A stretch of 64,000 bases of DNA from Nitrospirales bacterium (lineage in GTDB: Bacteria > Nitrospirota > Nitrospiria > Nitrospirales > UBA8639): NCBI GenBank assembly GCA_965223295.1, contig CBDCWC010000002.1:1088001-1152000 (forward strand), in the 5' to 3' direction. Both the position numbers and the translations under genes were made by a program. Of the stretch, positions 1 through 64,000 are shown piece after piece; position 1 is the first letter of the stretch; each line of letters starts with the position of its first letter. The notes beneath the pieces were generated by a model. The model did not search any database. It was not told the DNA's origin and was given only the letters and a program-made list of their open reading frames with translations.

Positions 1-127
1 ACGCTCCGCGCGCAAAAATGGCTGTGGCCTTGCTGGATGAACTTTTTTGAACCGCCCCGAAGCTTTTGATATCCGACGTGATCATGAGCAAATTTGCCTC
101 TGGTGTTTTATATTATTCAACACTCCC
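1..127. mobile_element. Right part of MITE-like repeat (family A), truncated by window start
   Basis: 1-37 is identical to 21436-21472. It is followed by the same inner end (CTTTTTTGAAC..CCC) and outer end (ATTATTCAACACTCCC) as the full copy at 21372-21596. Confidence 0.8.
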
Positions 128-180
128 ACGCTGGCAGACTATCTATTTTTGCTGCATCCCGCTTCATAACATGAGCCCAA

Positions 181-1236
181 TTACGAAAGAGGAGAGGCTA
201 GAGATTGTTGAATTGATTCCAACAGGGAATTGACGGAAATAGATTCCAGGCATTCCAAATGCTGAGGATTACGACAGGTTCTTTGCCCGCAGGGGCTGCA
301 TTCGAGTTCACTTCGATGTACCTCATGTTGTGTTAAAGGATAGGGGCCCGTAGCTTTTGGTGATGTCGGGCCAAAAATGGCAACAACTTTTGTTCCGACT
401 CCTGCGGCCAGATGAATAATTGATGAATCATTGCCCACGACAAGTTTCATGTGTTTGAGGAATTCAGGTAATTGGCGAAGAGAAAGTTTCCCAACGACAT
501 TGACCAATCCCTGTGATTCTAAGTGGCCAAATTCTTCTGCTGCCTGACTATCAGCAGGACCGCCCAGGATCACCACACCAACCTTCGGCAATTGCAAAAG
601 TTTTTCAGCTAACTTCACAAATCGATCCAATGGCCAACATTTTAACGCAGAACGGCTCCAAGGAGCCAAAGCAATCACCTGGTCATGGCCCTTAGCCAAC
701 GTGGACTCCAATACATCACAATGAGAGATCTGCTCCTCCGCTAGCTCAGGAAAATGAAAGATGGGACGAGAGATATCGCCGTCAAGAAATTGAGCAATAG
801 CCAAATTACGATCAACAGCGTGGATACCTAACAACCGCCAAGGAGAGGTTTCCTCTCCCGGCAGAGAAACATGATGCGTGTACATCCATCCGGCTCCTTC
901 CCTGGCCTGAGCAAATCCTACACGCCTATCCGCACCGGACAGGAGTCCGAACAATCCAGAACGAAACAATCCTTGAAAATCGACAACCAGATCAAACTGC
1001 CTTCGCCTCACACCTTGAATCAGTTTGGGCCAATTGGGCCAAGACACATCCACAGGCCAGACTTCATTGACATCGGGATTTCCCTCTAAGAGTGAGGCCC
1101 ATTCAGACTTCACCACCCAACAGATATGAGCTGAGGAAAACCGTTGTCGCAGCGCAGCCACTGCAGGAAGTGTGTGAACGATATCACCTAACGAACTAAA
1201 CTTTAAGACCAATATTCGCTGCGGAGATATATCCAT
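181..1236 (-). CDS. waaC: Lipopolysaccharide heptosyltransferase I (GT9)
   Basis: SSLGDIVHTLPA and DFQGLFRSG motifs, NDS..HLA..G..FGPT C-terminal GT9 motif, LPS operon context. Start taken at MDISPQ (ORF extends to 1287). Confidence 0.75.
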   Translation of the reverse strand: MDISPQRILVLKFSSLGDIVHTLPAVAALRQRFSSAHICWVVKSEWASLLEGNPDVNEVWPVDVSWPNWPKLIQGVRRRQFDLVVDFQGLFRSGLFGLLSGADRRVGFAQAREGAGWMYTHHVSLPGEETSPWRLLGIHAVDRNLAIAQFLDGDISRPIFHFPELAEEQISHCDVLESTLAKGHDQVIALAPWSRSALKCWPLDRFVKLAEKLLQLPKVGVVILGGPADSQAAEEFGHLESQGLVNVVGKLSLRQLPEFLKHMKLVVGNDSSIIHLAAGVGTKVVAIFGPTSPKATGPYPLTQHEVHRSELECSPCGQRTCRNPQHLECLESISVNSLLESIQQSLASPLS

Positions 1237-1290
1237 GTGCTCGCTGCCGTAGAAATCCAGAATCACTACATAGAATAACGTATACACTCA

Positions 1291-1875
1291 TCAATTAGGA
1301 GCTCGATTTGAAAGATCTCGTTCTATCCAATCAACAGCCTGTCCAAACGATTGGGCAATATGAGCGATAGGAAATTGACCAAGATGACTGGCTGTAACGG
1401 CTGCGTCACTATAGTCACTCGACATCACCAAAACACCGCTCATTCCTGCCTTGTACGCTGTTTCTAAATCACTGGCTTTGTCACCCACAAAATAACACTG
1501 AGCAACATCAAGAGAAAAATCTTGAGCCGCTTGCTGAATCATGGCCACACCGGGCTTGCGGCACAAACATCCATCGTTGGGATGATGAGGACAAAAATAG
1601 ACCGCATCAAGACTACCGCCACCAGTCTCTAAGAGTTGTTCTAGCTTGTGATGAATGTCCTCTAAAACCTGCACCGTCATGAACCCCCGTCCAATAGCCG
1701 ACTGATTCGTTATCAAGATCACTCGAACACCAAGATGATTCAACCGCGCAAGAGCTTGTGGAACTTCAGGAAAAAGGACCAGCTGCTCAGGAGTCGTCAC
1801 ATACCCATGATCTTCATTTAAGGTGCCATCACGATCTAAAAATACGGCAATAGGTGTTACTACAGCATGATTCAT
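1291..1875 (-). CDS. gmhB: D-glycero-manno-heptose 1,7-bisphosphate phosphatase (HAD)
   Basis: FLDRDGTL, ITNQS, CPHHP..C.CRKP and VGDK.SD motifs. Confidence 0.9.
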   Translation of the reverse strand: MNHAVVTPIAVFLDRDGTLNEDHGYVTTPEQLVLFPEVPQALARLNHLGVRVILITNQSAIGRGFMTVQVLEDIHHKLEQLLETGGGSLDAVYFCPHHPNDGCLCRKPGVAMIQQAAQDFSLDVAQCYFVGDKASDLETAYKAGMSGVLVMSSDYSDAAVTASHLGQFPIAHIAQSFGQAVDWIERDLSNRAPN

Positions 1876-2972
1876 GACTCAATACATTCCCTCGTGCGCT
1901 GTCGATCGACGAAGCGATCAATGTGTTCCATGACTGACTTGACCACACGATCTGTCGAAATTTGACTCATACAACGATGATCAATCGGACAGGCCCGTAG
2001 CAAACAAGGAGAGCAGCGAACCTGCTCTCGAATCACACAAGATTCTCCACCTACCGGCCCTGTTGTTTCAGGATCGGTTGCCCCAAAGAGAGCCACAACT
2101 GGAATTCCCAACGCTTGGGCCACGTGCATCGGGCCCGTGTCATTCGTGACGAGCATGGTGCAACGCACTAACACAGCCATGAGCTCTTGAACGGTGGTCT
2201 TTCCAGACAAGACTATCGGCTGCGTTCGCATCTGACGGGCAATATCTAATCCAAGTCTGTCCTCCCCTTTTCCGCCAATCAGCACGCAACGCACAGAAGA
2301 AAACTCTGAATGTCTGCCATAAATGCGCTCGACAAGCTCGTCCCCCAACTCTGCAAACCGCTCCGGCAACCACCGTTTAGCTGAGCCATAGACAGAGCCC
2401 GGATTGATCCCTATCAGCAGTCTGTTGGATGAAGAACATATGTCGGGAAATCGTTGTTCAAAATCAGAATAGTCGTGCATTGTCGTCGAGAGCTTTGGAG
2501 TTGAATCTCCTAAAGACCCCTGCGCTATTTTCTGAATCAGTTGTTGGTAGTAGTGCGTCTGATGCAAGCCAGCTTGTAATGGAACTGGAATCGCCTGGGT
2601 TAGCAACCAACTTCTCCCATCGGTTGCATATCCAATTCGGCTTGGAATACCAGAGAGGACCGCGAGCACGGCCGCTTCAAAGGCATTTTGAAAAAGTACT
2701 GCCGCATCAAACGCCCTTTTCCGAATTACTTGACTCAACCGCAACAGGCCCAAGAGTCCACAATGAGCCGTTTGATGTTCATAGACAATGAACTCTTTAA
2801 TTCCGCATTGACCATCTAACAAACCCGCAATGGTAGGTTTGGCCACAACCGTTATGTCTGCATGTTTAAAACAATTCCGCAAATCCCTCAACGCAGGCAG
2901 ACACATGACGGCATCCCCAATCCAATTCGGCACACGGACAAGAATATTCTTGGGCAAGGAAAGGTCCGTCAT
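1872..2972 (-). CDS. waaF: Lipopolysaccharide heptosyltransferase II (GT9)
   Basis: RVPNWIGDAVM, NPGSVYGSAKRW and TNDTGPMH motifs. Confidence 0.85.
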   Translation of the reverse strand: MTDLSLPKNILVRVPNWIGDAVMCLPALRDLRNCFKHADITVVAKPTIAGLLDGQCGIKEFIVYEHQTAHCGLLGLLRLSQVIRKRAFDAAVLFQNAFEAAVLAVLSGIPSRIGYATDGRSWLLTQAIPVPLQAGLHQTHYYQQLIQKIAQGSLGDSTPKLSTTMHDYSDFEQRFPDICSSSNRLLIGINPGSVYGSAKRWLPERFAELGDELVERIYGRHSEFSSVRCVLIGGKGEDRLGLDIARQMRTQPIVLSGKTTVQELMAVLVRCTMLVTNDTGPMHVAQALGIPVVALFGATDPETTGPVGGESCVIREQVRCSPCLLRACPIDHRCMSQISTDRVVKSVMEHIDRFVDRQRTRECIES

Positions 2973-3025
2973 TATTTATAGGATCGCAACTCCGTAAAGT
3001 AATCCCATGCAAGCAACTTCGTTGT

Positions 3026-4159
3026 TCATACCAAGCCGATAGGTTCCAATAGTTCAAAGATTTGATCTTGCCCCGCTATGAACGCAATATCTATGGAAAC
3101 AAACCAAATAGGATCGTTCTTCGTAAACCATTCACGCAATTTGACCGAATCCTTTTCCGTGGTTACAAGCATTCTACATGCGGATTCTGTAATTTTCTTT
3201 CGTAAAAGATCCGCTTCAACTTTCCCATAGTGGCAATGATCAGGAAAAACAATTTCTTCACCAATATACGCTCCACATCCTTCGAGCATGTCATGGAACG
3301 CGCTTGGATTCCCTATGCCGCTGACGACCAATAATGAATTCTCTCGCAAGGATGATACGGGTCTCACCTCTCCAGTCCCCAAATGCTGAATCTGCTTGGG
3401 AACTGCGTTTACAATAAGCGGTCGTATGGATTCTCCAATCGCATCTTCAAGACAAGTCTGAACAGGCTGAACGGATAAAAGAGATTCCGCTCGGGTGATG
3501 GCAATGGCCCCTGCCGCTTTCACCGCACTTAGGGGTTCCCGCAAACGCCCAGCAGGCAAGACATGGCTAAGCCCTTCAAGATCCGTAGCATCACATAACA
3601 CGACATCAAGGTCACGATACAAAGACAAATGTTGAAAACCATCATCGAGCAGGAAACAATCACAGTTGGCCTGCTCCAGCACCCATTGGCCAAGACGAAA
3701 TCGATCAGGGCCCACCGCCACCAGAGCCCATGGGCACTGCTGCGCAATCATTGCTGGTTCATCACCGGATACTTGCCAATCCTTCACATGTCCTTGCCCA
3801 TCAGACACCAGAAGATTACGAGAAATATCCTGACGTCCATACCCTCGGCTGAGAATTGCGACTTGCTTCCCCCTAGCATGGAGTTGTTGCGCTAACCATA
3901 TGACAAACGGGGTTTTGCCAGTTCCACCAACGGTGACATTTCCGATACTCACAACCGGCTTCGGTAATTGCAGCGTCTTTAGCCAGCCTCGTTGATAGGC
4001 CATTCGCCGAACTTGGGCAATCTTACCATAGACCACCGCCAGCCCACGTAACACCCATGGACAGTATCGTTGAAACCGATCCCACATGCGCAACTGACAG
4101 GAAAGATAAGCAGGAGAAAACGTGTTCACTAAGCGCCACGATAACAGATCATGATGCAC
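3026..4159 (-). CDS. lpxK: Tetraacyldisaccharide 4'-kinase
   Basis: [36 protein letters not shown] and TTEKD motifs. True start may be 4087. Confidence 0.93.
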
Positions 4160-4166
4160 AAGAGAA

Positions 4167-5564
4167 CTAGGATGAACCCATTGATGAGAAGCCGTAAGGG
4201 TTCTTCATACCTGGAGACTGTTGAACTGAGTCATCACGAGTAGCATGGCTCATATCAGTTTCAGTCGGATCAAGATAACAAGGTAACTGGCGAATCATCC
4301 TATGATTCTTCTCGACAACGCCACGATTTTGTTGAACGACCAATAAGGCCTGTCGGCCCATTTGCTCAGCCTCAATTGGATGAGTCAACAGATGTACAAG
4401 AGGGTTCAAAACTGCATCGGGTTGTCGCACTTGAAGCGCTCCTCCAGATTCCAGCAATTGCTGGACAATATCTTGACAATGATCAACATACGGCCCAAAA
4501 AGGACAGGGCGTCCCCACTGGGCAGGCTCTAAGACATTATGGCCTCCCACGGGAACCAATGTCCCTCCAACAAAGCCGACGACTCCCAGACCATACACGT
4601 ACGGCAATTCCCCACGAGAATCTAAAAGAATCACTCGAGGTGAGGCATAATCATTCGCCAAATTTTTCTTCTCACCCATCACACTCCGCCGGATACATGG
4701 AAATCCATATGAAGCAATCACTCGCTCTAACTCATAAGCTCGTTCGATATGCCTGGGAGCAATGACCAGAACTATATTGGGCTGTGTCGCGCTCAACGTC
4801 TTATAGGCTTCCAAAAGATGTTCTTCTTCTTGAGGATGCGTACTTCCCGCCACAATAACCTGCTCTTCGTCACTGATGCCCAATGATTTTCGTAGAGCCG
4901 TTGAAGAATCACTTTTTCTCTGTTGCCCAAGAGACTGGTCAAATTTCATATTGCCCGTCACATGCACAACATCTGCTGGCGTACCTAATTTTCTGATGCG
5001 ATCTGCATCACGATCTGTTTGCATGAGCGCCATATCAATTGAAGCCCAAATTGTTTTCATGAACCTCTTGACCAATCGATATCGAGAAAATGAGCGGGAG
5101 GAAATCCGGCCATTGACTAAACATACCGGCACCTGATGTTGCTGAAGACTCGTGAGTAAGTTAGGCCAAAACTCCGATTCTACTAGGAGAAAAAGGCGAG
5201 GTTGAATTGCTCGGACATAACGAGTGACCGCCCACCACATGTCTATTGGCGCATAACAATGCGTGGCAATGCCCTGTAATCGAGTCAACACCATCTCACG
5301 GCCGGTTTCCGTCACAGTCGACACAATCAATTCTTGTCGCGGGTCCGCTTCTTTGATGGCCTTGAGCAAGGGAACCACAGCCGTGACCTCCCCTAATGAG
5401 GCCGCATGAATCCATACGACTGGTCCGGAGTGATTTACTAAGCCAACAGGTACTCTTCCCAATCTCGCTAAGATACCTCGCTGAGATCGTTTCTTAGCCA
5501 AAAGCAGGCTGACAATGACGGGGAACCCCAGGTGTAACAATGTATTGTAGAATAACCAAAACAT
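4167..5564 (-). CDS. waaA: 3-deoxy-D-manno-octulosonic acid (Kdo) transferase
   Basis: WIHAASLGE, VNGRIS, TGNMKFD, AGSTH, APRHIER and GGHNVLEPA motifs. Confidence 0.95.
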   Translation of the reverse strand: MFWLFYNTLLHLGFPVIVSLLLAKKRSQRGILARLGRVPVGLVNHSGPVVWIHAASLGEVTAVVPLLKAIKEADPRQELIVSTVTETGREMVLTRLQGIATHCYAPIDMWWAVTRYVRAIQPRLFLLVESEFWPNLLTSLQQHQVPVCLVNGRISSRSFSRYRLVKRFMKTIWASIDMALMQTDRDADRIRKLGTPADVVHVTGNMKFDQSLGQQRKSDSSTALRKSLGISDEEQVIVAGSTHPQEEEHLLEAYKTLSATQPNIVLVIAPRHIERAYELERVIASYGFPCIRRSVMGEKKNLANDYASPRVILLDSRGELPYVYGLGVVGFVGGTLVPVGGHNVLEPAQWGRPVLFGPYVDHCQDIVQQLLESGGALQVRQPDAVLNPLVHLLTHPIEAEQMGRQALLVVQQNRGVVEKNHRMIRQLPCYLDPTETDMSHATRDDSVQQSPGMKNPYGFSSMGSS

Positions 5565-5570
5565 GAGCAG

Positions 5571-6301
5571 TCATTGGGTGGAAGAAGATGAGCCGTGATT
5601 CATCGTACGAAGAAAGTAGGCAGCAGGGTCAGACTGTTGAACAGCATGTTCAGCTTGTTCGGTCAAAGTATTTAAGGCATGCTGTAGTGCTATTCCATCG
5701 TTTACCAATTGGTCTTTTGTCCTATTGCAAGCTACCATGATGGGCTCACCCCAGATAAACAGTCCCTTGCTCAAAGGAAGAGGGATTTGGAAATGATCCC
5801 AACTCGAAAAGACTTTTTTTTTGAGCAGGCAAAGGTCAGGGGTACGATAGGAAAGCCTGTGAGTTTGGCCAGCAATATGACGCCCATCTGCACATGGCAT
5901 GCGGGACCACGTGGGCCATCTGGAGTAATCACTAAATCGTGTCCTTGACGCCCGATACTGATGAGCTGGCGAAGAGCTTTCATGCCTCCCCGTGTACTGG
6001 ATCCTCGAACGGTGTCAAAACCAAACTGCTGCATGATATTGGCAACCATTCCTCCGTCCCGATGTTGGCTAATCAAAATAGAGGCCGAATGCCCCCGATA
6101 GGCCAAAGGCATCATCAGTTGCCGCCCATGCCAAAACGCTATAATGATAGGCTTCTCTTTTTGGTTAAACGCATCAACCGTTTCTCCAGCAATGGTTGAT
6201 ATCGTCATAGTCTTAGCTAAGACCTTTATCCCCCAAGCGGCAAAAACAGGTACGATATGTAGTTTCAGCCACGTCACCATGCGAGATTCATCTTCATACA
6301 T
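5571..6301 (-). CDS. DUF374 lysophospholipid acyltransferase (LpxJ-like lipid A secondary acyltransferase), split by a -1 frame transition at an A9 run
   Basis: Frame 1 (6301-5771) has FWHGR, LIS.HRDG, VRGSSTRGG and ITPDGPRGP. Frame 2 (5900-5571) supplies the family-typical SWD.F.IP.P..K....GEPI C-terminus. The junction is at T9 (5814-5822). Confidence 0.8.
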
Positions 6302-6304
6302 CTA

Positions 6305-8056
6305 TCAATTAGTCGAAAGAGGCTCTCGTTGAGTGAGTTGAAATTGGGTTTGGTAGAGCTTGGTGTACAATCCACCCTTTTGTAACAACTCGGCATGCGT
6401 CCCGATCTCCTCAATCCGTCCCTCATTCATCACCACTAAACGATCGGCATGTTGCACCGTCGAGAGTCGATGCGCAATCACTAATGTGGTACGGGCCTTC
6501 ATCAGATTGGTCAAAGCCTGTTGTACCAGTTTTTCAGACTCAGAATCTAAAGCAGAGGTGGCTTCGTCAAGAATCAGAATCGGAGGATCACGCAAAATAG
6601 CTCGCGCAATCGCCAATCGCTGTCGCTGGCCACCAGATAACTTCAACCCATTTTCTCCGACGAAGGTGTCGAGGCCCTGCGGCAATCGCTCAACAAATTC
6701 CCACGCATAAGCCGCACGCGCAGCCTCAATAATTTGCTCTTCGGAGGCATCCGGCCGCCCATAGGCAATGTTATTGCGAATTAAATCATCAAATAGCACT
6801 GTTTCTTGAGAAACAATCCCTATTTGACGTCTCAACGAGGAACGGTCTACCAGCCGAATATCCATATCATCAATCATAACTTTGCCTTCTGTCGGACGAT
6901 AAAATCGTGGCACAAGGCTTACCAAGGTGGTCTTACCGCTTCCACTGGCTCCTACGAAGGCCACGACTTCGCCGACCCGCACGGTCAAACTTACCCTATC
7001 GAGCGAACGTTCCTTCGCACCTTCATAGGAAAAACTCACATTAGAAAATTCTAGTTGGCGTGAAATAACAGGAAGAAGGGCCTTCCCCTCATCCTTGGCC
7101 AATTCACTATCAAGATCCAACACGGAAAAGACTCGTTTCCCACCTGCAAGAGCCCGCTGAATTGACGCATTGGCACCTGACATCTTCCTGACAGGCGCAT
7201 AGGCCATGAATAACGCTGTAAGAAAAGAAGAAAATTCCCCAAACTTCATTTCACCAGAAATCACTAAACCACCACCATACCAGATAATAAACGCCACACC
7301 ACAGGAACCAATGATTTCGAGCATAGGAGAAGAAAGCGCAGAAGCTTGAGAAGATTTGACTTGCACTCTCCGAAAAGCCTTATTCATAAGCGAAAAACGT
7401 TCCTCTTCTTTTTCTTCCTGCCCGTACGCTTTGACAATTTTGATTCCGGAAAATGCTTCTTTGAGGACGGAGGCCATACTCCCAATAGATTCCTGGCCTC
7501 GAGTCGAAAATCCCCGTATGCGTTTCCCGACGCGAATCAAGACATAGGCGGATAACGGCAGGACAACTAACACGACTGAAGCCAATTCCCAGCTTCGGTA
7601 AAAGGCCACGCCAATCAGCACGATAAAGGTCAAACCTTGCTGGAACATATCTTTGAGCACGCCCGGTACGGCATTCGCCATTTCATTGACATCACTGATG
7701 ACACGGGCCATCAATCGCCCTGAACTGTTTGCATCATGAAAGCGTATAGGTAAGCGGACGATATGCATGAATAATTGCTGCCGAACATCTGCAATAAGCC
7801 ATTGCCCGACATAGCCCATCAAATAGGACTGTCCATAGGCAAATCCAGCTTTCATGACTGTGATCCCCAAAAGAGCAAGGGGCAACGTGACTCGAGACTC
7901 CGGTTTAAAGTCAATGAAAATATCTTGTAACAGGGGAGCCACTAATATGGCGGTGGCTCCTTGACCAGCGGCAACCCCACCAGAACAAAGAACAGCGATA
8001 AACAATCTGAGACGATAGGGCTTAAGATATTGAACGATACGCCATAAGATATTCAT
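6305..8056 (-). CDS. msbA: Lipid A export ABC transporter permease/ATPase
   Basis: N-terminal TM domain, GASGSGKT, LSGGQRQR, ILDEATSALD. Located in the lipid A operon. Confidence 0.9.
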   Translation of the reverse strand: MNILWRIVQYLKPYRLRLFIAVLCSGGVAAGQGATAILVAPLLQDIFIDFKPESRVTLPLALLGITVMKAGFAYGQSYLMGYVGQWLIADVRQQLFMHIVRLPIRFHDANSSGRLMARVISDVNEMANAVPGVLKDMFQQGLTFIVLIGVAFYRSWELASVVLVVLPLSAYVLIRVGKRIRGFSTRGQESIGSMASVLKEAFSGIKIVKAYGQEEKEEERFSLMNKAFRRVQVKSSQASALSSPMLEIIGSCGVAFIIWYGGGLVISGEMKFGEFSSFLTALFMAYAPVRKMSGANASIQRALAGGKRVFSVLDLDSELAKDEGKALLPVISRQLEFSNVSFSYEGAKERSLDRVSLTVRVGEVVAFVGASGSGKTTLVSLVPRFYRPTEGKVMIDDMDIRLVDRSSLRRQIGIVSQETVLFDDLIRNNIAYGRPDASEEQIIEAARAAYAWEFVERLPQGLDTFVGENGLKLSGGQRQRLAIARAILRDPPILILDEATSALDSESEKLVQQALTNLMKARTTLVIAHRLSTVQHADRLVVMNEGRIEEIGTHAELLQKGGLYTKLYQTQFQLTQREPLSTN

Positions 8057-9180
8057 GAGTGGATTTCAGAGAGGATAAGTTTTGCAGCCCGCTCAGATGC
8101 TCCAGATGTCCCCAACATATTTCGAACCGATTGAAACCCCTCTTTCATGAATTGCTGGCGAGCAGAATCTCCTAAGATCGCTGAGGCTTCGCGGGCAACA
8201 TTGTCCGCAGTCGCCCGTTCTTGCAGGAATTCTGGCACCAATTCCTGTTCGGCCAAAATATTCACAAGCCCTATATATGGAATTGTAACGAGACGTTTCC
8301 CTATTTGATAGGTCAACGGTGATGTCCGGTACACAATAAGCATTGGGGTCCCAATCAGAGCGGTCTGAAGAGTAGCCGTACCCGAGGCTACAAATACAAA
8401 ATCTGACGCCGCAATGACTTCGTTCGGCTTCCCTTTAATCAGGGTCACTGCAGACGAGGCTCGAAGCAGTTCTTGGACAAGAGCATCTGAAAGAGATTCA
8501 GCCTGAGCAACAAGAATCTGCAATTTTGGGTGCTGCTCCTGAAGCCTAGCACAGGCGTGTAACAACATTGGCAAAAGATCTTGGACTTCTTTCGCACGAC
8601 TCCCAGGCAAGAGGCCAATAACCATCTCATTGGCTTTGATCCCAAGAGTCGTTCGCACCGCCTTCACATCATAGGCATCTTGAATCTCATCCAAAAGAGG
8701 ATGTCCCACGTAGTCACAGGCAATGCCTTCTTTTCGGAAAAAACTTTCTTCAAACGGCAAAATTGCCAAGACGCGTGTAATGACTGCACGCATTAGCTGG
8801 ACTCGACGTTTCCCCCAAGCCCAAACCTGTGGGGCAATATAATAAATAATCTTCTGCGACGCTTTGGCCGCAACCTTGGCAAGACGGAGATTCAAACCAG
8901 GACTATCAATCAACACAATGGCATCGAAACGGGTCTGTTTCACTAATTTCGAAAGCTGACGCAAGGTCTTCCAGCCCCCCCATAATTGCTGAATGCCAGG
9001 AACCCCCATAGCATCAACTCTGGCAATGTCAGGCAGCAACTGCACGCCTGCTCGGGCCATATGGCCGCCTCCAACCCCAATGAGATCAATTGAGGGCTCT
9101 AACTCCTGCAGAGCGACAGCCAACTTAGCTCCATGAAGATCTCCAGAAGTTTCCCCTGTTACGAGCAGAATCTTGGACAT
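8053..9180 (-). CDS. lpxB: Lipid-A-disaccharide synthase
   Basis: GETSGDLHG, YIAPQVWAW, YVGHPL, LLPGSR and ASGTATL motifs. Confidence 0.95.
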   Translation of the reverse strand: MSKILLVTGETSGDLHGAKLAVALQELEPSIDLIGVGGGHMARAGVQLLPDIARVDAMGVPGIQQLWGGWKTLRQLSKLVKQTRFDAIVLIDSPGLNLRLAKVAAKASQKIIYYIAPQVWAWGKRRVQLMRAVITRVLAILPFEESFFRKEGIACDYVGHPLLDEIQDAYDVKAVRTTLGIKANEMVIGLLPGSRAKEVQDLLPMLLHACARLQEQHPKLQILVAQAESLSDALVQELLRASSAVTLIKGKPNEVIAASDFVFVASGTATLQTALIGTPMLIVYRTSPLTYQIGKRLVTIPYIGLVNILAEQELVPEFLQERATADNVAREASAILGDSARQQFMKEGFQSVRNMLGTSGASERAAKLILSEIHS

Positions 9181-9235
9181 GTACGAATAGAATACACCAG
9201 GATGGTGTTTAATCACACAATGAAGGTTCTGACGA

Positions 9236-10186
9236 TTAGGATGTCGCCATAGAAGAATGAATCAAGGACACAATATGACTGGCCATCCGCAAGGCTTCGA
9301 CACCTTCTTGACCAGAAACACCTTCTTTAGTTGTAGTTCCAAGAATGGACTGGATAAAACAATCCAGTTCTCTGGTTAAGGCATCTCCGGTAGAAGCCGA
9401 GAACTTCTGAGATTGGACATCGCTAGCCATCCCATCTGATGCATGACAGGTATTCACCACCGCGCTCTTAGCGCTCAAATCCACTGAAATATAGCAATTG
9501 GGCTGATAAATTCTCACTTTTCGCAAACGGCCTGTGGAAATTCGGCTGGCGGTTAAATTCACCAAACACCCAGATTCAAACATGATCCTCACAGTGGCAA
9601 TATCAGGGTGCTCTGTAAATACTGGCATCCCCCGAGCCTCAATGTGTTGTCTCGGGCCAAGATCCAATGACAAGATTAAGTCTAAATCATGAATCATGAG
9701 ATCTCGGACAACGTCGACATCCGTTCCACGTGGCTGAAATGGACTCAGCCGGTGACATTCAATAAAACCAGGGTTTTGGATAGTAGGACACACCTGCTCA
9801 ACAATAGGATTGAATCGCTCCACATGTCCGACATGAAGAATTTTTTCTTGATCTTTAGCCAGGTTAACAAGGTCTTCGCCTTCTTGTTCGTTGCTGGCAA
9901 TAGGCTTTTCAACCAAGACATGACAATTCTGCTCCAAACAAGATTTCACCACAGAAAAATGTGCTGACGTTGGAACAGCAACACTCACCGCATCAACGCG
10001 AGACAATAATTCACCAAGTGTCGGAAAGAACGTGACCTTGAATTCATCAGCAATAGCTTGTCCTCGTGCAACATCAATGTCAGTCACTCCAATCAATTCT
10101 ACGGCCGGTAATGTGCAATAAATACGAGCATGATGCCGGCCTAAATGCCCGACACCAATGACTCCAATTCGTAATGACTGCGTCAT
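9236..10186 (-). CDS. Gfo/Idh/MocA oxidoreductase, GnnA-like (UDP-GlcNAc 3-dehydrogenase candidate)
   Basis: GVGHLG Rossmann motif, VLVEKP, VGHVERFNP, DLMIHDLD. Lies between lpxA/lpxI and lpxB. Confidence 0.75.
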   Translation of the reverse strand: MTQSLRIGVIGVGHLGRHHARIYCTLPAVELIGVTDIDVARGQAIADEFKVTFFPTLGELLSRVDAVSVAVPTSAHFSVVKSCLEQNCHVLVEKPIASNEQEGEDLVNLAKDQEKILHVGHVERFNPIVEQVCPTIQNPGFIECHRLSPFQPRGTDVDVVRDLMIHDLDLILSLDLGPRQHIEARGMPVFTEHPDIATVRIMFESGCLVNLTASRISTGRLRKVRIYQPNCYISVDLSAKSAVVNTCHASDGMASDVQSQKFSASTGDALTRELDCFIQSILGTTTKEGVSGQEGVEALRMASHIVSLIHSSMATS

Positions 10187-10243
10187 AGGCTTGCGTCTAG
10201 TCGGTAAGAAGATTTCCCGGAGACCAGAACATGGAGAACAAGA

Positions 10244-11110
10244 CTACCTGAACACTGATGGTGAGTCGGATTCCGAAACATGAATTGGAGCAGCTTTCCC
10301 AACAATGGCAATATCAGCTTTATTGGCGAGAGATAACACCTCTTCACGATCAAGCACAACCGTTTTTCCAGCTTCAATCGCCAAAACAGAAGCTTGGGCT
10401 GTAATCATCGTACGAATGGTTTGAGGACCGATAGCCGGCAAATCAAATCGCAAATCTTGGTGCGGTTTTGTCCGCTTGACGACGACGCCTCCCTTTCCAG
10501 CTAGCGCCCCGCCCCGCGTAACTGCCTCATCTGTACCCTCAACCGCTTCAACCGCAACAATGACGCGATCTTTGACTACCACGCATTGCCCAATATCAAG
10601 GGCCCCTAAGGTCTCAAGTGTTTCCCAGCCAAATTGGATGTCGCCTTCTTCCTTTATGTTAGGGGATTTTTTAGTCAGCACCCCTTCATCCGCTAATATT
10701 CCTTCTAAACCAAACGTCGATTCACAAATCTCAATGCCCTCTTTTTCTAATTCACCAGCCACCTCTCGTAAAATGGCATCATCTTTCCAGTACTTCAAAC
10801 GACTGAAAATCGCTAAGGCTCGAAGATCAGGACGGAACGTAGTAAACACATTCGCCTTTTTGATGCCACCCAACATCACAGCCTGACGAACACCGTCTTT
10901 TTTTAACGCAGCAAGCGCTTTACTAAACTGGCCAATTTTCAGCCAGTGAATATGTTCAACGTAAGATTCGAGTTCCGGAAGGGTAGAGCCGATATGAGCG
11001 ATGGCAGAAACAGAAAAACCTAAACGACGAACATTCTCAGCAAAAATAATGGGAAAGCGCCCATCTCCCGCAATCAATCCAATACGCTTGCCATCCTCAG
11101 GCGGGTTCAC
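10244..11110 (-). CDS. lpxI: UDP-2,3-diacylglucosamine diphosphatase LpxI
   Basis: GLIAGDGRFP, DIGQCVVV, VEAVEGTD and QDLRFDLPAIGP motifs. Confidence 0.92.
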   Translation of the reverse strand: MNPPEDGKRIGLIAGDGRFPIIFAENVRRLGFSVSAIAHIGSTLPELESYVEHIHWLKIGQFSKALAALKKDGVRQAVMLGGIKKANVFTTFRPDLRALAIFSRLKYWKDDAILREVAGELEKEGIEICESTFGLEGILADEGVLTKKSPNIKEEGDIQFGWETLETLGALDIGQCVVVKDRVIVAVEAVEGTDEAVTRGGALAGKGGVVVKRTKPHQDLRFDLPAIGPQTIRTMITAQASVLAIEAGKTVVLDREEVLSLANKADIAIVGKAAPIHVSESDSPSVFR

Positions 11111-11139
11111 GACAGATGCTCGAGATTGCCAGACAACTT

Positions 11140-11949
11140 TTATTCTTCATCTTCGTCCAATTCCCGGGAGGAAACCTGACAAATTCCACGACTTGTGCTT
11201 TCTAAAAATGTGAGCAAACTCAACACATCGGTACTTTCACCATAGTCATTTCTGGCTAATTTTATAGCCTCCTGAAGTCGATGGCCCTGTCGAAATAACA
11301 ACTCAAATGCAGACTTCAGCGTTGTCATTCGTACGGCTGAAAACCCATGCCTGCGCAGTGCAATCGTATTTAAGCCAAACATTTGCGCCCGATAGCCACC
11401 TGCCGCCCGAACAAAAGGCGGAACGTCCCGACCTAACGCCGAGCAACCACCCACCATCGCATATTCTCCAATCCGGACATATTGATGGACACCCACTAGT
11501 CCTCCAATGACGACAGAATTTCCTACAGAAACGTGCCCCGCTAGATTCGCCGCATTCGCCATCACAATATGGTTGCCGAGCTCGCAGTCATGGGCTACAT
11601 GGGTATAGGCCATTAAAAAGTTATGGTGTCCAATCCGGGTGGTCCCATTTCCAAATACGGTGCCCCGGTTAATGGTGACGTTTTCACGAATAATATTATG
11701 ATCTCCAATACAAACCTTCGTTGGCTCATCTTTATATTGCAGATGTTGTGGCGGGGTGCCAATCGACACAAAGGGAGAAATCCGGCAACATCGCCCAATC
11801 TCCGTGTACCCTTCAATGCACACATGAGGAGCCAACTCCGTCTGATCGCCAATCGTCACATATTCACCAATCACACAATACGGGCCAACACTCACGTCTT
11901 CTCCAATATTCGCTTTGGGATGGACAATGGCTGTAGGATGAATGTTCAT
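11140..11949 (-). CDS. lpxA: Acyl-ACP--UDP-GlcNAc acyltransferase
   Basis: IHPTAIV hexapeptide repeats, IRENVTINRGT, HVAHDC, LAGHV, GVHQY. Confidence 0.95.
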   Translation of the reverse strand: MNIHPTAIVHPKANIGEDVSVGPYCVIGEYVTIGDQTELAPHVCIEGYTEIGRCCRISPFVSIGTPPQHLQYKDEPTKVCIGDHNIIRENVTINRGTVFGNGTTRIGHHNFLMAYTHVAHDCELGNHIVMANAANLAGHVSVGNSVVIGGLVGVHQYVRIGEYAMVGGCSALGRDVPPFVRAAGGYRAQMFGLNTIALRRHGFSAVRMTTLKSAFELLFRQGHRLQEAIKLARNDYGESTDVLSLLTFLESTSRGICQVSSRELDEDEE

Positions 11950-12010
11950 AACACTCTCATTTTAAGAATGAATAATTGAGGAGTACGAGCGAGCTTCGAA
12001 GGGCATACCG

Positions 12011-12469
12011 TCAGGTAGACTTTTCCTCTTCATCTCTTACCATCGCTGTCATTTCACTTTCACAGACTAATACTGAATCAACCGTGATGCGACCAGCCAT
12101 TTTCCAGAATGGATCTTTTCTCCGTAACACTTCCACTTCCACCTGCAACTGATCGCCAGGAACAACAGGGCGACGAAACTTAGCCTTTTCGATGCCGGTA
12201 AGAAAAACTGTTGGCCTGCCTTCACCCTCGGCGGTCTTTCTCGCTAAGACTCCGCCGACCTGGGCCATCACTTCGAGTAGTAAGACACCCGGCATAATCG
12301 GCTGCCCAGGAAAATGGCCCTGGAAAAATTCTTCATTCGCAGTGACATTTTTTAGGCCAACAATTTGTTTCCCTTTCTCTAATTCAAGAATTCTATCCAC
12401 CAAGAGAAACGGATAACGGTGAGGTAATACTGCTTGGATTGCAAGAATATCCAATTCCATTTGTGCCAT
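12011..12469 (-). CDS. fabZ: 3-hydroxyacyl-ACP dehydratase
   Basis: LPHRYPFLLVDR and FFQGHFPG.PIMPGVL motifs. Confidence 0.97.
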   Translation of the reverse strand: MAQMELDILAIQAVLPHRYPFLLVDRILELEKGKQIVGLKNVTANEEFFQGHFPGQPIMPGVLLLEVMAQVGGVLARKTAEGEGRPTVFLTGIEKAKFRRPVVPGDQLQVEVEVLRRKDPFWKMAGRITVDSVLVCESEMTAMVRDEEEKST

Positions 12470-12546
12470 GTATGGTTCTCCTTACGTCCCTAGTCTTCCA
12501 CAGCTTCACGTTTCTACATCAATTGAACAAGAGCCCAGGAAAGGCA

Positions 12547-13128
12547 TTATGGACTCTGATTCAATCGCTGAATCACATCAGAGGAAATGTCCCAACTCTC
12601 TTGATGGAACAAGGTTCCAGAATTGACGCCATGCTCCAACACCAATCCGAGATTTCGATCCTTGGCCAGCTCTGCGACAACATCACTCACCTCTCGGCGA
12701 AATTCATTGCGCAACTCTACTTGTTTTTCCTGAACCTCACGATTCAATTCAGCAATTTTCTGCTGATACGCCCCCATCTTTTGGCGAAACTGTTCTTCTT
12801 TAACTTGTCTGGCTGTCTGACTCAGTACAGTGCTTTGAGCTCGCAATTCATCTTCAAGGTCACGCAACTCTTTCTGTTCCAATTCCACAAGTATCTGGCG
12901 ATCTTTCATAAAGGCATCTAGTTTTTCAGAAAGCTGTTGTCCCTTCTCCGTTTCCTGCAAAATTCGTTGAGGGTCCACTACGCCAATCACAAGGTTTGGA
13001 GCTTGCTCACCCTGCACTGAGGCACAACTCCAACACAGCATACCCAAAAATAGCAGACTGATGATAGAGCCGTTCCTGATTGTGAATATCTGCCCCTCTG
13101 CGATTCTCCCACCATTATGACTTCTCAT
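12547..13128 (-). CDS. skp: OmpH/Skp periplasmic chaperone
   Basis: Signal peptide, IGVVD, coiled-coil body, DIS.DVI..LN end. Lies directly after bamA. Confidence 0.85.
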   Translation of the reverse strand: MRSHNGGRIAEGQIFTIRNGSIISLLFLGMLCWSCASVQGEQAPNLVIGVVDPQRILQETEKGQQLSEKLDAFMKDRQILVELEQKELRDLEDELRAQSTVLSQTARQVKEEQFRQKMGAYQQKIAELNREVQEKQVELRNEFRREVSDVVAELAKDRNLGLVLEHGVNSGTLFHQESWDISSDVIQRLNQSP

Positions 13129-13161
13129 GTCACCTCATTTCATATGTGAGGAAACCTCTGT

Positions 13162-15426
13162 TCAAAATACTGACCCAACGGAAAATTCGAAGACTCCCAG
13201 CTTTTCCTTCGGCCGTCGATCGAGGTTAAACCCATATGCCGCACGGAGCGGACCAAATGGAGAAATCCATCGCACTTCCACTCCTGCAGCCTTTCTGAGA
13301 TTAAGATCTAAGCTCTCCCCTTTGGCAAATCCCTTTCCATAGTCGAAAAAGACCACGCCATTTAATTTTGCATCAGGCAAAAGAGGAAAAATCAAATCAT
13401 TGTTAAAAATTAGCTGTTTATTTCCTCCTGCTGCCGTCCTTTTGCTGGTCACCGGGCCAGCTCGGCCAAATTTGAACCCTCGCACCGTGTTAATACCGCC
13501 CACGAAAAAGAACTCTGGAACAGGTAGCCTTTCACCAGAAAACCCCTGTCCAACACCAATACGGCCTCTGATCGCATGACGAAAATCCCAGAAAGGTAAT
13601 GGCGTGTATTTTAACGCATCAAAAGCCACAGTATAAAAGTTATTGGAGCCGCCTAAATGCTCGGTTCCAAGACTGGTCCTCACACCAACCCGTGTCCCCG
13701 TTCGGGGATCTAAGAAAAAATCACGTGAATCCCGAAACAGACTGGCTCGAAATCCTGTCGTCGTTTGAGTACCCTCTTGATCTTCGATAATATCGGGCGC
13801 ATCGGAATCCACATCAGTAATTTTGATTTGCTCCGCGACGAGAGAAAAAGTCCCCGTAATATACTCAGAAAACCCGCGACCTGCTGTTAAATTTGCCCCT
13901 GTTTTTGTTTCAAGATACGTTAAAAAATTGGTGCGGGTACGAAATCCATCAACCTGAAGGGAGGTCAAACTATCAAACAGTGCTGGGTTCCGAAAAGTCA
14001 GAATCCCTAATGTCCGACGCTGTCCAACTTGTCCTCGTATCCGAGCCAAGTAGCCACGCCCCAAAAAGTTCCCCTCGGTAATGTCAGCAATAGCCGTAAA
14101 TTGATCCAACGTACTAAAGCCACCGCCGATACTGAAGGAACCGGTTGGCTTTTCTTTCACTTTGACATCAAGATCAACTTCTCCTGGAGCAATTTGTTTA
14201 GGAAGAATTTCGACGGTTTCGAAAAAGTTTAAATTATTCAGTCGTTCAAAGCTACGTTTAATAGCCGGTGAATCAATCATGTCCCGTTCATCCACACGCA
14301 ACTCTCGACGGATCACATTATCTCGTGTCTTATTGTTGCCCGTAATGCGAATATCTTTAATTCGTACCATTTCTCCCTCCTCAATCGAAAAACCAATCCG
14401 TGCACTTCGGGTCGCAGGATCAGGTTCAATTGAAGGGGTCGCGTCGGCAAAGGCATATCCTCGGCTCCCGTACAAATCTGTCAACCGCGTGATCTCGTCT
14501 CTGATTTTGGCACGCTGAAACACATCACCCGGTTGAATATCCAACTCTTCCCGCAATTCTTCCTCAGAAAATACCTCATTCCCCTCATACTGAATCTGAC
14601 TCACAATATAGGGTTCGCCTTCGACTATTGGAAACACCAGCGTAAACCATTCCTGGGTTTCGTCTAAATCAATACTAGGACTGCCTACCTGAACATCCAG
14701 GTAACCTCGATTCATATACACTTCTTTAATGCGTTCAACATCATTTGGAATTTCCTTGCGCCGCAAAATTCCGGCATCGGAAAAAATAGACCACGGCCAC
14801 GACCATTCCTGGTTAGCCATAAAGGCGGTCAAATCTTCGTGTTCCAGCACTTTTCGTCCTTCAAACGTAATGGTTTGAATATGAGCTGGCTCACCTTCTT
14901 CAATATAGTAGGTCAAACGGGCTTGGTTCTCTTCAATCATATCTACAATTGGAATAATTTGGACATGATAATAACCCTTTTCCTGATACAATTGGCGGAA
15001 CTCTTCGACCGAAACTTTGACTTGCTCCTGATCCAAAAAGGTTTGGTTGCGGATAGCATTTTTTTCGCCAAGTTTATCATCCGATAATTCGTCATTTCCG
15101 TCATACACCACTTCAACCGTAAAGGGTTTTTCTTTTACACGAAATTCCACCATGACTCCGTTTGCTGTTGTGGTCGTATCCACATCGACGTCCTCAAAAA
15201 ACCCCATATTATAGATTTTTTGAATTTGTTCGCGAACAAGCTCCCGAGAAAAAGCCTCGCCTGTCTTGATCGACAACTTACTCACAATAGCCTGGCTTTC
15301 AATATGATGATTACCTTCTATTTGAATTTGCTGAATGACATTTTCTACCTCTTGGGCCCATGCAAAACTCTGAAAAAAAACCAGAAAAATCAGGGCCGGA
15401 GCCAAAGCAAAGGCCCTTCTCTTCAC
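13162..15426 (-). CDS. bamA: Outer membrane protein assembly factor BamA
   Basis: Five POTRA-like repeats, VRGF motif, W.SPFGPLR and C-terminal Phe. Start uncertain (GTG at 15426 assumed; ORF open to 15546). Confidence 0.93.
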   Translation of the reverse strand: MKRRAFALAPALIFLVFFQSFAWAQEVENVIQQIQIEGNHHIESQAIVSKLSIKTGEAFSRELVREQIQKIYNMGFFEDVDVDTTTTANGVMVEFRVKEKPFTVEVVYDGNDELSDDKLGEKNAIRNQTFLDQEQVKVSVEEFRQLYQEKGYYHVQIIPIVDMIEENQARLTYYIEEGEPAHIQTITFEGRKVLEHEDLTAFMANQEWSWPWSIFSDAGILRRKEIPNDVERIKEVYMNRGYLDVQVGSPSIDLDETQEWFTLVFPIVEGEPYIVSQIQYEGNEVFSEEELREELDIQPGDVFQRAKIRDEITRLTDLYGSRGYAFADATPSIEPDPATRSARIGFSIEEGEMVRIKDIRITGNNKTRDNVIRRELRVDERDMIDSPAIKRSFERLNNLNFFETVEILPKQIAPGEVDLDVKVKEKPTGSFSIGGGFSTLDQFTAIADITEGNFLGRGYLARIRGQVGQRRTLGILTFRNPALFDSLTSLQVDGFRTRTNFLTYLETKTGANLTAGRGFSEYITGTFSLVAEQIKITDVDSDAPDIIEDQEGTQTTTGFRASLFRDSRDFFLDPRTGTRVGVRTSLGTEHLGGSNNFYTVAFDALKYTPLPFWDFRHAIRGRIGVGQGFSGERLPVPEFFFVGGINTVRGFKFGRAGPVTSKRTAAGGNKQLIFNNDLIFPLLPDAKLNGVVFFDYGKGFAKGESLDLNLRKAAGVEVRWISPFGPLRAAYGFNLDRRPKEKLGVFEFSVGSVF

Positions 15427-15772
15427 GGGGACGGAACTAGGAGACAAACTTATCAGTTTGAAAATGGAATCATCTCGTCCCCAAAAGCATTGAAACATGT
15501 TTGTTTTCTGAAAAATATTACGCGGCGAGCAAGAAAAGACCAACAAGAGAATACGGGAGCAGCAAAAGATGCGATGGCGGCCTTAGATTGATCCCCTAAC
15601 GTGAATGCATGATGCTGGCCATAAATGAGGGGAGCCTGCCCAATGCTAGGGTTGGGAATTCTCAAAAAAACTGCTGAGGGATTATATTCATGCTGTGATT
15701 CCTTGTAAAGTAAACGACATGAATTGCAGCAGGCTGGGTTGTTGCACGTAAGAGATGCATGAGCAACAAACC

Positions 15773-15802
15773 TTGACAACTTTTTTCACCTTCTCCTAGT
15801 AT
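15773..15802 (+). promoter_or_regulatory. Putative sigma70 promoter of lon
   Basis: TTGACA-N18-TAGTAT about 90 bp upstream of the lon ATG. Confidence 0.5.
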
Positions 15803-15891
15803 CGGAATCGGCGCTATCAAGGAATTTGGATATCCCGAGCTCAGGTGTCTTTCTCCTTTGCCGTCATCAAAAAATCCATGGATAGTTTGAC

Positions 15892-18366
15892 ATGACTGAA
15901 GACGAGTCTGAATTCGCCCCACCTTCCGTTGAGCAGATCCCCGAAGCATTACCGCTCCTGCCTGTTCGTGACATTGTTATTTTTCCATATATGGTACTTC
16001 CACTGTTTGTCGGACGCGACCTTTCGATCAAAGCTATCGAAGCCGCCCTTTCCTCTGACCGATTGATTGTTCTGACCACTCAAAAGAATCAAGAAACTGA
16101 ACAACCGAATTTTGATGACCTCCATCATGTCGGAACTGTTGGCGTCATCATGCGCATGCTAAAGCTCCCAGACGAGCGCATCAAAGTACTCGTGCAAGGA
16201 GTCGCAAAAGCCCGCATTCAGGAAGTCATTCAATCAGATCCGTTCTTCTCGGTGAAACTCCAAACCATTACCGAAAAACCAGGGACTGCAGCCCCGTTAG
16301 AACACGAAGCCACCGTTCGTTCCGCTCGGGAAGGTTTAGAAAAATTGCTTGGGTTGGGCAAGGTCATTATGCCTGACGTCCTCACCGTCATTGAAAATCT
16401 GGATGATCCTGGTCGCTTAGCTGATATTATCGCCTCCAACCTTGGACTTAAAATCGACAATACACAAGAAATTTTAGAAATTGAATGCCCCCTGACTCGA
16501 TTGAAACGAGTCAATGAAATACTTGGCAAAGAACTGGAAGTCTTATCGATGCAGCAGAAGATCCAGGCCGATGCCAAAGGCGAGATGGATAAAACTCAAC
16601 GAGAATATTTCCTTCGAGAGCAACTCAAAGCCATCCAAAAGGAATTGGGAGAACTGGATGACCGCGGCGAAGAAGTGGCAGATTTTCGCAATCGTATTCA
16701 AGAAGCCAACATGCCTGAAAAAGTGCTGAAAGAATCGGAAAAACAACTCAAGCGATTGGAAAAAATGCACCAGGATTCAGCAGAGGCCGGCACAATCCGG
16801 ACCTATCTGGAATGGCTCGTGGACGTTCCATGGAGCAAGCGTTCAACCGACAATCTTGACCTTGCTCAAGCCTCAACGGTTCTTCACGAAGATCATTACG
16901 ACCTTGAACGTGTCAAAGAACGAATCTTGGAGTATCTCGCCGTCCGCAAACTTAAAGAAAAAATGAAAGGTCCAATTTTGTGCTTTGTGGGGCCACCTGG
17001 CGTCGGCAAAACATCATTAGGAAAATCAATCGCCAGGGCTCTGGGTCGTGAATTCGTACGGATTAGTCTCGGCGGCACAAGAGATGAAGCCGAAATCCGC
17101 GGACACCGCCGCACCTACGTCGGTGCGCTCCCAGGACGGATTATTCAAGGCCTCAAACAAGCCGGCACCATCAATCCGGTCTTCATGTTAGATGAAGTCG
17201 ATAAGATGAATATGGACTTTCGTGGAGATCCATCGGCAGCGTTACTAGAAGTTTTGGATCCTGAACAGAACAACGCCTTTGTCGACCACTATCTCGGAGT
17301 CCCTGTCGACTTGAGCGAAGTGATATTTATTACCACCGCAAATTTAACAGACCCCATCCTGTCTGCCCTACGCGACCGCATGGAGATCATAGACATTCCA
17401 GGGTACTCTCAAGAAGAAAAGTTTGGCATCGCTCAACGCTATCTGGTTCCTCGACAATTAGAGGAACATGGTATCACTAATGAACATCTCCATCTCACAG
17501 ACGGTGGACTAACACAAATTATTTCTTCTTATACCAGAGAAGCCGGTGTTCGTAATTTGGAGAGAGAGCTGGCTCATGTCATGCGAAAAATTGCCAAACG
17601 CATAGCTGAGGGAAATATTAAACAGTATCGCGTGACACCAAGAAATCTTCATCAGTACCTAGGCGTTCCCAAATTCGTTCCGGACCAGGAGCAAGAAAAA
17701 GACGAAATCGGTGTTGCCACAGGACTTGCTTGGACGGAAACTGGTGGGGATGTCTTATATGTGGAAGCCTCAACAAGCAAAGGCAAAGGCCAGTTGACCT
17801 TGACTGGTCATCTTGGAGAAGTCATGAAAGAATCCGCTCACGCGGCTTTGAGTTATATCCGGTCACAGGCAGCACGTTTGGGAATTGACGCTAGCCTCTT
17901 TTCCAAACAAGATCTCCACATCCATGTACCGGCCGGCGCCATTCCTAAAGATGGCCCCTCTGCCGGCATTACGATTGCCACGGCTTTGGCTTCCTGTCTA
18001 AGTAACATCCCAGTAAAACGTCATATTGCAATGACTGGAGAAATTACCTTACGCGGCCGCATTCTCCCTATCGGCGGATTAAAGGAAAAAGTGTTGGCTG
18101 CCAAACGCGCACATATCGAAACCTTGATCATTCCCAAACGTAACAAAAAGGACATGGACGATATTCCCAAACATCTCTTACGCGGACTGGAATTTATCTT
18201 CGTAGACACCATGGCTGAGGTACTCAAAACAGCCCTACGTGCAAAAGCCAGCCATAAGCTCAAAACCACAAGCATTACTTCGCCAACCTCTTCAGAACGT
18301 CGTAAAAAGATCGCGGCCTCTACCACACGATTACCTGGACGGCAAAAGGTTACCAAGGCTTCTTGA
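15892..18366 (+). CDS. lon: ATP-dependent Lon protease
   Basis: LPLLPVRD N-domain, GPPGVGKTS, RGHRRTYVGA, PKDGPSAG catalytic Ser, GGLKEK. Confidence 0.97.
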   Translation: MTEDESEFAPPSVEQIPEALPLLPVRDIVIFPYMVLPLFVGRDLSIKAIEAALSSDRLIVLTTQKNQETEQPNFDDLHHVGTVGVIMRMLKLPDERIKVLVQGVAKARIQEVIQSDPFFSVKLQTITEKPGTAAPLEHEATVRSAREGLEKLLGLGKVIMPDVLTVIENLDDPGRLADIIASNLGLKIDNTQEILEIECPLTRLKRVNEILGKELEVLSMQQKIQADAKGEMDKTQREYFLREQLKAIQKELGELDDRGEEVADFRNRIQEANMPEKVLKESEKQLKRLEKMHQDSAEAGTIRTYLEWLVDVPWSKRSTDNLDLAQASTVLHEDHYDLERVKERILEYLAVRKLKEKMKGPILCFVGPPGVGKTSLGKSIARALGREFVRISLGGTRDEAEIRGHRRTYVGALPGRIIQGLKQAGTINPVFMLDEVDKMNMDFRGDPSAALLEVLDPEQNNAFVDHYLGVPVDLSEVIFITTANLTDPILSALRDRMEIIDIPGYSQEEKFGIAQRYLVPRQLEEHGITNEHLHLTDGGLTQIISSYTREAGVRNLERELAHVMRKIAKRIAEGNIKQYRVTPRNLHQYLGVPKFVPDQEQEKDEIGVATGLAWTETGGDVLYVEASTSKGKGQLTLTGHLGEVMKESAHAALSYIRSQAARLGIDASLFSKQDLHIHVPAGAIPKDGPSAGITIATALASCLSNIPVKRHIAMTGEITLRGRILPIGGLKEKVLAAKRAHIETLIIPKRNKKDMDDIPKHLLRGLEFIFVDTMAEVLKTALRAKASHKLKTTSITSPTSSERRKKIAASTTRLPGRQKVTKAS

Positions 18367-18376
18367 GCCAACCGCT

Positions 18377-19420
18377 ATGTCCCCTATACGCCGCCAGGCG
18401 CGTCTTTCGGATCTTGGGGAACAGACACTCATTCAATCCCTCCCCTCTCAATTTTCGCAGTCCTCATTTTATCCTACAGTCGGCAGGGGAGATGATGCCG
18501 CCATATTGTCTTTGCCACCCTCTCAGCAAGTGGTCATTTCGACAGACCTTCTCGTGGAAGGCATCCACTTTTCGCGGAAAACCGCATCCTTTTACGACAT
18601 TGGGTATAAAGCCGCCGCCGTCAATCTCAGCGATGTTGCCGCAATGGGCGGAACACCAACTGCCATCTTCGTGGCCATCGCCTTACCCCCCTCTCTGACA
18701 TACAAAGATTGGCAAGAGTTCTATCGAGGCTTAGCAGTGCTGTGCCGACCTTTTCATGTTGAACTTCTTGGAGGCGACACCTCTTCTTCATCCACATCAC
18801 TATTTATAGCTTTAACCATTGTGGGTCAGATCAAACCACGAAACATTCTGACTCGAGGCGGCGCGAAAGTGGGCGATCTTATCTATGTCAGTGGCACACT
18901 TGGAGATTCAAAGGCAGGGCTGACGTTTCTCAAAAAATACAAGCGCCTACCTCAAATGTCTACATTGTCAAAGTCAATGAAATATCTCGTACAGCGTCAC
19001 CTACATCCCCTACCTCGAATTCTTCTTGGACAATTGCTTGCATCTAAACCTTACGCTTCATCTGCGATGGATCTGTCAGATGGTTTATCTGGCGACCTTC
19101 GACATCTATGCCGGGAAAGCCGAGTCGGAGCCCTCATTTACGAGGAGCAGATTCCCATGTCTTCACAGATGCAGCGCTATGCCAAACGGATTCGTACAAG
19201 GCCGTTACAATGGGCGCTTCATGGAGCAGAAGACTACGAATTACTCTTTACAGTTCCTCCTCAATGGAAGCAAACCCTAGAGAAGAAAGTTAAAGCAGCT
19301 CGAATAGACATTACACAAATAGGAGTCATTCAACCCAAACGCTATGGCATCCGAATAGAATATCATGACCACACACAGGAGACTCTTCCTCAACAGAGCT
19401 ATGAACACTTCTCCAGCTAA
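18377..19420 (+). CDS. thiL: Thiamine-monophosphate kinase
   Basis: GDDAA, STDLLVEGIHF, NLSDVAAMGG, GGDT, DLSDGL and EDYELLFT motifs. Confidence 0.93.
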   Translation: MSPIRRQARLSDLGEQTLIQSLPSQFSQSSFYPTVGRGDDAAILSLPPSQQVVISTDLLVEGIHFSRKTASFYDIGYKAAAVNLSDVAAMGGTPTAIFVAIALPPSLTYKDWQEFYRGLAVLCRPFHVELLGGDTSSSSTSLFIALTIVGQIKPRNILTRGGAKVGDLIYVSGTLGDSKAGLTFLKKYKRLPQMSTLSKSMKYLVQRHLHPLPRILLGQLLASKPYASSAMDLSDGLSGDLRHLCRESRVGALIYEEQIPMSSQMQRYAKRIRTRPLQWALHGAEDYELLFTVPPQWKQTLEKKVKAARIDITQIGVIQPKRYGIRIEYHDHTQETLPQQSYEHFSS

Positions 19421-19441
19421 ATCATTACGAGAGAAGATTTC

Positions 19442-19912
19442 ATGCTAACGTTGGAATCTTTACGGCAGCGTCTCAAACAAGTCCTTCACCTCCAAGAAAC
19501 TCCACACCGAACAGCACTGGCTTTTGCTATTGGCGCCTTTATTGCCTTTGCCCCCCATTATATGTTTCATACGGCCAGCGCCCTACTTTGCGCCTGGGCC
19601 TTTCGACTAAACTATGTCGCCATCATGCTCGGATCGCTCATTAATAACCCTTGGACTCTCATTCCGATCTTAGCTGCGAGTCTCTACACCGGGTTATTCT
19701 TAATGGGTGAGTCACCTACAATGACCCTTGAATGGAGTCAACTGACTGTGGACAATCTCTTTGAGATGCTGCGGCCATATCTTCTTCCGTTTTTGGTCGG
19801 GGCATGTGCCTTAGCAGTCATCAGCGCCTTGGTGGCCTATCCATTAATGCTTTGGATGATTACCCGTTATCGAAAACTCCGACATCATCAACCTTCCCAC
19901 ATACAGCCATGA
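19442..19912 (+). CDS. DUF2062 family membrane protein
   Basis: TPHRTALAFAIG and NNPWT motifs with hydrophobic helices. Confidence 0.8.
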   Translation: MLTLESLRQRLKQVLHLQETPHRTALAFAIGAFIAFAPHYMFHTASALLCAWAFRLNYVAIMLGSLINNPWTLIPILAASLYTGLFLMGESPTMTLEWSQLTVDNLFEMLRPYLLPFLVGACALAVISALVAYPLMLWMITRYRKLRHHQPSHIQP

Positions 19913-19957
19913 AATTCCTTCAACCACAGAGCTTTTAAGACCATCGAACCAAGAGTC

Positions 19958-21370
19958 ATGCTATCCACCGAACCATCATCTTCTCCACTTGATGGGGTTG
20001 CCCTTCTAGCGGACCCTATTCATGGATATATCTCACTGACAGTTCCTTACGCGCACACCACCACAGCCGAACAGACTGAGAAAGATCTTATTGACTCCCC
20101 CTGGGTCCAACGTCTCCGCTACATTCTTCAACTTCAAAGCGCCCATTGGGTCTATCCGGGGGCAGAACATACACGATTTCAACATTCCCTGGGCACGATG
20201 CACTTGGCGGGGCGATTCATGGTTCAACTATACCCCTCGCTACAGAAAATTGTCCCTGACCTCCCTTCCTTATATTTTTTGGAAGAATTTGCCCGAATCA
20301 CCGGCTTACTTCACGACATTGGACATGGACCTTTTTGCCATTTTTTCGATCACCACTTTCTGCATCGATATCAACTGACACACGAGCTGTTGGGGCAACA
20401 GATTATCCGGAAACATCTCGCCTCAATAATCAAACACATTCAACGCAGTCCATCCGGTTCATTTTCACCAGGAGAATATCTTGATCCAGAACACATTGCC
20501 TTTCTCATTCTGAAGAACCCTCACCAACCAACTAAAGGTCTGCCACCATGGGTCGTGGCGTTGCGACCACTTTTAGGGGGCATCTATACACCAGACAACT
20601 GTGATTATGTTCTGCGTGATTCCTATATGTGTGGAGTGGCCATTGGTCCGGTCGATATTGAACGCCTTCTGCATTACACCTTCTTTTCCACTCACGGGCT
20701 CACCATTCATCAGTCAGGGCTTTCTGCGCTCCAAATGTTTCTGCATGCTCGACTCTATCTCTATACCAATGTGTATTATCACCGCACGACGCGAGCTCTT
20801 GATATCCATCTGCAAGAACTGTTTCAGCCAACTATAGAAATTCTTTTTCCCAAAAACCCTTTAAACGCTTTTTCTGAATATTTACGGTTGACTGATTGGC
20901 ACCTCATAGAATCCGTCCGTTCTTGGGCACAATCTCGTTCACCACTCAAACGACAACTTGGAATTGAATGGGCTAAGATCTTGACCAGACATGTCAAATG
21001 GAAAACCGCATTTAGTCTCCTACTACCTATCCCTCAAACGCCCTCTTCATTTCGACCAGAGAAGTTTTTATCACGAATGCGCCAAGCCTTACCCAAAACA
21101 TTACGCACATTGGATATTCGTGTGGACTTTGCCCACAAGGATCCTCGGCCCGTTAACTTGTTGAACATGGGAGGATTTCAAATTTTTGTCTGGAATCCCT
21201 CTACTGGTCATGTTGAAAAGGAAAGCTTACAAACATATCTGCAGCATCTTCCTGCCCGAATGATCACCTTGCGTATTTTCAGTCAAGACCATTCGTCAGA
21301 CGATATTCTGGCCAAGGCGGCTGAGAAAACTTTGCGGAGACATTGGCCTGAACTGTTGTCCTTTTCATAA
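19958..21370 (+). CDS. HD-domain phosphohydrolase (SAMHD1/dNTP triphosphohydrolase-like)
   Basis: DPIHG, QRLR.I.QL, HTRFQHSLG, LLHDIGHGPF.H, DY..RDS and VYYH motifs. Confidence 0.85.
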   Translation: MLSTEPSSSPLDGVALLADPIHGYISLTVPYAHTTTAEQTEKDLIDSPWVQRLRYILQLQSAHWVYPGAEHTRFQHSLGTMHLAGRFMVQLYPSLQKIVPDLPSLYFLEEFARITGLLHDIGHGPFCHFFDHHFLHRYQLTHELLGQQIIRKHLASIIKHIQRSPSGSFSPGEYLDPEHIAFLILKNPHQPTKGLPPWVVALRPLLGGIYTPDNCDYVLRDSYMCGVAIGPVDIERLLHYTFFSTHGLTIHQSGLSALQMFLHARLYLYTNVYYHRTTRALDIHLQELFQPTIEILFPKNPLNAFSEYLRLTDWHLIESVRSWAQSRSPLKRQLGIEWAKILTRHVKWKTAFSLLLPIPQTPSSFRPEKFLSRMRQALPKTLRTLDIRVDFAHKDPRPVNLLNMGGFQIFVWNPSTGHVEKESLQTYLQHLPARMITLRIFSQDHSSDDILAKAAEKTLRRHWPELLSFS

Positions 21371-21371
21371 T

Positions 21372-21596
21372 GGGTCTGTTGAAAAAAGCCGCCAGCGGCG
21401 TTCTCGGCATTGTTCCGTGCTCACGTAGGACTAGTACGCTCCGCGCGCAAAAATGGCTGTGGCCTTGCTGGACCTATCTTCGCCGAAGCAGCTTCGCGCA
21501 GGCGAGCGGACTTTTTTGAACAGACCCGAGGCCTCTGACATGTGACAACGCAGAGGCTAAATGTGGCCGTGGATATTATCATTATTCAACAGTCCC
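21372..21596. mobile_element. MITE-like element (family A) with TIRs and a 5-bp target-site duplication
   Basis: Left end GGGTCTGTTGAAAAA and right end rc GGGACTGTTGAATAA. Flanked by ATAAT on both sides (21367-21371, 21597-21601). Second copy at 1-127. Confidence 0.8.
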
Positions 21597-21651
21597 ATAA
21601 TCGGCCCAACATTCAGCAGACAAACAATTAAAGTAAAAATTCAAGGACTAG

Positions 21652-23334
21652 CTATCGAGCTGGAGAACCCAATCGAAGATCAGAAAGATCTTTCACTAAC
21701 GTCAATTGAAGGCGGAAAGTTTGTGGAATAACCGAAAAGGAATGAGATTCTGGAAGTTGGCAGCTTAGACAATAACCTAAGAGCTGTGACTTAAGTTCTT
21801 CGAGACTGCGAGATAACAATGGATCCTGAGAGGCTTCAAGAAATTGAACCCTCTCAATCGTTCCTGCTGAAACATATACGAACACAATAACCATCTGTTT
21901 GTTAGTCGGCAAATAGCCCGCAACGGGTAACGTTTCCGCAATGGGTGGCGTCCAATTCTTTAGAATCCAATTTTTTAAAGGCAAGAGACAACTTAGGTCT
22001 TTTGACAATGCAGAACGCGCATCGGCATCCTCCCCTCCAGGCAGATGAATTGGTTCAAGCGAAATAGTGCGTTGTTCAGCAAAATTTGACACCATCACGA
22101 GATCAAACGTTGCATGTTGTCCACCCTGCTCAACCCAAGAGACAGGAAATTCAGCTAGCCCACTCAATAATGGTTGAGGCCAGGCTGGGAATACAATTTT
22201 TTCAGTGCTCGATACTTCAAGAAGCGCATCCGTTTGCCATGACCATTTCGAATATACGGCTACAACCTCATCCCGCTCATTGACGGCACGAACAAACAAT
22301 CTATGAGGTCGGCGTACTTGTTCGGCAAATAGTTGACTCACTCCCCCTTCATCAGACTGATCGAACACCAAGCCTTCAGATACAAGACGAACGGAGGATG
22401 AAAGACTTCCTCTTTCTGCACTCCTCAGGACATCCCTAATTTGATGTGGCTGCATAAATATAGAAAAAGGGAGAGAGACGAACGCAGTAGGCTCATGAAC
22501 CAGTTCAGTTGCTTTTTCAACGCGATAGAGGGGCTGACCTATTTCCATCGACCAACTTTTTCGCCAAAAGACTTTTGCTGTTTGATATGCTTGAATACGC
22601 TGTTGAGTCATTCGCTCCAATGACAATTGCATATCAATTTGATGAATCGAATTTTCCGTAAATGAGACAGGTGCTTCATTAATAAGATACTCTCCCTCTA
22701 AAGTACGGCTAGGCGGCCCAGTGTCCTGCAGTATTTCATCCGCCTCATCTTTCAGGAAAGTTTCTGTTTCAAAATCATCAGACTCGAAGAACGGAATGAT
22801 TTGCATAACCAGATCATGTTCGATTTGAGGAATCTCTGTGTCGTCTCCTTGCGCTCTCAATGAGCCTACAATGACACCTGTTTCAACATCCACAATCTGC
22901 AGATCAAAGATTAGACTCTCTTGAAATTGCGAGAAGCTACCACGCACTAAATAATGCACCCCATGAATATGTCCAAGTTCAACTGGAGTGGAAGAGGAAG
23001 AAAACCCCCGCTGTTGAAGCCACTGTTCACGCAGAACAGATCCTAATGCTTCACGGGCAATCACCGAGAAAGAAGGCCATTTCGCTAAGTCATTGGCCAA
23101 CATTTCCGACATACTTTTCCCTACCCACTGCAGTTTCGGATAAGGACTCAAATTTTCTAATGGAAGAATAGCCAGCGTAAAGGGAGGGGCAAGCGGTACG
23201 GAGGATGGCCCGAGATTGGAAGAAGGAACGGAATCAGAAAGTAGTGGAGTGTGGTCTTCTATGTTTCCTTGACACCCCCCCAACCCAACAAACAGACACC
23301 CAAGGTAGCAGAACCATTTTGTGATGTTACCCAA
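21652..23334 (-). CDS. Putative lipoprotein with CsgG/FlgO-like N-domain and TonB/TolA-C-like C-domain
   Basis: TTG start gives MGNITKWFCYLGCLFVGLGG-C (lipobox-like). TLAILPLEN..EML..DL..FSVIARE..LVRGSF..IVDVETG is CsgG-like. Confidence 0.6.
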   Translation of the reverse strand: MGNITKWFCYLGCLFVGLGGCQGNIEDHTPLLSDSVPSSNLGPSSVPLAPPFTLAILPLENLSPYPKLQWVGKSMSEMLANDLAKWPSFSVIAREALGSVLREQWLQQRGFSSSSTPVELGHIHGVHYLVRGSFSQFQESLIFDLQIVDVETGVIVGSLRAQGDDTEIPQIEHDLVMQIIPFFESDDFETETFLKDEADEILQDTGPPSRTLEGEYLINEAPVSFTENSIHQIDMQLSLERMTQQRIQAYQTAKVFWRKSWSMEIGQPLYRVEKATELVHEPTAFVSLPFSIFMQPHQIRDVLRSAERGSLSSSVRLVSEGLVFDQSDEGGVSQLFAEQVRRPHRLFVRAVNERDEVVAVYSKWSWQTDALLEVSSTEKIVFPAWPQPLLSGLAEFPVSWVEQGGQHATFDLVMVSNFAEQRTISLEPIHLPGGEDADARSALSKDLSCLLPLKNWILKNWTPPIAETLPVAGYLPTNKQMVIVFVYVSAGTIERVQFLEASQDPLLSRSLEELKSQLLGYCLSCQLPESHSFSVIPQTFRLQLTLVKDLSDLRLGSPAR

Positions 23335-23938
23335 CTGTTGAATCGACCGGCATATTAAGCCTATGACGCTGAATGGTAGCTTGAGATCGCAATACATGTC
23401 GAATAATGGCTTCCCGATCATCGGGGGCAATTTGAGAGAATTCCACGGCAATATCAAAGCCTGATTCGTCATCCTGCTGTGCCGGCTCAATTCTTATAAT
23501 CTTTCCCACAGCCTGCATAGGAATAAAGGGCCGCAAGATAAGCCGTAGCGCCAAATAGGAATTTACAGGAAATTCTTGTGTTGAAAAAAACCGAATTCCT
23601 GACCCACTCAGATTGACTTTTGCTAATTCTGGAATAGCATGTTTTAAATTTTTGTCTTTTCCCAATGTTCGAAGAATCGATGTGAGCATCCAGTCAATGC
23701 GTGTCACCATTTGCAAGAGTAATGGATCGCGTATCGTCAAATCATTTTCATCCACCATTGCTTTGACAAGATCGGGAGAAACAGCCAATTCATCCCATTG
23801 CCACTGACTAAATTCAGCGGCATCCAACTCAAGTGGCTCATACGAAAATGCGAGAGGCAGTTCAATCCAAAGGCACACAGGTACATCCGCACGACAATCC
23901 TGCCGCCGATCTTCAGATTTGATCATCTCATTATCCAT
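23327..23938 (-). CDS. PilZ-domain c-di-GMP receptor
   Basis: RRQDCR (RxxxR) and NLSGSG (D/NxSxxG) motifs, plus AVEF..I..DDRE.II C-terminus. Confidence 0.85.
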   Translation of the reverse strand: MDNEMIKSEDRRQDCRADVPVCLWIELPLAFSYEPLELDAAEFSQWQWDELAVSPDLVKAMVDENDLTIRDPLLLQMVTRIDWMLTSILRTLGKDKNLKHAIPELAKVNLSGSGIRFFSTQEFPVNSYLALRLILRPFIPMQAVGKIIRIEPAQQDDESGFDIAVEFSQIAPDDREAIIRHVLRSQATIQRHRLNMPVDSTVG

Positions 23939-24039
23939 TGTTCATCACCTTTAGTTCTCAAAAATGTGTCGTAGGAACCGCATTCCGCTATTGACAACCA
24001 CCTCGCCTAGGGTAAGAAAATTTGGCAACGGCAACATTG

Positions 24040-24291
24040 TTAGCCTTTATCGGGGTTTTGTATACTTCGGATTTCGGCAAGAAGATCCCGTGCCTGTTCA
24101 GCGGCTCCATGAATTTTTTCTAATTGTGGCTTGAGTTGTGTGTCTTGACATCGCCGTATCGCCAACTCTGAAAATACGACAATGGGCAATAATTTATTTG
24201 AAAGCGAATGTAACAATGGGCCAATTCTCGACATATCGTCTGAGACCGAAGACTCTCCAGGTTCTGAAGAAATGCTGTGTGATGAGGGCAT
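24040..24291 (-). CDS. Small stand-alone HisKA/DHp-like protein
   Basis: LLHSLSNKLLPIVVFSELA...LEKIHGAAEQARDLL resembles an H-box two-helix DHp domain. Has its own sigma54-like promoter. Confidence 0.6.
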   Translation of the reverse strand: MPSSHSISSEPGESSVSDDMSRIGPLLHSLSNKLLPIVVFSELAIRRCQDTQLKPQLEKIHGAAEQARDLLAEIRSIQNPDKG

Positions 24292-24372
24292 AGATTTCTT
24301 AGATAGCTGAAAACATTCTCGAGGAAATCTCTTTCAACTATTCTGAATACCATTCTCTTTGTCTATCTTATT

Positions 24373-24388
24373 GGCAATTGTTGTACCT
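24373..24388 (-). promoter_or_regulatory. sigma54 (-24/-12) promoter
   Basis: Minus strand AGGTACAACAATTGCC = GG-N10-GC with TTGC. Confidence 0.55.
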
Positions 24389-24492
24389 AAATAAGTCGAA
24401 ACAGAGGCACAACAAAATGCCAAGAAAAACAAGTTTGTCAGTGAAAAAGTCGTTGATGGGTGACCCTGGCGCTGACAATTTGGCTGCGGTTC

Positions 24493-24506
24493 GTCAAACT
24501 TTTGAC
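24493..24506. promoter_or_regulatory. GTCAA-N4-TTGAC palindrome, putative enhancer-binding protein (FleQ/FlrA-like) site
   Basis: GTCAAACTTTTGAC about 105 bp upstream of the sigma54 site at 24373-24388. Confidence 0.5.
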
Positions 24507-24614
24507 AACCTCATGGCTTACTATTTGGCGTATCTCAGAGGAGATTTGAGATGAAACTATGCCGCAGGAACTGGAACGCTGAAATCAGAAGAAGTGCTGA
24601 GGGAGTTGAAGAAT

Positions 24615-24938
24615 TTAGATACTCAGACGATGATGAGCTGACGTAGTGTGATGACTGACCCACTGCCGCTTGACACCCTCAAGGCGACGACGGTGTTCTT
24701 GAGCTTCTCCTAAATATTGCTTTGTAAGAGCTTGAACTTCTCGAATCCGAGTCATCATCCATTGGTCACATTCAACGAGCTTTTTCGCCACATCCTGCGA
24801 AACCGTCTCAAGCTTACCAGAGTTTTCACGTTGTTTATAAAGCTGAGCCACTTGGTCCCAGTGACCTGTTTCAGCCGCAGCTATAGCTTTCAGTGTCAAT
24901 TCTTCAACCAATTGGTCATGTTCTAGGACTGGACCCAT
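24615..24938 (-). CDS. FliT-like flagellar chaperone
   Basis: Small helical protein after fliS, with AAETGHWDQVAQLYKQR (FliT-like W-D..L...R pattern). Confidence 0.55.
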   Translation of the reverse strand: MGPVLEHDQLVEELTLKAIAAAETGHWDQVAQLYKQRENSGKLETVSQDVAKKLVECDQWMMTRIREVQALTKQYLGEAQEHRRRLEGVKRQWVSHHTTSAHHRLSI

Positions 24939-24942
24939 GCTG

Positions 24943-25335
24943 TTACATACCCACCGCTTTGGATTTGGTCTCCTGAATAGCCAACTCTTGCCATGCTTCC
25001 CGAATCTCACTCATACACTTGATTGGTCCAGCCAAGCGTCCCGGTTCGTTTTTGAGATTGGCTTGAGTTAACTCAAATTGAATATATTCATATAACCGTC
25101 GTAACTCCTTAGCCACCACTCCACCTTCTTCCATATTCAGCGACGCGGACAATTCTCCTACAACTCGAAGCGCCCGATCCAAAAACCTGGCTTTATCCTG
25201 AAAATTCAGAGCCACAATGCCTTCTTGAGCCAGCTTCATGGATGAAATCGCCCCATCATACAATAAGACAACAACTTGTACAGAAGATGCTGTCGAAATC
25301 TGAGTTTGCGCATAGGCTTGAGCACCGACCATCAT
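24943..25335 (-). CDS. fliS: Flagellin export chaperone FliS
   Basis: AY.QTQ..TAS..Q.VVLLYDGAI, LNMEEGG.VA..L..LYEY and REAW motifs. Confidence 0.95.
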   Translation of the reverse strand: MMVGAQAYAQTQISTASSVQVVVLLYDGAISSMKLAQEGIVALNFQDKARFLDRALRVVGELSASLNMEEGGVVAKELRRLYEYIQFELTQANLKNEPGRLAGPIKCMSEIREAWQELAIQETKSKAVGM

Positions 25336-25357
25336 GCGGGTTTCCCTTTCTTAGGAG

Positions 25358-26749
25358 TTACTGATTCGATGACAAGGTTGCTAAAGAATCCAGTTGCCCT
25401 TGCAAGCTGGCGAGCAACCCGTCTAAATTGGCAAACTTGATACGTTGTTGTTCTTCAAAGACGCTTAACGCGGCTTCCTGTGTCGCAATCTGTTTTGAGA
25501 AACTATCTATTTGTCTCGTCAGGGAATTCTGACGGAGGGTCAGAGCGCCGGTTTCTATGTCATCGAGCGCATCCACTGCATCGACAAGGAGCTCAGCAAT
25601 GCCGTCGGTTCCGGTTGTCGGGTTCTGAATAAACAAATCACGAACAGCTGAATAATTTTGACTGAGGGCTTCATCGAGGGCCGTGTCGTTGAGCTTAATC
25701 GTGCCATCTCCAGTCTGAGTTTCAAAGCCGATTTGCGACGCGCTCGTAAAGGTGGTCAGCCCACTGACTTGAGAAAACGTTGCCTGACGGATTCGGTCAA
25801 TCACGGTCCGAGCCAGTGAATCCCCCACGAAGATTCCTCGCTCTCTTGTTTCGACATCAAAATTCGTTCGTTCATTCACAAAAGACACCACGTCATTATA
25901 GGCCTTCACAAATTCTGAAATTCCTTCTTTGACAGCGGTATTATCTTGCGTGATAGAAATCGTTACAGAATTATCCACGTCCTGAGCCTGAAGGTTCAAC
26001 GTCACTCCGGATATCACATCTGCCATAGTATTGCTGGATCGATTAATCGTTACAGCCTCGGCTCCCTGTCCCAAGACGATCTGGGAATCTTGTGCCGCCT
26101 GGAACGTATCAACACCCGTACCGTCCGTATCTAAATTTGTCGTGTCAGCAGAGATGGTAATGGCATTAGAGGAACCTGTATCATTTGCAGATAACACCAG
26201 TCGGTACGCAGGCGTGTCCTCCGTGCCGGTATTCAGAATGGAGGCACTCACTCCCGCACCAAGATCGTTAATGCCATTCTGCAATTCTTCTAAGGTCCCG
26301 CTCTCACCTAACGTCACAGTTTGCGTCGCTCCTCCTCCAACGGAAAAAGAGAACGTGCCCGAGGCACCACTCACAATATCGGTGTCGATCGCGGAAACGG
26401 CCGTAGCCGCTTTGGAGACAACCTGATGGGCCGAGGCTAATTGATTGACCGTCACAGTATGAGTACCAGAAGCTGCGGTCGAAGAAGCCGTGGCAGTCAA
26501 TAAATTCTGAGAACTCGCTGATGTCACATTGACTTGATTTTTGTCAAAACTGACTCGAGTACGAAAACTATTGGCCGCACCCTGAAGCGCGAGCAATTTC
26601 CCTCCCAATAAACCCACGTCAGTTTGTTTAGCTAGCGCATCTTGTTTGCGCGCATTGATTCGATCAATAGGGGCAGCTTTAGATTGAACAAGAAGATCAA
26701 TGATAGGCCCAAAGTCGATATTGTTCCCTAGCCCACCAATACTAATCAT
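25358..26749 (-). CDS. fliD: Flagellar filament cap protein
   Basis: GLG..ID, V.QLA.AH, INDLGAGVSASI, RLVLSA..TG, R.SNT..DVI.GVTL.L and FV.AYN motifs. Confidence 0.95.
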   Translation of the reverse strand: MISIGGLGNNIDFGPIIDLLVQSKAAPIDRINARKQDALAKQTDVGLLGGKLLALQGAANSFRTRVSFDKNQVNVTSASSQNLLTATASSTAASGTHTVTVNQLASAHQVVSKAATAVSAIDTDIVSGASGTFSFSVGGGATQTVTLGESGTLEELQNGINDLGAGVSASILNTGTEDTPAYRLVLSANDTGSSNAITISADTTNLDTDGTGVDTFQAAQDSQIVLGQGAEAVTINRSSNTMADVISGVTLNLQAQDVDNSVTISITQDNTAVKEGISEFVKAYNDVVSFVNERTNFDVETRERGIFVGDSLARTVIDRIRQATFSQVSGLTTFTSASQIGFETQTGDGTIKLNDTALDEALSQNYSAVRDLFIQNPTTGTDGIAELLVDAVDALDDIETGALTLRQNSLTRQIDSFSKQIATQEAALSVFEEQQRIKFANLDGLLASLQGQLDSLATLSSNQ

Positions 26750-26871
26750 ATCTCACTCCTTGAAAGTTTTTGCGCTCCCAACTACCCGCATTGATGAACT
26801 CGCAACAAACGGAAACGATATCCGTTGAGAAAAGAGCGCCTTTCGTAGAATACCCGTAAACAGAAAACAGT

Positions 26872-27270
26872 CTAAATTTCTTCTTCAACAAACAACCCAG
26901 ACTTATTAGCAAAAAAACGGTCTAGCTCTAAGACTTCTTCAGAAGGTATCTGCTTGATAAGATCTCCAGATTCTTTATCAAAAAGACGAAAAATGACTTG
27001 GCCTAATTCATCATCAACTGACAATTCAATTCGAGGCTCAACGTGTCTTAACGATTCTTGCAACCTGCTGAACACTTCTTCAATTTGTTCAGGCTCAAGT
27101 TCAACTTTTTTCGTCTCGCCAACGATTACGGGTTCTTTTCCTTCGGCTTCTTTTTCCTTTATTGCGCGAGGGGCGTCGACGTTTCCATCCTTTTGACTGT
27201 CTCGCACACGAATATCTTGTCCAACTGAGACAGCAATAAATGGAAGATTTTGTGAAATAGTAGAAATCAT
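26872..27270 (-). CDS. flaG: Flagellar protein FlaG
   Basis: SVDDELGQVI....DKESGDLIKQIPSEEVL..GLFV. Lies between fliC and fliD. Confidence 0.9.
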   Translation of the reverse strand: MISTISQNLPFIAVSVGQDIRVRDSQKDGNVDAPRAIKEKEAEGKEPVIVGETKKVELEPEQIEEVFSRLQESLRHVEPRIELSVDDELGQVIFRLFDKESGDLIKQIPSEEVLELDRFFANKSGLFVEEEI

Positions 27271-27296
27271 GATGGATGACTTCCTCGGTCAGGGGG

Positions 27297-27321
27297 GAGG
27301 CCAGGTCAATGACCTGGCCTC
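27297..27321. other. Strong inverted repeat just downstream of fliC (mRNA-stabilising hairpin or partial terminator)
   Basis: GAGGCCAGGTCA-A-TGACCTGGCCTC has 12-bp perfect arms and no U-tract on the coding (minus) strand. Confidence 0.6.
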
Positions 27322-27335
27322 TTAACCCTTCCCTC

Positions 27336-28175
27336 TTACTGTAGCAAGGATAAAGCCTGCTGTGGCAATGTATTGGCTTGTGCCAAAATTGAAGTACCGG
27401 CTGACACCAAAATTTGATTTCTGGTGAATAATGCCGTTTCAAACGCAATATCAGCATCCCGAATGCGTGATTCAGCAGCCGATACGTTTTCATTCGCGAC
27501 TTCCAGATTGGTAACCGCCGCATCAATTCTGTTCTGCAACGAACCAATATTGGCTCGAGCAGACGCCACGGCACTGATGGCACTATCAATTTGGCCAAGA
27601 GCCGTTAACGCGGCACCGGAGGTTGAAACATTCGCGTCCGTTAAACCCAAGGCAGTACGATCCAAATCTTTTAAGGACAGGGAAAGTGTGTCATTCGCTG
27701 AGCTTCTAAACCCGATTTGGATAGACAAGCTCTCGTTCGCGTTTTCACCACCCGTTCCACTCAGGAGCTTCACACCATTGAACTCTGTCACAGCAGAGAT
27801 ACGGTCAATTTCCGACCGAAGGGCCACGAATTCTTGATCCAAGAAGGATCGTTCGTTTGAGCCCAAAATTCCACTGGCTGATTGTTCAGCTAATTCCCGA
27901 AGTCGAGCTAAGATGCCACCGATGTTGCCGGCGCCACCGTCAGCAATTTGAAGCAAGCTGATACCATCGTTAGAATTTCGAACGGCCTGATTGATACTAC
28001 GAATTTGAGCACGCAAGGTTTCGGAAATACCCAAACCAGCTGCATCGTCAGCGGCTCGAGTAATCCGTAATCCTGAAGAAAGGCGGGCGACCGACCCTTG
28101 TAATTGAGCGGTGGAAATACCCAAGTTTCGTTGGGCACTGATGGACGCAATGTTGTTGTTAACGATAAGTGCCAT
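27336..28175 (-). CDS. fliC: Flagellin (minimal, 279 aa)
   Basis: RLSSGLRI.RAADDAAGL, RN.NDGIS..Q.A, FNG.KLL, GSLQNR, SRIRDAD.A.E and LAQAN..PQ..LSLL motifs. Confidence 0.97.
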   Translation of the reverse strand: MALIVNNNIASISAQRNLGISTAQLQGSVARLSSGLRITRAADDAAGLGISETLRAQIRSINQAVRNSNDGISLLQIADGGAGNIGGILARLRELAEQSASGILGSNERSFLDQEFVALRSEIDRISAVTEFNGVKLLSGTGGENANESLSIQIGFRSSANDTLSLSLKDLDRTALGLTDANVSTSGAALTALGQIDSAISAVASARANIGSLQNRIDAAVTNLEVANENVSAAESRIRDADIAFETALFTRNQILVSAGTSILAQANTLPQQALSLLQ

Positions 28176-28200
28176 AAAATTCCTCCTTGATGGCTGTGCC

Positions 28201-28220
28201 TCAAAGGATCCATCCTTTAA
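28201..28220 (-). promoter_or_regulatory. CsrA-binding hairpin in the fliC leader
   Basis: mRNA UUAAAGGA-UGGA-UCCUUUGA places GGA in the loop. A second AAGGA lies in the SD (CAAGGAGGA). Confidence 0.65.
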
Positions 28221-28299
28221 GGATTATTGTAAATTAAGTAAGCCGACTGGCCTCCATTGAAATTTGGTAAAAATGACCAATTCCGTTGTCTGGACCTAC

Positions 28300-28326
28300 T
28301 TATCGACCATCAAGAGAAAAACTTGA
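28300..28326 (-). promoter_or_regulatory. sigma28 (FliA) promoter of fliC
   Basis: TCAA-N15-GTCGATAA versus the consensus TAAA-N15-GCCGATAA. Confidence 0.7.
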
Positions 28327-28420
28327 GGAGCTCATCGAGTCAAAATTTCCTTTTTTTGTGGTGAAACGAACGAGCCAAAACCGAAAAAAGTGCGGGCAAC
28401 CAGTAAGGGAACGCATGAAA

Positions 28421-28951
28421 TTATTCAGGCAACCGTGGAATCACTTCATACTCCAACATATCGGTCATTCGTACCTCATCTAACGTTTGCCTGGCATTCA
28501 TTAACTCATTGACCCAATATGAAAGCCCTTTGGCCTCCTGCTGTTGTGATCCACTCACAGTCCGTTGAATTTGAGCCCATTCCAAATAATCTGCCATTTT
28601 CCCAAACCATTGATCTAATTTCTGCATCACAGACTTCCCTTGCCTCAATTCCTCGACTAACTGTTGTGCATCGCTTCGTATTTGTTGTCCGAATTTTTTT
28701 CCTGTTTCTTCAGAATGTTGCAAGATATTGTTCATTCTTTCACTTTTGGCAGCAATCGTTCCAAAGGAACTTGCTACCTTGGCTAAGGTCAACGGTACAA
28801 GTTCACGATCGGTCATATGCTGATTTCCAACAATCAGTTCGGTGACCAAACGACCCTGAGCTTCAGCCCGATCACTTAAATTAGCTAACACCTCTTCTAA
28901 GGGAAGCGTATCGCTGACTTCCCATGTTTCTTCATCCAATTGCACTAACAT
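28421..28951 (-). CDS. Hypothetical helical protein of the flagellin glycosylation locus
   Basis: 176-aa ORF overlapping the upstream GT9 stop, with C-terminal D..TDMLEYEV.P.L pattern. Confidence 0.65.
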   Translation of the reverse strand: MLVQLDEETWEVSDTLPLEEVLANLSDRAEAQGRLVTELIVGNQHMTDRELVPLTLAKVASSFGTIAAKSERMNNILQHSEETGKKFGQQIRSDAQQLVEELRQGKSVMQKLDQWFGKMADYLEWAQIQRTVSGSQQQEAKGLSYWVNELMNARQTLDEVRMTDMLEYEVIPRLPE

Positions 28952-30584
28952 ATAGATCCCTCCTCACAGGTTCAGGTGAATACTGAGAGAGCTGCTCAAT
29001 AATGAGCTGCGCTCGAGTTCGAAAGGTCTGAGAGGCCGTCACATATTCCTCCGCCATAGATACCAATGTCTGCCCTTCCAAGTTAAACGTCTCTCGGATA
29101 AAGGCTCCAGCAAGTGGGCCAAAGGCATATGAAGACCTGCATAGTTCTTGTAGGCCTAAGGTTCGCCGAGTTAACTGCTGTTGCGCCTGTTTCAATTTCA
29201 TCACCGGCACAGGCTGTTGGCGACAGAGAGCCTGTACGTCCTCAGCCCCCTGACATACCGCATCAACATGAGGGACAACCTGCTGCCACATGTGCAACGC
29301 CTCACATTGGTCTGGAGGTGGGAGCATAGGACGAGAGATTTGACTCGATTGCCCCGTAAAGGCTTCATACCAATACCGTCGCCAATAGACTCCATACCAA
29401 GCCATAAGAGCCGGTTCCTGTCCAGATCGCAAGGTAAATGTTCCAAGCTGATCTTCATCGATCCCGCCTTCATACACTCGAACTTTGGATGAAAATATTG
29501 GCAGACCACCTTGGCCTAATACATGTGCACATAACTCAGCGAGTTCTTGCGGGATGAGATGGTCCTTACAGGCATGATGGGGGCAAACCTTGTCAAAGCC
29601 ACAAGGGCCACAGGCAATATCAGGCTGAACCACCCAATTCCCTGGTCCAAACGGTCCCGTCTCCCAAAAATCCACATGTCCGACGGATACATTCACTACC
29701 GGCGTCTGTATGCCAACAGCCATGTGCATCGGGCCCGTATCGTTCGTAACCATCAAGTCACATTGCTGCAAAAGCGCGACAAGCTCTTGTATTGAGGTTT
29801 GGGCAACCGCTTCGCAAAGTGGACCTTCACCGCCAGCTTGGTGATACACCTGCATCGCCTCCTTTACCGAGGACTCTTCTTTCTTGGTACCAATCAGAAC
29901 AAAACCAATCGTTCGCCCGCGACTCAGATGCGCTATAAGTTGACCAAAGTATTCAGGTTGCCAAGCTTTCATGGGATCACTGGCCCCAACTTGCACTGCC
30001 ACCCATGTTTTTGGAGTACCCGAATGCCGAAGAAAGGTTCTAGCCCATTCCTGCTGTTCCATAGTCACAAGTAATTGAATCGGGTGAAAATGACCAGGGC
30101 CACTTCCGCCTAGCGCGTACAAATCAACAATATTAAAACGATTGATCTGACGATAAGCATGTAAATCCAAGAAATATTTCATCCAGGAATTTTTCACCAG
30201 AAAGCTGCCATCATGCGTGGTGGTCATTCCTCGTTCATCCACACACCCGAAATACTTCGCCAAAAAAGCAGTACGCCGATTAAAGGTCAAATTCACCACA
30301 CGATCATAGCCAACCTGCAGTAAGGGCTTTGCCCAGCAAGAAAGATCCTGATACAAGGACACCACATCTCGAGCCTGCACTCGACTGTCATCCATCAATT
30401 GCTGAAAATCAAAGGGCAACACATGCCGGATACCTGGAACCAACGTCGCCATTGATGCAAACTCTTGGTCAACAATCAGGTCGATTGCCACACCCGGCCA
30501 TTCTTCTTCCAAACGAGCCACTAAGGGGATCATCTGAATCAGATCTCCCATTCTCGTGATGTTAATGATTAAGACCTGCTTCAT
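28932..30584 (-). CDS. GT9 family glycosyltransferase with C-terminal extension
   Basis: ITRMGDLIQ, QVGAS...KAW, TNDTGPMH.A, ETGP.G and C.PC motifs. Confidence 0.85.
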   Translation of the reverse strand: MKQVLIINITRMGDLIQMIPLVARLEEEWPGVAIDLIVDQEFASMATLVPGIRHVLPFDFQQLMDDSRVQARDVVSLYQDLSCWAKPLLQVGYDRVVNLTFNRRTAFLAKYFGCVDERGMTTTHDGSFLVKNSWMKYFLDLHAYRQINRFNIVDLYALGGSGPGHFHPIQLLVTMEQQEWARTFLRHSGTPKTWVAVQVGASDPMKAWQPEYFGQLIAHLSRGRTIGFVLIGTKKEESSVKEAMQVYHQAGGEGPLCEAVAQTSIQELVALLQQCDLMVTNDTGPMHMAVGIQTPVVNVSVGHVDFWETGPFGPGNWVVQPDIACGPCGFDKVCPHHACKDHLIPQELAELCAHVLGQGGLPIFSSKVRVYEGGIDEDQLGTFTLRSGQEPALMAWYGVYWRRYWYEAFTGQSSQISRPMLPPPDQCEALHMWQQVVPHVDAVCQGAEDVQALCRQQPVPVMKLKQAQQQLTRRTLGLQELCRSSYAFGPLAGAFIRETFNLEGQTLVSMAEEYVTASQTFRTRAQLIIEQLSQYSPEPVRRDLYVSAIG

Positions 30585-32398
30585 AGGAAATCACGCGTTT
30601 CTTTCCGGTATTCATCCATCATGAGAATCAGCAACTCTTCACGGCTCAATGTGCTATCAGGACCTTTCTGACGAATCGCGTTTGCCATATCCACGAGCTC
30701 CACACGATCAGTGTTCGGAAAAGCTTTCAACAAAGGACGCAATTCAGGACTATCTTGGCTGCGTGCCAAGAGCGCTTCAGCTTGCCGTTCGCCCTGCAAG
30801 ATAGGCCCAAGGCGATCAGGCGACGCCAAGCCAATCGTACTAAGGAGCATCTGCATGCGATGAGCATAAGTATGCGACATGACCACCTGTTTTTGGGAAT
30901 GTTCTGCCATTTCACGTCGTTGTTCAGGTTCATGGAGATAGGTTCTGACAGTTTGGGGTAATTCCTCTGGAGTCTTCACCACCGCCATCATTGATTCATC
31001 AAATAATTCCGGCAATGGAGTTCGCTGATCAATGATCTGAAACGCCCCACAGCTAGCAAGTTCAAAGGTCCGTGGATTCAGATTATCGCTAGCCGGATCA
31101 AATCCACTGCCTGTATACGAATGAAGATTGATATTCACCGTTGTGGCATTAAAAATTTTCACGCTAGTCGCCGTATCAATCCTGGCACCATTTCTCTGCA
31201 AAACCTGGTCTAGGACTCCGGCATTTTCCCATTCATTGCCCCACAGCTTAAAAGACCATTCTTTGCTTAAAAGCCCCGGCAAGATTTCTCGTCGATTCCG
31301 ATAGCCTGCACCAAGAAAAGACACATCCGCCCCAAACTCCTGTTGCTCCTGATCCGTTAAATTGACGGACTGATGAATCATCGGATCGGCAGCGAGAGGC
31401 AAATAGGACACCTGCAGCGCCCCCGCCCTCTTAAAGGCTTCTAAGCAGGCAGCTTGCTGCATGACAAACCAAAAATCATAACCCTCGATCATCTGTTGCC
31501 AGTAGGTTAAATGACGAAAATTTTCCATGAACCACATGGCGGTCAGCACTTTCTTTTTACGCATCTGTGCCAACACCGCCATCGACAAGGGCGCTTGTGC
31601 CATGGCTAAGACCAGATCTGGCGGGTCTTCAGCCACATGCGCCAAGCTAATGACTCCTAACGTATCACTAAATCGTTGCTGTACCGTTAACCGCAGGCGG
31701 TCATCATGGATCGTCTCTAAGTTTTTGTAACCCGGGTAATGGAGGCTATGATCAACCCAGCTCACTCGATGGCCTAACGATTCCAAGGCCCGCACCACAT
31801 ATCCCCCTATGGGAAGGGAACCTCCATATATTGGACCGACCACCATAATATGCAACCGGCCACTTACTCCCTTAGCTAATTGATCACGAAGCTGAGAACG
31901 AAACGCATCGTACTTCCCTTGATGAATGATCAAAGCCGGTTCGTAGGTCAGAAGCCGAATGCGTTGGGCCTGCTGAACTACGTGTTGAGCCATCTGCTCA
32001 GGATTACCACATATCCAAGAGACTCGTTCTCCCCACCCCTCTAAAGATCGAACCGTCAAGGCATCTACCAGCTCTGACAGATTGGGAACCACCACGATGA
32101 TGACTGAATCTTGAGATAACATCGCACGCAACGCTTCCACCTGATACAACAAACCCACGCCCAAAATGACCAATGTTTCTCCTGACTGACAATCATTTCT
32201 CTGAGCCTCAGCCCATCGTTCTGCTTCGCGCAAAGGATCATAAGCACTGTGAATCTGTCGTCCAGAAACCACGGCCGTAGGCATCCCATTTTTTGCTGGA
32301 TTGATAGACAGCACCCCGCCCCCGACCTCTTGAAGCTTGGCAACCAACTCTGGATCATGTTTTTTGAGAATTTCTAGATTTTTTTCTAACAACGTCAT
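30581..32398 (-). CDS. CgeB-family (Glyco_trans_1_2) glycosyltransferase with Maf-like N-terminal domain
   Basis: N-term KNL..L...P.L, HS.YDP.REA and GVGL.Y. C-term LPLAADP, SFLGAGY.NR, ININLH and NPRTFELASCG. Confidence 0.8.
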   Translation of the reverse strand: MTLLEKNLEILKKHDPELVAKLQEVGGGVLSINPAKNGMPTAVVSGRQIHSAYDPLREAERWAEAQRNDCQSGETLVILGVGLLYQVEALRAMLSQDSVIIVVVPNLSELVDALTVRSLEGWGERVSWICGNPEQMAQHVVQQAQRIRLLTYEPALIIHQGKYDAFRSQLRDQLAKGVSGRLHIMVVGPIYGGSLPIGGYVVRALESLGHRVSWVDHSLHYPGYKNLETIHDDRLRLTVQQRFSDTLGVISLAHVAEDPPDLVLAMAQAPLSMAVLAQMRKKKVLTAMWFMENFRHLTYWQQMIEGYDFWFVMQQAACLEAFKRAGALQVSYLPLAADPMIHQSVNLTDQEQQEFGADVSFLGAGYRNRREILPGLLSKEWSFKLWGNEWENAGVLDQVLQRNGARIDTATSVKIFNATTVNINLHSYTGSGFDPASDNLNPRTFELASCGAFQIIDQRTPLPELFDESMMAVVKTPEELPQTVRTYLHEPEQRREMAEHSQKQVVMSHTYAHRMQMLLSTIGLASPDRLGPILQGERQAEALLARSQDSPELRPLLKAFPNTDRVELVDMANAIRQKGPDSTLSREELLILMMDEYRKETRDFL

Positions 32399-32552
32399 AT
32401 CACCTCAGATCGGACTACCTGACTATTCCCTTATCTAGTGCGAAATACAGGAAGAACATGAGACATTACTTTTCGCTAGCCTCTCATTCAAATGTAGCCT
32501 GGACAGCTCGCATTGAAACTCACGGTCCTTTCACAATAAACAAATAAAAGGG

Positions 32553-33614
32553 TTACGCCTGTTGCAAGTATTTCGGCAGTACTTTGAACTTATCCCGAAT
32601 AGTCGACAAATCTCGAAATTGAATGGAATCTTGTGAGACGCATTGCGTATAGGAATCATATAAAGCAGAAATATATTCATAGACCGGAATCAATAAATTG
32701 CGTATTTCCTCTAACTTTGCTTTCCGTTTCTGAATCTTCTCGTGAGCATCCCCTGCGAGAAGATCGGAAAGAATGGCTTGCGCACGATGAACATACGTGT
32801 GCTTGTCTAACACTCTTTTTTGTCCAGCCAGAGCAATCGCCTCTCTTTCCTGATCATGGCTTGCGTAATAGTTCGCAAGTTCAATCACCTGATCTACATT
32901 CCCCTTTTCATAGAGAACGCAATGAACCCTATCCTGAAATAACTCTTGTAACCCGTTACCCACATGCTCCATCAATAAAAGACTGCCACAAGCCATTGCC
33001 TCAAATGTGCGAAAATTCACATCATTTCCAGCACATTGGTTTAAGACCATTTTCGATTTCGTAAAAATGGAGACAAATTCTCCGCTGGCCACATGCAGGG
33101 GATACCGCGCTTGGATGTCTGAAATGAACGCCCGACGATCTGGATTGAACGGTGAATCCAGTTTCCCCACAAAGCTCAAATCATAACGTTTAGGAAAACG
33201 GTGTTCTATCTGGACAAAAGGGAACGTACAGAGCGGAAGCCACTTGACGCTTTGCCTTTCTGAATCACGTTGGTACATGGGTACATAATCTCGCTGCGCC
33301 ACAAAGATGCAGTCAAAGATTGCGGCATAGGCCCGATGCCAACCGTGGTGAATGTGAGAATCTATGGCATACCACCCAAGGGGTAACTCGACTTCTTCTA
33401 GACCACAGAACATGGCGTAGGTGCTATCATCCGTTAACAACAGACAATCTGGGTTCCAACCTAAAGGGAGTTGCTGCAGGACAGACTGAATCGAAGTAGG
33501 AAACTCCTGAATCTCAACATCCCCAGTCCCATCGGTGGTACAAGTCACGACAGAATGACCCAATTCCTTAAACCCTGAGTCTAAGACCAAAGCACCCAGC
33601 AACAAAATATTCAT
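32553..33614 (-). CDS. CgeB-family glycosyltransferase
   Basis: YAIDSH, WLPL, SFVG, VLNQ...DVNFRTFEAMACG and HTYVHRA motifs. Confidence 0.8.
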   Translation of the reverse strand: MNILLLGALVLDSGFKELGHSVVTCTTDGTGDVEIQEFPTSIQSVLQQLPLGWNPDCLLLTDDSTYAMFCGLEEVELPLGWYAIDSHIHHGWHRAYAAIFDCIFVAQRDYVPMYQRDSERQSVKWLPLCTFPFVQIEHRFPKRYDLSFVGKLDSPFNPDRRAFISDIQARYPLHVASGEFVSIFTKSKMVLNQCAGNDVNFRTFEAMACGSLLLMEHVGNGLQELFQDRVHCVLYEKGNVDQVIELANYYASHDQEREAIALAGQKRVLDKHTYVHRAQAILSDLLAGDAHEKIQKRKAKLEEIRNLLIPVYEYISALYDSYTQCVSQDSIQFRDLSTIRDKFKVLPKYLQQA

Positions 33615-33659
33615 GAGGTTCTCACTTCACCTAATAGAAAATCCAAGAATCACCTCTTC

Positions 33660-34925
33660 TTAAACTTGTGTGCTCATATTTGAACTGGAGAGCCCCAACA
33701 CTTTCATGGGGGAATTCCAATCTCTCACCGTCTCATCTGCGAGCTGCCGCCAAACACGTTCACGGCCTTCACTCGAACGAACCGGATTGTCTCTTTCAGA
33801 ATAAAACACACCAAGATGATCCCGATGACTGTTCCACAAACTCCACCCTTCAGTAATCGTTCGACAATTTCCCTCTGCAAGCAACTCCACACTTCCCTTT
33901 ATTGGCCAATGTTTTGGCTCAATTCCTGAAGTATCTTCTTTGATCTCACCTGACGCTTTTTGATGTCGTTCGGCTTGCCATACCCAATGTCCTTTTCCAT
34001 AAGGACCGGTTTCATGAACGCGCGCACGAGAAAAATACCAACCGATGGCCTGGGCCCCACACATCACGCCAAGATGCAATGGGCCAGTATCTGATCCCAC
34101 CACCCATTGACAGTGATTCAAGAGAGAGACAAGTTGTGGCAGATTTGTCCGACCACAACAATTAAGCACCTGATTCCTCATGTGATCAGGAAGGTTCTGC
34201 TCTAGAACCAAAGATGCCTCACGTTCTCCAGATCCCCCAATTAAGAGCAGCCGACAATTCGGCAGACGTTCCGTAGAAGATCGAATCAACTCTTCCCATA
34301 CAGAAAGAGGAACCCTGCGATCGGCATCTCCAGCTCCAAGCACAATTCCTACTTGTACAACAGAGACATCCTTCACGACACATTCAAGATCCCGAGGCAA
34401 CACTGCCCCTCTGGCATCAAGTATCGGGATACCATCTGGCGGCATTACCCCACATATCCCACAAAACGCATCGGCTAAATGAATGCGGTTGTCCCCACGC
34501 TTATGAGCCACTTGCCGTAGATACGCCACCCATGGGGGAAGACTCGGGTGTAACGGCCCCTTCTCCCCTGCTCCAATCACTTGTCCGCCTAACAGATGAG
34601 ACGCCAAAATACTTCGAGTATGATTATTCAAATTATAGGCCACAGAATAATCAGGGTAGGCGCAATCGTCTAGGTACTCGAAAGCAGCCTGAATGGGTAG
34701 TTTCCCTGCTGAACTGGGCATGGAACTCAACCTATGCCACAACTCCCCTTTCCAGGAGTAAACCCTCTGAATATCAAGAAAAAGTTTCCCTAACGGAACC
34801 AACGGTTCCGCACACAAGAGATCTATTGCTTGATGTGGGTAATGAGTATGAAGAGACGAAATAACCGGTATGGACTGGATGAGATCACCCAGTCGCGCGA
34901 GTTGAATGAGAAGAGTTCGAGACAT
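33660..34925 (-). CDS. GT9 family glycosyltransferase
   Basis: QLARLGDLIQ, GRTNL.QL, SDTGPLHL and ETGPYG motifs. Confidence 0.85.
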   Translation of the reverse strand: MSRTLLIQLARLGDLIQSIPVISSLHTHYPHQAIDLLCAEPLVPLGKLFLDIQRVYSWKGELWHRLSSMPSSAGKLPIQAAFEYLDDCAYPDYSVAYNLNNHTRSILASHLLGGQVIGAGEKGPLHPSLPPWVAYLRQVAHKRGDNRIHLADAFCGICGVMPPDGIPILDARGAVLPRDLECVVKDVSVVQVGIVLGAGDADRRVPLSVWEELIRSSTERLPNCRLLLIGGSGEREASLVLEQNLPDHMRNQVLNCCGRTNLPQLVSLLNHCQWVVGSDTGPLHLGVMCGAQAIGWYFSRARVHETGPYGKGHWVWQAERHQKASGEIKEDTSGIEPKHWPIKGSVELLAEGNCRTITEGWSLWNSHRDHLGVFYSERDNPVRSSEGRERVWRQLADETVRDWNSPMKVLGLSSSNMSTQV

Positions 34926-34955
34926 CGACTATTATGACTCGGCAATATTTGCCTC

Positions 34956-37436
34956 CTAAAGCGCAGACATTGTTTGCTCTTGGAGCTGGCCATTGTTCAG
35001 AAAATTCGCTAGATCTTCCAATCCTTCGTAGTCCGGTTTGAGAAGTTGAAACCATGAAAGCTGTTCCCTAGCTTTATCGAGATGACCAGCACGAATCGCC
35101 ACTCCAGCCAACGCAAATCGCATATCATAATCAGCCGGATTCCGCTCAATAAATCTAGTCAAATGTTGTGCTAAGGCAGTCCATCGCTGCAACGCCGTCC
35201 CTGCCTGAATCAAACAATCCATGGCTTTAACATCATCTGGATCCACGGAGGCCACTTGTTCAAATCTGTTCCATGCTTCAGCAGTCTCACCAAGTCCCAT
35301 ACAAGCCATTCCCAAACCAATACACGCTTTCATATTCCCCGCATCACAATCCAAAGCCTGCTCAAAAGCATCCTTTGCATCGGAATTTTTCTGCATTTGC
35401 ATAGAAAGAATCCCCTGCAATACCCAACCTTCAGTTCCTAGAGAAAAATACTGTTTCAATCTGCCAAGATGATTTTGAGCCTCGCCAAAATTCCCATTCT
35501 TCATTTCTGCACGTGCTAATCCTAATCTTGCAGTCGGATGATCACCAACAGTAAGCAATTTCTCCCAGCATTGGATGGCCTCCTCCTCACAATGCAACAC
35601 ATCACAGGCTTCTCCCAGCCACACAAGAATTCCAATGTTAGATGTCCAGGCCTCGATATCACGCAATAACTTTCGAATATTTTTGTCATTAGTCATTTCT
35701 GCCAGTGGCAGGCGTTGCTGCCGAAATAACAACTGCTGTAATTCCACAACTTGTTGCCAAGAGCCAAGATCAGCTACATCAGTTTTTGAAATCATCCTCA
35801 TCTTGAGTTGCTCACCCTTAAAGTAGTATTGAATGATAAGTCCATTCTGATCTGCGATAATATCCTCATCAACCAACCATTGATGCTTCCAGCGAGTTTC
35901 CAAACGCAGCGCATTAGAATCATCATGTTTTTTTCTTCCAGGAGATTGGCTTTCTAGATGATAAAGACAGCTCTCAGGTTGATACACAACTTTCTTTCCT
36001 ATTTGACGCACTTTCAAACATAAATCAACGTCTTCAAAACCATTCACAAAACCTTCGTCGAAGCCCCCAATTTTCTCAAAGACGTCCTTTCGTACCAACA
36101 TACATGCAGCCGTCACGGATTGAAATTCTCTCCGAATATTCACCACAGACCAATTCTCTGGAACCCCCCTAAAGATGTGATACGGAAGCTGCGAAAATCT
36201 CGAAAACGCCACTCCAGCATGCTGGATAGTATCATCAGGATACAATAGCTTACTTCCGACCACTGCGACCTCTTTATGGGAGTCCACCTCGTCTACTAGT
36301 GATGCCAACCACCCAGGTCTTGGAATCGTGTCATTATTCAAAAACACAATATACTTCCCTTTGGCGGCCGCAGCCCCTTGATTGCAAGCTTTCGCAAAAC
36401 CAAAGTTTTCAGGGTTAGTGATGACCTGGATATCTCCGCTTAAAGAAGACAGAAAATCAGCCGTCTCATCCGAGGAGTCATTATCTACGACAATCACCTC
36501 ATAGTTCACACGTTCCGTTACCCGTGCCAATTCGATAAGGCATTGCTTAGTTAAGTCAGCTTTATTAAAAACAGGAATGATGATGGAGACCAGAAACGAC
36601 CATCTACAGCGCGCCGCTTCGTGACTCACCTCATCCTGCATTCCCCGCTGCTTAGGGTTCATGCCTTTACTTGTTACATTTGATTTCAGTGATTTCGTCG
36701 CAGGTAATGAAGCAGCATCTGAATTAGAAGACTCGAGAAAGGAAGGACACTTCTCCAATGCATTGACCCTCGATTCAAGCGCCGTGGCCGATTGAATGTT
36801 TCTCCTAACATTATCGATCAAGCTTGGCATGTGAATAACTTCCTGGATCTTTTGAGCTAAATCCTCGATACTCCCTGCTTTAAAAAGCCATCCATTTTTC
36901 CCATCATTGACCAATTCAGAATTTCCCTCAATTGAAGATGCAATAACTGGCACGCCCTCATGGATAACTTCTTGAATGAGGTGAGCGTCATGTTCTTCTC
37001 GCGATGGAATCACAACTATGTGAGTTCTTGAAAGAATTTCGGCAAAACGACTCTTCGAATATTCACCATAAAAAACAACATTCCTTCCTTTTTTGACCCT
37101 TTGCATCGTCTTCCCGAAATAGTTGGGTTCTACCACGGAACCATAGATTCTAAACTCTGCATTCCGAATATCAACATGGTCTAATGCATCAATAAGAAGA
37201 TCCAAACCATCCTTATAAGCGGCAGTACTTAGATACGAAAATACCAGAGGGTTTTGAGACAGTTCTGAAGCTTCACATGAGTTAGGTAAACTGACACCCT
37301 TCTGGGAATGACTGTTTTTGGTTGGGTCTGTAATCTCTGCCCTAGGAACCACCCTCTGATTCGCAGCATCCAATTGATGCTCATTGGCCCCCTCACGCCA
37401 ATCACTATTTAGTCGGCGAACGATGTCTTCTCCCAT
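34956..37436 (-). CDS. Multidomain glycosyltransferase: partial GT4 domain + GT2 + TPR repeats
   Basis: GVPVIAS..G..ELV.DG.NG (GT4 C-half). SIIIPVFN, VVDN.S.D, FLNND, VTAACML and GFEDVD (GT2). C-terminal TPR-like helices. Confidence 0.85.
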   Translation of the reverse strand: MGEDIVRRLNSDWREGANEHQLDAANQRVVPRAEITDPTKNSHSQKGVSLPNSCEASELSQNPLVFSYLSTAAYKDGLDLLIDALDHVDIRNAEFRIYGSVVEPNYFGKTMQRVKKGRNVVFYGEYSKSRFAEILSRTHIVVIPSREEHDAHLIQEVIHEGVPVIASSIEGNSELVNDGKNGWLFKAGSIEDLAQKIQEVIHMPSLIDNVRRNIQSATALESRVNALEKCPSFLESSNSDAASLPATKSLKSNVTSKGMNPKQRGMQDEVSHEAARCRWSFLVSIIIPVFNKADLTKQCLIELARVTERVNYEVIVVDNDSSDETADFLSSLSGDIQVITNPENFGFAKACNQGAAAAKGKYIVFLNNDTIPRPGWLASLVDEVDSHKEVAVVGSKLLYPDDTIQHAGVAFSRFSQLPYHIFRGVPENWSVVNIRREFQSVTAACMLVRKDVFEKIGGFDEGFVNGFEDVDLCLKVRQIGKKVVYQPESCLYHLESQSPGRKKHDDSNALRLETRWKHQWLVDEDIIADQNGLIIQYYFKGEQLKMRMISKTDVADLGSWQQVVELQQLLFRQQRLPLAEMTNDKNIRKLLRDIEAWTSNIGILVWLGEACDVLHCEEEAIQCWEKLLTVGDHPTARLGLARAEMKNGNFGEAQNHLGRLKQYFSLGTEGWVLQGILSMQMQKNSDAKDAFEQALDCDAGNMKACIGLGMACMGLGETAEAWNRFEQVASVDPDDVKAMDCLIQAGTALQRWTALAQHLTRFIERNPADYDMRFALAGVAIRAGHLDKAREQLSWFQLLKPDYEGLEDLANFLNNGQLQEQTMSAL

Positions 37437-37600
37437 AGAATGCCCTTTCGAGAAGCCCTCTTAATAATGGAAAAACTTCGTATTTCTCACAAACTAATGC
37501 TGTGCCTTTTTTTGTCAGAAGGTCTGCAGATTGTCTCTCAAATCCCCTTTCGACTATCCGCCGAAAGTCGTTCGTCATAGATTCCTTCATGCAATGCCTG

Positions 37601-37616
37601 AGCAACCTTTATGCCA
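37601..37616 (-). promoter_or_regulatory. sigma54 promoter of the leftward glycosyltransferase operon
   Basis: Minus strand TGGCATAAAGGTTGCT = TGGCA-N6-TTGC with exact GG-N10-GC spacing. Confidence 0.7.
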
Positions 37617-37758
37617 GTAGTAAACATCGGAACCTCACCGAATTCTCCTCCTCCCTCAGACTCATATCCTACCCATCAATGTACGCATGACGAATTCGAG
37701 AAGGCACAAACTCTCTATCTTCATAAAATCTACACCTATAACGTATTGCAAACATTGA

Positions 37759-37770
37759 TCAAAATTTTGA
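37759..37770. promoter_or_regulatory. TCAA-N4-TTGA palindrome between divergent sigma54 promoters
   Basis: TCAAAATTTTGA is a perfect palindrome and a variant of the GTCAA-N4-TTGAC motif. Confidence 0.4.
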
Positions 37771-37799
37771 AACTTGAGTTACGAGAGCTGAACAGTCGG

Positions 37800-37815
37800 T
37801 GGTACGGTGTTTGCT
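37800..37815 (+). promoter_or_regulatory. sigma54 promoter of the rightward operon
   Basis: TGGTACGGTGTTTGCT, GG-N10-GC. Confidence 0.7.
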
Positions 37816-38008
37816 TAGTAAGATGGAATTCCCAATTCCTCTGCAAATGAAATCCTCCAAATTGGGAGATTCAGAGGGTTAAAATTACCCTTTGCCAACA
37901 AACATCTAGAACTATTTTTCCGCTTTTGATGAAGAGACGAAAGAGATTTGAAGGAGGCGTTGCCTAGGTCATCCTTGAGGTAAGGCCTCTCGACTATCTG
38001 AAGAAAGA

Positions 38009-40279
38009 ATGGCTCGGAAGGACAGAATGGATAAGTACATAATCTACCAATCGGACACCGCGAATGCTCCTGATGAATTGGAATTTTGCCAGAAATATGT
38101 CGAGCTGAATCGAGGTGAAATCGTTCAAATATACCACGATGATCAGTACCTCACTCAATTAAAGCGGTTAATCAGGGAGATCAATGAAAACACCTTAGGG
38201 CGGGTTCACGATTTTTTGTCTTATTCTCGAATGAGGATACCGACTGAACAAGATATTCAGCACATCCTTCATTCCCTGTTTCTCAGTAAGAATATGCATA
38301 TTACGTATTTGCAACAGAATTTGTCCTCGAGAAACTCTTCTGGACAGTTGGCCTTCTTGTCAGAGTATTACGGCAAACTCTACGATCAAGGGCATCTTAA
38401 TTATTTCGAATTTGTCGGATCTGTTTCCCAACAGGCTACAAAAATTTATAATACCGTTACCAAAAATAAGTATTGTGAATGCAGCATTTGTGGATGGAAA
38501 GGAATGCGCTTCAATCCAGCATATTATAAAGATGGGTTTGTGGAAAATATTATCTGCGTAAACTGTGATAGTTGGGGAAGACACCGGCGCGCGTGGGGAT
38601 TGTTACATGATGGAGGGTATTTAAAAGAGAACATGAAGATACTCGATACAGCCCCCATGAAAATGCTTTCGCAAAAGATTCAACAATGTCATGTGCATTA
38701 CACATCCATCGATATCGAGATCGACAGGAGTCCAACCATCCAAGGAGATCTGACAAAGATTCCCTTCAAAGAAAACTCTTTCGACCTAGTCCTTTCCATG
38801 CAGGTACTCGAACATATCATGGATGATAAAACGGCGCTGCGAAACCTCATTGCCGTAACAAAAGACACCGGCACACTCATTATTTCCGTACCATTTAAAA
38901 AAACTCCAGGAAGCGTCACCCGCGAATACGGCGCGCCCAATTGGGAAGAGTTTGGTCACGTGAGAGAGTATGGAATGGATGTCGTAGAAAGATTTCAAAA
39001 CGAAGGCCTTCATATCGAAGAATTTGTATGGGGTCAAGATAAGAACAAATTAGCATTACTTCAGTTGGGAATAGACCCTACAGAAAAAGAGGTATTCTTT
39101 ATTTGCAAAAAACTTTCATCAGGCAAAGCAATACATGAAGGGCCTCGCAAAACAACATTCCCAGCATACAGCAATCAACACGTCACTGAAAGTCATCACC
39201 TGACATATGCAGGACAGAATGGCGACTTCAGCTCAAGTGCGCACAAACCTCAAAAAATTTTTACGGTCATTATCCCTACTTACAATAGAATAGAAACTCT
39301 TCAAAAAACACTGCGCGCCTACAACAACCAGACTGTTTCCCCAGATGTCTTTGAAGTTCTAATTATTGATGATGGATCCACAGATCGCACGCAGGAGGTT
39401 ATAAGTCGATTAAGAAATGAATTGCATTACACTCTGCATTACCACCACCAAACCAACCAAGGTCCAGGGAAGGCAAGAAACTGGGGTATTAAAAACACAA
39501 CGACCGAGTATATCTTTCTCACGGGAGATGACATCATTCCAGATCAGAATATGATTTGGGAACATTGCAAAAGCCATATATCTGATCCAAGAGAAGATTT
39601 GGCCGTCCTGGGTCATATTGACTGGCCACCGGAGATGCCCATGAATCCTCTGATGTATTTTCTAACAAAATATACAGGAATGCAGTTTGGGTTCAATCAA
39701 ATCCAAGATCCGGAGAACGCAGGCTTTGAGTTTTTTTATACTTCCAATATTTCTCTGAAAACCAGCTTCTTAAAACAGAACGAATTATTCAACCCGAAAT
39801 TTGTACATGCCGCTTATGAAGACATCGAACTCGGTTATCGGTTGCAAAACCAGGGTATGAAAATAAAATACAATAAACGTGCATTAGGGAACCATGATCA
39901 CGCTATGACCTTTGATTCTGTTTGCCGACGACAACACAAATGCGGACAAATGGCAGTCGTGCTCTGTCAATTGCACCCTGAATTGCAAGTGATCGTTGGA
40001 AACATTGATTTAACTTATAACGAAACACAGCATCGCCAGCTTTCGCAACAAATAGAAGAATTAGGCGTTAAGTTAAACACCACAGACATCAAAGAACTCA
40101 TGCAGCAAGAACAGTCCAGTTTTTCAGATGCACATAAGAAAAATCTATATGAAATCTTTTCATTTGCATTTGCACTGCACTTTCGTTTAGGCACACAAGA
40201 TTATCTACAAAAAACTTTATACTCCAGCCAAAAAGTAGGTCAAAGCTATGACTGCCCCCCCAAACATCTTGGCGACTAG
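38009..40279 (+). CDS. SAM-dependent methyltransferase + GT2 glycosyltransferase fusion
   Basis: CxxC..CxxC..RHR, then DL..IPF..NSFDLV....VLEH..DD and HVR.YG (methyltransferase). TVIIPTYNR, IDDGSTD, GDD, FYTSN.S and YED.ELGYRL (GT2). Confidence 0.85.
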   Translation: MARKDRMDKYIIYQSDTANAPDELEFCQKYVELNRGEIVQIYHDDQYLTQLKRLIREINENTLGRVHDFLSYSRMRIPTEQDIQHILHSLFLSKNMHITYLQQNLSSRNSSGQLAFLSEYYGKLYDQGHLNYFEFVGSVSQQATKIYNTVTKNKYCECSICGWKGMRFNPAYYKDGFVENIICVNCDSWGRHRRAWGLLHDGGYLKENMKILDTAPMKMLSQKIQQCHVHYTSIDIEIDRSPTIQGDLTKIPFKENSFDLVLSMQVLEHIMDDKTALRNLIAVTKDTGTLIISVPFKKTPGSVTREYGAPNWEEFGHVREYGMDVVERFQNEGLHIEEFVWGQDKNKLALLQLGIDPTEKEVFFICKKLSSGKAIHEGPRKTTFPAYSNQHVTESHHLTYAGQNGDFSSSAHKPQKIFTVIIPTYNRIETLQKTLRAYNNQTVSPDVFEVLIIDDGSTDRTQEVISRLRNELHYTLHYHHQTNQGPGKARNWGIKNTTTEYIFLTGDDIIPDQNMIWEHCKSHISDPREDLAVLGHIDWPPEMPMNPLMYFLTKYTGMQFGFNQIQDPENAGFEFFYTSNISLKTSFLKQNELFNPKFVHAAYEDIELGYRLQNQGMKIKYNKRALGNHDHAMTFDSVCRRQHKCGQMAVVLCQLHPELQVIVGNIDLTYNETQHRQLSQQIEELGVKLNTTDIKELMQQEQSSFSDAHKKNLYEIFSFAFALHFRLGTQDYLQKTLYSSQKVGQSYDCPPKHLGD

Positions 40280-40389
40280 CCTATGCCAGATAGCACTGGT
40301 CTAAACCCGAAAGCAGAGGATGGTTTCTCTAACTAAAAATACACGCTCTCATTCCTTATCATGAGAAATTTTCTAAGAACACCAAGAAA

Positions 40390-41532
40390 TTGGCAAACGA
40401 CACGACCTTTTACATTTCTACGAAGATGAGCATACTCACGACGGTAATAGTCAACAGAATTTCTGAAACTATCTTCGCCAACCTGAAAGTTGTCCTAAGA
40501 AACTATCCAGGCGAATGTTTCAAAATCCTGACGACATTTCCAGGCACTGCCACATTCCTCAATCAACAGGGTTACTCCTGCGAAGTAATTCAATTGCACC
40601 GTCATCAAGACAGGATTGAATCCATGAATAGATTGGGGTTGATCGCAAGTGGAGATATGTTTCGAGACTTCAAAGTCCCAGGCTCAGAATTACTGGCGTG
40701 GAAACCTCTTATGCACGACCGTTTTTGGCAATTTACGGACTTTGAAACATTTGATGCAATCCACAAATTGGTAGATTTATTAAATACCCGAATACTGATT
40801 ACTCCCATCGATATTCATGACCCTCTAAGTCAATACATGACGAGACAAGCCAACAAGAAAGGTGTCTCCACCATTGGGTATCAAACAACACAATTGAGAA
40901 CAAAAGAAAACCTCGATGCCTATTTAGCCTTTAACGAATATTGGGTATCTACCCAACAGGACAAAGTCTTTCTGTCCATTCACAAAGGTATCCTCGAAGA
41001 GCACATTCATCTCCTCCCCCATTACTATTTCCAGCCTGCGAGGGAATACGCGAAATCCTCGCGTCATATCGAGAGAAAAACTATCAAGGAACAATTGGGA
41101 TTGCCTATAGATAAAAAAATACTCCTTATTCTCTTCTCAATTAGGCACATCTGGGAATCCCGCAAACTATTCGCACACCTTCAAAAACTCAAAGACTCTT
41201 CACAGCAAGACAGTGCTCAATTCAAAATTCTCATTTTTCTTGAGACACAAAAAGACACCGATGAATTTCCAGCTCTGTTTAAAAAAGAGATCCAATCTCT
41301 CGAACTTGAAACGTTATCCCCTGCAGCAAATCTCTTTGAGTATGCAAGAGCTGCGGATACTTTCTTTGCCTTCCGATTTCTAGAGTACCTCGATGAAGTT
41401 GCTCTGCTTGCGGGTCAAACAGTGATCTATGACCCCTATTATTTCAATCGAAATCATTTATTGATTAGTGACTCCCCGTCTATCTCGTTGGATAATTCCA
41501 AACATTCTCCTGATTACTTTGCTGTAGCCTAA
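40390..41532 (+). CDS. Hypothetical protein, probable GT-B-fold polysaccharide/glycan biosynthesis protein
   Basis: 380-aa ORF in an AT-rich GT operon. A.KKGV.TIGYQ and K..LGLP.DKKIL.I.F patterns resemble the downstream ORF. Confidence 0.55.
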   Translation: MANDTTFYISTKMSILTTVIVNRISETIFANLKVVLRNYPGECFKILTTFPGTATFLNQQGYSCEVIQLHRHQDRIESMNRLGLIASGDMFRDFKVPGSELLAWKPLMHDRFWQFTDFETFDAIHKLVDLLNTRILITPIDIHDPLSQYMTRQANKKGVSTIGYQTTQLRTKENLDAYLAFNEYWVSTQQDKVFLSIHKGILEEHIHLLPHYYFQPAREYAKSSRHIERKTIKEQLGLPIDKKILLILFSIRHIWESRKLFAHLQKLKDSSQQDSAQFKILIFLETQKDTDEFPALFKKEIQSLELETLSPAANLFEYARAADTFFAFRFLEYLDEVALLAGQTVIYDPYYFNRNHLLISDSPSISLDNSKHSPDYFAVA

Positions 41533-41539
41533 AAAACAA

Positions 41540-42784
41540 ATGTCAACGAATCTGAAAGCCTTGTGCTTTACCGGAAGAGCCCATCATCTCGATAAAATGT
41601 ACGATACTATCAAGTTCTTCGAACAGCAGGGAATCGCCTCTGAATTCATTGTTTCAAATAATGTACTGAACTGGGACAACTATGAAAAACCACTGATCGA
41701 CAAACAAATACCCTATAAAACCATTTATGAATACCTAGATGACGGCGTCATGCAAGCGATCAATAAGCACAGTTCACTGGCTCAACAACATGTTAACAAT
41801 ACGCTTTTCAGTGAGCATAATGTCCTAGATTATGTTGAAGAATTTCATGTCAGATTCAGCATTCGAGACCTGGTTGAAGTTACCGAACTGTTCCGAGCTG
41901 TTTTATTAAAAAAAAGACCTGACTTTACGTTTATTCTCCACGAAGCCAATTTTTGGGGGAAAATTCTTGCCTACGTATCGCATGAAATGGGAATTAAAGC
42001 CATCTCCTTGCAAGAGGCCCCATACTTTGAGTATATCGACACGTTAAAATTTCACGGATATCAAATTTTTGCTGAATATTCTTCTCTCGTATTTTTATGT
42101 GGTGAAAGAGATTTACAAGCCTATAAAGATTACGGCTGTGATAGTGACAATCTTAGAGTCGTAGGACCTCATCAATACGATAAATTTATCAATCGGGATA
42201 AGAACACCCAAATTAACCGGTTAAAGAAAAAATACCAGATTCAAGATCGCAAAGTCGTTTTGCTTTCAGTGTCTTCCAAAGATCTACTTTGCGGAGACCG
42301 TGTGGAATTACTTCAAGCAGTTATTAATTATGTAGGACCCAACAAAAATTTATTTCTGATAATCAGATTTCATCCGTGTGAAGTGTACTGGGGGGAACAA
42401 TTAGCCTATTTGTGGAAATGCTACGATAATATCATGTGGGAAAATACAACGGTCATTTACGACCTTTTTCCAATTGTCGATATATGTCTGTTACAGGAAA
42501 GCAATGTGAGAGGAGATTGCCTAGCTTTTGATGTGCCTATTATAGAAATTAATTTCAGCACCGAACACAAGATAGGCAGAAGCTTTTATGACCAAGGATT
42601 AGCTGACAAAATCTCCCACCCTCGCGAATTAACAAAGATTGAAGAGATTGTATTCCAGAACAAAAGTGAGGTTAGACCTTCGTCAGTTGAACATTTCATC
42701 AAATATCATTTTTATCAATTGGATGGTCTAGTGAATCAGCGCATCTACAATGAAATTGTAAACTTATTTAATCAAGATAATTAG
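41540..42784 (+). CDS. GT-B-fold protein (CDP-glycerol/ulosonate transferase-like)
   Basis: KRPD, GIKAISLQEA, VVGP.QYD, IIRFHP.E, S.V..DCLAFDVP.I and DGL...RI motifs, the pattern of KpsS/TagF-like transferases. Confidence 0.6.
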   Translation: MSTNLKALCFTGRAHHLDKMYDTIKFFEQQGIASEFIVSNNVLNWDNYEKPLIDKQIPYKTIYEYLDDGVMQAINKHSSLAQQHVNNTLFSEHNVLDYVEEFHVRFSIRDLVEVTELFRAVLLKKRPDFTFILHEANFWGKILAYVSHEMGIKAISLQEAPYFEYIDTLKFHGYQIFAEYSSLVFLCGERDLQAYKDYGCDSDNLRVVGPHQYDKFINRDKNTQINRLKKKYQIQDRKVVLLSVSSKDLLCGDRVELLQAVINYVGPNKNLFLIIRFHPCEVYWGEQLAYLWKCYDNIMWENTTVIYDLFPIVDICLLQESNVRGDCLAFDVPIIEINFSTEHKIGRSFYDQGLADKISHPRELTKIEEIVFQNKSEVRPSSVEHFIKYHFYQLDGLVNQRIYNEIVNLFNQDN

Positions 42785-42877
42785 TGCTTGCTGAAAAAAG
42801 CATTTTCCATAATCTTCTCTAACTTCCGAAAGGGACTGCGAGCCTTGCCCCCTGTCCTTGAGTCCATATTACATGGT

Positions 42878-42893
42878 TGGCACGAAAATTGAT
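42878..42893 (+). promoter_or_regulatory. sigma54-like site (TTGA -12 variant) with no adjacent gene
   Basis: TGGCACGAAAATTGAT has a perfect -24 box and TTGA instead of TTGC. Confidence 0.35.
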
Positions 42894-43088
42894 CGGCATC
42901 TCGACAATTAGACAAGAATACACTACTCGGTTACATGTAATCCTATAGCAGTTGCTTAAATTACACAGTTATATTACCCTCATTCTATTAACAGATATCT
43001 CTACCAAATTCGCAGAAAGCCTCACCCGGAAAATTGGGGGTGAATAACAAATCTCGAACGAAGCGAGAGCAATAAGGATTTTGAGTGA

Positions 43089-43121
43089 GAAGCCCAGCTT
43101 AGGAGCGGTGGGGTTCTTCAC
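43089..43121. mobile_element. IS200/IS605-like end hairpin remnant
   Basis: GAAGCCCAGC-TTAGGA-GCGGTGGGGTTCTTCAC resembles GAAGCCCC..GGGG.AGTTCAC ends. Confidence 0.35.
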
Positions 43122-43620
43122 TTTCGAGAAATCAAGTCACCCATATCGCCACCTAGCAAGGTTAGGGGTGGCGTAAAAAACTCAACTATTCTGCGAAAAA
43201 GCCCTCTGGTCTAGGATGTTCAACGATTAAAACGAAAAATAAATTCAGCGAGTTACGGTTGTAACGTCTGTTTATCAACCCTTCCCTAGTAAATGCCGTA
43301 GTATCAACATTTCAATAGCGATACCGCGCTGCGGCTTTGCGGTAGCAATCGTTCGGCCTCGCGGTCTATCTCCTTCATAGCGTATGAGCATTTCTGTGAA
43401 CTGTGCATATAGCAATTTTTTCAATTAAGGAGTACCTTTATACCGATCAGAGACGATTGTGTCTCAAGGGAAGATCGTCTTGGTTATGAAATGGTGAACT
43501 TCTTTCCCTACATATCTCTTGGTGAATTAAACACGAATCCATCGAGTGGCATTGCCACGCCTTTCAACAGCAATGTTCATGACGACCGTGTTATTACCTC
43601 CACCCGAAGAAGTCTTTGAC

Positions 43621-44307
43621 ATGAATCTTGCAGTCATTCCTGCGCGTGGTGGCAGCAAACGGATCCCCCAAAAAAACATCCGAGACTTCTGTGGAAAACC
43701 CATTATTGCCTATTCAATTGAAACGGCACTGACCTCAAGGTTCTTTGATCAGGTCATCGTCTCCACAGACGACGAGGAAATCGCCTCAGTTGCCAGAGAG
43801 TTTGGGGCGGAGACGCCGTTCGTACGACCAACGGAAATTGCTGGTGACTACACCAGTACAAACTCAGTGGTAAAGCATGCAATAGAATGGTATCAAAAAC
43901 GAGCACATACGTTCTCCCTGGTTTGCTGTATCTATGCAACGGCTCCTTTTCTACAAGTAAGATATTTAAAGGAAGGGCATGACAGATTAATCAGCTCGGA
44001 TAAGTCCTTCGCATTTTCCGTTACCAGCTTTCCTTTCCCCATTCAGCGCGCAATACGTATCACGCCAAAAGGAGACGTCCAAGCCTTCTGGCCAGAGCAC
44101 ATTAATAGTCGATCACAGGATTTGGAAGAGGCGTATCATGATGCAGGTCAGTTCTACTGGGGTCGTCCCAGTGCGTTTCTAAATGACCAAGCGACCTTTT
44201 CCAATCTTTCTATCCCCATCGTGCTACCTCGATATTTGGTACAGGATATAGACTCTATTGAAGACTGGCAGTGCGCAGAACTTATGTGGAAGGCTGTCTC
44301 AAAATAA
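43621..44307 (+). CDS. pseF: Pseudaminic acid cytidylyltransferase
   Basis: AVIPARGGSKRIP.KN, VSTDD, CCIYATAPF, RSQDLEEAYHDAGQFYWG and QDID..EDW motifs. Confidence 0.9.
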   Translation: MNLAVIPARGGSKRIPQKNIRDFCGKPIIAYSIETALTSRFFDQVIVSTDDEEIASVAREFGAETPFVRPTEIAGDYTSTNSVVKHAIEWYQKRAHTFSLVCCIYATAPFLQVRYLKEGHDRLISSDKSFAFSVTSFPFPIQRAIRITPKGDVQAFWPEHINSRSQDLEEAYHDAGQFYWGRPSAFLNDQATFSNLSIPIVLPRYLVQDIDSIEDWQCAELMWKAVSK

Positions 44308-44326
44308 AGAGGATCCCATTGTCGAG

Positions 44327-44496
44327 ACCACTAATTGTTTGGAATCCCTCAATGCCCTGATGGACAAATGATGTGCCGAGACCGACCAGTTGCCAACTCT
44401 AGTCAGCCCCAACAGTAGTTGGCCTCGACGTTGCTAGACATTGAACATCGGCTACGGAAGGGAAAACGTTATGGGGATTTGTCTTCCTTAATAGCA
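44327..44496 (+). pseudogene. IS256-family transposase C-terminal remnant
   Basis: Translation across a frameshift and two stops gives TTNCLESLNALMDK*..NSSQPQQ*LASTLLDIEHRLRKGKRYGDLSSL, matching the IS256 TTN.lE and W.A.LL..E.R.R..KGY..L pattern. Confidence 0.7.
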
Positions 44497-44546
44497 AATC
44501 CCCTGACAACAGTTCCCCGTCAAGAATGGGAAACACCGCCACGGAT

Positions 44547-45245
44547 TTATCCAACCAATCGTACTAATTCGAAAGCTTCCACATATTCTCGTGAAACGAC
44601 CGTTCCCCATTTGCGACAAATTGTTTTCAAGGCCTCTAATGATCGAGGATGGGGGAATGAACGAATTTCAGTTTTATAACATTCCATAGCTTTGAGTTTG
44701 GCCTCAATATTCTGAGAAACATCAATAAAGACATTTGGCTTAAAAACTGGATTGTTCTGATAAAAACTCCATTCAGTGGCTGAAGGAGTTTCAAACGTAT
44801 ACAGCTCTTTGACTGAACTATTAGGAAGTGGGCGAGTCGCAGTTAAGACGGCCTGAAATGTGATTTTATGATCAATATTTAGATCACTGGGATGATGAGT
44901 ATACACAACATCCGGTCGAATTTCGTCTAAGACTTTTTCTACCTGCTTGACAATATTTAACAGAGGAAGTTCATCAAATCTGTTATCAGGGAAAGATTTT
45001 AGAGTAATGGATTGAGCTCCTAACACTTTTGCTGCAGTTCTTGTTGCCTCCGCAATTCGCTCTAGCTCAACTCTGTCTACTTCAGAGCGGGATTCGTATC
45101 GTGAAGTACATCCTTCGCCTAGTATTACTATATGGATGGCCGCTGATTCGCAAAACTTCGCAATCGTTCCTCCACAACCTAAAACTTCATCATCCGGATG
45201 AGCAGCGACCACGAGAATAGTTTTCATAGTGGGCCTAGCCGGCAT
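44547..45245 (-). CDS. PIG-L/LmbE family de-N-acetylase
   Basis: AAHPDDE, FPDNRFD, YTHH.SDLNIDH, ET.S.TEW and FPHPRS motifs. Confidence 0.9.
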   Translation of the reverse strand: MPARPTMKTILVVAAHPDDEVLGCGGTIAKFCESAAIHIVILGEGCTSRYESRSEVDRVELERIAEATRTAAKVLGAQSITLKSFPDNRFDELPLLNIVKQVEKVLDEIRPDVVYTHHPSDLNIDHKITFQAVLTATRPLPNSSVKELYTFETPSATEWSFYQNNPVFKPNVFIDVSQNIEAKLKAMECYKTEIRSFPHPRSLEALKTICRKWGTVVSREYVEAFELVRLVG

Positions 45246-45939
45246 GAGCCTCCTTGGTTATGGACACGTTGGCGACGACTTTTCCCTCATATCGAACTGC
45301 ACTCGAAAACTCGTATCGAAACCCTTTGTAGGAAAGATAAGCAGTCGGATATTCTTCCGCATCAAGCATTCGTATAAAGTCATAGACCTCTTTCAACGTT
45401 TCACAATGAGGAATACTACTTTCGCTTGGTTTTCTCCTTTTGAATATTGTCGGAGTTCCTTCTTGCGGGGAAGGGACAATGTTGTTGGAAATTAGTTCCT
45501 GGATCATGTCTCCCGCCATTTCAGACCCACGAATATAAATTTCTTCTGCGCACCCATCAAGCGAAAGATTTCTTTGAAGATAGACTGGCCCAGCATCAAA
45601 ATCCTCAACCATCCGGAGGGCCGTTAGCTTGGTCTGGCTATGGCCTCGAATAATCAGATTTTGCAGTGGACTGCCACCACGACCATAGGGAACATCCGTC
45701 ATATGAAAACAGACACATTCAAATTCATTGACAATTTCTCGTGGAACCTTCCATGACCAATGAAGAAAAAAAATAAAGCGCGGAGAAACTTCCCTCACTC
45801 TATCGAGAGTCAATTCTTCCTTTGAACCAATAAAAGCCCAATCGCCTGCAAACCGGCTGATAATGTCTCGAAAAATCCTATAATTCCATGACTTGGTTGC
45901 CACAACAAGGTATGGAATAACTTGATTAGTCATTTTCAA
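45235..45939 (-). CDS. Formyltransferase (Fmt-like, sugar N-formyltransferase)
   Basis: FFLHWSW, FHMTDVPYGRGGSPLQNLI, DAGPVY and IRMLDA..YP motifs. Confidence 0.85.
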   Translation of the reverse strand: MKMTNQVIPYLVVATKSWNYRIFRDIISRFAGDWAFIGSKEELTLDRVREVSPRFIFFLHWSWKVPREIVNEFECVCFHMTDVPYGRGGSPLQNLIIRGHSQTKLTALRMVEDFDAGPVYLQRNLSLDGCAEEIYIRGSEMAGDMIQELISNNIVPSPQEGTPTIFKRRKPSESSIPHCETLKEVYDFIRMLDAEEYPTAYLSYKGFRYEFSSAVRYEGKVVANVSITKEAHAG

Positions 45940-46691
45940 TCTTCCTCTTCTAAGGCGATTTTCATAAACACTTTTTTACCTTCATGAACAAAATATGCTC
46001 CTCTATAGGGTGGAAAGGTTCGGGCTCGGAGAAGATCAATGAGATACTGTGCAGAATAGTCCTGATCTAAAAATACTTCATCAATGGCGTCAACATCTCG
46101 AGTTCTATGATATGTTCCACCACCTTTTTCTTGAGGGATGCACTGTATTTCGCCATTTTTAAAGAGAGGCCACGTTTCTTTGAATAAGTCAATCGAGAAA
46201 CTTTCCAGCTTTCGATAGAGAGATTCTCCGGTATCAGATGGTTTAACAGGGACTTGTTCTTGAGAAAGAATATCACCAGTATCAATCCCCTCATTGATAT
46301 AATGTATGGTGACGCCAGAAGGGGTTCCTTCAACAATACTCCAAACATTGGGATATTGCCCTCGATTGTAAGGTAGAAATGAAGGATGCACATTAATACA
46401 TCCCGAAGGAAAGCACGAAAGAAATTCTTTTTTCAAAATATAATCAAAAAATATTGAGATCCCCAGATCTGGATGAAGGTTTCTCACAGCTGCTAGAGTC
46501 TCGGGTGTTCGCAGGGTCGTCGCATCAAATATACGATCATCACTGAGTTGCGAGCTCTTGATCATTTCCGAACGATATCGGCTACGTGCAAGAGGATGAA
46601 CAACCAAACCAACTGGCGGCTCTCCATTTTCTACCAACCAATTTAGAATAGTACTTGCTACGAGCCCATTTCCTAACACGATGTATCTCAC
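45936..46691 (-). CDS. Sugar N-formyltransferase (formyl_trans_N)
   Basis: INVHPSFLPYNRG, GVTIH.I.EGIDTGDI and LRARTFPPY motifs. GTG start overlaps the pseI stop (ORF open to 46721). Confidence 0.85.
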   Translation of the reverse strand: MRYIVLGNGLVASTILNWLVENGEPPVGLVVHPLARSRYRSEMIKSSQLSDDRIFDATTLRTPETLAAVRNLHPDLGISIFFDYILKKEFLSCFPSGCINVHPSFLPYNRGQYPNVWSIVEGTPSGVTIHYINEGIDTGDILSQEQVPVKPSDTGESLYRKLESFSIDLFKETWPLFKNGEIQCIPQEKGGGTYHRTRDVDAIDEVFLDQDYSAQYLIDLLRARTFPPYRGAYFVHEGKKVFMKIALEEED

Positions 46692-47758
46692 GGATGATCC
46701 TCGACGTTCACCAAATCCCAAGAAAAAGGCGTTCCTTTTTGAATATCATTTTTAGCTTTTTTGCCGAGAACCTGCTCAAGAAACTTAGGAGCTAACCCAT
46801 AGCCAGGCCGAATGGAACGAATATTTTCGCAAGTAATCTGTTCACCACCTTGAATATCCTGAACAACAAAGAGCGAACGTCGAAAACATAAACTCCTCTG
46901 CTCATCTGAATTAGGTTCAAACGAAATTTTGCCTAGAGCCTGTTCCACATCTCGAATTGCAGACACCATCTTAGTAAACTCGTCGGGTTCCATTGAAAAG
47001 CTTGCATCGGGCCCACCGTCAGAGCGAGATAAAATAAAATGCTTCTCAACAATATTTGCACCCAAAGTGACAGCAGCGATAGCTACATGACTGCCAAGTG
47101 AATGATCGGATAACCCAATTGGTACGTTGTATTTCTTGGAAAGATAGGGGATCGCCTTTAAATTCATTCCATCTGGAGAAGCTGGATATGCGCTTGTGCA
47201 TTTCAGCAAAGCTATCTCACGGGTTCCGGCATTTTTCAATGTCGCTACGGCTTCATCAATTTCAGATAGCGTAGACATGCCTGTCGATAAAACAACCGGC
47301 ATTTTTGTGCTCCCAATTTTTTTCAGTAGCGGTAAATCAACAATCTCAAATGAAGCCACTTTAAAGACTGGTATCTTTAAGCCACCCAGAAAGTCCACAG
47401 CCGTTTCATCAAAAGGCGTTGAAAAGAAATCCAACTCACATTCATGAGCAATAGCTTGCAGTTTGGCGTGCCATTCCCAGGGCGTATAGGCTTCAGAGTA
47501 TAATTCAAAAAGTTTCTTGCCTGACCACACACTGTCACTTGGAATTTGAAATTCTTCTCGGTCGCAGTCCAGAGTCATAGTTTCCGGCGTATAAGTTTGC
47601 AACTTTACTGCATCGGCTCCTGCCTTGCTGGCCATGCGTATTATCTCTTCCGCAGCCTCAAAACTTTGATTATGATTGGCTGAAATCTCGGCAACGACGT
47701 AACAAGGTTGTCCTTCTCCGACCAGCCGATCTCCAATCTTTATTTGCCTCTGATTCAT
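46688..47758 (-). CDS. pseI: Pseudaminic acid synthase
   Basis: AEISANHN, KLQTY, TPWEWH, KVASFE, LKCTSAYP, GLSDH, EKHF and RRSLF motifs, SAF domain. Confidence 0.92.
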   Translation of the reverse strand: MNQRQIKIGDRLVGEGQPCYVVAEISANHNQSFEAAEEIIRMASKAGADAVKLQTYTPETMTLDCDREEFQIPSDSVWSGKKLFELYSEAYTPWEWHAKLQAIAHECELDFFSTPFDETAVDFLGGLKIPVFKVASFEIVDLPLLKKIGSTKMPVVLSTGMSTLSEIDEAVATLKNAGTREIALLKCTSAYPASPDGMNLKAIPYLSKKYNVPIGLSDHSLGSHVAIAAVTLGANIVEKHFILSRSDGGPDASFSMEPDEFTKMVSAIRDVEQALGKISFEPNSDEQRSLCFRRSLFVVQDIQGGEQITCENIRSIRPGYGLAPKFLEQVLGKKAKNDIQKGTPFSWDLVNVEDHP

Positions 47759-48777
47759 GGACCTGATAGCTCCTTTATGACTTGAGCAACACGTCTTGCA
47801 CCATACCCATCTACGATCAACGGCCCAGCTTTACTCATAGCCTGCCTTTCCTTTAAGGATCTCGCCAAGCGATCTAAACTCTCTTGAAACGTCTTCATTA
47901 AATTTGTGTCGCTCACATTTCCAACCCATTTCAGAGCACCATTCCTCGAAAACCCTTGAAGATTATGTATTTGGTTTTCTGCCATCTGTATGGCAAGAGC
48001 TGGGGTTCCCGTTGCGGCTAATTCATAAGTTGTCTGCCCTCCTCCAGCAATCGCAATATCACACCCCAGCATGAGATCATAGAGATTAATGGGATCTTTA
48101 TGCACACACACGAACGAATCATCACGCCATTGATTAAGACATTCAAGGGCTTTTTCTTCTTCGACAAAAGGGCCAAGGATCAAATCAATATGCACATTTT
48201 TATAGGCTCCTCGAGTCCATTTGAGCAAATCGGAAATAAGTGGCATTGAATTCATCCCACCTATCGTAATCAGAATACGATCTATTTCATTCCGTATACG
48301 ACGGTTAACTTTCTGGCTAAATACCTCTCTCAGTAAGATGTACTGGGGACCGAGCAATAATTTCGTAGAAGGTAATGCTTGGTATCTACAGTCTCCACCA
48401 TTTACCGATCCATTAATAATCAAGTCCACTGGTAAAGAACGGTCACATAAGTCATCAATCACCACCACCTTACCCCGAAACCCCTTGCTGTCTTTCGGCT
48501 CGACAGGATACGAATCGATGACCAAGACATTGGCACGACTCTGGATACAATATTCAAGGCTCTCTCGAAGACCCCAGTCAGGATTTTCTTTTAAGAGTGT
48601 TCCAGAAAATCCATATTTCTTTAAAAATTCAATGCCACTTTGCTCTCCTCTTAAAAGGAAATGAACCTTTGCATTCATTTCCTCTAATACTTGGGCGAGC
48701 GTGAGACACCGACGCAGATGCCCCAGTCCAATCGTTGGGCCAGCGGTGGTACAAAATACAATAGGCCACTCACTCAT
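47755..48777 (-). CDS. pseG: UDP-2,4-diacylamido-2,4,6-trideoxy-altropyranose hydrolase
   Basis: IGLGH.RRC..LA, VIDSY, IDD, LLGPQY..LR..F, GG.TTYE and DGYGA.RV motifs. Confidence 0.88.
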   Translation of the reverse strand: MSEWPIVFCTTAGPTIGLGHLRRCLTLAQVLEEMNAKVHFLLRGEQSGIEFLKKYGFSGTLLKENPDWGLRESLEYCIQSRANVLVIDSYPVEPKDSKGFRGKVVVIDDLCDRSLPVDLIINGSVNGGDCRYQALPSTKLLLGPQYILLREVFSQKVNRRIRNEIDRILITIGGMNSMPLISDLLKWTRGAYKNVHIDLILGPFVEEEKALECLNQWRDDSFVCVHKDPINLYDLMLGCDIAIAGGGQTTYELAATGTPALAIQMAENQIHNLQGFSRNGALKWVGNVSDTNLMKTFQESLDRLARSLKERQAMSKAGPLIVDGYGARRVAQVIKELSGP

Positions 48778-49985
48778 TTTTTAGCGTTTGCCAGGACTTT
48801 CTTAACGGACCGAATAACCCAATCAACGTCATTTGTGGACATAGCAGGCCAAATTGGCAAGCTAATCAGTTCATCATACGCTGCCTCTGCAACTGGCCAA
48901 TCATTCTTTTGATAGCCAAGTTTTTGATAAAAAGGATGCCAGGGAATAGGGATATAATGAACATTGACTCCCAAACCACAATTTTGCAGATCCTGAAAAA
49001 TTTTTCTCCGTGTTTTTGTGAGTTGTTTCAGCTGCAACCGGATAGGAAACAAATGATAAGACGACCGGACTGTTGGCAATTCGACAGGCAACCGAATTTC
49101 GTGAACGTCTCCTAGGCTTTCTTGATAGCAACGTGCGATTTCTCGTCGACTGTCGACAAACCCCTTCAATTTGTCGAGCTGACTCAGTCCAAGTGCACAT
49201 TGAAAGTCCGTGATTCGAAAATTATGTCCTAAATCTAACATTTCATAATACCAAGGGCCGTGATCTGCTTCGCAAAAACATTCCCGTTGCCGCGTAATAC
49301 CATGGGTACGAAAACGTCTCAGTCGTTCCGCAAACTCAGCGTTATTCGTAAGAACCATCCCTCCTTCCCCAGTCGTAATATGCTTTACAGGATGAAAACT
49401 CAATACGGTCATATCAGAAAGACTTCCGATCGGCTTCCCTTTGTAAAAAGCACCGAGTGAATGAGCGGCATCTTCAATCACAATCAGGTTATGCCTCTTT
49501 GCGAGTGTTCGAATTTCATCAAGTTCACAGGGGTGCCCTGAAAAATCGACGATGATTATGGCTCTAGTCTTTTTTGTGAGTTTTTTTTCTATCTCACCAA
49601 TATTGATGGTGAGAGTATCGGGGGTCACATCTGCAAACACAGGCACGCCGCCACAGTACAACACGCAATTGGCCGTTGCAACAAATGATAAAGGGGTCGT
49701 AATCACTTCATCCCCTTCTCCAATACCTGCAGCAACACATGCAGCATGAAGTCCGGAGGAACCGTTGGCCATGGCGACTCCCTCACCTGCCTCACATTGC
49801 TGGGCAACAGCTTGCTCAAATCGTGGAATGAGCGGTCCTTGGGTAATCCAATCTGAACGCAATGCCGATATCACTGCATCAATATCAGCATCATCTATCC
49901 ACTGCCGTCCATAAGGCAGAAACGCTTTATTCCCACAGGCACTATTTACTTCTGTCAGACCTGCTCGTAAAGATTGGGGCATCAT
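48774..49985 (-). CDS. pseC: UDP-4-amino-4,6-dideoxy-N-acetyl-altrosamine transaminase
   Basis: LPYGRQ.ID..DI, SDWITQGP, EDAAH, SFHPVKHITTGEGG and VNVHYIP motifs. Confidence 0.9.
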   Translation of the reverse strand: MMPQSLRAGLTEVNSACGNKAFLPYGRQWIDDADIDAVISALRSDWITQGPLIPRFEQAVAQQCEAGEGVAMANGSSGLHAACVAAGIGEGDEVITTPLSFVATANCVLYCGGVPVFADVTPDTLTINIGEIEKKLTKKTRAIIIVDFSGHPCELDEIRTLAKRHNLIVIEDAAHSLGAFYKGKPIGSLSDMTVLSFHPVKHITTGEGGMVLTNNAEFAERLRRFRTHGITRQRECFCEADHGPWYYEMLDLGHNFRITDFQCALGLSQLDKLKGFVDSRREIARCYQESLGDVHEIRLPVELPTVRSSYHLFPIRLQLKQLTKTRRKIFQDLQNCGLGVNVHYIPIPWHPFYQKLGYQKNDWPVAEAAYDELISLPIWPAMSTNDVDWVIRSVKKVLANAKK

Positions 49986-50054
49986 TTTTTGTAGAGAACA
50001 CTCCTTAGCTTTGCAACGGGATGTCCATAGTTTAGGAGTTGTGGAGCAAATCGC

Positions 50055-51077
50055 TTAACACGCTACAGGCTCTGACGCATATAGCTCAGGGATTAATTGA
50101 TTGAGTTCCTCAGCCGAAATCCATCTGCTATTAGTATTACTGGCGTAACTGAACCCATCTGGAACTGGCTTTCCACCATTTCTCCCGTTCTCATGGTCTG
50201 TCCACCACCTATATTCAGGCTCAATGACAAAATATTCATCATATTCCCGTGTACGCGGGCCATCGTCCTCAGAAATAAGCAATTCATGCAGTTTTTCACC
50301 AGGCCGAATGCCAACATATTCATACTGACAGTCTGGTGCGATCGTCTTCGCTAAATCGATAATCTTCATACTGGGAATTTTTGGAATAAATATCTCTCCT
50401 CCTTTCATCATCCCCATACTCTGGAGAACAATATTTACACCTTGTTCCAAGGTCATCCAAAATCTTGTCATTCTTCGATCAGTAATAGGAATGACACCCG
50501 ATGACCTCAAACTTAAGAACAGTGGAACAACACTACCTCGACTCCCAATGACATTTCCGTATCGAACGATACTAAACCTAGTTTTTTTTCGTCCAGAATA
50601 GGCATTTCCGGCGACAAAGAGTTTGTCCGAGCAGAGCTTTGAAGCCCCATATAAATTTATCGGACAAGCCGCTTTGTCCGTGCTCAAAGCAACGACTTTC
50701 TGGACACCATTATCGATCGCAGCGTTCAGAACATTTTCAGCCCCCAGAACGTTTGTTTTTATGGCTTCAATGGGATTGTACTCTGCTGTCGGAACTTGCT
50801 TAAGCGCTGCGGCATGAATAACATAGTCCACGCCATCAAAGGCTCGATGTAATCTCCCGAGGTCTCGTACATCCCCAAGAAAAAAACGAAGACACATGTG
50901 ATTTTCAGCCTTGAGACTTTTAGCCATATGGTACTGTTTTTCTTCATCCCGGCTAAATACAATCAGTTTCTCAGGCCGAAATCGCTCGAGAATAATTTCT
51001 ACACATTTTTTTCCAAATGAACCCGTTCCACCGGTTATAAGAATGGATTTTCCATCTAGTGTAAACTGAGCGTCCAT
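50055..51077 (-). CDS. pseB: UDP-GlcNAc 4,6-dehydratase (inverting)
   Basis: TGGTGSFG, HAAALKQVP.AEYNP, STDKA, YGASKL, RYGNV.GSRGSV and GIRPGEKLHE motifs. Confidence 0.95.
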   Translation of the reverse strand: MDAQFTLDGKSILITGGTGSFGKKCVEIILERFRPEKLIVFSRDEEKQYHMAKSLKAENHMCLRFFLGDVRDLGRLHRAFDGVDYVIHAAALKQVPTAEYNPIEAIKTNVLGAENVLNAAIDNGVQKVVALSTDKAACPINLYGASKLCSDKLFVAGNAYSGRKKTRFSIVRYGNVIGSRGSVVPLFLSLRSSGVIPITDRRMTRFWMTLEQGVNIVLQSMGMMKGGEIFIPKIPSMKIIDLAKTIAPDCQYEYVGIRPGEKLHELLISEDDGPRTREYDEYFVIEPEYRWWTDHENGRNGGKPVPDGFSYASNTNSRWISAEELNQLIPELYASEPVAC

Positions 51078-51226
51078 GAAACCATCCTTTCCTGACTTGT
51101 ATTGGTCTAGACTAAAATTAGTAACTCTTTACCCATTCTGGGTGCCCCACAGAATCCCTTTTTCTTTCTCATGTGAGGTAATGCTTCAAACTTCGTATAT
51201 CTATTGATCATAGATGATCTACGGAT

Positions 51227-51367
51227 GGGCATCTCTAACAACTATCCTTTTTCCCGATGGCGGCGTCAGCGGCGTGCTCAAATCCTCATGTATTTTCATA
51301 TACACTGCGATTTTCCGCGCGCCGCTTCCTTGCCCTCAGAAAAAATCATCTGTTTTTAGAGGGGCCC
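51227..51367. mobile_element. MITE-like element (family B)
   Basis: Ends GGGCATCTCTAACAAC and rc GGGCCCCTCTAAAAAC form an imperfect TIR. The structured core resembles family A. Confidence 0.65.
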
Positions 51368-51438
51368 AGATGTAGTCATGCCTATGACACACAAACTTCA
51401 CACTTCGTTCTCTGCCGTGGAATACGAGCAATATCTCT

Positions 51439-51454
51439 TGCAAATTCTTATCCA
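51439..51454 (-). promoter_or_regulatory. sigma54-like promoter of the pse operon
   Basis: Minus strand TGGATAAGAATTTGCA, GG-N10-GC with TTGC. Confidence 0.5.
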
Positions 51455-51514
51455 ATTCTGTTCTTGTTTAATTTTTAAATTCCCAAACCGCCAAAAGTGT
51501 TCGGTGTTTTCCGT

Positions 51515-51528
51515 GTCAATAAATTGAC
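51515..51528. promoter_or_regulatory. FleQ-box-like palindrome
   Basis: GTCAATAAATTGAC, about 60 bp upstream of the sigma54-like site. Confidence 0.55.
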
Positions 51529-51802
51529 TAGGATATGAACAGTATCCCCTCAATTTCATTAAGCATAGTAACTTCCCTCAACCTAGGTTAAAGGATCAGA
51601 GCAAGTCCTTCTCCTACACAGACCTAATGCCTAACGAGATACCAAAGCTAAAGTCACCACGGACCCATTTTATCTAACTGTGGATGGAATGACTCCAAAA
51701 CAGGGGAGGAAGAAGTCTGGATACAAAGCTACAAAGTCTTTAGATACGCAGAAATTGATTTTTCAGCTTTAACAAACTATGGAAGTCTAGAATGTATGAT
51801 TC

Positions 51803-52057
51803 TTAGACTGAATCTGACGGGAACTTCTTGGGAGAAACCTCTCGTTTAGGTAAAGCCTGGACCTGCCCAGGATCTATAGCGGAAGCTTTGATGTTTTCTT
51901 GGCGGACGGCTTCGTAGAGTTCTTCCCGGAGGACCCGCATGTCTGGTGGGCATTCAATGCCGAGACGAACTTGCCCACCTTTGATTTGTACGAGAACTAT
52001 TCGAATATCTTCGCCTAAACGTATAGCTTCATCTTTTTTTCTGGTCAGTATAAGCAT
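51803..52057 (-). CDS. csrA: Carbon storage regulator CsrA
   Basis: MLILTRKKDEAI..G.DI.I...I.G.QVRLGI..P....V.REE. Confidence 0.97.
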   Translation of the reverse strand: MLILTRKKDEAIRLGEDIRIVLVQIKGGQVRLGIECPPDMRVLREELYEAVRQENIKASAIDPGQVQALPKREVSPKKFPSDSV

Positions 52058-52059
52058 GG

Positions 52060-52073
52060 AGCCTTCCTTGGCT
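52060..52073 (-). promoter_or_regulatory. Putative CsrA autoregulatory hairpin over the csrA SD
   Basis: mRNA AGCC-AAGGAA-GGCU lies 2 nt before the AUG, with GGA in the loop. Confidence 0.5.
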
Positions 52074-52166
52074 AAAACCTCGAAAACTCTTGAACGACCT
52101 TGGATTGAAGGATGATGACTTCAGCATAATTTGCATCGTGCCTCTGCGACTTGAATCAAAAAACTG

Positions 52167-52649
52167 TTAAACCGATGCTGTCTCTATCACCTTCACATTC
52201 GTTTCTGTTTGAACTGTCTCTTCCTCAGGCATGAGAGGAAACTGTAAAGGAATTGATTCATGTAAGATGACTTGCTTGCCTTTTCTTGTACCTAAATTCA
52301 CCACCAAGGGTGCGCGGAGATTCGCCGTAGCCTGCTCTGGTTCTCCAGATGGAATCGTCACCACAGCCAAAATCAACACGGGATCGTTTTCAGTGATGCC
52401 TAGTTCCACTAATCCTTCATCTGAGACTTGGGCATGAAATTCTGGATCGATTAAATGAACATCAATGATGACTAAAGCTAAATCGGGTTCTTTGATCGCT
52501 TGTAACCATTGATAGTGGCAATCCTCAGCCACATCTAAGACAACAAATTGCTGAATAGTTGGGAAGCCCACCAGCCCTGAAGGAAACGTCAACAACGTCT
52601 CTTCCGGCACATCAATTTCACCAAAGCGACTCGTTTGAATAGTCATCAT
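52167..52649 (-). CDS. fliW: Flagellar assembly factor FliW
   Basis: I.TSRFGEI, FP.GL.GF, WLQ and TANL.AP.V.N...G.QV motifs. Adjacent to csrA. Confidence 0.95.
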   Translation of the reverse strand: MMTIQTSRFGEIDVPEETLLTFPSGLVGFPTIQQFVVLDVAEDCHYQWLQAIKEPDLALVIIDVHLIDPEFHAQVSDEGLVELGITENDPVLILAVVTIPSGEPEQATANLRAPLVVNLGTRKGKQVILHESIPLQFPLMPEEETVQTETNVKVIETASV

Positions 52650-52720
52650 GTTACATTCTCCTCAAAAGATTCGATTCTTCCCTCTATTATAACTACTTTT
52701 TCTCATCGTCTAATATGGAA

Positions 52721-55075
52721 CTAGGCCTGACTCCCGGATAAACAAGCTTCTTCCGATAGTGGTTTTTGTATAACCTCTGCACAGACCTGAGACAACTCAT
52801 CCAGATCATAAGGTTTTTGAATAAACCCCACGACCCCTTGATTGAGCAATTCTTGTACCGCATGATTACGGTCATAGCCAGTACAGAGTAAAATTTTACT
52901 TTCTGGCCGCAAGCCTCGTATGGCGGCAAAACATTCCGAGCCATTCATATCAGGCATCACCATATCTAATAAGACTAAATCAACGCGATGAGTCGAATCT
53001 TGTAAAAACATGACCGCCTCTTTTCCGCTGTAGCAGACAATGGAGTTATACCCTAAAAAATCTAATAAGGCCTGAGCCGCTCCAGCGACTTCCTTTTCGT
53101 CATCAATGATCAATACCGTGCCTGTTGCTGATGCCTGCACGGCAACGGGAGCAGATATGGGCAACGGTTCCTCACATGGAACAGAAGGCAGATAGACGCG
53201 CATGGTAGTCCCGACACCCCGCGTACTTGTCACGCCAATATAACCATGGTGATTTTTGACAATACCATAGACCATGGCCAGCCCCATTCCAGATCCACGG
53301 CCTTGCTCTTTTGTGGTAAAAAATGGCTCGAAGATATGTGCCTGCACTTCTTGGGAAATACCTTCACCCGTATCCGTGACCCGCACAACCACATACTCGC
53401 CAGCCGTCAAGCCTGGCACCCGTGCGGCTTGTTCAGCAGACACTGATTCATTTGTGGTTTGAAAAATAATCTCTCCCTTGTTCGGCATGGCATCCGAGGC
53501 ATTCACCGCTAGATTCATGAGCACTTGATAAAGCTGGTTGGGGTCACCAACCACCCAAGGTTCACTGGCTCCAAAATCAGCTTGCAACGAAATAGCTTTA
53601 TCAACCGTCCGGCCCAGCAACCCTGTCACTTCTTGAATCACCTTATGAATATCCACAGAGACATGATGGTGTTTACCTTGTCGCGCAAACCCTAATAATT
53701 GTGAAGTGAGTTCCTTTCCACGATGAACCGCTTTTTCAATGACATCTCCCGCAGTCCATGAAGGATCAGTAGAGTCCACACGGGCTTTTAATAACCCCGC
53801 ATGCGCTAATATGGCTGTTAAGATATTATTCATATCATGGGCGACACCAGAAGCTAAGCGCCCCACCGCTTCCATTTTTTGAACTTGCCGCAACTGATGT
53901 TCCAATGTGGCATTCTCTTGTGCCATCATTTGCCGAGCGGTCAGGTCACGAGCGACTAACAAAGTTTGCCGTCGCCCTTGAAACCGAACCATCCTTGTCA
54001 TCACCTCTACCGGAAGGTCTGTGCAATCTTTTCTCCTGAGAACAGTATCTGTCCACTTTGGATTCACCGGCTCTTCAATGATAAATGATAGCCCTGCTTT
54101 TGGACCGGCCTGAGGAGTCTGAATACTATCCAGTGACCTACCAATGAGATCATGGGATGCATGCCCAAGTTGTTGCGCTCCACTGCTATTAATATGTTGA
54201 ATCACTCCTTGTCGGTCATAAATGACTAACACGTCCGGCAACATTTCAAACAATTCCCGAAATTGTGCTTCTGATTCTTTTAAGTCACTGGTCCGCTTTT
54301 CAAGAAGATGTTCAACGCGAGAGAGGGCACGTTCCCAACGTAATTTTTCACACAGAGTCATCAGCATATGAGGGTCATACCCTCGAGGGAGAATTCGTTC
54401 AGCCCTATTAAGACACGAGGAACTCTCCAACAACTCGCGATCTGAGCTTATGACTAAACACATCGCATGTGGATACCATCGCTCACACCAAATCAATAAT
54501 TCATGGGTCTTGATATCCACAAGAGGATCATCAACCACAATAATGTCTGGGCTGAACTGACTTTCTGCCGATTGCACACTTTCTCCACTCGTCCAGCCAT
54601 GTACCTGCCACCCTCGCTCCACCAATGTTGGCCGGATACGGTCAATTTCTGCATCATTCGAAGAAATGATCCAGACATGGAAGCCTTTTGGCACTACTGG
54701 TTTTTCAAGAAGGAGCCTGACTTGTTGACGAATTCGTCCTGGTTCAGCAGGTAATGATAAAAACGCGGAAGCCCCAATATCTGTCAACAACTCTTCAGCA
54801 TCCATTCCCGAATAAGTCGCCGAAACAATCAGAACTGGCGGCACCTGATGGCCTTGCAGTCCATACGCATGAAGTAGCTCACAAAATCGCCAGCCATTAA
54901 TCCCAGGCATGTGCAAGTCCAAGACAATCCCGTCAGGCACATGGCCTTCTTGCAGCCACTGCCACGCCGATTCAGAACACGAAAAGCGAATGACGTGCTC
55001 ATGCTCTAACTCTAATAAACTGGCGAGCAGATGGAGTTGTACAGGATCGTCATTGATAACAAGCAGGGTTGCCAT
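52721..55075 (-). CDS. Hybrid sensor histidine kinase (REC-REC-like-PAS-HisKA-HATPase-REC)
   Basis: N-term LDLHMPG, QKMEAVGRLASGVAHDMNN, NLAVNA.DA, DTGEG, FEPFFTTK and GMGL motifs, C-term LLDMVMP. Confidence 0.92.
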   Translation of the reverse strand: MATLLVINDDPVQLHLLASLLELEHEHVIRFSCSESAWQWLQEGHVPDGIVLDLHMPGINGWRFCELLHAYGLQGHQVPPVLIVSATYSGMDAEELLTDIGASAFLSLPAEPGRIRQQVRLLLEKPVVPKGFHVWIISSNDAEIDRIRPTLVERGWQVHGWTSGESVQSAESQFSPDIIVVDDPLVDIKTHELLIWCERWYPHAMCLVISSDRELLESSSCLNRAERILPRGYDPHMLMTLCEKLRWERALSRVEHLLEKRTSDLKESEAQFRELFEMLPDVLVIYDRQGVIQHINSSGAQQLGHASHDLIGRSLDSIQTPQAGPKAGLSFIIEEPVNPKWTDTVLRRKDCTDLPVEVMTRMVRFQGRRQTLLVARDLTARQMMAQENATLEHQLRQVQKMEAVGRLASGVAHDMNNILTAILAHAGLLKARVDSTDPSWTAGDVIEKAVHRGKELTSQLLGFARQGKHHHVSVDIHKVIQEVTGLLGRTVDKAISLQADFGASEPWVVGDPNQLYQVLMNLAVNASDAMPNKGEIIFQTTNESVSAEQAARVPGLTAGEYVVVRVTDTGEGISQEVQAHIFEPFFTTKEQGRGSGMGLAMVYGIVKNHHGYIGVTSTRGVGTTMRVYLPSVPCEEPLPISAPVAVQASATGTVLIIDDEKEVAGAAQALLDFLGYNSIVCYSGKEAVMFLQDSTHRVDLVLLDMVMPDMNGSECFAAIRGLRPESKILLCTGYDRNHAVQELLNQGVVGFIQKPYDLDELSQVCAEVIQKPLSEEACLSGSQA

Positions 55076-55077
55076 AC

Positions 55078-56049
55078 TTATGATTTAAAAATGAGTGGCG
55101 ACGTATAGTTTGGTGAGAATTGATCTTCTAATTGATGATCAAACTGCACATGCTCTACACCATTTCTTCCACTATTTTTCACTTGATACAAGGCTTGATC
55201 AACTGCATGAATGAGTCGTTCAATTGGAATAGAATCGGGCTCTCTCCATGTCGTCACCCCTTGACTGACCGTGACAGTCAAATCAACATGATGCGACCGG
55301 AATGGTTCAGACGAGATTGCCACCTGAATGCGCTCGGCTAACTGAATGGCCTGCGAATCATCGCTATTGGGCAAGACGACTAAAAATTCTTCTCCACCAT
55401 AACGTCCAATCGCATCATACGAACGCAGACAGTTCCGCATGCGTCTGGCCACTTCAATCAGCACTTGATCCCCCACCACATGTCCGTAGGTATCATTCAC
55501 ATTTTTAAACCCATCAAGATCAGCTAAAATAAGACTAATTGGTTGAACTTCTCGATGGGCTCGATTGATTTCGCCCAACAACATTTCAAGTATCGCTCCA
55601 TGATTCAAAATTTGCGTCAGTGGATCTTGCATAGCTTGGATACGAAGCGTCTCCCGAGCCGAAATCAGCTCGTTTTGCAAATCCACAATACGCTTTCCGG
55701 CCCGTAAGCGTGCTTCAAGTTCACCCAGGTGAAAAGGCTTCGTCAGATAATCATCTGCCCCTGCATCTAAGCCAGCGATTCGATCTTCTGGATTGTTTCT
55801 TCCAGTCAACAACACAATATACACGTACGGGCAGTCTGTTCGTGCGCGGATTTTCTGGCAAAGATCAGGCCCATCCATACCGGGCATCATCCAATCCAAA
55901 ATCGCCACATTGGGAGCCGTCCCGCCTTCGAGCTCCTTCCAAGCCGAATCGCCGTCTGTACAAGAAATAACCTCATGTCCCCATTGGCGCAATCGGTACA
56001 CAACCATATGAAGCGTTAATGGATCATCGTCAACAACCAATATTTTCAT
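55078..56049 (-). CDS. Response-regulator diguanylate cyclase (REC-GGDEF)
   Basis: VVDDD, LDWMMPG and GADDYLTKPF (REC). DLDGFK.VNDTYGH, RSYD I-site and RYGGEEF. Confidence 0.93.
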   Translation of the reverse strand: MKILVVDDDPLTLHMVVYRLRQWGHEVISCTDGDSAWKELEGGTAPNVAILDWMMPGMDGPDLCQKIRARTDCPYVYIVLLTGRNNPEDRIAGLDAGADDYLTKPFHLGELEARLRAGKRIVDLQNELISARETLRIQAMQDPLTQILNHGAILEMLLGEINRAHREVQPISLILADLDGFKNVNDTYGHVVGDQVLIEVARRMRNCLRSYDAIGRYGGEEFLVVLPNSDDSQAIQLAERIQVAISSEPFRSHHVDLTVTVSQGVTTWREPDSIPIERLIHAVDQALYQVKNSGRNGVEHVQFDHQLEDQFSPNYTSPLIFKS

Positions 56050-56122
56050 AGTACATCAAACCATTTCATGATCATCTTTTCTTAGGGTACTCACTGAGTG
56101 AGAAAAGGCAAAGGGCCAAACG

Positions 56123-57274
56123 TTATCGAATAAAGTTCAACAAACTTGTCTCAAACTGACGGCTCAATGTCGCAAGGGAAGCATCTAACGTGCCTTGTAA
56201 AGATGTGAGTTCCGACGCCACTTTTGCAAAATCTGCATCTTCAAACGAAGAACGAAGCGTCTGGGTATTGACGCTTAACAACTCTAAGCTATCCTTAACG
56301 GTGTCCAATCGATTCACACGCGCACCAATAGATGCCCGAGCATCCGTCACCTGGGGCAACGCCTGGTCAAACTGACCAATGGCCGCAGCAATTCCCTCAA
56401 CATCATTTGTGACTAAGGCTTGATGGAAATCCTGAAGATTTTGAAAGAGATCCACATTGGGGCCTGAAAACACTTGATTCCCAGCGACATTCGATGTCAC
56501 GGTCTGCCCATCGCCAATTTCTACATCAATCGGTGCCCCATCCCCTTGATAGACATACCCGACTCTGACAGCAAACCTGTCACCGGCGGCAGGAGTTGTC
56601 CCCGAATCTGAAAGAGTGACGTCCAGGCCATCAAACGAAAATGGGGTGCCATTGGCATAGGCTTGACCAGCTAACACGGTTTGCCCAGTTGTAAGATTCA
56701 CCACATTAAAATCTGTTGCTGAGGTGAATAGAATTTCATACGCATCCGGTTTTAATGCAGTGGGATCTGCAACCGTTGTGGCAATGGTGGCTCCACCTAT
56801 ATTTTCGTTATTTTCGGCTCCAGTAACCGTCCCTGGAATGTAGGGAGGCGTCTGTGTTTGACTGCCAGCAAAAATAAATCGCCCATTTAATTCCGTATTT
56901 CCAATACCAGCCAACCCTTCTAGCAATTGTTGAACTTCCTGCGCAGCATTCCGACGTTCAACCTGGCTATTGGTATCGTTACGCATTCGAATGGCTAACT
57001 CTTTCGCCCGTTGCACAGCAATCCCAGCTCGATCTAAGACGCTATCTGATAAGTTTAAACGCCCGACACCTTCATTCACTGTAGACAAACGATGTTCGGT
57101 TGTCCGTAGCACATTGCGAAATTGATTGATTCGTTCAGCCGCGACAGGATCGTCCGAAGGACGATTGACCCTTTTCCCAGAGGCAATTTGTTCCGTCCGA
57201 TCAAAAATATTTGTACGCAAATTCTGTAGCGCTGTCACAAGAGCATCGACTTGTTGGCGTTCAGTGACTCTCAT
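56123..57274 (-). CDS. flgL: Flagellar hook-associated protein 3
   Basis: MRVT, QIASGKRVNRPSDDP, N...NGRFIFAG and SLLNFIR end. Confidence 0.95.
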   Translation of the reverse strand: MRVTERQQVDALVTALQNLRTNIFDRTEQIASGKRVNRPSDDPVAAERINQFRNVLRTTEHRLSTVNEGVGRLNLSDSVLDRAGIAVQRAKELAIRMRNDTNSQVERRNAAQEVQQLLEGLAGIGNTELNGRFIFAGSQTQTPPYIPGTVTGAENNENIGGATIATTVADPTALKPDAYEILFTSATDFNVVNLTTGQTVLAGQAYANGTPFSFDGLDVTLSDSGTTPAAGDRFAVRVGYVYQGDGAPIDVEIGDGQTVTSNVAGNQVFSGPNVDLFQNLQDFHQALVTNDVEGIAAAIGQFDQALPQVTDARASIGARVNRLDTVKDSLELLSVNTQTLRSSFEDADFAKVASELTSLQGTLDASLATLSRQFETSLLNFIR

Positions 57275-57352
57275 CGGCTTCGCCCCCTTCCCCGACTAAT
57301 CAAGGAGATAACACATCTGAAAGAATCTATCTCAACAATAATTGCCTGCTTC

Positions 57353-59029
57353 TTATCGGCCCATCGCTAAAACAGTTTGAAATAATTCATCAGCCACGGT
57401 AATCATCCGCGCTGAGGCTTCGAAAGACCGTTGAAAACTCAACAAGTTTGTCAGTTCTTCATCCAAAGAAACACCCGAAACACTTTCACGGAGACCTTTT
57501 AACTGGTCCATTTCCAGCTTTACGGTATTCAACACAAGCTCCGCTTCTCGAGCTGCACTGCCTACATTACCGATCGAAATAGTTTGATAGTCGTTGAAAG
57601 TCAAATTTTCCAAGACGTTTAGTCTAGACGTATGAAGTCCAACCAAAGCTAATCCATTACTGTTATCCCCAGGGACTTTTGGCCCAGTCAGTGCTGTCGA
57701 AGGTTGCGAAGCAGCCGCAATTTGCTGGGTATCCGATAACACCACATCAAAACGTACCGCGGCTCCCTTATGGGCACTAACATGGAAGACATCATCCGCA
57801 GCCGGTGTTCCCGTTAAGACCACATCTAATCCGTCAAAACTAAAAACATTCCCAGACGCATAGGCGCCTCCCGCCACCACTGTGGCCCCTGTATCCACAT
57901 TCACAACATCAAAGGTCGTGGGATTGGAGAACCGCACTTCATAATTCTGGAACGTTTGTAATGGAGGACCAGTGACCGGAGTAATGCTGACAGAAGTTCC
58001 TACCGCAGTCCCTCGATTCAAATCATCTGCTAATGGAGCCTGTGGAATTAACGCAGAAAAAAATAGTTGGCCCGTCGAGTCATCTAACCCATAACCCACT
58101 TGATGCTGCTCGTTAAATTCATTAACAAGAGCGGCCGCTAAACGATCCAGGCGATCTTGAAAAGCCACGACATCCGTATCCCGAGTCGTCAGAAGTCCGC
58201 CAATTTTTCCACCTTGGATTTTGTGCGTTATGGAAAAAACGTTCCCGTCAGTACGAACAAACGCCACATCTTCAAATGGAGGATTATCCGCATCAGGTAG
58301 CGTGGAAAGAGCATTCGCATGATTTCCGCCCACCAGCAATTGGCCGCCAACATTAATGCCGATGCCATCCCGTAACTGCACCTGTTCCACATCGACCAAT
58401 TCAGCCAAATCGTTAATCAAGACAGCGCGTTGATCTCGCAAATCAGGGGCCTCTCGCCCACTCGATTCCCCTTTAAAAATTTCGTCGTTCAATGCGGCGA
58501 TTCGCGTAGCCAATCCGTTGATGGTTTCAATATGCCTTCGGATTTCTTGATTGGAGTCTAACCTGATTTGATTAAAGGCCTGAGATTGTTCTACAAACAC
58601 CTGGCTTAACGATTGCGCTTTGGCCAAAACCACCGTCCGCTGTATGGGACTTTCGGGATTCGTGGCCATATCTCGAAGGGCATTGAAAAATTCCGTCACT
58701 CCGTGAGATAAACCCGAGTTTTCCGTTTCCGTCACAATGCCATCGGCCTGCGATAAAAATGTGGAACGTGTGGAAATAAAACCAAGATCTTCATTCCCAT
58801 CTGTTATTTGATTCTCTAAAAAGACATCCACCGTTCGACGGATGTGCGCCGCCTGCACACCGCTCCCAATAACCCCTTCGGCAGGACGATTAGTCTCTAA
58901 GACAACTTCTTGACGCGAGTAGCCAGGAGTGTTGATATTGGAAATATTGTGAGAGGTCGTGGCCAGCCCCTGTTGATGGGCCTGTATCCCCGATCGTGCA
59001 ATATTAAAGATGTGACTAATGCCCGCCAT
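57353..59029 (-). CDS. flgK: Flagellar hook-associated protein 1
   Basis: SHNISNINTPGYSRQ, DLRDQR, GG.IGGL and SVSGVSLDEE..NL..FQ motifs. Confidence 0.95.
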   Translation of the reverse strand: MAGISHIFNIARSGIQAHQQGLATTSHNISNINTPGYSRQEVVLETNRPAEGVIGSGVQAAHIRRTVDVFLENQITDGNEDLGFISTRSTFLSQADGIVTETENSGLSHGVTEFFNALRDMATNPESPIQRTVVLAKAQSLSQVFVEQSQAFNQIRLDSNQEIRRHIETINGLATRIAALNDEIFKGESSGREAPDLRDQRAVLINDLAELVDVEQVQLRDGIGINVGGQLLVGGNHANALSTLPDADNPPFEDVAFVRTDGNVFSITHKIQGGKIGGLLTTRDTDVVAFQDRLDRLAAALVNEFNEQHQVGYGLDDSTGQLFFSALIPQAPLADDLNRGTAVGTSVSITPVTGPPLQTFQNYEVRFSNPTTFDVVNVDTGATVVAGGAYASGNVFSFDGLDVVLTGTPAADDVFHVSAHKGAAVRFDVVLSDTQQIAAASQPSTALTGPKVPGDNSNGLALVGLHTSRLNVLENLTFNDYQTISIGNVGSAAREAELVLNTVKLEMDQLKGLRESVSGVSLDEELTNLLSFQRSFEASARMITVADELFQTVLAMGR

Positions 59030-59036
59030 AAGGCTC

Positions 59037-59534
59037 CTATCCGTGGAGATGGACCGAGCTCAGAACAGATGGAAACTGTAACGTTCCAGATCCTTGGTAG
59101 ACCGGGCTCTTTCCTAAGCCCGTATAAATGAGATTAATGGCTTCACGCACCACATGTTGCGTTCGACCAATCAGGACTGCGTTCTTTTTGCCCTGCTCAT
59201 GGATTGTTTGAGTCAGCGCACTTAAGTCATGTAGTAGGGTATTCGCAGTTGATGCTTCGGGTTGTTGCGTGTTCTGTAACCACGCCCCTAGTCGTTCCTG
59301 ATTCTTAGGGCCTGCCAGCTGCTGCAAGACCACCACCACTTGTTGTTCATATCGGCATATCGCATCTAAAACTTGCTCTTTCTTTTCCGTCACTTCGACC
59401 ATCCTTTGGCGTTCCATCTTATGGAGCAAGAATTCTTCCTCTTGGAGTAAGCTCAAAAAGTTTTCAAAATTTAGACGCATATCCCCTAATAGCTCGAAGA
59501 GACACTCCCACGAGTCCTGCGTACAATTCGTCAA
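59037..59534 (-). CDS. flgN: Flagellar export chaperone FlgN
   Basis: Helical protein between flgM and flgK, LL.EE...L and N..LI..Y...G patterns. Confidence 0.75.
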   Translation of the reverse strand: MTNCTQDSWECLFELLGDMRLNFENFLSLLQEEEFLLHKMERQRMVEVTEKKEQVLDAICRYEQQVVVVLQQLAGPKNQERLGAWLQNTQQPEASTANTLLHDLSALTQTIHEQGKKNAVLIGRTQHVVREAINLIYTGLGKSPVYQGSGTLQFPSVLSSVHLHG

Positions 59535-59564
59535 AGAACAATCCTCCTCTTGAATGAGAAATAT

Positions 59565-59879
59565 TTATACACTCAGTGCATCAAGAATGGTTTCGCGTGT
59601 CAGGGTGTCTGCCACCTGCTCAGGCGTCGCAAGTTCTTTCCTTTGACTCAATGCTTCCTGAATTTGCTGAATTCTGCCAGTCCGAAGCTCCGGCAATTGA
59701 GCTGCTTGAGAAGAATGCGTACGAATTTCTAAAGCCAAACGGGAAAGATCAACAGCATCGGTGGCTCTTGGTGGTGCGGAGTGAGGTGGGCGGGAATCTT
59801 TCTCATGGCCGGATTTGGATTGGATCTGAAAGAACAATCTCCCCAGCTCTCCGCTGGGATCAAGGCCCGGTATCGTCAT
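59565..59879 (-). CDS. flgM: Anti-sigma28 factor FlgM
   Basis: D.V.LS..A and PELR..RI..I...L...E.VAD motifs. Has an upstream sigma28 promoter. Confidence 0.8.
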   Translation of the reverse strand: MTIPGLDPSGELGRLFFQIQSKSGHEKDSRPPHSAPPRATDAVDLSRLALEIRTHSSQAAQLPELRTGRIQQIQEALSQRKELATPEQVADTLTRETILDALSV

Positions 59880-59903
59880 GGCATCTTGCCTCCTTCTCTC
59901 TCT

Positions 59904-59931
59904 TTATCGGAGACAACACCCTAAAACTTTA
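59904..59931 (-). promoter_or_regulatory. sigma28 promoter of flgM-flgN-flgK-flgL
   Basis: TAAAGTTT..TCCGATAA (TAAA-N16-TCCGATAA). Confidence 0.7.
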
Positions 59932-59973
59932 CCCAACACCCTAAGATTTCACAAAATTTGAAAGACGAGAGGC

Positions 59974-60297
59974 TTACCGCATGAGATCTTGATTTTGAGC
60001 CACTGATGCCAGGACGTAATCAGAAAGCCCAAAACCGCCAGTTTGTGCAATTCGTTTGCCAATTTCTTCATCATAAAAAGAATGGTACATTTCACCCATT
60101 TTATTAGCTGTGAGTTCCCCCTGTGGGACGGTTTGGCGCATGACTTTTAACATATAGGCCACAAAATATGACTCGAACGCTTGACTGGCGCGTAACAAAT
60201 CTCCACGTTGGGCGAGTTGTTCGACCTGCTTAACAGTCGTGCCGGCTTGAGTAGTGGAAACCTGAGAAGTCTCCAATGATCCAATGGGGCTTAACAT
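59974..60297 (-). CDS. flgJ: FlgJ rod-binding domain protein (no muramidase domain)
   Basis: L.RASQAFES.F...MLK.MRQTVP and D.E....A..GG.GL motifs. Confidence 0.85.
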   Translation of the reverse strand: MLSPIGSLETSQVSTTQAGTTVKQVEQLAQRGDLLRASQAFESYFVAYMLKVMRQTVPQGELTANKMGEMYHSFYDEEIGKRIAQTGGFGLSDYVLASVAQNQDLMR

Positions 60298-60333
60298 AAT
60301 GTATCTCTTCAGCTAAGACCGGAAAGAACAGCG

Positions 60334-61551
60334 CTAAATTAACTCCAAGTCAGCTTGTAAGGCACCGGCAGCTTTTGCGGCCGTCAGGACCGCAACTAAA
60401 TCACGAGGCGTGACCCCTACCGAATTCAAGGCATTCACTAAATCCCCAAGCGTGACAGATCCATCGACTTGAATGACACGTTTTTTATCTTCTTCGACTT
60501 CAGCCTCCACATCAGGAGTGACCACCGTTTCGCCTGCCGCCGATCCAATCAGACCTGCCGCTTCCGGTTGTGAGACATTAAAATCTGTCTGAATTTTAAT
60601 TGTCAGACTTCCATGGGATATCGCCATACTGGCCAACCGCACATGCTCACCCATCACAATCGTGCCAGTGCGTTCATTCACCACCACCTTGGCACTGACG
60701 TCCACATTGACATCTAACCCTTCAACTGCTGCAATCATTTGAACGATTTTCCCCTGAAACTTTGCTGGCACTGCAACTTGCACTTGACCGGAACTGACCG
60801 CATCTGCCGTTCCTTGACCAAGATGGGTATTGATGACTTCCGAGACACGCAAGGCCGTCGTAAAATCCGCTTGATGCATAGTCAGAGAGAAAGAATTCCA
60901 TTCATTCATATCAAGACTGATAGCTTGTTCCACAATGGCACCACCTGGAATGATTCCACCAGACTGTTGATTTTTCACAACCGACGTTCCTCCTCCACCA
61001 GCTTCAAACCCTGATGTGGAAATCGGCCCCTGTGCGACCGCATAAACTTGTTGATTCGCTGCTTTCAAAGGTGTGAGCAATAAGGTGCCACCCCGCAAAC
61101 TTTTCGCATTGGCCAACGAGGAAACCTGCACATCTAACCTCATACCCGGACGCGCAAATGGCGGCAATTTTGCCGTAACCATGACGGAGGCTGTATTCTT
61201 AGTCAGTAATTGAATGGGATCAACTTTGAGATTCACTCCCATCGTGTTCAACATAGAAATAATGGCCTGAGCCGTAAATTGCCCACCGACGACGGAATCA
61301 CCTGTTCGGTCCAACCCAACGATTAAGCCATACCCAATGAGTTGATTGTCACGGACACCTTCAATGGAAGCAATATCCTTGATCCGTGCGGCTTCTAATA
61401 CATCGGGCAAACCAAAGCCTATGAAAAATAGCCAGGAGGCTAGGCATGGAACAAGCACCAACCAATAGAACAATCGACTAAACTGTCCCTGCTCTTTCCG
61501 CACCTTGCCCTTCTCTGCCTCATATCCATTTTTGTCTACTAATCTATTCAT
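60334..61551 (-). CDS. flgI: Flagellar P-ring protein
   Basis: RIKDIA..GVRDNQLIGYGLIVGL, A.VMVTA.LPPF, VVVNERTGTIV and AGALQADLE motifs. Start uncertain. Confidence 0.95.
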   Translation of the reverse strand: MNRLVDKNGYEAEKGKVRKEQGQFSRLFYWLVLVPCLASWLFFIGFGLPDVLEAARIKDIASIEGVRDNQLIGYGLIVGLDRTGDSVVGGQFTAQAIISMLNTMGVNLKVDPIQLLTKNTASVMVTAKLPPFARPGMRLDVQVSSLANAKSLRGGTLLLTPLKAANQQVYAVAQGPISTSGFEAGGGGTSVVKNQQSGGIIPGGAIVEQAISLDMNEWNSFSLTMHQADFTTALRVSEVINTHLGQGTADAVSSGQVQVAVPAKFQGKIVQMIAAVEGLDVNVDVSAKVVVNERTGTIVMGEHVRLASMAISHGSLTIKIQTDFNVSQPEAAGLIGSAAGETVVTPDVEAEVEEDKKRVIQVDGSVTLGDLVNALNSVGVTPRDLVAVLTAAKAAGALQADLELI

Positions 61552-61562
61552 CGTTCTTATTT

Positions 61563-62264
61563 CTAGAAAGGAGTCACCCAATCAAAGACGCGCGTGGCCC
61601 ATCCTGGCCGCTGCACATCATCCACCACTCCCAAACCAACATACGCAATTTGGGCATCAGCTACCGCTGAAGACAAAACGGTATTTTGCGTATCTAAATC
61701 AATTCGGCGAACAATTCCCTGAATCGTCATTTTTTGTTTTTCACTATTTACTGTCACCTCACGTTTCCCTTGAATACGCAAATCTCCATTAGGAAGGACT
61801 TCGACTACCTTAGCCGCAATGGTTCCAGTCAAACTATCCTGTCGACTGGTTGACCCCTCACCCTCAAACTCATTACCCGTCGTGGCGTTGACATCAAATA
61901 AATCGACAAACTTTTTCCCTAAAGAATGGATCCCAAAGAGGCCCCCACTGGCTCCAGCACTCAGAGTCGCCGCTCGGTCAGCTGTGGTATTCGCCGTCTT
62001 TGAACCGCTATGCTGCTCCTCAATTCTGACGATCACGATATCTCCAATCCGGCTGGCTCGCCGATCCTCAAACATAAATGCCCGGCCGTTGCCAGGTTCC
62101 CATAAGGAACCCAACGACGATGCCTGTTTTTCGGGAATGACAACATCATCCATTTTCATATCAGGAGGCTTTCGCAACTCTGAACAAGCAACGAGTCCAC
62201 TTCCTCCAATAGCGAAAAGCATCCCCCCCACCACCAGCACACGATAAAGATGTGCCTGCTTCAA
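61563..62264 (-). CDS. flgH: Flagellar L-ring lipoprotein
   Basis: Lipobox LVAC, GSLW, F.DRRA..IGDIV, VLPNG.L.I.G, ADA.I.Y.G.G and PF end. Confidence 0.95.
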   Translation of the reverse strand: MKQAHLYRVLVVGGMLFAIGGSGLVACSELRKPPDMKMDDVVIPEKQASSLGSLWEPGNGRAFMFEDRRASRIGDIVIVRIEEQHSGSKTANTTADRAATLSAGASGGLFGIHSLGKKFVDLFDVNATTGNEFEGEGSTSRQDSLTGTIAAKVVEVLPNGDLRIQGKREVTVNSEKQKMTIQGIVRRIDLDTQNTVLSSAVADAQIAYVGLGVVDDVQRPGWATRVFDWVTPF

Positions 62265-63004
62265 AACCCGACCTCCACCAAACCCGCACTCATGATCGTT
62301 CCCAGCACTTCCCGGCCAGAATTTTTATTTTGAACAGGAATCGTGTCTCCTGATTTTCCTGAGGCTTTGGCCAAACCGATCGTCTGTACCAATAACCCAC
62401 TTCGTCGAACCTCCAGCATCACTCGATCCCCTTTATGAACAAGAGGCGGATCGTCCAACAAGATTTTTCGAATAGGTTGCCGTGGCGGAAGCGGACGAAG
62501 AACTTGTTTTCCAATCACATCATCAAAGTTAAGAATAAAATCATGGGTGAGTGATGGCAAATCAACCGTCATCGCCGTGACATCATCAGCCTCCACAATT
62601 TCTTTCGGTTTAATCCAACGTACAGGCGTACTCACCGTGGCCTGAGCTTTGACCTCTCCCACAACATTCAGAGTCTTGAGAAACTGTCCATTCACAAAGA
62701 GTTCCACCCGAAACGCTCGCCGTCCGGTTCGAGCTCCACCTGAAAATTTCTCAACTTCAAGATGGAGTTTCCCAACTGGCACAAGCAAGGGCTGTTTAGG
62801 AAACAAGATTCGCACATTCACCCGATGATTCGGGCGGCCATATTGGCGAGTCAGTGCAGAATAAATTGCTTGTTCAAAAGCGGAAACAGCTACAGATTGC
62901 TCCCGGCTCTTCACCGATTTCGTATTGGCGGCCCACCCGAATCCGGAGAGGGCCCACCATCCAACTCCAGCACATAGCATTGTCACCAGTAAAATATTTT
63001 TCAT
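62261..63004 (-). CDS. flgA: P-ring formation chaperone
   Basis: SAF-like segment and PPLV.KGDRV...GL.V...G.A..SG..GD.I.V.N..SG. Lies between flgG and flgH. Confidence 0.9.
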   Translation of the reverse strand: MKNILLVTMLCAGVGWWALSGFGWAANTKSVKSREQSVAVSAFEQAIYSALTRQYGRPNHRVNVRILFPKQPLLVPVGKLHLEVEKFSGGARTGRRAFRVELFVNGQFLKTLNVVGEVKAQATVSTPVRWIKPKEIVEADDVTAMTVDLPSLTHDFILNFDDVIGKQVLRPLPPRQPIRKILLDDPPLVHKGDRVMLEVRRSGLLVQTIGLAKASGKSGDTIPVQNKNSGREVLGTIMSAGLVEVGF

Positions 63005-63007
63005 CGT

Positions 63008-63799
63008 TTACCGTCTCAGTGTATTCACGACTTGCATCATGTCATCTGATGCTTGAATCGCTTTGGCATTGAGTTCATAGGCGCGCTGGGCAATGATCAT
63101 ATTCACCATTTCATCTGCAATATTCACATTCGAAATTTCCAGAAATCCTTGCTGGATGAGTCCGAACCCCGTTGAGAATCCAGGGGTCCCTTGTTGGGCA
63201 GGACCAGACGCCGAACTTTCCGTAAACAAATTATTCCCTTGGGCAATTAACCCTGAAGGATTATCAAATCGCACTAACTGAATTTGACCGACTTGAGTAG
63301 CCTGCGAGACACCCGGCAAAAGCGCAGACACCGTACCATCCTGCCCGATATTGACGGTTAAGGCACCGGAAGGAATCGTAATACTCGGGATCAATGGATC
63401 TCCATCACCTGTGACCACATTACCCGTGCTGTCGCTTTTAAACGAGCCAGCCCGCGTGTACATCGTTGAACCATCGGGCCGCGTGACTTGAAAAAATCCA
63501 GCCCCTTCAATCGCAATATCTAGTTCATTAAATGTTTGCTTCAAACTTCCCTGAAGGTATTCTTTCGCGACGGTCACCGGCCGAACACCCAACCCCACCT
63601 GCATCCCAACTGGAAATACGCCAACATTCGAAGCACTCGCCCCCGGCAACCGCGAAATTTGATACAGCAAATCCGCGAACTCTGCGCGACTCCGTTTAAA
63701 GCCAGTGGTATTCACGTTAGCCAAGTTGTGAGCAATCGTATCGATATTAAGTTGTTGGGCAAACATGCCCGTAGAAGCCGTGTGCATTGCTCGGATCAT
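63008..63799 (-). CDS. flgG: Flagellar basal-body rod protein FlgG
   Basis: MIRA..TA.TGM.AQQ, NLANVNTTGFK, YTRAG and LE.SNV....EMVNMI.AQRAYE.N.KAI motifs. Confidence 0.96.
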   Translation of the reverse strand: MIRAMHTASTGMFAQQLNIDTIAHNLANVNTTGFKRSRAEFADLLYQISRLPGASASNVGVFPVGMQVGLGVRPVTVAKEYLQGSLKQTFNELDIAIEGAGFFQVTRPDGSTMYTRAGSFKSDSTGNVVTGDGDPLIPSITIPSGALTVNIGQDGTVSALLPGVSQATQVGQIQLVRFDNPSGLIAQGNNLFTESSASGPAQQGTPGFSTGFGLIQQGFLEISNVNIADEMVNMIIAQRAYELNAKAIQASDDMMQVVNTLRR

Positions 63800-63913
63800 A
63801 AATGTCGTTCTCCATTTTTTCTTACACTCAACTTCCTCTTTATGCTTATATTCATGATGTTCTTCTTATCCTACTTTCTTACTTTTCACTTTTTATCATG
63901 TACCCGTGATAAC

Positions 63914-64000
63914 TTACGCCTGTACCCGTCCAGCTTGAATCGCTTGACTTGCCATTTCATCCATGGCCTGAATGGCTTTTTGCATTTGTTCAAATTCTCG
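63914..64000 (-). CDS. flgF: C-terminus of flagellar rod protein FlgF (partial, runs off window)
   Basis: Manual translation gives REFEQMQKAIQAMDEMASQAIQAGRVQA*, a rod-protein C-terminal motif, directly upstream of flgG. Confidence 0.75.
   Translation of the reverse strand, partial: REFEQMQKAIQAMDEMASQAIQAGRVQA

What the first reader, a model, noticed from the sequence alone, without database searches (positions are those of the whole stretch)
5571..6301. LpxJ-like lipid A acyltransferase split at an in-phase A_AAA_AAG slippery site: candidate programmed -1 recoding or phase switch
Seen: the mRNA reads UGC UCA AAA AAA AAG UCU in frame 0 (T9 at 5814-5822), and frame 0 stops soon after at 5771. 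Gaining one A gives ...CSKKKVFSSWDHFQIPLP...GEPI, the typical DUF374 C-terminus, ending 6 nt before waaA. Both halves look intact. Known: A_AAA_AAG in this phase is the canonical bacterial -1 ribosomal frameshift heptamer (dnaX, IS3). Runs of about 9 A also cause RNA-polymerase slippage. DUF374 includes LpxJ, a lipid A secondary acyltransferase. Inference: recoding or slipped-strand variation could set the ratio of lipid A acylation forms. I know of no description of this for lipid A genes. A homopolymer assembly error remains a real alternative.
Basis: partly seen in the sequence, partly recalled or inferred. Interest (0 to 1): 0.85.

Follow-up and report, generated by a model that had tools for sequence, protein, structure and literature searches.

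The report
Conserved slippery A-run recodes lpxJ
A lipid A acyltransferase gene is one A short of being in frame at a run of nine A's, and because almost all Nitrospira relatives keep this same break, the active enzyme is probably made by deliberate slippage and the gene is neither dead nor misassembled.

Summary
On the minus strand, a DUF374/LpxJ-like gene (5571-6301) lies between msbA and waaA. It reads TCA AAA AAA AAG, stops 13 codons later, and continues for 80 codons in the -1 frame.

This is not an assembly error. The frameshift-length site TC-A9-N12-TGGGA occurs in 274 of 301 species genomes of the order (Nitrospirales by record titles), in other families of the phylum, and in 79 of 80 metagenome contigs. 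Of 100 distinct broken loci, none has a run shorter than nine A's. Both halves are under purifying selection. TCA AAA AAA is invariant (84 of 84) although synonymous sites are saturated.

The invariant W-D pair, essential in Rickettsia LpxJ, lies five codons after the break, so the frame-0 product should be inactive.

I found no upstream SD-like element and no conserved downstream RNA structure, and the genome has two tRNA-Lys species. The best reading is therefore RNA-polymerase slippage that adds one A, as in Thermus dnaX. Ribosomal -1 frameshifting remains possible.

In-frame alleles are rare and nested among broken ones. One near-identical public contig shows A10; this is unresolved.

My literature searches found no description. 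This scan found the same feature twice before on other genomes (e1-693522, e1-2447542).

The parts
5571..6301 (-). Whole recoded lpxJ-like (DUF374) gene. The predicted full product is 243 aa: 163 codons in frame 0 plus 80 codons in the -1 frame.
5813..6301 (-). Frame-0 part, codons 1-163 (M1 to K163). It holds W57-H58, H80-R81-D82 and D128 and includes the Pfam DUF374 match (residues 68-134).
   Evidence: dN/dS is about 0.16.
5814..5822 (-). A9 run, the slippage site (T9 on the + strand). It is preceded by TC and followed by G.
   Evidence: The run is conserved as A9-A11 in 100 of 100 distinct frameshift-requiring loci.
5813..5819 (-). A_AAA_AAG heptamer in frame-0 phase, the dnaX-type -1 shift site.
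   Evidence: In other families the same place reads A_AAA_AAC or A_AAA_AAA.
5771..5812 (-). Frame-0 tail: 13 out-of-frame codons plus the TGA stop at 5771-5773.
   Evidence: The length of this tail is not conserved (2 to 95 codons among 90 loci).
5571..5813 (-). C-terminal part in the -1 frame: 80 codons (V164 to Q243) plus the stop at 5571-5573.
   Evidence: dN/dS is about 0.26. The AlphaFold model of an in-frame relative places three strands and two helices of the single domain here.
5796..5801 (-). Codons for W168-D169, the family-invariant W-D pair. They can be read only after the frame change.
   Evidence: Invariant in 69 of 69 diverse family members. W172 and D173 of R. typhi LpxJ are essential (PMC6148475).
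4167..5564 (-). waaA (Kdo transferase). It starts 6 nt after the -1-frame stop of lpxJ.
   Evidence: Pfam PF04413, E 2.7e-61.
6305..8056 (-). msbA (lipid A flippase-type ABC transporter). It ends 3 nt before the lpxJ start.
   Evidence: Pfam ABC_membrane and ABC_tran.
3026..4159 (-). lpxK, part of the operon context.
   Evidence: Pfam PF02606, E 2.3e-87.
8053..9216 (-). lpxB, part of the operon context. Further upstream lie a GFO/IDH/MocA oxidoreductase, lpxI, lpxA, fabZ and bamA.
   Evidence: Pfam.

Best explanation
This is a conserved, programmed recoding site in the single lpxJ-type (DUF374) lipid A late acyltransferase gene of Nitrospirales and related Nitrospirota.

The DNA encodes a gene that is one A short of being in frame. 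During transcription, RNA polymerase slips backwards on the A9 run (T9 template). A fraction of the mRNAs therefore carry A10, and ordinary translation of these gives the full 243-aa enzyme (...C-S-K-K-K-V-F-S-S-W-D...). Unslipped mRNAs give a 176-aa product. That product lacks three strands, two helices and the essential W-D pair, so it is probably inactive.

The run thus fixes the yield of active LpxJ at a fraction of the output of the msbA-lpxJ-waaA-lpxK operon.

Shown here: the anatomy, the conservation, selection on both frames and on the run itself, and the lack of ribosomal stimulators.

Inferred: that RNA polymerase and not the ribosome does most of the shifting, the efficiency, and the purpose (dosage setting).
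For: **Conservation of the break**
- 87 of 90 distinct loci need the same -1 shift.
- The frameshift-length pattern TC-A9-N12-TGGGA is found in 274 of 301 genomes of the order, and the reversed-pattern control is 0 in every genome. The gene was found in 287 of 301.
- Outside the order, the break was confirmed in families f5, f6, f7, f19, f8 and f12.
- 79 of 80 metagenome contigs have A9, and 77 of these were confirmed as frame-split.

**Selection**
- The C-terminal part read in the -1 frame has pN 0.33 against pS 0.72, with median dN/dS 0.26. The N-terminal part has dN/dS 0.16 (84 loci).
- TCA AAA AAA is invariant in 84 of 84 loci, while invariant Pro columns use four codons each.
- Elsewhere in the gene, Lys is AAG 232 and AAA 195, and TCA makes up 83 of 929 Ser codons.

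**What favours polymerase slippage**
- Run length is 9 (81 loci), 10 (18) or 11 (1) in 100 broken loci and is never shorter, although a ribosomal heptamer needs only seven bases.
- The base after the run varies (G, C, T, or A extending the run).
- Two lineages have the run in another codon phase.
- 0 of 87 loci have an SD-like 4-mer in the 18 nt before the run.
- RNAalifold on 32 loci finds no conserved downstream structure (2 pairs, -0.23 kcal/mol). The single-sequence fold has z = 0.72.
- The genome has both tRNA-Lys(UUU) and tRNA-Lys(CUU). The review PMC5009743 links this situation to Thermus using A9 slippage in place of frameshifting.
- Single-base insertions are the main transcription error on A/T runs and rise exponentially with run length (PMC5574713).
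- Nine A's gave 40% frame change in E. coli reporters (PMC3711429).

**The product**
- Natural in-frame A10 alleles read ...SKKKVFSSWD.
- W-D is invariant in 69 of 69 family members and essential in R. typhi LpxJ.
- The AlphaFold model has pLDDT 95.8 and shows one compact domain that the break cuts inside the sheet.

**In-frame alleles**
- They are nested among broken ones on the tree.
Against: - No RNA or protein data could be obtained. No RNA run holds the locus and the one RNA run laid gave nothing.
- The site is also a legal -1 heptamer (A_AAA_AAG, A_AAA_AAC or A_AAA_AAA) in all 100 loci, so ribosomal shifting or sliding is not excluded.
- In-frame alleles do occur. A10 is seen in G015, G075, G222 and L144. 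Eroded runs are seen in G042, G081, G180, G248, G284 and family f4. The break is therefore not indispensable.
- A near-identical contig (X1) has A10, so DNA-level length variation, or an undercall in this assembly, is possible at this very site.
- About 20 other A9 runs lie in frame inside genes of this genome. If slippage is efficient, it must be tolerated there.
Confidence: 0.6

Rival explanations
1. The frame change is made mainly by the ribosome. This would be either -1 programmed frameshifting on A_AAA_AAG (or AAC or AAA), or ribosome sliding on the lysine-encoding A-run, on mRNA that keeps A9.
For: - The heptamer is in the correct phase in the window.
- A legal X_XXY_YYZ site exists in all 100 broken loci, including the two with the run in another phase.
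- A_AAA_AAG is the dnaX and IS-element site (PMC3711429 and PMC5009743).
- Ribosomes slide on A-stretches (PMC4363877; only the title and the start of the abstract were seen, in the listing).
Against: - No SD-like element lies upstream in 0 of 87 loci, and there is no conserved downstream structure.
- tRNA-Lys(CUU) is present, and it should hold AAG (argument from PMC5009743).
- The largest family, f2, has AAC at the A site.
- The two A's beyond the heptamer are invariant, and no run shorter than nine is ever seen. A ribosomal site does not require either.
Confidence: 0.25
2. DNA-level phase variation: slipped-strand mispairing in replication switches the gene on (A10) and off (A9) in subpopulations, and expression comes from A10 cells.
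For: - Run X1 (99+% alike) has A10, and X5 holds pieces of both lengths.
- A10 in-frame alleles exist in G015, G075, G222 and L144.
- Homopolymer switches in LPS genes are known in pathogens (PMC3711429 passages).
Against: - Assembled consensus is the off length in 274 of 301 species genomes and in 79 of 80 metagenome contigs. The pattern allowed two extra bases, and no A11 form turned up.
- Where the run is longer (A10, A11), a substitution and not an insertion made it so, and the frame break stays.
- An off state fixed across a phylum-level span with purifying selection on the downstream frame needs expression from the A9 allele.
Confidence: 0.06
3. Artefact or decay: a homopolymer undercall in the assemblies, or a pseudogene.
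For: - The window's genome is in 3 contigs, and one near-identical short-read contig shows A10.
- Public gene callers treat the gene as truncated (P0014, P0037, P0076).
Against: - The same length is seen in hundreds of independent assemblies, from single-contig genomes to assemblies of hundreds of contigs.
- 146 other homopolymer runs in this genome lie in through-reading ORFs, against 8 split-like places.
- dN/dS is well below 1 in both parts, and the -1 frame has no stops for 59 or more codons in every locus where its stop lay within the fetched DNA.
- This is the only DUF374 copy in the genome.
Confidence: 0.03
4. A split gene: the two ORFs are translated separately and the pieces assemble.
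For: In the window, the -1 frame is open 67 codons upstream of the run and has an ATG at 5900.
Against: - 43 of 87 loci have no ATG, GTG or TTG at all in the -1 frame between its last upstream stop and the W-D codons.
- The open stretch upstream varies from 5 to 213 codons.
- The break lies inside the sheet of one compact domain.
Confidence: 0.01

Closest known systems
Thermus thermophilus dnaX (transcriptional slippage on a run of nine A's; Larsen et al. 2000, as summarised in PMC5009743)
   Same: - A run of nine A's in the coding strand.
- The organism has two tRNA-Lys species.
- No ribosomal stimulators are needed.
- A mixed mRNA population yields two products.
   Different: - In Thermus the DNA frame encodes the long product and slippage makes the short one. 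Here the DNA frame gives the short, probably dead product, and slippage is needed for the enzyme.
- The gene here is a lipid A enzyme, not a replicase subunit.
Two-ORF dnaX genes and chelatase (chlD-type) genes with poly-A runs (GeneTack clusters, PMC3711429)
   Same: - The full-length product needs a frame change at a conserved run of 7-11 A's.
- Reporter efficiency grows with run length (7 A's 10%, 9 A's 40%, 11 A's 63%).
   Different: - That study had 1 Nitrospirae genome, and its main text does not name a lipid A gene (its one 'acyltransferase' match was not among the 12 of 14 passages shown).
- The gene family is different.
E. coli dnaX -1 programmed ribosomal frameshift at A_AAA_AAG
   Same: The identical heptamer in the same phase, in the window's genus.
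   Different: - There is no upstream SD-like element and no downstream hairpin.
- A second tRNA-Lys is present.
- Other families have AAC or AAA in the last codon.
- The run is always nine or more.
Frameshifted genes at poly(A) tracts rescued by polymerase slippage in insect endosymbionts (Buchnera, Blochmannia; named in PMC5009743; the original paper is recalled and was not read)
   Same: A one-base frame defect at an A-run is kept over evolutionary time, and the downstream frame is still under selection.
   Different: - Those are tiny AT-rich genomes under weak selection, with many such tracts.
- Here it is a single site in free-living bacteria with 47% G+C, kept across an order and beyond.
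- PMC5574713 found no case of a transcription error restoring a frame in Buchnera.
LpxJ of Helicobacter, Campylobacter, Wolinella and Rickettsia (PMC6148475)
   Same: - DUF374 family.
- All six residues shown to be needed are present at a constant offset.
- The gene sits in a lipid A cluster, with one LpxL-type gene elsewhere in the genome.
   Different: - The passages I read (section 9 and found passages of PMC6148475) mention no frame break, and the R. typhi gene was expressed as one protein; I did not inspect those genes.
- No biochemical data exist for the Nitrospirota enzyme.
Phase-variable LPS genes with homopolymer tracts in pathogens
   Same: A homopolymer inside an LPS biosynthesis gene controls whether the full product is made.
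   Different: In those genes, tract length differs between cells and strains at the DNA level. Here the off length is fixed in nearly all genomes.

Membership tests
DUF374 / LpxJ lipid A late acyltransferase | Match to Pfam PF04028 above the curated cut-off | tested here: met
   98.3 bits against a cut-off of 26.8, E 1.8e-28. It is the single copy in the genome.
DUF374 / LpxJ lipid A late acyltransferase | The residues shown to be essential in R. typhi LpxJ (W60, H61, D86, D132, W172, D173) | tested here: met
   - The recoded product has W57, H58, D82, D128, W168 and D169, a constant offset of 3-4 residues.
- H, D, D and W-D are invariant in 69 of 69 aligned family members, and the first W is nearly invariant (at least 90%).
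- The W-D pair is present only after the frame change.
- No direct alignment to the R. typhi sequence was made, because that sequence was not on hand.
DUF374 / LpxJ lipid A late acyltransferase | Acyltransferase (LPLAT-type) fold | tested here: met
   The AlphaFold model of the natural in-frame relative L020 has pLDDT 95.8 and pTM 0.91. The best Foldseek matches are PlsC 5kym, PatA 5f2z and LpxM 5knk, with E about 1e-5 and TM about 0.5.
DUF374 / LpxJ lipid A late acyltransferase | 3' secondary acylation of lipid A precursors | not testable with these tools
   Only context supports it. The operon is bamA-fabZ-lpxA-lpxI-lpxB-msbA-lpxJ-waaA-lpxK, and there is one PF03279 LpxL-type gene elsewhere.
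Programmed transcriptional slippage | A conserved A or T run of about nine or more at the frame junction | tested here: met
   Run length is 9 (81 loci), 10 (18) or 11 (1) in 100 broken loci, and none is shorter. The run is invariant at synonymous sites.
Programmed transcriptional slippage | Both frames kept under purifying selection across lineages | tested here: met
   dN/dS is 0.16 and 0.26 with pS about 0.71. The break spans at least nine families (f1, f2, f3, f5, f6, f7, f8, f12, f19).
Programmed transcriptional slippage | mRNA population with extra A's relative to the DNA | not testable with these tools
   No RNA run holds the locus. Nothing was laid from the RNA run X16.
-1 programmed ribosomal frameshifting (dnaX type) | X_XXY_YYZ heptamer in frame-0 phase | tested here: met
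   The heptamer is A_AAA_AAG in the window and A_AAA_AAC or A_AAA_AAA elsewhere.
-1 programmed ribosomal frameshifting (dnaX type) | Stimulators: an upstream SD-like sequence and/or a downstream hairpin or pseudoknot | tested here: not met
   0 of 87 loci have an SD-like 4-mer. RNAalifold gives 2 pairs and -0.23 kcal/mol on 32 loci. The single fold has z = 0.72.
-1 programmed ribosomal frameshifting (dnaX type) | Weak decoding of AAG by a sole tRNA-Lys(UUU) | tested here: not met
   ARAGORN finds both tRNA-Lys(ttt) and tRNA-Lys(ctt) in the genome.
Phase-variable (contingency) gene | Tract length polymorphic between genomes, with on and off lengths both common | tested here: not met
   - The off length is found in 274 of 301 genomes and in 79 of 80 metagenome contigs.
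- In-frame A10 is seen in 3 species genomes, 1 metagenome contig and 1 near-identical public contig.

The most novel reading that the evidence does not exclude
The A-run is a rheostat and not merely a fixed attenuator. Polymerase slippage on A9 depends on physical and metabolic state (temperature, ATP pool, elongation rate). The fraction of mRNAs that encode active LpxJ, and so the share of fully acylated lipid A, would then track growth conditions without any protein regulator.

The -1-frame stop abuts an SD-less waaA start, and in some genomes the -1 frame runs straight into WaaA. The same slip may therefore also set Kdo transferase output. One homopolymer would then be a conserved outer-membrane tuning device in the main nitrite oxidisers.
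Probability: 0.15. Interest if true: 0.85.

Novelty: new member of a known kind. Interest (0 to 1): 0.72.

Why it matters
**For the study of recoding.** Chromosomal, non-mobile bacterial genes that depend on programmed slippage are few. Examples are dnaX, prfB, chelatase genes and mxiE. This adds a lipid A biosynthesis enzyme, with unusually deep and clean conservation.
- 274 of 301 species genomes of an order carry the site, and so do other families of the phylum.
- Natural revertants are available for comparison.

**For the biology of nitrifiers.** The carriers include Nitrospira, the dominant nitrite oxidisers in soils, oceans and wastewater plants.

**For annotation.** The gene is currently called as a truncated protein with a junk tail, or would be flagged as a pseudogene. 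Metabolic reconstructions could then wrongly score lipid A late acylation as missing.

**For experiment.** The site gives a simple test bed for separating polymerase slippage from ribosomal slippage. It also allows asking why an enzyme dose should be hard-wired at the level of transcription fidelity.

Tried and rejected
- **RNA evidence.** The look-up of sequencing runs listed no RNA holder. The one RNA run of the same study (X16) laid nothing. These blanks say nothing about expression.
- **Raw reads.** Only Logan contigs were on hand, so A9 against A10 in this genome could not be settled.
- **NCBIfam.** There is no model for either half or for the in-frame relative. The only hit was a meaningless 17.6-bit one.
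- **Downstream structure.** RNAalifold and a single fold found nothing.
- **Upstream SD.** None was found.
- **Separate start for the C-terminal ORF.** Rejected.
- **Pattern hits outside the gene.** Six of 15 places fetched from the phylum scan (L131-L136, including families f15, f9 and f11) had no DUF374 match and are chance hits.
- **dnaX as a second slippage gene.** The genome's dnaX has an in-frame A10 run, but only 45 codons before its stop, not at a tau/gamma-like place. I draw no conclusion from it.
- **Translational coupling to waaA.** The spacing is suggestive, but my choice of start codon is biased to the nearest one. I keep it as a lead only.
- **Literature.** Searches were DUF374 + frameshift (4 unrelated hits); transcriptional slippage + Nitrospira; Nitrospira + programmed frameshift; transcriptional slippage + lipid A; and Nitrospira + frameshift + lipid A. 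None describes this site.
- **Limits on the literature check.** Only the first 300,000 characters of PMC5009743 are held.
- **Earlier notes.** Searches of earlier notes by place and by sequence gave nothing.
Full report
**1. The observation**

On the minus strand, the 176-aa ORF 5771-6301 matches Pfam DUF374 (PF04028, E 1.8e-28). It reads TGC TCA AAA AAA AAG TCT across an A9 run at 5814-5822 and stops 13 codons later.

The -1 frame continues from the run as V-F-S-S-W-D-H-F-Q-I-P-L-P... for 80 codons. Its stop at 5571-5573 lies 6 nt before the waaA ATG at 5564.

The gene sits in a lipid A and outer-membrane operon. In order, the operon holds bamA, fabZ, lpxA, lpxI, an oxidoreductase, lpxB, msbA, this gene, waaA and lpxK. 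Two heptosyltransferases and a HAD phosphatase follow.

It is the only DUF374 copy in the 3.78-Mb, 3-contig genome. One LpxL-type gene (PF03279) lies elsewhere.

**2. The family-wide break is not an error or a dead gene**

Close relatives.
- I searched 41 related genomes and ran my own tblastn with the two halves.
- The N-terminal and C-terminal parts lie in different frames, with the same offset, in 28 of 30 loci.
- The junction is always TC-A9 followed by G, C or A.

Named records and the distinct-locus count.
- A scan of named genome records gave 80 more loci, titled Nitrospirales, Nitrospira, Nitrospiraceae or Nitrospirota bacterium. Several are the same DNA as the handle loci.
- Of 90 distinct loci, 87 need the -1 shift: 60 are A9G, 16 are A9C, and 11 are A10 in which the next base became A without any change in total length.
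- Two loci are in frame with A10, and one has no run.

An even draw of 301 species genomes of the order.
- 287 have the gene.
- 274 have the frameshift-length site TC-A9-N12-TGGGA. By family the counts are f1 104/114, f2 151/160, f3 18/21 and f4 0/5.
- The reversed-pattern control gave 0 in every genome.
- Both tallies include the unpublished genome G280. Without it they are 286 and 273 of 300.

Metagenome contigs.
- I scanned with a pattern that allowed 0-2 extra bases after the run. Of the 80 contigs returned, 79 had none and 1 had A10.
- 77 were confirmed as frame-split, 2 were partial and 1 was in frame.

The window's own assembly.
- It is not riddled with homopolymer errors. 146 other runs lie in through-reading ORFs, against 8 split-like places, most of which look like gene ends.

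**3. Breadth and history**

A draw of 251 genomes of the phylum had the looser site A9-N12-TGGGA in 67. I fetched 15 places that lay outside the order.
- Nine are DUF374 genes with the same -1 break. They belong to families f5 and f6 (same class) and f7 and f19 (other classes).
- Six are chance hits without the gene.

Family searches in 15 single genomes of other families gave these results.
- Broken genes with the run in another codon phase were found in f8 (CGC-A9-C) and f12 (CGT-A9-G).
- In-frame genes without a run were found in f11, f14 and f15.
- There was no match above the Pfam cut-off in f9, f10, f16, f18, f21, f22, f23, f25, f26 and f28 (a 24.9-bit sub-threshold match in f26).

I examined all ten non-f4 genomes of the order sample that had the gene but not the pattern, and four of the five f4 genomes.
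- G015, G075 and G222 are A10 in frame.
- G042 is A8-G-A in frame.
- G081, G180, G248 and G284 are in frame with the run eroded to A7 or less.
- G068 is TT-A9-C and still broken.
- G190 is A10 with one base fewer downstream, so it needs a different shift.
- Four f4 genomes are in frame without a run. The fifth (G033) gave only a weak 35%-identity match and was not classified.

A quick maximum-likelihood tree was built from 108 distinct rows. I dropped rows without both halves or with an N-terminal match shorter than residues 35-155, and this removed the in-frame outgroups L138, L140 and L141. The tree is rooted on L139 alone.
- The in-frame forms are nested four times inside broken ones. One of these is f4, as sister of f3, with SH-aLRT 96.
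- The tree needs 5 changes of state.

I infer that the break is old and that in-frame forms are rare secondary escapes. An A9-to-A10 mutation is easy, and an in-frame allele with an eroded run is a stable end state. The persistence of the broken form in about 97% of f1-f3 genomes therefore argues for selection to keep it. This last step is inference.

**4. Selection**

I used codon alignments of 84 broken loci. Three of the 87 were dropped for length or N. I took 400 random pairs, with medians over the 173 and 177 unsaturated pairs.

| Part | pN | pS | Median dN/dS |
|---|---|---|---|
| N-terminal, frame 0 | 0.246 | 0.713 | 0.16 |
| C-terminal, -1 frame | 0.331 | 0.719 | 0.26 |

Against this saturated synonymous background, TCA AAA AAA is invariant in 84 of 84 loci, while invariant proline columns use all four codons. 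Elsewhere in the gene, Lys is AAG 232 and AAA 195, and TCA makes up 83 of 929 Ser codons. The run itself is therefore under selection at the nucleotide level.

The frame-0 tail varies from 2 to 95 codons. The -1 frame stays open 59 to 94 codons, plus one case of fusion to waaA.

**5. What the two products are**

Guillotte et al. (PMC6148475; section 9 and further passages read) showed that W60, H61, D86, D132, W172 and D173 of Rickettsia typhi LpxJ are each needed for 3' secondary acylation of lipid A.

- The recoded product here (243 aa) has W57, H58, D82, D128, W168 and D169, a constant offset of 3-4 residues.
- In an alignment of 69 diverse family members, H, D, D-G-P and W-D are invariant. 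The members were drawn from 150 listed of 8128 representatives with E of 0.001 or better.
- The W-D codons (5796-5801) lie five codons after the break, so the frame-0 product lacks them.
- An AlphaFold model of the natural in-frame allele L020 has pLDDT 95.8 and pTM 0.91 (236 aa...SSKKKVFSSWD). It is one compact domain. The break falls in the strand region 145-157, and three strands and two helices follow it.
- The nearest solved folds are PlsC, PatA and LpxM.

I infer that only the shifted product is an active enzyme.

A separately initiated C-terminal piece is excluded as a conserved solution. 43 of 87 loci have no start codon of any kind in the -1 frame upstream of W-D.

**6. Mechanism**

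Two routes give the same protein: one extra A in the mRNA, or a -1 ribosomal shift. The evidence leans to RNA polymerase.

- The run is never shorter than nine in 100 broken loci (81 with A9, 18 with A10, 1 with A11), although seven bases suffice for the ribosome.
- The base after the run is free, and the large family f2 has AAC at the A site.
- Two lineages carry the run in another codon phase.
- There is no SD-like element upstream in 0 of 87 loci. There is no conserved structure downstream (on 32 of the 87 loci chosen for diversity).
- The genome encodes both tRNA-Lys(UUU) and tRNA-Lys(CUU). The review by Atkins et al. links this condition to Thermus using A9 slippage in place of the E. coli frameshift (PMC5009743, passages).
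- Single-A insertions are the dominant transcription error on A/T runs and rise exponentially with length (PMC5574713, passages). That is exactly the change needed here.
- Nine A's gave 40% frame change in E. coli reporters (PMC3711429, passages).

Ribosomal frameshifting or sliding on the A-run is not excluded and may add to the yield. The sliding paper (PMC4363877) was seen only as a listing and the start of its abstract. No RNA data could be had.

**7. The loose end**

Only contigs were available from public runs, not raw reads.
- X1 is more than 99% alike to the window, has depth 8.4 and differs by one substitution over 911 nt. It has one extra base in the run, giving A10 in frame.
- X3 has depth 48.9 and 20 substitutions, and it has A9.
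- X5 holds pieces of both lengths.

This could be real within-species length variation, short-read stutter, or an undercall in the window's assembly. It does not touch the family-wide result, but it leaves open whether this particular strain is A9 or A10.

**8. Comparison with what is known**

In how it works, the site is closest to Thermus dnaX, to the two-ORF dnaX and chelatase genes of the GeneTack study, and to the slippage-dependent full-length products of some regulators and IS elements.

- It differs from the endosymbiont poly(A) cases in being a single site in free-living bacteria with 47% G+C.
- It differs from phase-variable LPS genes in having a fixed off length.
- By family, it is an LpxJ (DUF374) enzyme by domain, essential residues, fold and context. 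Its activity is untested.

I found no paper describing the site (searches; passages). The GeneTack study had one Nitrospirae genome, and I could not read its supplementary cluster tables.

This scan's own earlier notes report the same feature on two other genomes (e1-693522 and e1-2447542). They agree with this report but are not independent evidence.

**9. Verdict**

This is a real, deeply conserved programmed recoding site in a lipid A gene. It is new as a case and known as a kind.

| Claim | Confidence |
|---|---|
| It is genuine recoding | about 0.9 |
| RNA-polymerase slippage is the main route | about 0.6 |

Noticed in passing
window 5555-5610 (minus strand), and loci: waaA starts 6 nt after the -1-frame stop of lpxJ and has no SD-like 4-mer in the 16 nt before it. 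In 43 of 64 loci where a downstream long ORF could be called, that ORF starts within -4 to +13 nt of the -1-frame stop. This may be translational coupling of WaaA to the recoded frame, but my choice of start codon is biased to the nearest one.
   Followed up: partly
L102:1905-3407 (+): In this relative, the -1 frame after the A9 run continues without a stop into the Kdo transferase (PF04413, E 7.7e-64). The frame change would therefore produce an LpxJ-WaaA fusion. In-frame DUF374-WaaA fusions of about 640-680 aa also exist among the family representatives (for example P0008).
   Followed up: partly
G000 C3:1305231-1305240 (outside the window): The genome's dnaX (634 codons) carries an in-frame A10 run 45 codons before its stop. 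Both other frames close within 6-10 codons after the run. The place does not match the tau/gamma junction, so its meaning is open.
   Followed up: partly
G000 C2:1074820-1074826 (about 13 kb before the window start): At a C7/G7 run, an 878-codon open frame ends and a 1502-codon frame in another phase goes on along the same strand. This is either a second frame break in a giant gene or two abutting giant genes.
   Followed up: no
proteins P0014, P0037, P0076: Public protein collections hold frame-0 translations of this gene from relatives, with junk tails after S-K-K-K or S-K-K-N. The recoding is not recognised by gene callers.
   Followed up: partly
G000, whole genome: About 20 further A9 runs lie in frame inside long ORFs of this 47% G+C genome. 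If polymerase slippage on A9 is efficient here, these genes must tolerate or use it.
   Followed up: no
L142 (G306:C155, family f12): The frame-0 open frame that holds the DUF374 domain is 780 codons long, so it may be fused to the upstream gene. The A9 break is still present.
   Followed up: no

Follow-up and report, generated by a model that had tools for sequence, protein, structure and literature searches.

A pseudaminic acid operon with two formyltransferases and a PIG-L deacetylase in a Nitrospirales bacterium, a candidate source of a diformylated nonulosonate

A complete pathway for pseudaminic acid (Pse), a sugar resembling sialic acid, lies inside the flagellar gene region of a Nitrospirales bacterium, in a stretch of 64,000 nucleotides that was analysed as a whole and is called the window here. 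The genes of the pathway are:

50055..51077, minus strand: pseB, UDP-GlcNAc 4,6-dehydratase (inverting); TIGR03589 514 bits, cut-off 408
48774..49985, minus strand: pseC, C4 aminotransferase; TIGR03588 489 bits, cut-off 424
47755..48777, minus strand: pseG, UDP-sugar hydrolase, 340 aa; TIGR03590 175 bits, cut-off 154
46688..47758, minus strand: pseI, pseudaminic acid synthase; TIGR03586 475 bits, cut-off 340
45936..46691, minus strand: FT1, PseJ-like sugar 4-N-formyltransferase, GTG start; PF00551 and PF18216, best PDB match PseJ
45235..45939, minus strand: FT2, formyltransferase-fold protein of the 1ZGH/PF21553 family; PF21553, 1zgh E 8e-63
44547..45245, minus strand: PIG-L/LmbE-family de-N-acetylase (predicted); PF02585 98 bits
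43621..44307, plus strand: pseF, CMP-pseudaminic acid synthetase; TIGR03584 344 bits, cut-off 206

The seven-gene run from pseB to PIG-L stands, all on the minus strand, where the initial annotation had placed it, and PseB, PseC, PseG, PseI and PseF all score above the curated NCBIfam cut-offs, which identifies a CMP-pseudaminic acid pathway. The coupling of stops and starts proposed from pseC onward also holds, with 4-bp overlaps at pseC/pseG, pseG/pseI and pseI/FT1 and an 11-bp overlap at FT2/PIG-L, the FT1/FT2 junction being a 4-bp overlap if FT2 begins at a TTG and a 2-bp gap if it begins at the ATG at 45933; pseB and pseC are 69 bp apart. A scan for promoters and terminators gave site numbers not above those of shuffled sequence. 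pseF, which lay outside the coordinates considered earlier and was missed there, is convergent with the operon, and its stretch is replaced in a sister genome, in which the breakpoints were located. No NeuB-family gene besides pseI turned up in the genome (one PF03102 match at E<=1e-30 in G000; one blastp match), and we infer the L-glycero-L-manno stereochemistry of the product from the scores of the inverting PseB and of PseI alone.

The nitrogen of the 4-amino sugar made by PseC becomes N7 of pseudaminic acid. It had been noted that the window holds no pseH and that PseG lacks a GNAT fusion, and family searches bear this out, with no GNAT domain or family matched in PseG. Extended to the whole genome (100% complete, 1.07% contaminated), the search found no pseH either: TIGR03585 (pseH) and PF13302 each gave 0 matches, and tblastn with six PseH-like GNATs from related loci gave no match at E 0.1. 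As a positive control, the same pseH model finds PseH over its cut-off in genome G305. PF00583 has five matches in the genome, every one outside glycan loci, and none of these five GNATs resembles PseH; a hidden pseH is rejected by the family searches, the reading of all five GNATs and tblastn. Nor was pseH found in the sister genome, or a PglD-type acetyltransferase in this complete genome, where one weak PglD-like match is a gene that, from its sequence and its neighbours, we take to be serine acetyltransferase-like.

FT1 is a candidate for the vacant position. Its Asn-x-His...Asp formyltransferase site is intact, its best PDB match is PseJ (6ci2/6ci4, E 5e-31; about 55 of 130 residues identical by a hand count from the printed alignment), and it sits in a pse operon without pseH; among the comparison loci described below, no GNAT is in view in any of the seven FT1 groups, and L158 is likewise without one. 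The match to PseJ spans FT1 residues 83-212 only and the C-terminal PF18216 domain aligns with a Francisella enzyme (4nv1), so that the likeness falls short of establishing strict orthology. It also counts against our best reading that sugar loci of non-Pse type contain FT1-like proteins (36%). FT1 and FT2 share 22% identity over 175 aa and belong to different families. FT1 very probably formylates N7 in place of PseH, a step with a precedent in PseJ, an N7 formyltransferase that leads to Pse5Ac7Fo (PMC11040635).

The PIG-L protein carries the HXDD + H metal-binding motif, which begins as His16-Pro-Asp18-Asp19; His16, Asp18, Asp19 and His126 are invariant in 15 of 15 sequences, and the PDB matches are LmbE-family deacetylases. 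At the second conserved His (BshB His110), three residues before the last metal ligand, all 15 have Asn123 instead, as placed by alignment to the H-P-D-H of solved members. Characterised LmbE enzymes combine the HXDD + H motif with an oxyanion-stabilising His, and all of them act on an N-acetylglucosamine core or conjugates thereof (excerpt of PMC4101496). Compared with the teicoplanin/A40926 deacetylase, BshB and MshB of this family (same excerpt), the metal site here is equally intact, whereas the conserved oxyanion His is Asn123 and the enzyme would act on a nucleotide sugar or a nonulosonate. Loci of Bacillus and Priestia that have no nonulosonic acid (NulO) gene contain close relatives (42-47%), which again counts against the best reading. 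We consider it likely that PIG-L hydrolyses the sole remaining N-acetyl group, derived from GlcNAc, at the future N5.

FT2 is a clear member of the 1ZGH/PF21553 family (E 8e-63; 44% identity in a fold search), which comprises at least 7,981 clusters; plasmid and phage collections held one true FT2 locus. Its model (pLDDT 83.9) has the formyltransferase fold, and each of the 34 fold matches listed bears the annotation of a formyl-folate-type enzyme, the matches being 1zgh, FMT, ArnA, HypX, FDH and sugar N-formyltransferases. Across 218 sequences His79 and Asp115 are invariant, the GRGGSPLQN motif is almost invariant, the His+2 position is Thr, Ala or Ser, and His60-Trp61 and Met80-Thr81-Asp82 are conserved as residues specific to the family. 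FT2 does not have the Asn two residues before the His that is found in sugar N-formyltransferases of the ArnA/PseJ type: at this position, located by alignment to Fmt, PurN and FT1, the family has Cys in 204 of 218 sequences (Cys77 here) and Asn in four. In favour of our best reading, FDH, FMT and ArnA are described as having a His/Ser/Asp triad and HypX as having His/Asp/Asp; HypX and FDH, which share this fold, hand formyl on to CoA or phosphopantetheine instead of an amine (excerpt of PMC6802093).

A housekeeping methionyl-tRNA formyltransferase was considered and rejected for FT2 on its TIGR00460 score (35 bits vs a cut-off of 201.5) and because the genome has its own, separate fmt (C3:995669-996637). 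The annotation of PDB 1ZGH and PF21553 as 'methionyl-tRNA formyltransferase' is unfit on both counts, and the family sits in pse operons. A decayed gene is ruled out by the near-invariant motifs and by 91% identity in the sister genome. As the catalytic Asn is missing and our literature search found no assay for any PF21553 protein, formyl is the transferred group that we infer for FT2, and on balance we favour the view that it formylates the freed N5 amine through a His/Thr/Asp site that dispenses with the usual Asn.

The company that FT2 keeps was examined in loci that show pseG, pseI, PIG-L and FT2 together, which form 48 non-redundant groups. The N7 slot is occupied by a GNAT only in 27 groups, FT1 only in seven, a third formyltransferase type (FT3, with no characterised close relative in the PDB) only in seven, a GNAT and FT3 in two, nothing in five, and a GNAT together with FT1 in none (Fisher p 2e-6). 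Since the slot types do not cluster on the FT2 tree but are spread across it, with seven changes for the seven FT1 rows, the exclusion is not one inherited event; a test on phylogenetically independent pairs goes in the same direction without reaching significance (median p 0.25 over 7 pairs; underpowered). FT2 stays with PIG-L whatever occupies the slot: in all 46 groups with 1.5 kb on both flanks, PIG-L is no more than 1.5 kb and pseI no more than 9 kb away from FT2, and 43 of the 48 have a separate N7 acylase next to FT2. Fusion partners in the 55 longer proteins that contain FT2 include a GNAT (38), another formyltransferase domain (11) and a full PIG-L (two), and the fusions to GNAT and formyltransferase domains indicate that FT2 works alongside an N7 acylase rather than replacing it. 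FT2 and PIG-L are fused in three full-length proteins; 32 of 52 longer proteins holding this PIG-L have a formyltransferase-fold domain and one has FolD (P0200), and several proteins join PseG, PseI or a CMP-transferase to FT2 or PIG-L. Judged from these genomes, FT2 and PIG-L are a cassette. The two-formyltransferase, GNAT-free layout is found in 14 of the 48 groups; it is rare in the phylum of this bacterium and recurs across phyla.

We propose a pathway in which PseB and PseC, by family, would convert UDP-GlcNAc to UDP-4-amino-4,6-dideoxy-L-AltNAc and FT1 would transfer formyl from N10-formyl-THF to the 4-amino group, so that N7 would be formamido because FT1 takes the place of PseH. PIG-L would remove the GlcNAc-derived acetyl, freeing N5, and FT2 would formylate it, while PseG would remove UDP, PseI condense the sugar with PEP and PseF activate it with CTP (again by family). 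Re-acylation follows deacetylation in the teicoplanin pathway, a logic that PIG-L with FT2 would resemble. The exchange of acetyl for formyl probably takes place on a nucleotide-linked intermediate, at the UDP or CMP stage, and the product would be CMP-Pse5Fo7Fo, with [M-H]- 610.14 vs 638.17 for the di-acetyl form; the calculated values for the acetyl-formyl and amino-formyl forms are 624.16 and 582.15. Because an acetylating enzyme is absent and a formylating enzyme and the deacetylase/FT2 pair are present instead, the sugar probably carries two formyl groups and not two acetyl groups. We put the probability of the full reading, with FT1 at N7, PIG-L freeing N5 and FT2 formylating N5 to give Pse5Fo7Fo, at roughly one half, and are as evenly inclined to see the operon as supplying an acetyl-free pseudaminic acid to a flagellar glycosylation island.

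This division of labour had been suggested in the initial annotation. The replacement of PseH gains from the slot exclusion (0 of 48) and the exchange at N5 from the pairing of FT2 with PIG-L, but the missing Asn of FT2 and a free amine in the Kuenenia sugar discussed below weigh against the exchange. The product had further been called unusual; our literature search found no report of a 5,7-diformamido nonulosonate (one survey being limited to the best 40 of 450), and the excerpt of PMC7685785 holds nothing on N5 exchange, but PseJ is known and the layout itself, at 14 of 48 groups, is not unique. PseF is less tolerant of change at N5 than at N7 (kcat/Km 0.82 vs 4.7 for 5-hydroxybutyryl; PMC11040635), which also counts against the diformyl product.

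The following neighbours may build and carry the glycan:

41540..42784, plus strand: candidate CMP-Pse glycosyltransferase (GT-B-like; a lead only); no Pfam or PDB sequence match
40390..41532, plus strand: uncharacterised protein adjoining the candidate transferase; no family matched, syntenic in the sister genome (L144)
28932..40279, strand not specified: six glycosyltransferase genes between fliC and the pse genes; Pfam GT9-like (two), PF13524 (two), GT4-GT2-TPR, methyltransferase-GT2
27336..28175, minus strand: fliC, 279 aa, possible glycan carrier; PF00669 and PF00700

The Atlas feature neighbours of the candidate transferase lie at 0.96-0.97, some of their members having PF04464, PF05159 or PF02350, and GT4 and GT2 domains are present in a TPR protein at 34956-37436; FlmG, a flagellin nonulosonate transferase, combines TPR with GT-B. 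The catalytic domain of Aeromonas-type Maf (PF01973) has 0 matches in the genome, a weak match to the Maf N-terminus (PF20157, E 0.02) falls in 30581-32398, and direct attachment by a Maf enzyme is probably not to be expected. Most likely the sugar terminates an oligosaccharide that the nearby glycosyltransferases assemble, whether on flagellin or on a different surface glycan; the single flagellin found (one blastp match in the genome) is a possible carrier.

The main rival of Pse5Fo7Fo, though an unlikely one, is that PIG-L frees N5 and the amine stays largely free, FT1 and FT2 both acting at N7 or FT2 being weak, which would give a zwitterionic 5-amino-7-formamido-Pse. The CMP-NulO of Ca. 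Kuenenia stuttgartiensis, which has one free amine and one formyl and a cluster with a deacetylase and a formyltransferase (excerpt of 10.64898/2026.04.20.719630), may be such a case, and the missing Asn of FT2 fits it. However, an absent N7 acylase would explain the Kuenenia product equally well, FT2 would be redundant if N7 were its target, given that 43 of 48 groups have a separate N7 acylase next to it and 49 of 55 longer proteins join it to one, and its active-site His, Asp and GRGGSPLQN are almost invariant.

Rather less likely still, the N5 acetyl is exchanged but FT2 is a repurposed acyltransferase with another donor or a thiol carrier, so that N5 receives a different group. The lost Asn, the conserved His60-Trp61 and Met80-Thr81-Asp82 and the delivery of formyl to CoA or phosphopantetheine by HypX and FDH (excerpt of PMC6802093) are consistent with this, as is the pairing elsewhere of the same PIG-L family with carbamoyltransferase, WbqC or ATP-grasp proteins (L158, L159, P0182). 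Yet the gene clusters shared by FT2 loci include no recurrent ACP, acyl-CoA ligase or other donor-making gene, the listed structural neighbours are all formyl-folate-type enzymes, and one PIG-L is fused to FolD.

It is improbable that the product is ordinary Pse5Ac7Ac or Pse5Ac7Fo, with a divergent acetyltransferase elsewhere or with FT2 and PIG-L acting on another amino sugar of the same glycan. The five GNATs are of unassigned substrate, the island has many glycosyltransferases and the genome a second DegT/PglF-like pair, but the GNATs are neither PseH-like nor in glycan loci, FT2 is never without pseI in well-flanked loci (46 of 46), and the fusions to PseG, PseI or a CMP-transferase also speak against it. 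In the ArnA/ArnD route to aminoarabinose, formyl serves as a temporary protecting group. That PIG-L likewise takes off a formyl while the N5 acetyl remains, the product being Pse5Ac whose N7 is free or acylated anew, is the least probable of all, for although its oxyanion-site residue is altered (Asn123) and a formyltransferase and PIG-L pair follows a DegT aminotransferase in the non-NulO locus L174, FT2 and PIG-L are present even where a GNAT serves N7 (27 of 48 groups), and characterised LmbE enzymes all act on an N-acetylglucosamine core or conjugates (excerpt of PMC4101496).

Enzymes that alter N5 of bacterial nonulosonic acids have been described as largely unknown (PMC11040635). We tentatively hypothesise, a shade less firmly than for the pathway at this locus, that PF21553 is the missing N5-formyltransferase of these sugars, forming with PIG-L a portable exchange cassette with a Gly-type, Asn-less counterpart in legionaminic acid clusters, and giving here an acetyl-free 5,7-diformamido-Pse. 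If so, a large misannotated family gains a function, two small soluble proteins suffice to test where N5-formyl nonulosonates come from, and the acyl pattern could be predicted from genes (N7 from a GNAT, a PseJ-like or a third type; N5 from PIG-L and its partner); in the Kuenenia sugar, N5 may then be formylated and the 7-amine free. Among cultured carriers of the cassette, L099 (Synechococcus NIES-970, with GNAT, FT2 and PIG-L) would be expected to make a formyl-acetyl NulO (residue 302.11), and L011 (Polynucleobacter) and L171 (Halorussus) a diformyl one (residue 288.10). Pse with two formyl groups would add a natural sugar to those known and could serve chemoenzymatic synthesis. As its operon has no acetyltransferase and no other tailoring gene, the locus is a clean test case, and its weight is limited by the N7 part being known and the cassette being common.

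With the canonical CMP-Pse5Ac7Ac pathway of Campylobacter jejuni and Helicobacter pylori (PseB-PseC-PseH-PseG-PseI-PseF) the locus shares PseB, PseC, PseG, PseI and PseF and a flagellar glycosylation island, but it has no PseH, no Maf catalytic domain was found, and FT1, FT2 and PIG-L are additional. That N5-formylation exists is known from 5-N-formyl-legionaminic acid in Halorubrum sp. PV6, where the cluster includes a formyltransferase together with a NeuD-like acetyltransferase and a 302 Da mass step, computed from the m/z values, fits formyl plus acetyl (excerpt of PMC6137143). The Leg-type loci L153 and L171 show the same layout joined by PIG-L. An N5 formyl as in Halorubrum implies that the GlcNAc acetyl must be lost, though the excerpt names no deacetylase, and the Halorubrum system differs in its archaeal Leg pathway, its acetyltransferase-like gene and a putative formyltransferase of ~317 aa, longer than FT2. 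Kuenenia is alike in that its NulO cluster contains a deacetylase plus formyltransferase pair, and the changes are already present on its CMP-sugar; it differs in its Leg-type pathway, one formyltransferase and free-amine product, the enzyme roles there being putative (excerpt of 10.64898/2026.04.20.719630). In the PseJ route to Pse5Ac7Fo, as here, an Asn-x-His...Asp formyltransferase replaces PseH, and the FT2 and PIG-L cassette is what this locus has in addition. Formyl for acetyl at N7 is known chemistry.

The run of seven genes that the initial annotation had described, from pseB through pseC, pseG, pseI and two formyltransferase-type genes to a PIG-L gene, was found complete; all its genes are on the minus strand, and those from pseC onwards are coupled. 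Its gene list was, however, one short, as it omitted pseF, which is above its NCBIfam cut-off, as are PseB, PseC, PseG and PseI. The genes central to the argument are:

43621-44307, plus strand, pseF
44547-45245, minus strand, PIG-L, predicted de-N-acetylase of the PIG-L/LmbE family
45235-45939, minus strand, FT2, formyltransferase-fold protein
45936-46691, minus strand, FT1, formyltransferase

The cluster is flanked by fliC-flaG-fliD-fliS and fliW-csrA-flgL-flgK (fliC was named by Pfam, the remaining flagellar genes from reading their translations), six glycosyltransferase genes lie beside it, and its GC content (41-45%) is below the genome's 47%. The nearest relative, L001, also from Nitrospirales, is 86% identical across the 6.6-kb run. 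In the stretch 42785-44546, pseF is inverted, with a GC content of 47%, above that of the operon, and its flanks of 836 bp and 239 bp contain no genes of 80 or more amino acids, bar one short overlapping ORF. The sister genome retains pseB to PIG-L and has 42770-44544, including pseF, replaced by a seven-gene module (oxidoreductase, two methyltransferases, aldo-keto reductase, SpsF-like transferase, class III aminotransferase and transposase-like gene). Upstream of pseB there is a 145-bp dispersed repeat (51226-51370), MITE- or REP-like, with 50 blastn matches in the genome, 39 of them at least 120 bp long and most 80-93% alike. Among the nine same-genus NeuB loci fetched only that of the sister genome is Pse-type; in the other eight (L145-L152) a class I/II aminotransferase and an NAD-dependent epimerase neighbour a CMP-transferase and a NeuB that is not Pse-type, and several also have an AMP-binding enzyme, a set which we take to resemble bacterial sphingolipid genes and which for that reason hints at nonulosonate-bearing glycolipids in these organisms.

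The lack of pseH, first noted from the window, extends to the source genome (100% complete), where profile searches with TIGR03585 and PF13302 gave zero matches, reading of the GNATs gave no PseH (the five PF00583 matches adjoin tsaB-like and other unrelated genes), and tblastn with six PseH-like GNATs from related loci found nothing at E 0.1. Three PglD-like queries returned weak hexapeptide matches only, the top one being CysE-like. PseH is also absent from the sister genome, and the same model exceeds its cut-off in a positive control genome (G305).

FT1 has the Asn-x-His...Asp site found in Fmt and PurN of the same genome, and PseJ heads its PDB matches (E 5e-31; hand-counted identity of about 55 of 130 residues), followed by other 4-amino-sugar formyltransferases. 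As PseJ is described as completing the route to Pse5Ac7Fo (PMC11040635), and Geobacillus flagellar islands are described as also being without PseH, some having a formyltransferase (PMC5109656), the part of the finding that concerns FT1 is chemistry already known. The C-terminal domain of FT1 is closer to 4nv1 than to PseJ, and we therefore label it PseJ-like. At E 1e-45 FT1 has matches in 4 of 401 genomes of the phylum, namely the source and three relatives, one at 60% in a pse locus (L158) and two at 36% in loci for other sugars. L158 (8018-13495), a same-order pse locus that lacks FT2 but encodes FT1, PIG-L, a carbamoyltransferase and a hexapeptide protein, is a candidate N5-carbamoyl, N7-formyl variant.

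FT2 is 22% identical to FT1 and belongs to the 1ZGH/PF21553 family, which has at least 7,981 PF21553-type members (7,981 of 8,000 scored candidates beat E 1e-10), its relatives mostly having no database name or that of methionyl-tRNA formyltransferase. This function is ruled out for FT2 by score and by a separate fmt gene in the genome. The Asn is important in sugar N-formyltransferases. The predicted FT2 model has the formyltransferase fold. Of 218 sequences, all keep His79 and Asp115, 215 have a His60 specific to the family, 193 have Thr at the Ser place of the triad, and at the Asn position 204 have Cys and 4 have Asn. As FDH, FMT and ArnA are described as having a His/Ser/Asp triad (PMC6802093), and FT2 mostly has Thr in place of Ser, the FT2 residues make catalytic activity plausible.

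We compared 101 FT2 loci (the window itself, one plasmid locus, six genome regions, 13 of 16 loci from a first relative set and the best 80 of at least 588 metagenome loci, which are skewed to near relatives; three distant matches of 30% identity or less were left out), forming 85 groups at 80% identity. A total of 46 groups have 1.5 kb or more of sequence on each side of FT2, and in every one PIG-L is no further than 1.5 kb away (no further than 200 bp in 39) and pseI no further than 9 kb; two of the short loci that were dropped (L026, L090) have another gene directly after FT2. Less biased genome samples gave new FT2 matches in 1/300 for its own phylum and 4/400, 1/400 and 0/250 for three others, all six in pse-type clusters with PIG-L. 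Where pseG, pseI, PIG-L and FT2 were all in view (48 groups), the place of the N7 acylase held GNAT only in 27, FT1 only in 7, a further family, FT3, only in 7, GNAT and FT3 in 2, GNAT and FT1 in 0 and none of these in 5. These counts set GNAT against FT1 or FT3 (Fisher p 2e-6), the labels being scattered across the FT2 tree; an independent-pairs test of the exclusion was not significant (median p 0.25). Of the five remaining loci, one has a hexapeptide acyltransferase, one a divergent GNAT, two a methyltransferase (identified by Pfam in one and by motif in the other) and one an epimerase/ATP-grasp/HAD trio. Fused partners in 55 longer FT2 proteins are GNAT (38), FT3 (10), a full PIG-L (2), PseG alone (2), and a PseJ-motif domain, PseI and an ATP-grasp domain (1 each). 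From the slot counts and fusions we infer that FT2 works beside an N7 acylase and needs another amine; with N7 formylated, the amine from PIG-L can come only from N5.

FT3 (motif LVVHES; L011, 9215-9862, and other loci) occupies the PseH slot and is fused to PseG or FT2; its nearest solved relative is 1ZGH, and it is a third formyltransferase-fold family, apparently also unassayed. In four loci (L112, 10328-11116; L085, 2289-3071; L019; L086) a SAM methyltransferase lies directly before FT2 in the same slot, a possible N-methyl variant.

The metal site of PIG-L (His16, Asp18, Asp19, His126; motif as in PMC4101496) is intact in 15/15 aligned sequences, whereas the oxyanion-stabilising His of BshB and teicoplanin deacetylase is Asn123. 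Among 52 longer proteins with this PIG-L, a formyltransferase-fold domain is present in 32, a GNAT in 9 and FolD, the enzyme making the formyl donor, in one (P0200). The Asn is absent from 26 of these 32 domains (Gly in 20, many of them kin, Val in 3, FT2 in 3) and kept in 6. Counting against a narrow reading, PIG-L has a carbamoyltransferase or WbqC as alternative partner (L158, L159) and occurs in loci without NulO genes, and the Asn is missing too from FT3, a family found in the N7 slot.

The locus is a variant combining one known part, N7 formylation, with one common cassette of predicted function, FT2 with PIG-L. In our best reading, to which we give a probability of about one half, FT1 would formylate N7 and PIG-L and FT2 would exchange the N5 acetyl for formyl, giving CMP-Pse5Fo7Fo (610.14). 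The initial annotation had proposed this diformyl product as a possibility; its feature is real and its model the best available, the second of its parts being an unassayed cassette. The main rival, to be weighed against the evidence that FT2 needs another amine, is that a free amine is kept, as in the Kuenenia product, where such changes are described as occurring already on the CMP-sugar and leaving one free amine (10.64898/2026.04.20.719630). Less probable are an acyl group other than formyl, deformylation by PIG-L, and activity towards a different sugar. A literature search, thin on subscription journals, found nothing on the cassette or on a diformyl nonulosonate.

Flagellar glycosylation is favoured by the location next to the only flagellin found, and the corresponding place is taken by a different NulO cluster in a family relative (L156). 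The flagellin (27336-28175) is short (279 aa): its conserved ends are separated by about 55 residues, of which 14 are Ser or Thr. A search of the genome gave no match to the Maf catalytic domain. A 605-aa protein (30581-32398), in which DUF3880 and PF13524 glycosyltransferase domains are joined to a region weakly matching the Maf N-terminus (E 0.02), is a candidate for attaching the first sugar to flagellin. As a lead only, the ORF at 41540-42784 is similar to GT-B families, KpsS-type proteins among them, and because KpsS1 is described as a Pse transferase (PMC11040635) Pse may cap a longer glycan.

Beyond Pse, a Gly-type formyltransferase adjoins PIG-L in a Leg-type locus (L153) that has a PglD-like acetyltransferase. 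Halorubrum PV6 is described as making 5-N-formyl-legionaminic acid, with a formyltransferase of about Gly-type length (PMC6137143). A Leg-type cluster on a Halorussus plasmid (L171, 6386-13807) has Asn-type and Gly-type formyltransferases and PIG-L, with no annotated acetyltransferase, and is a cultured candidate for diformyl legionaminic acid; this archaeal Leg pathway follows the same logic as the present locus, two formyltransferases with PIG-L.
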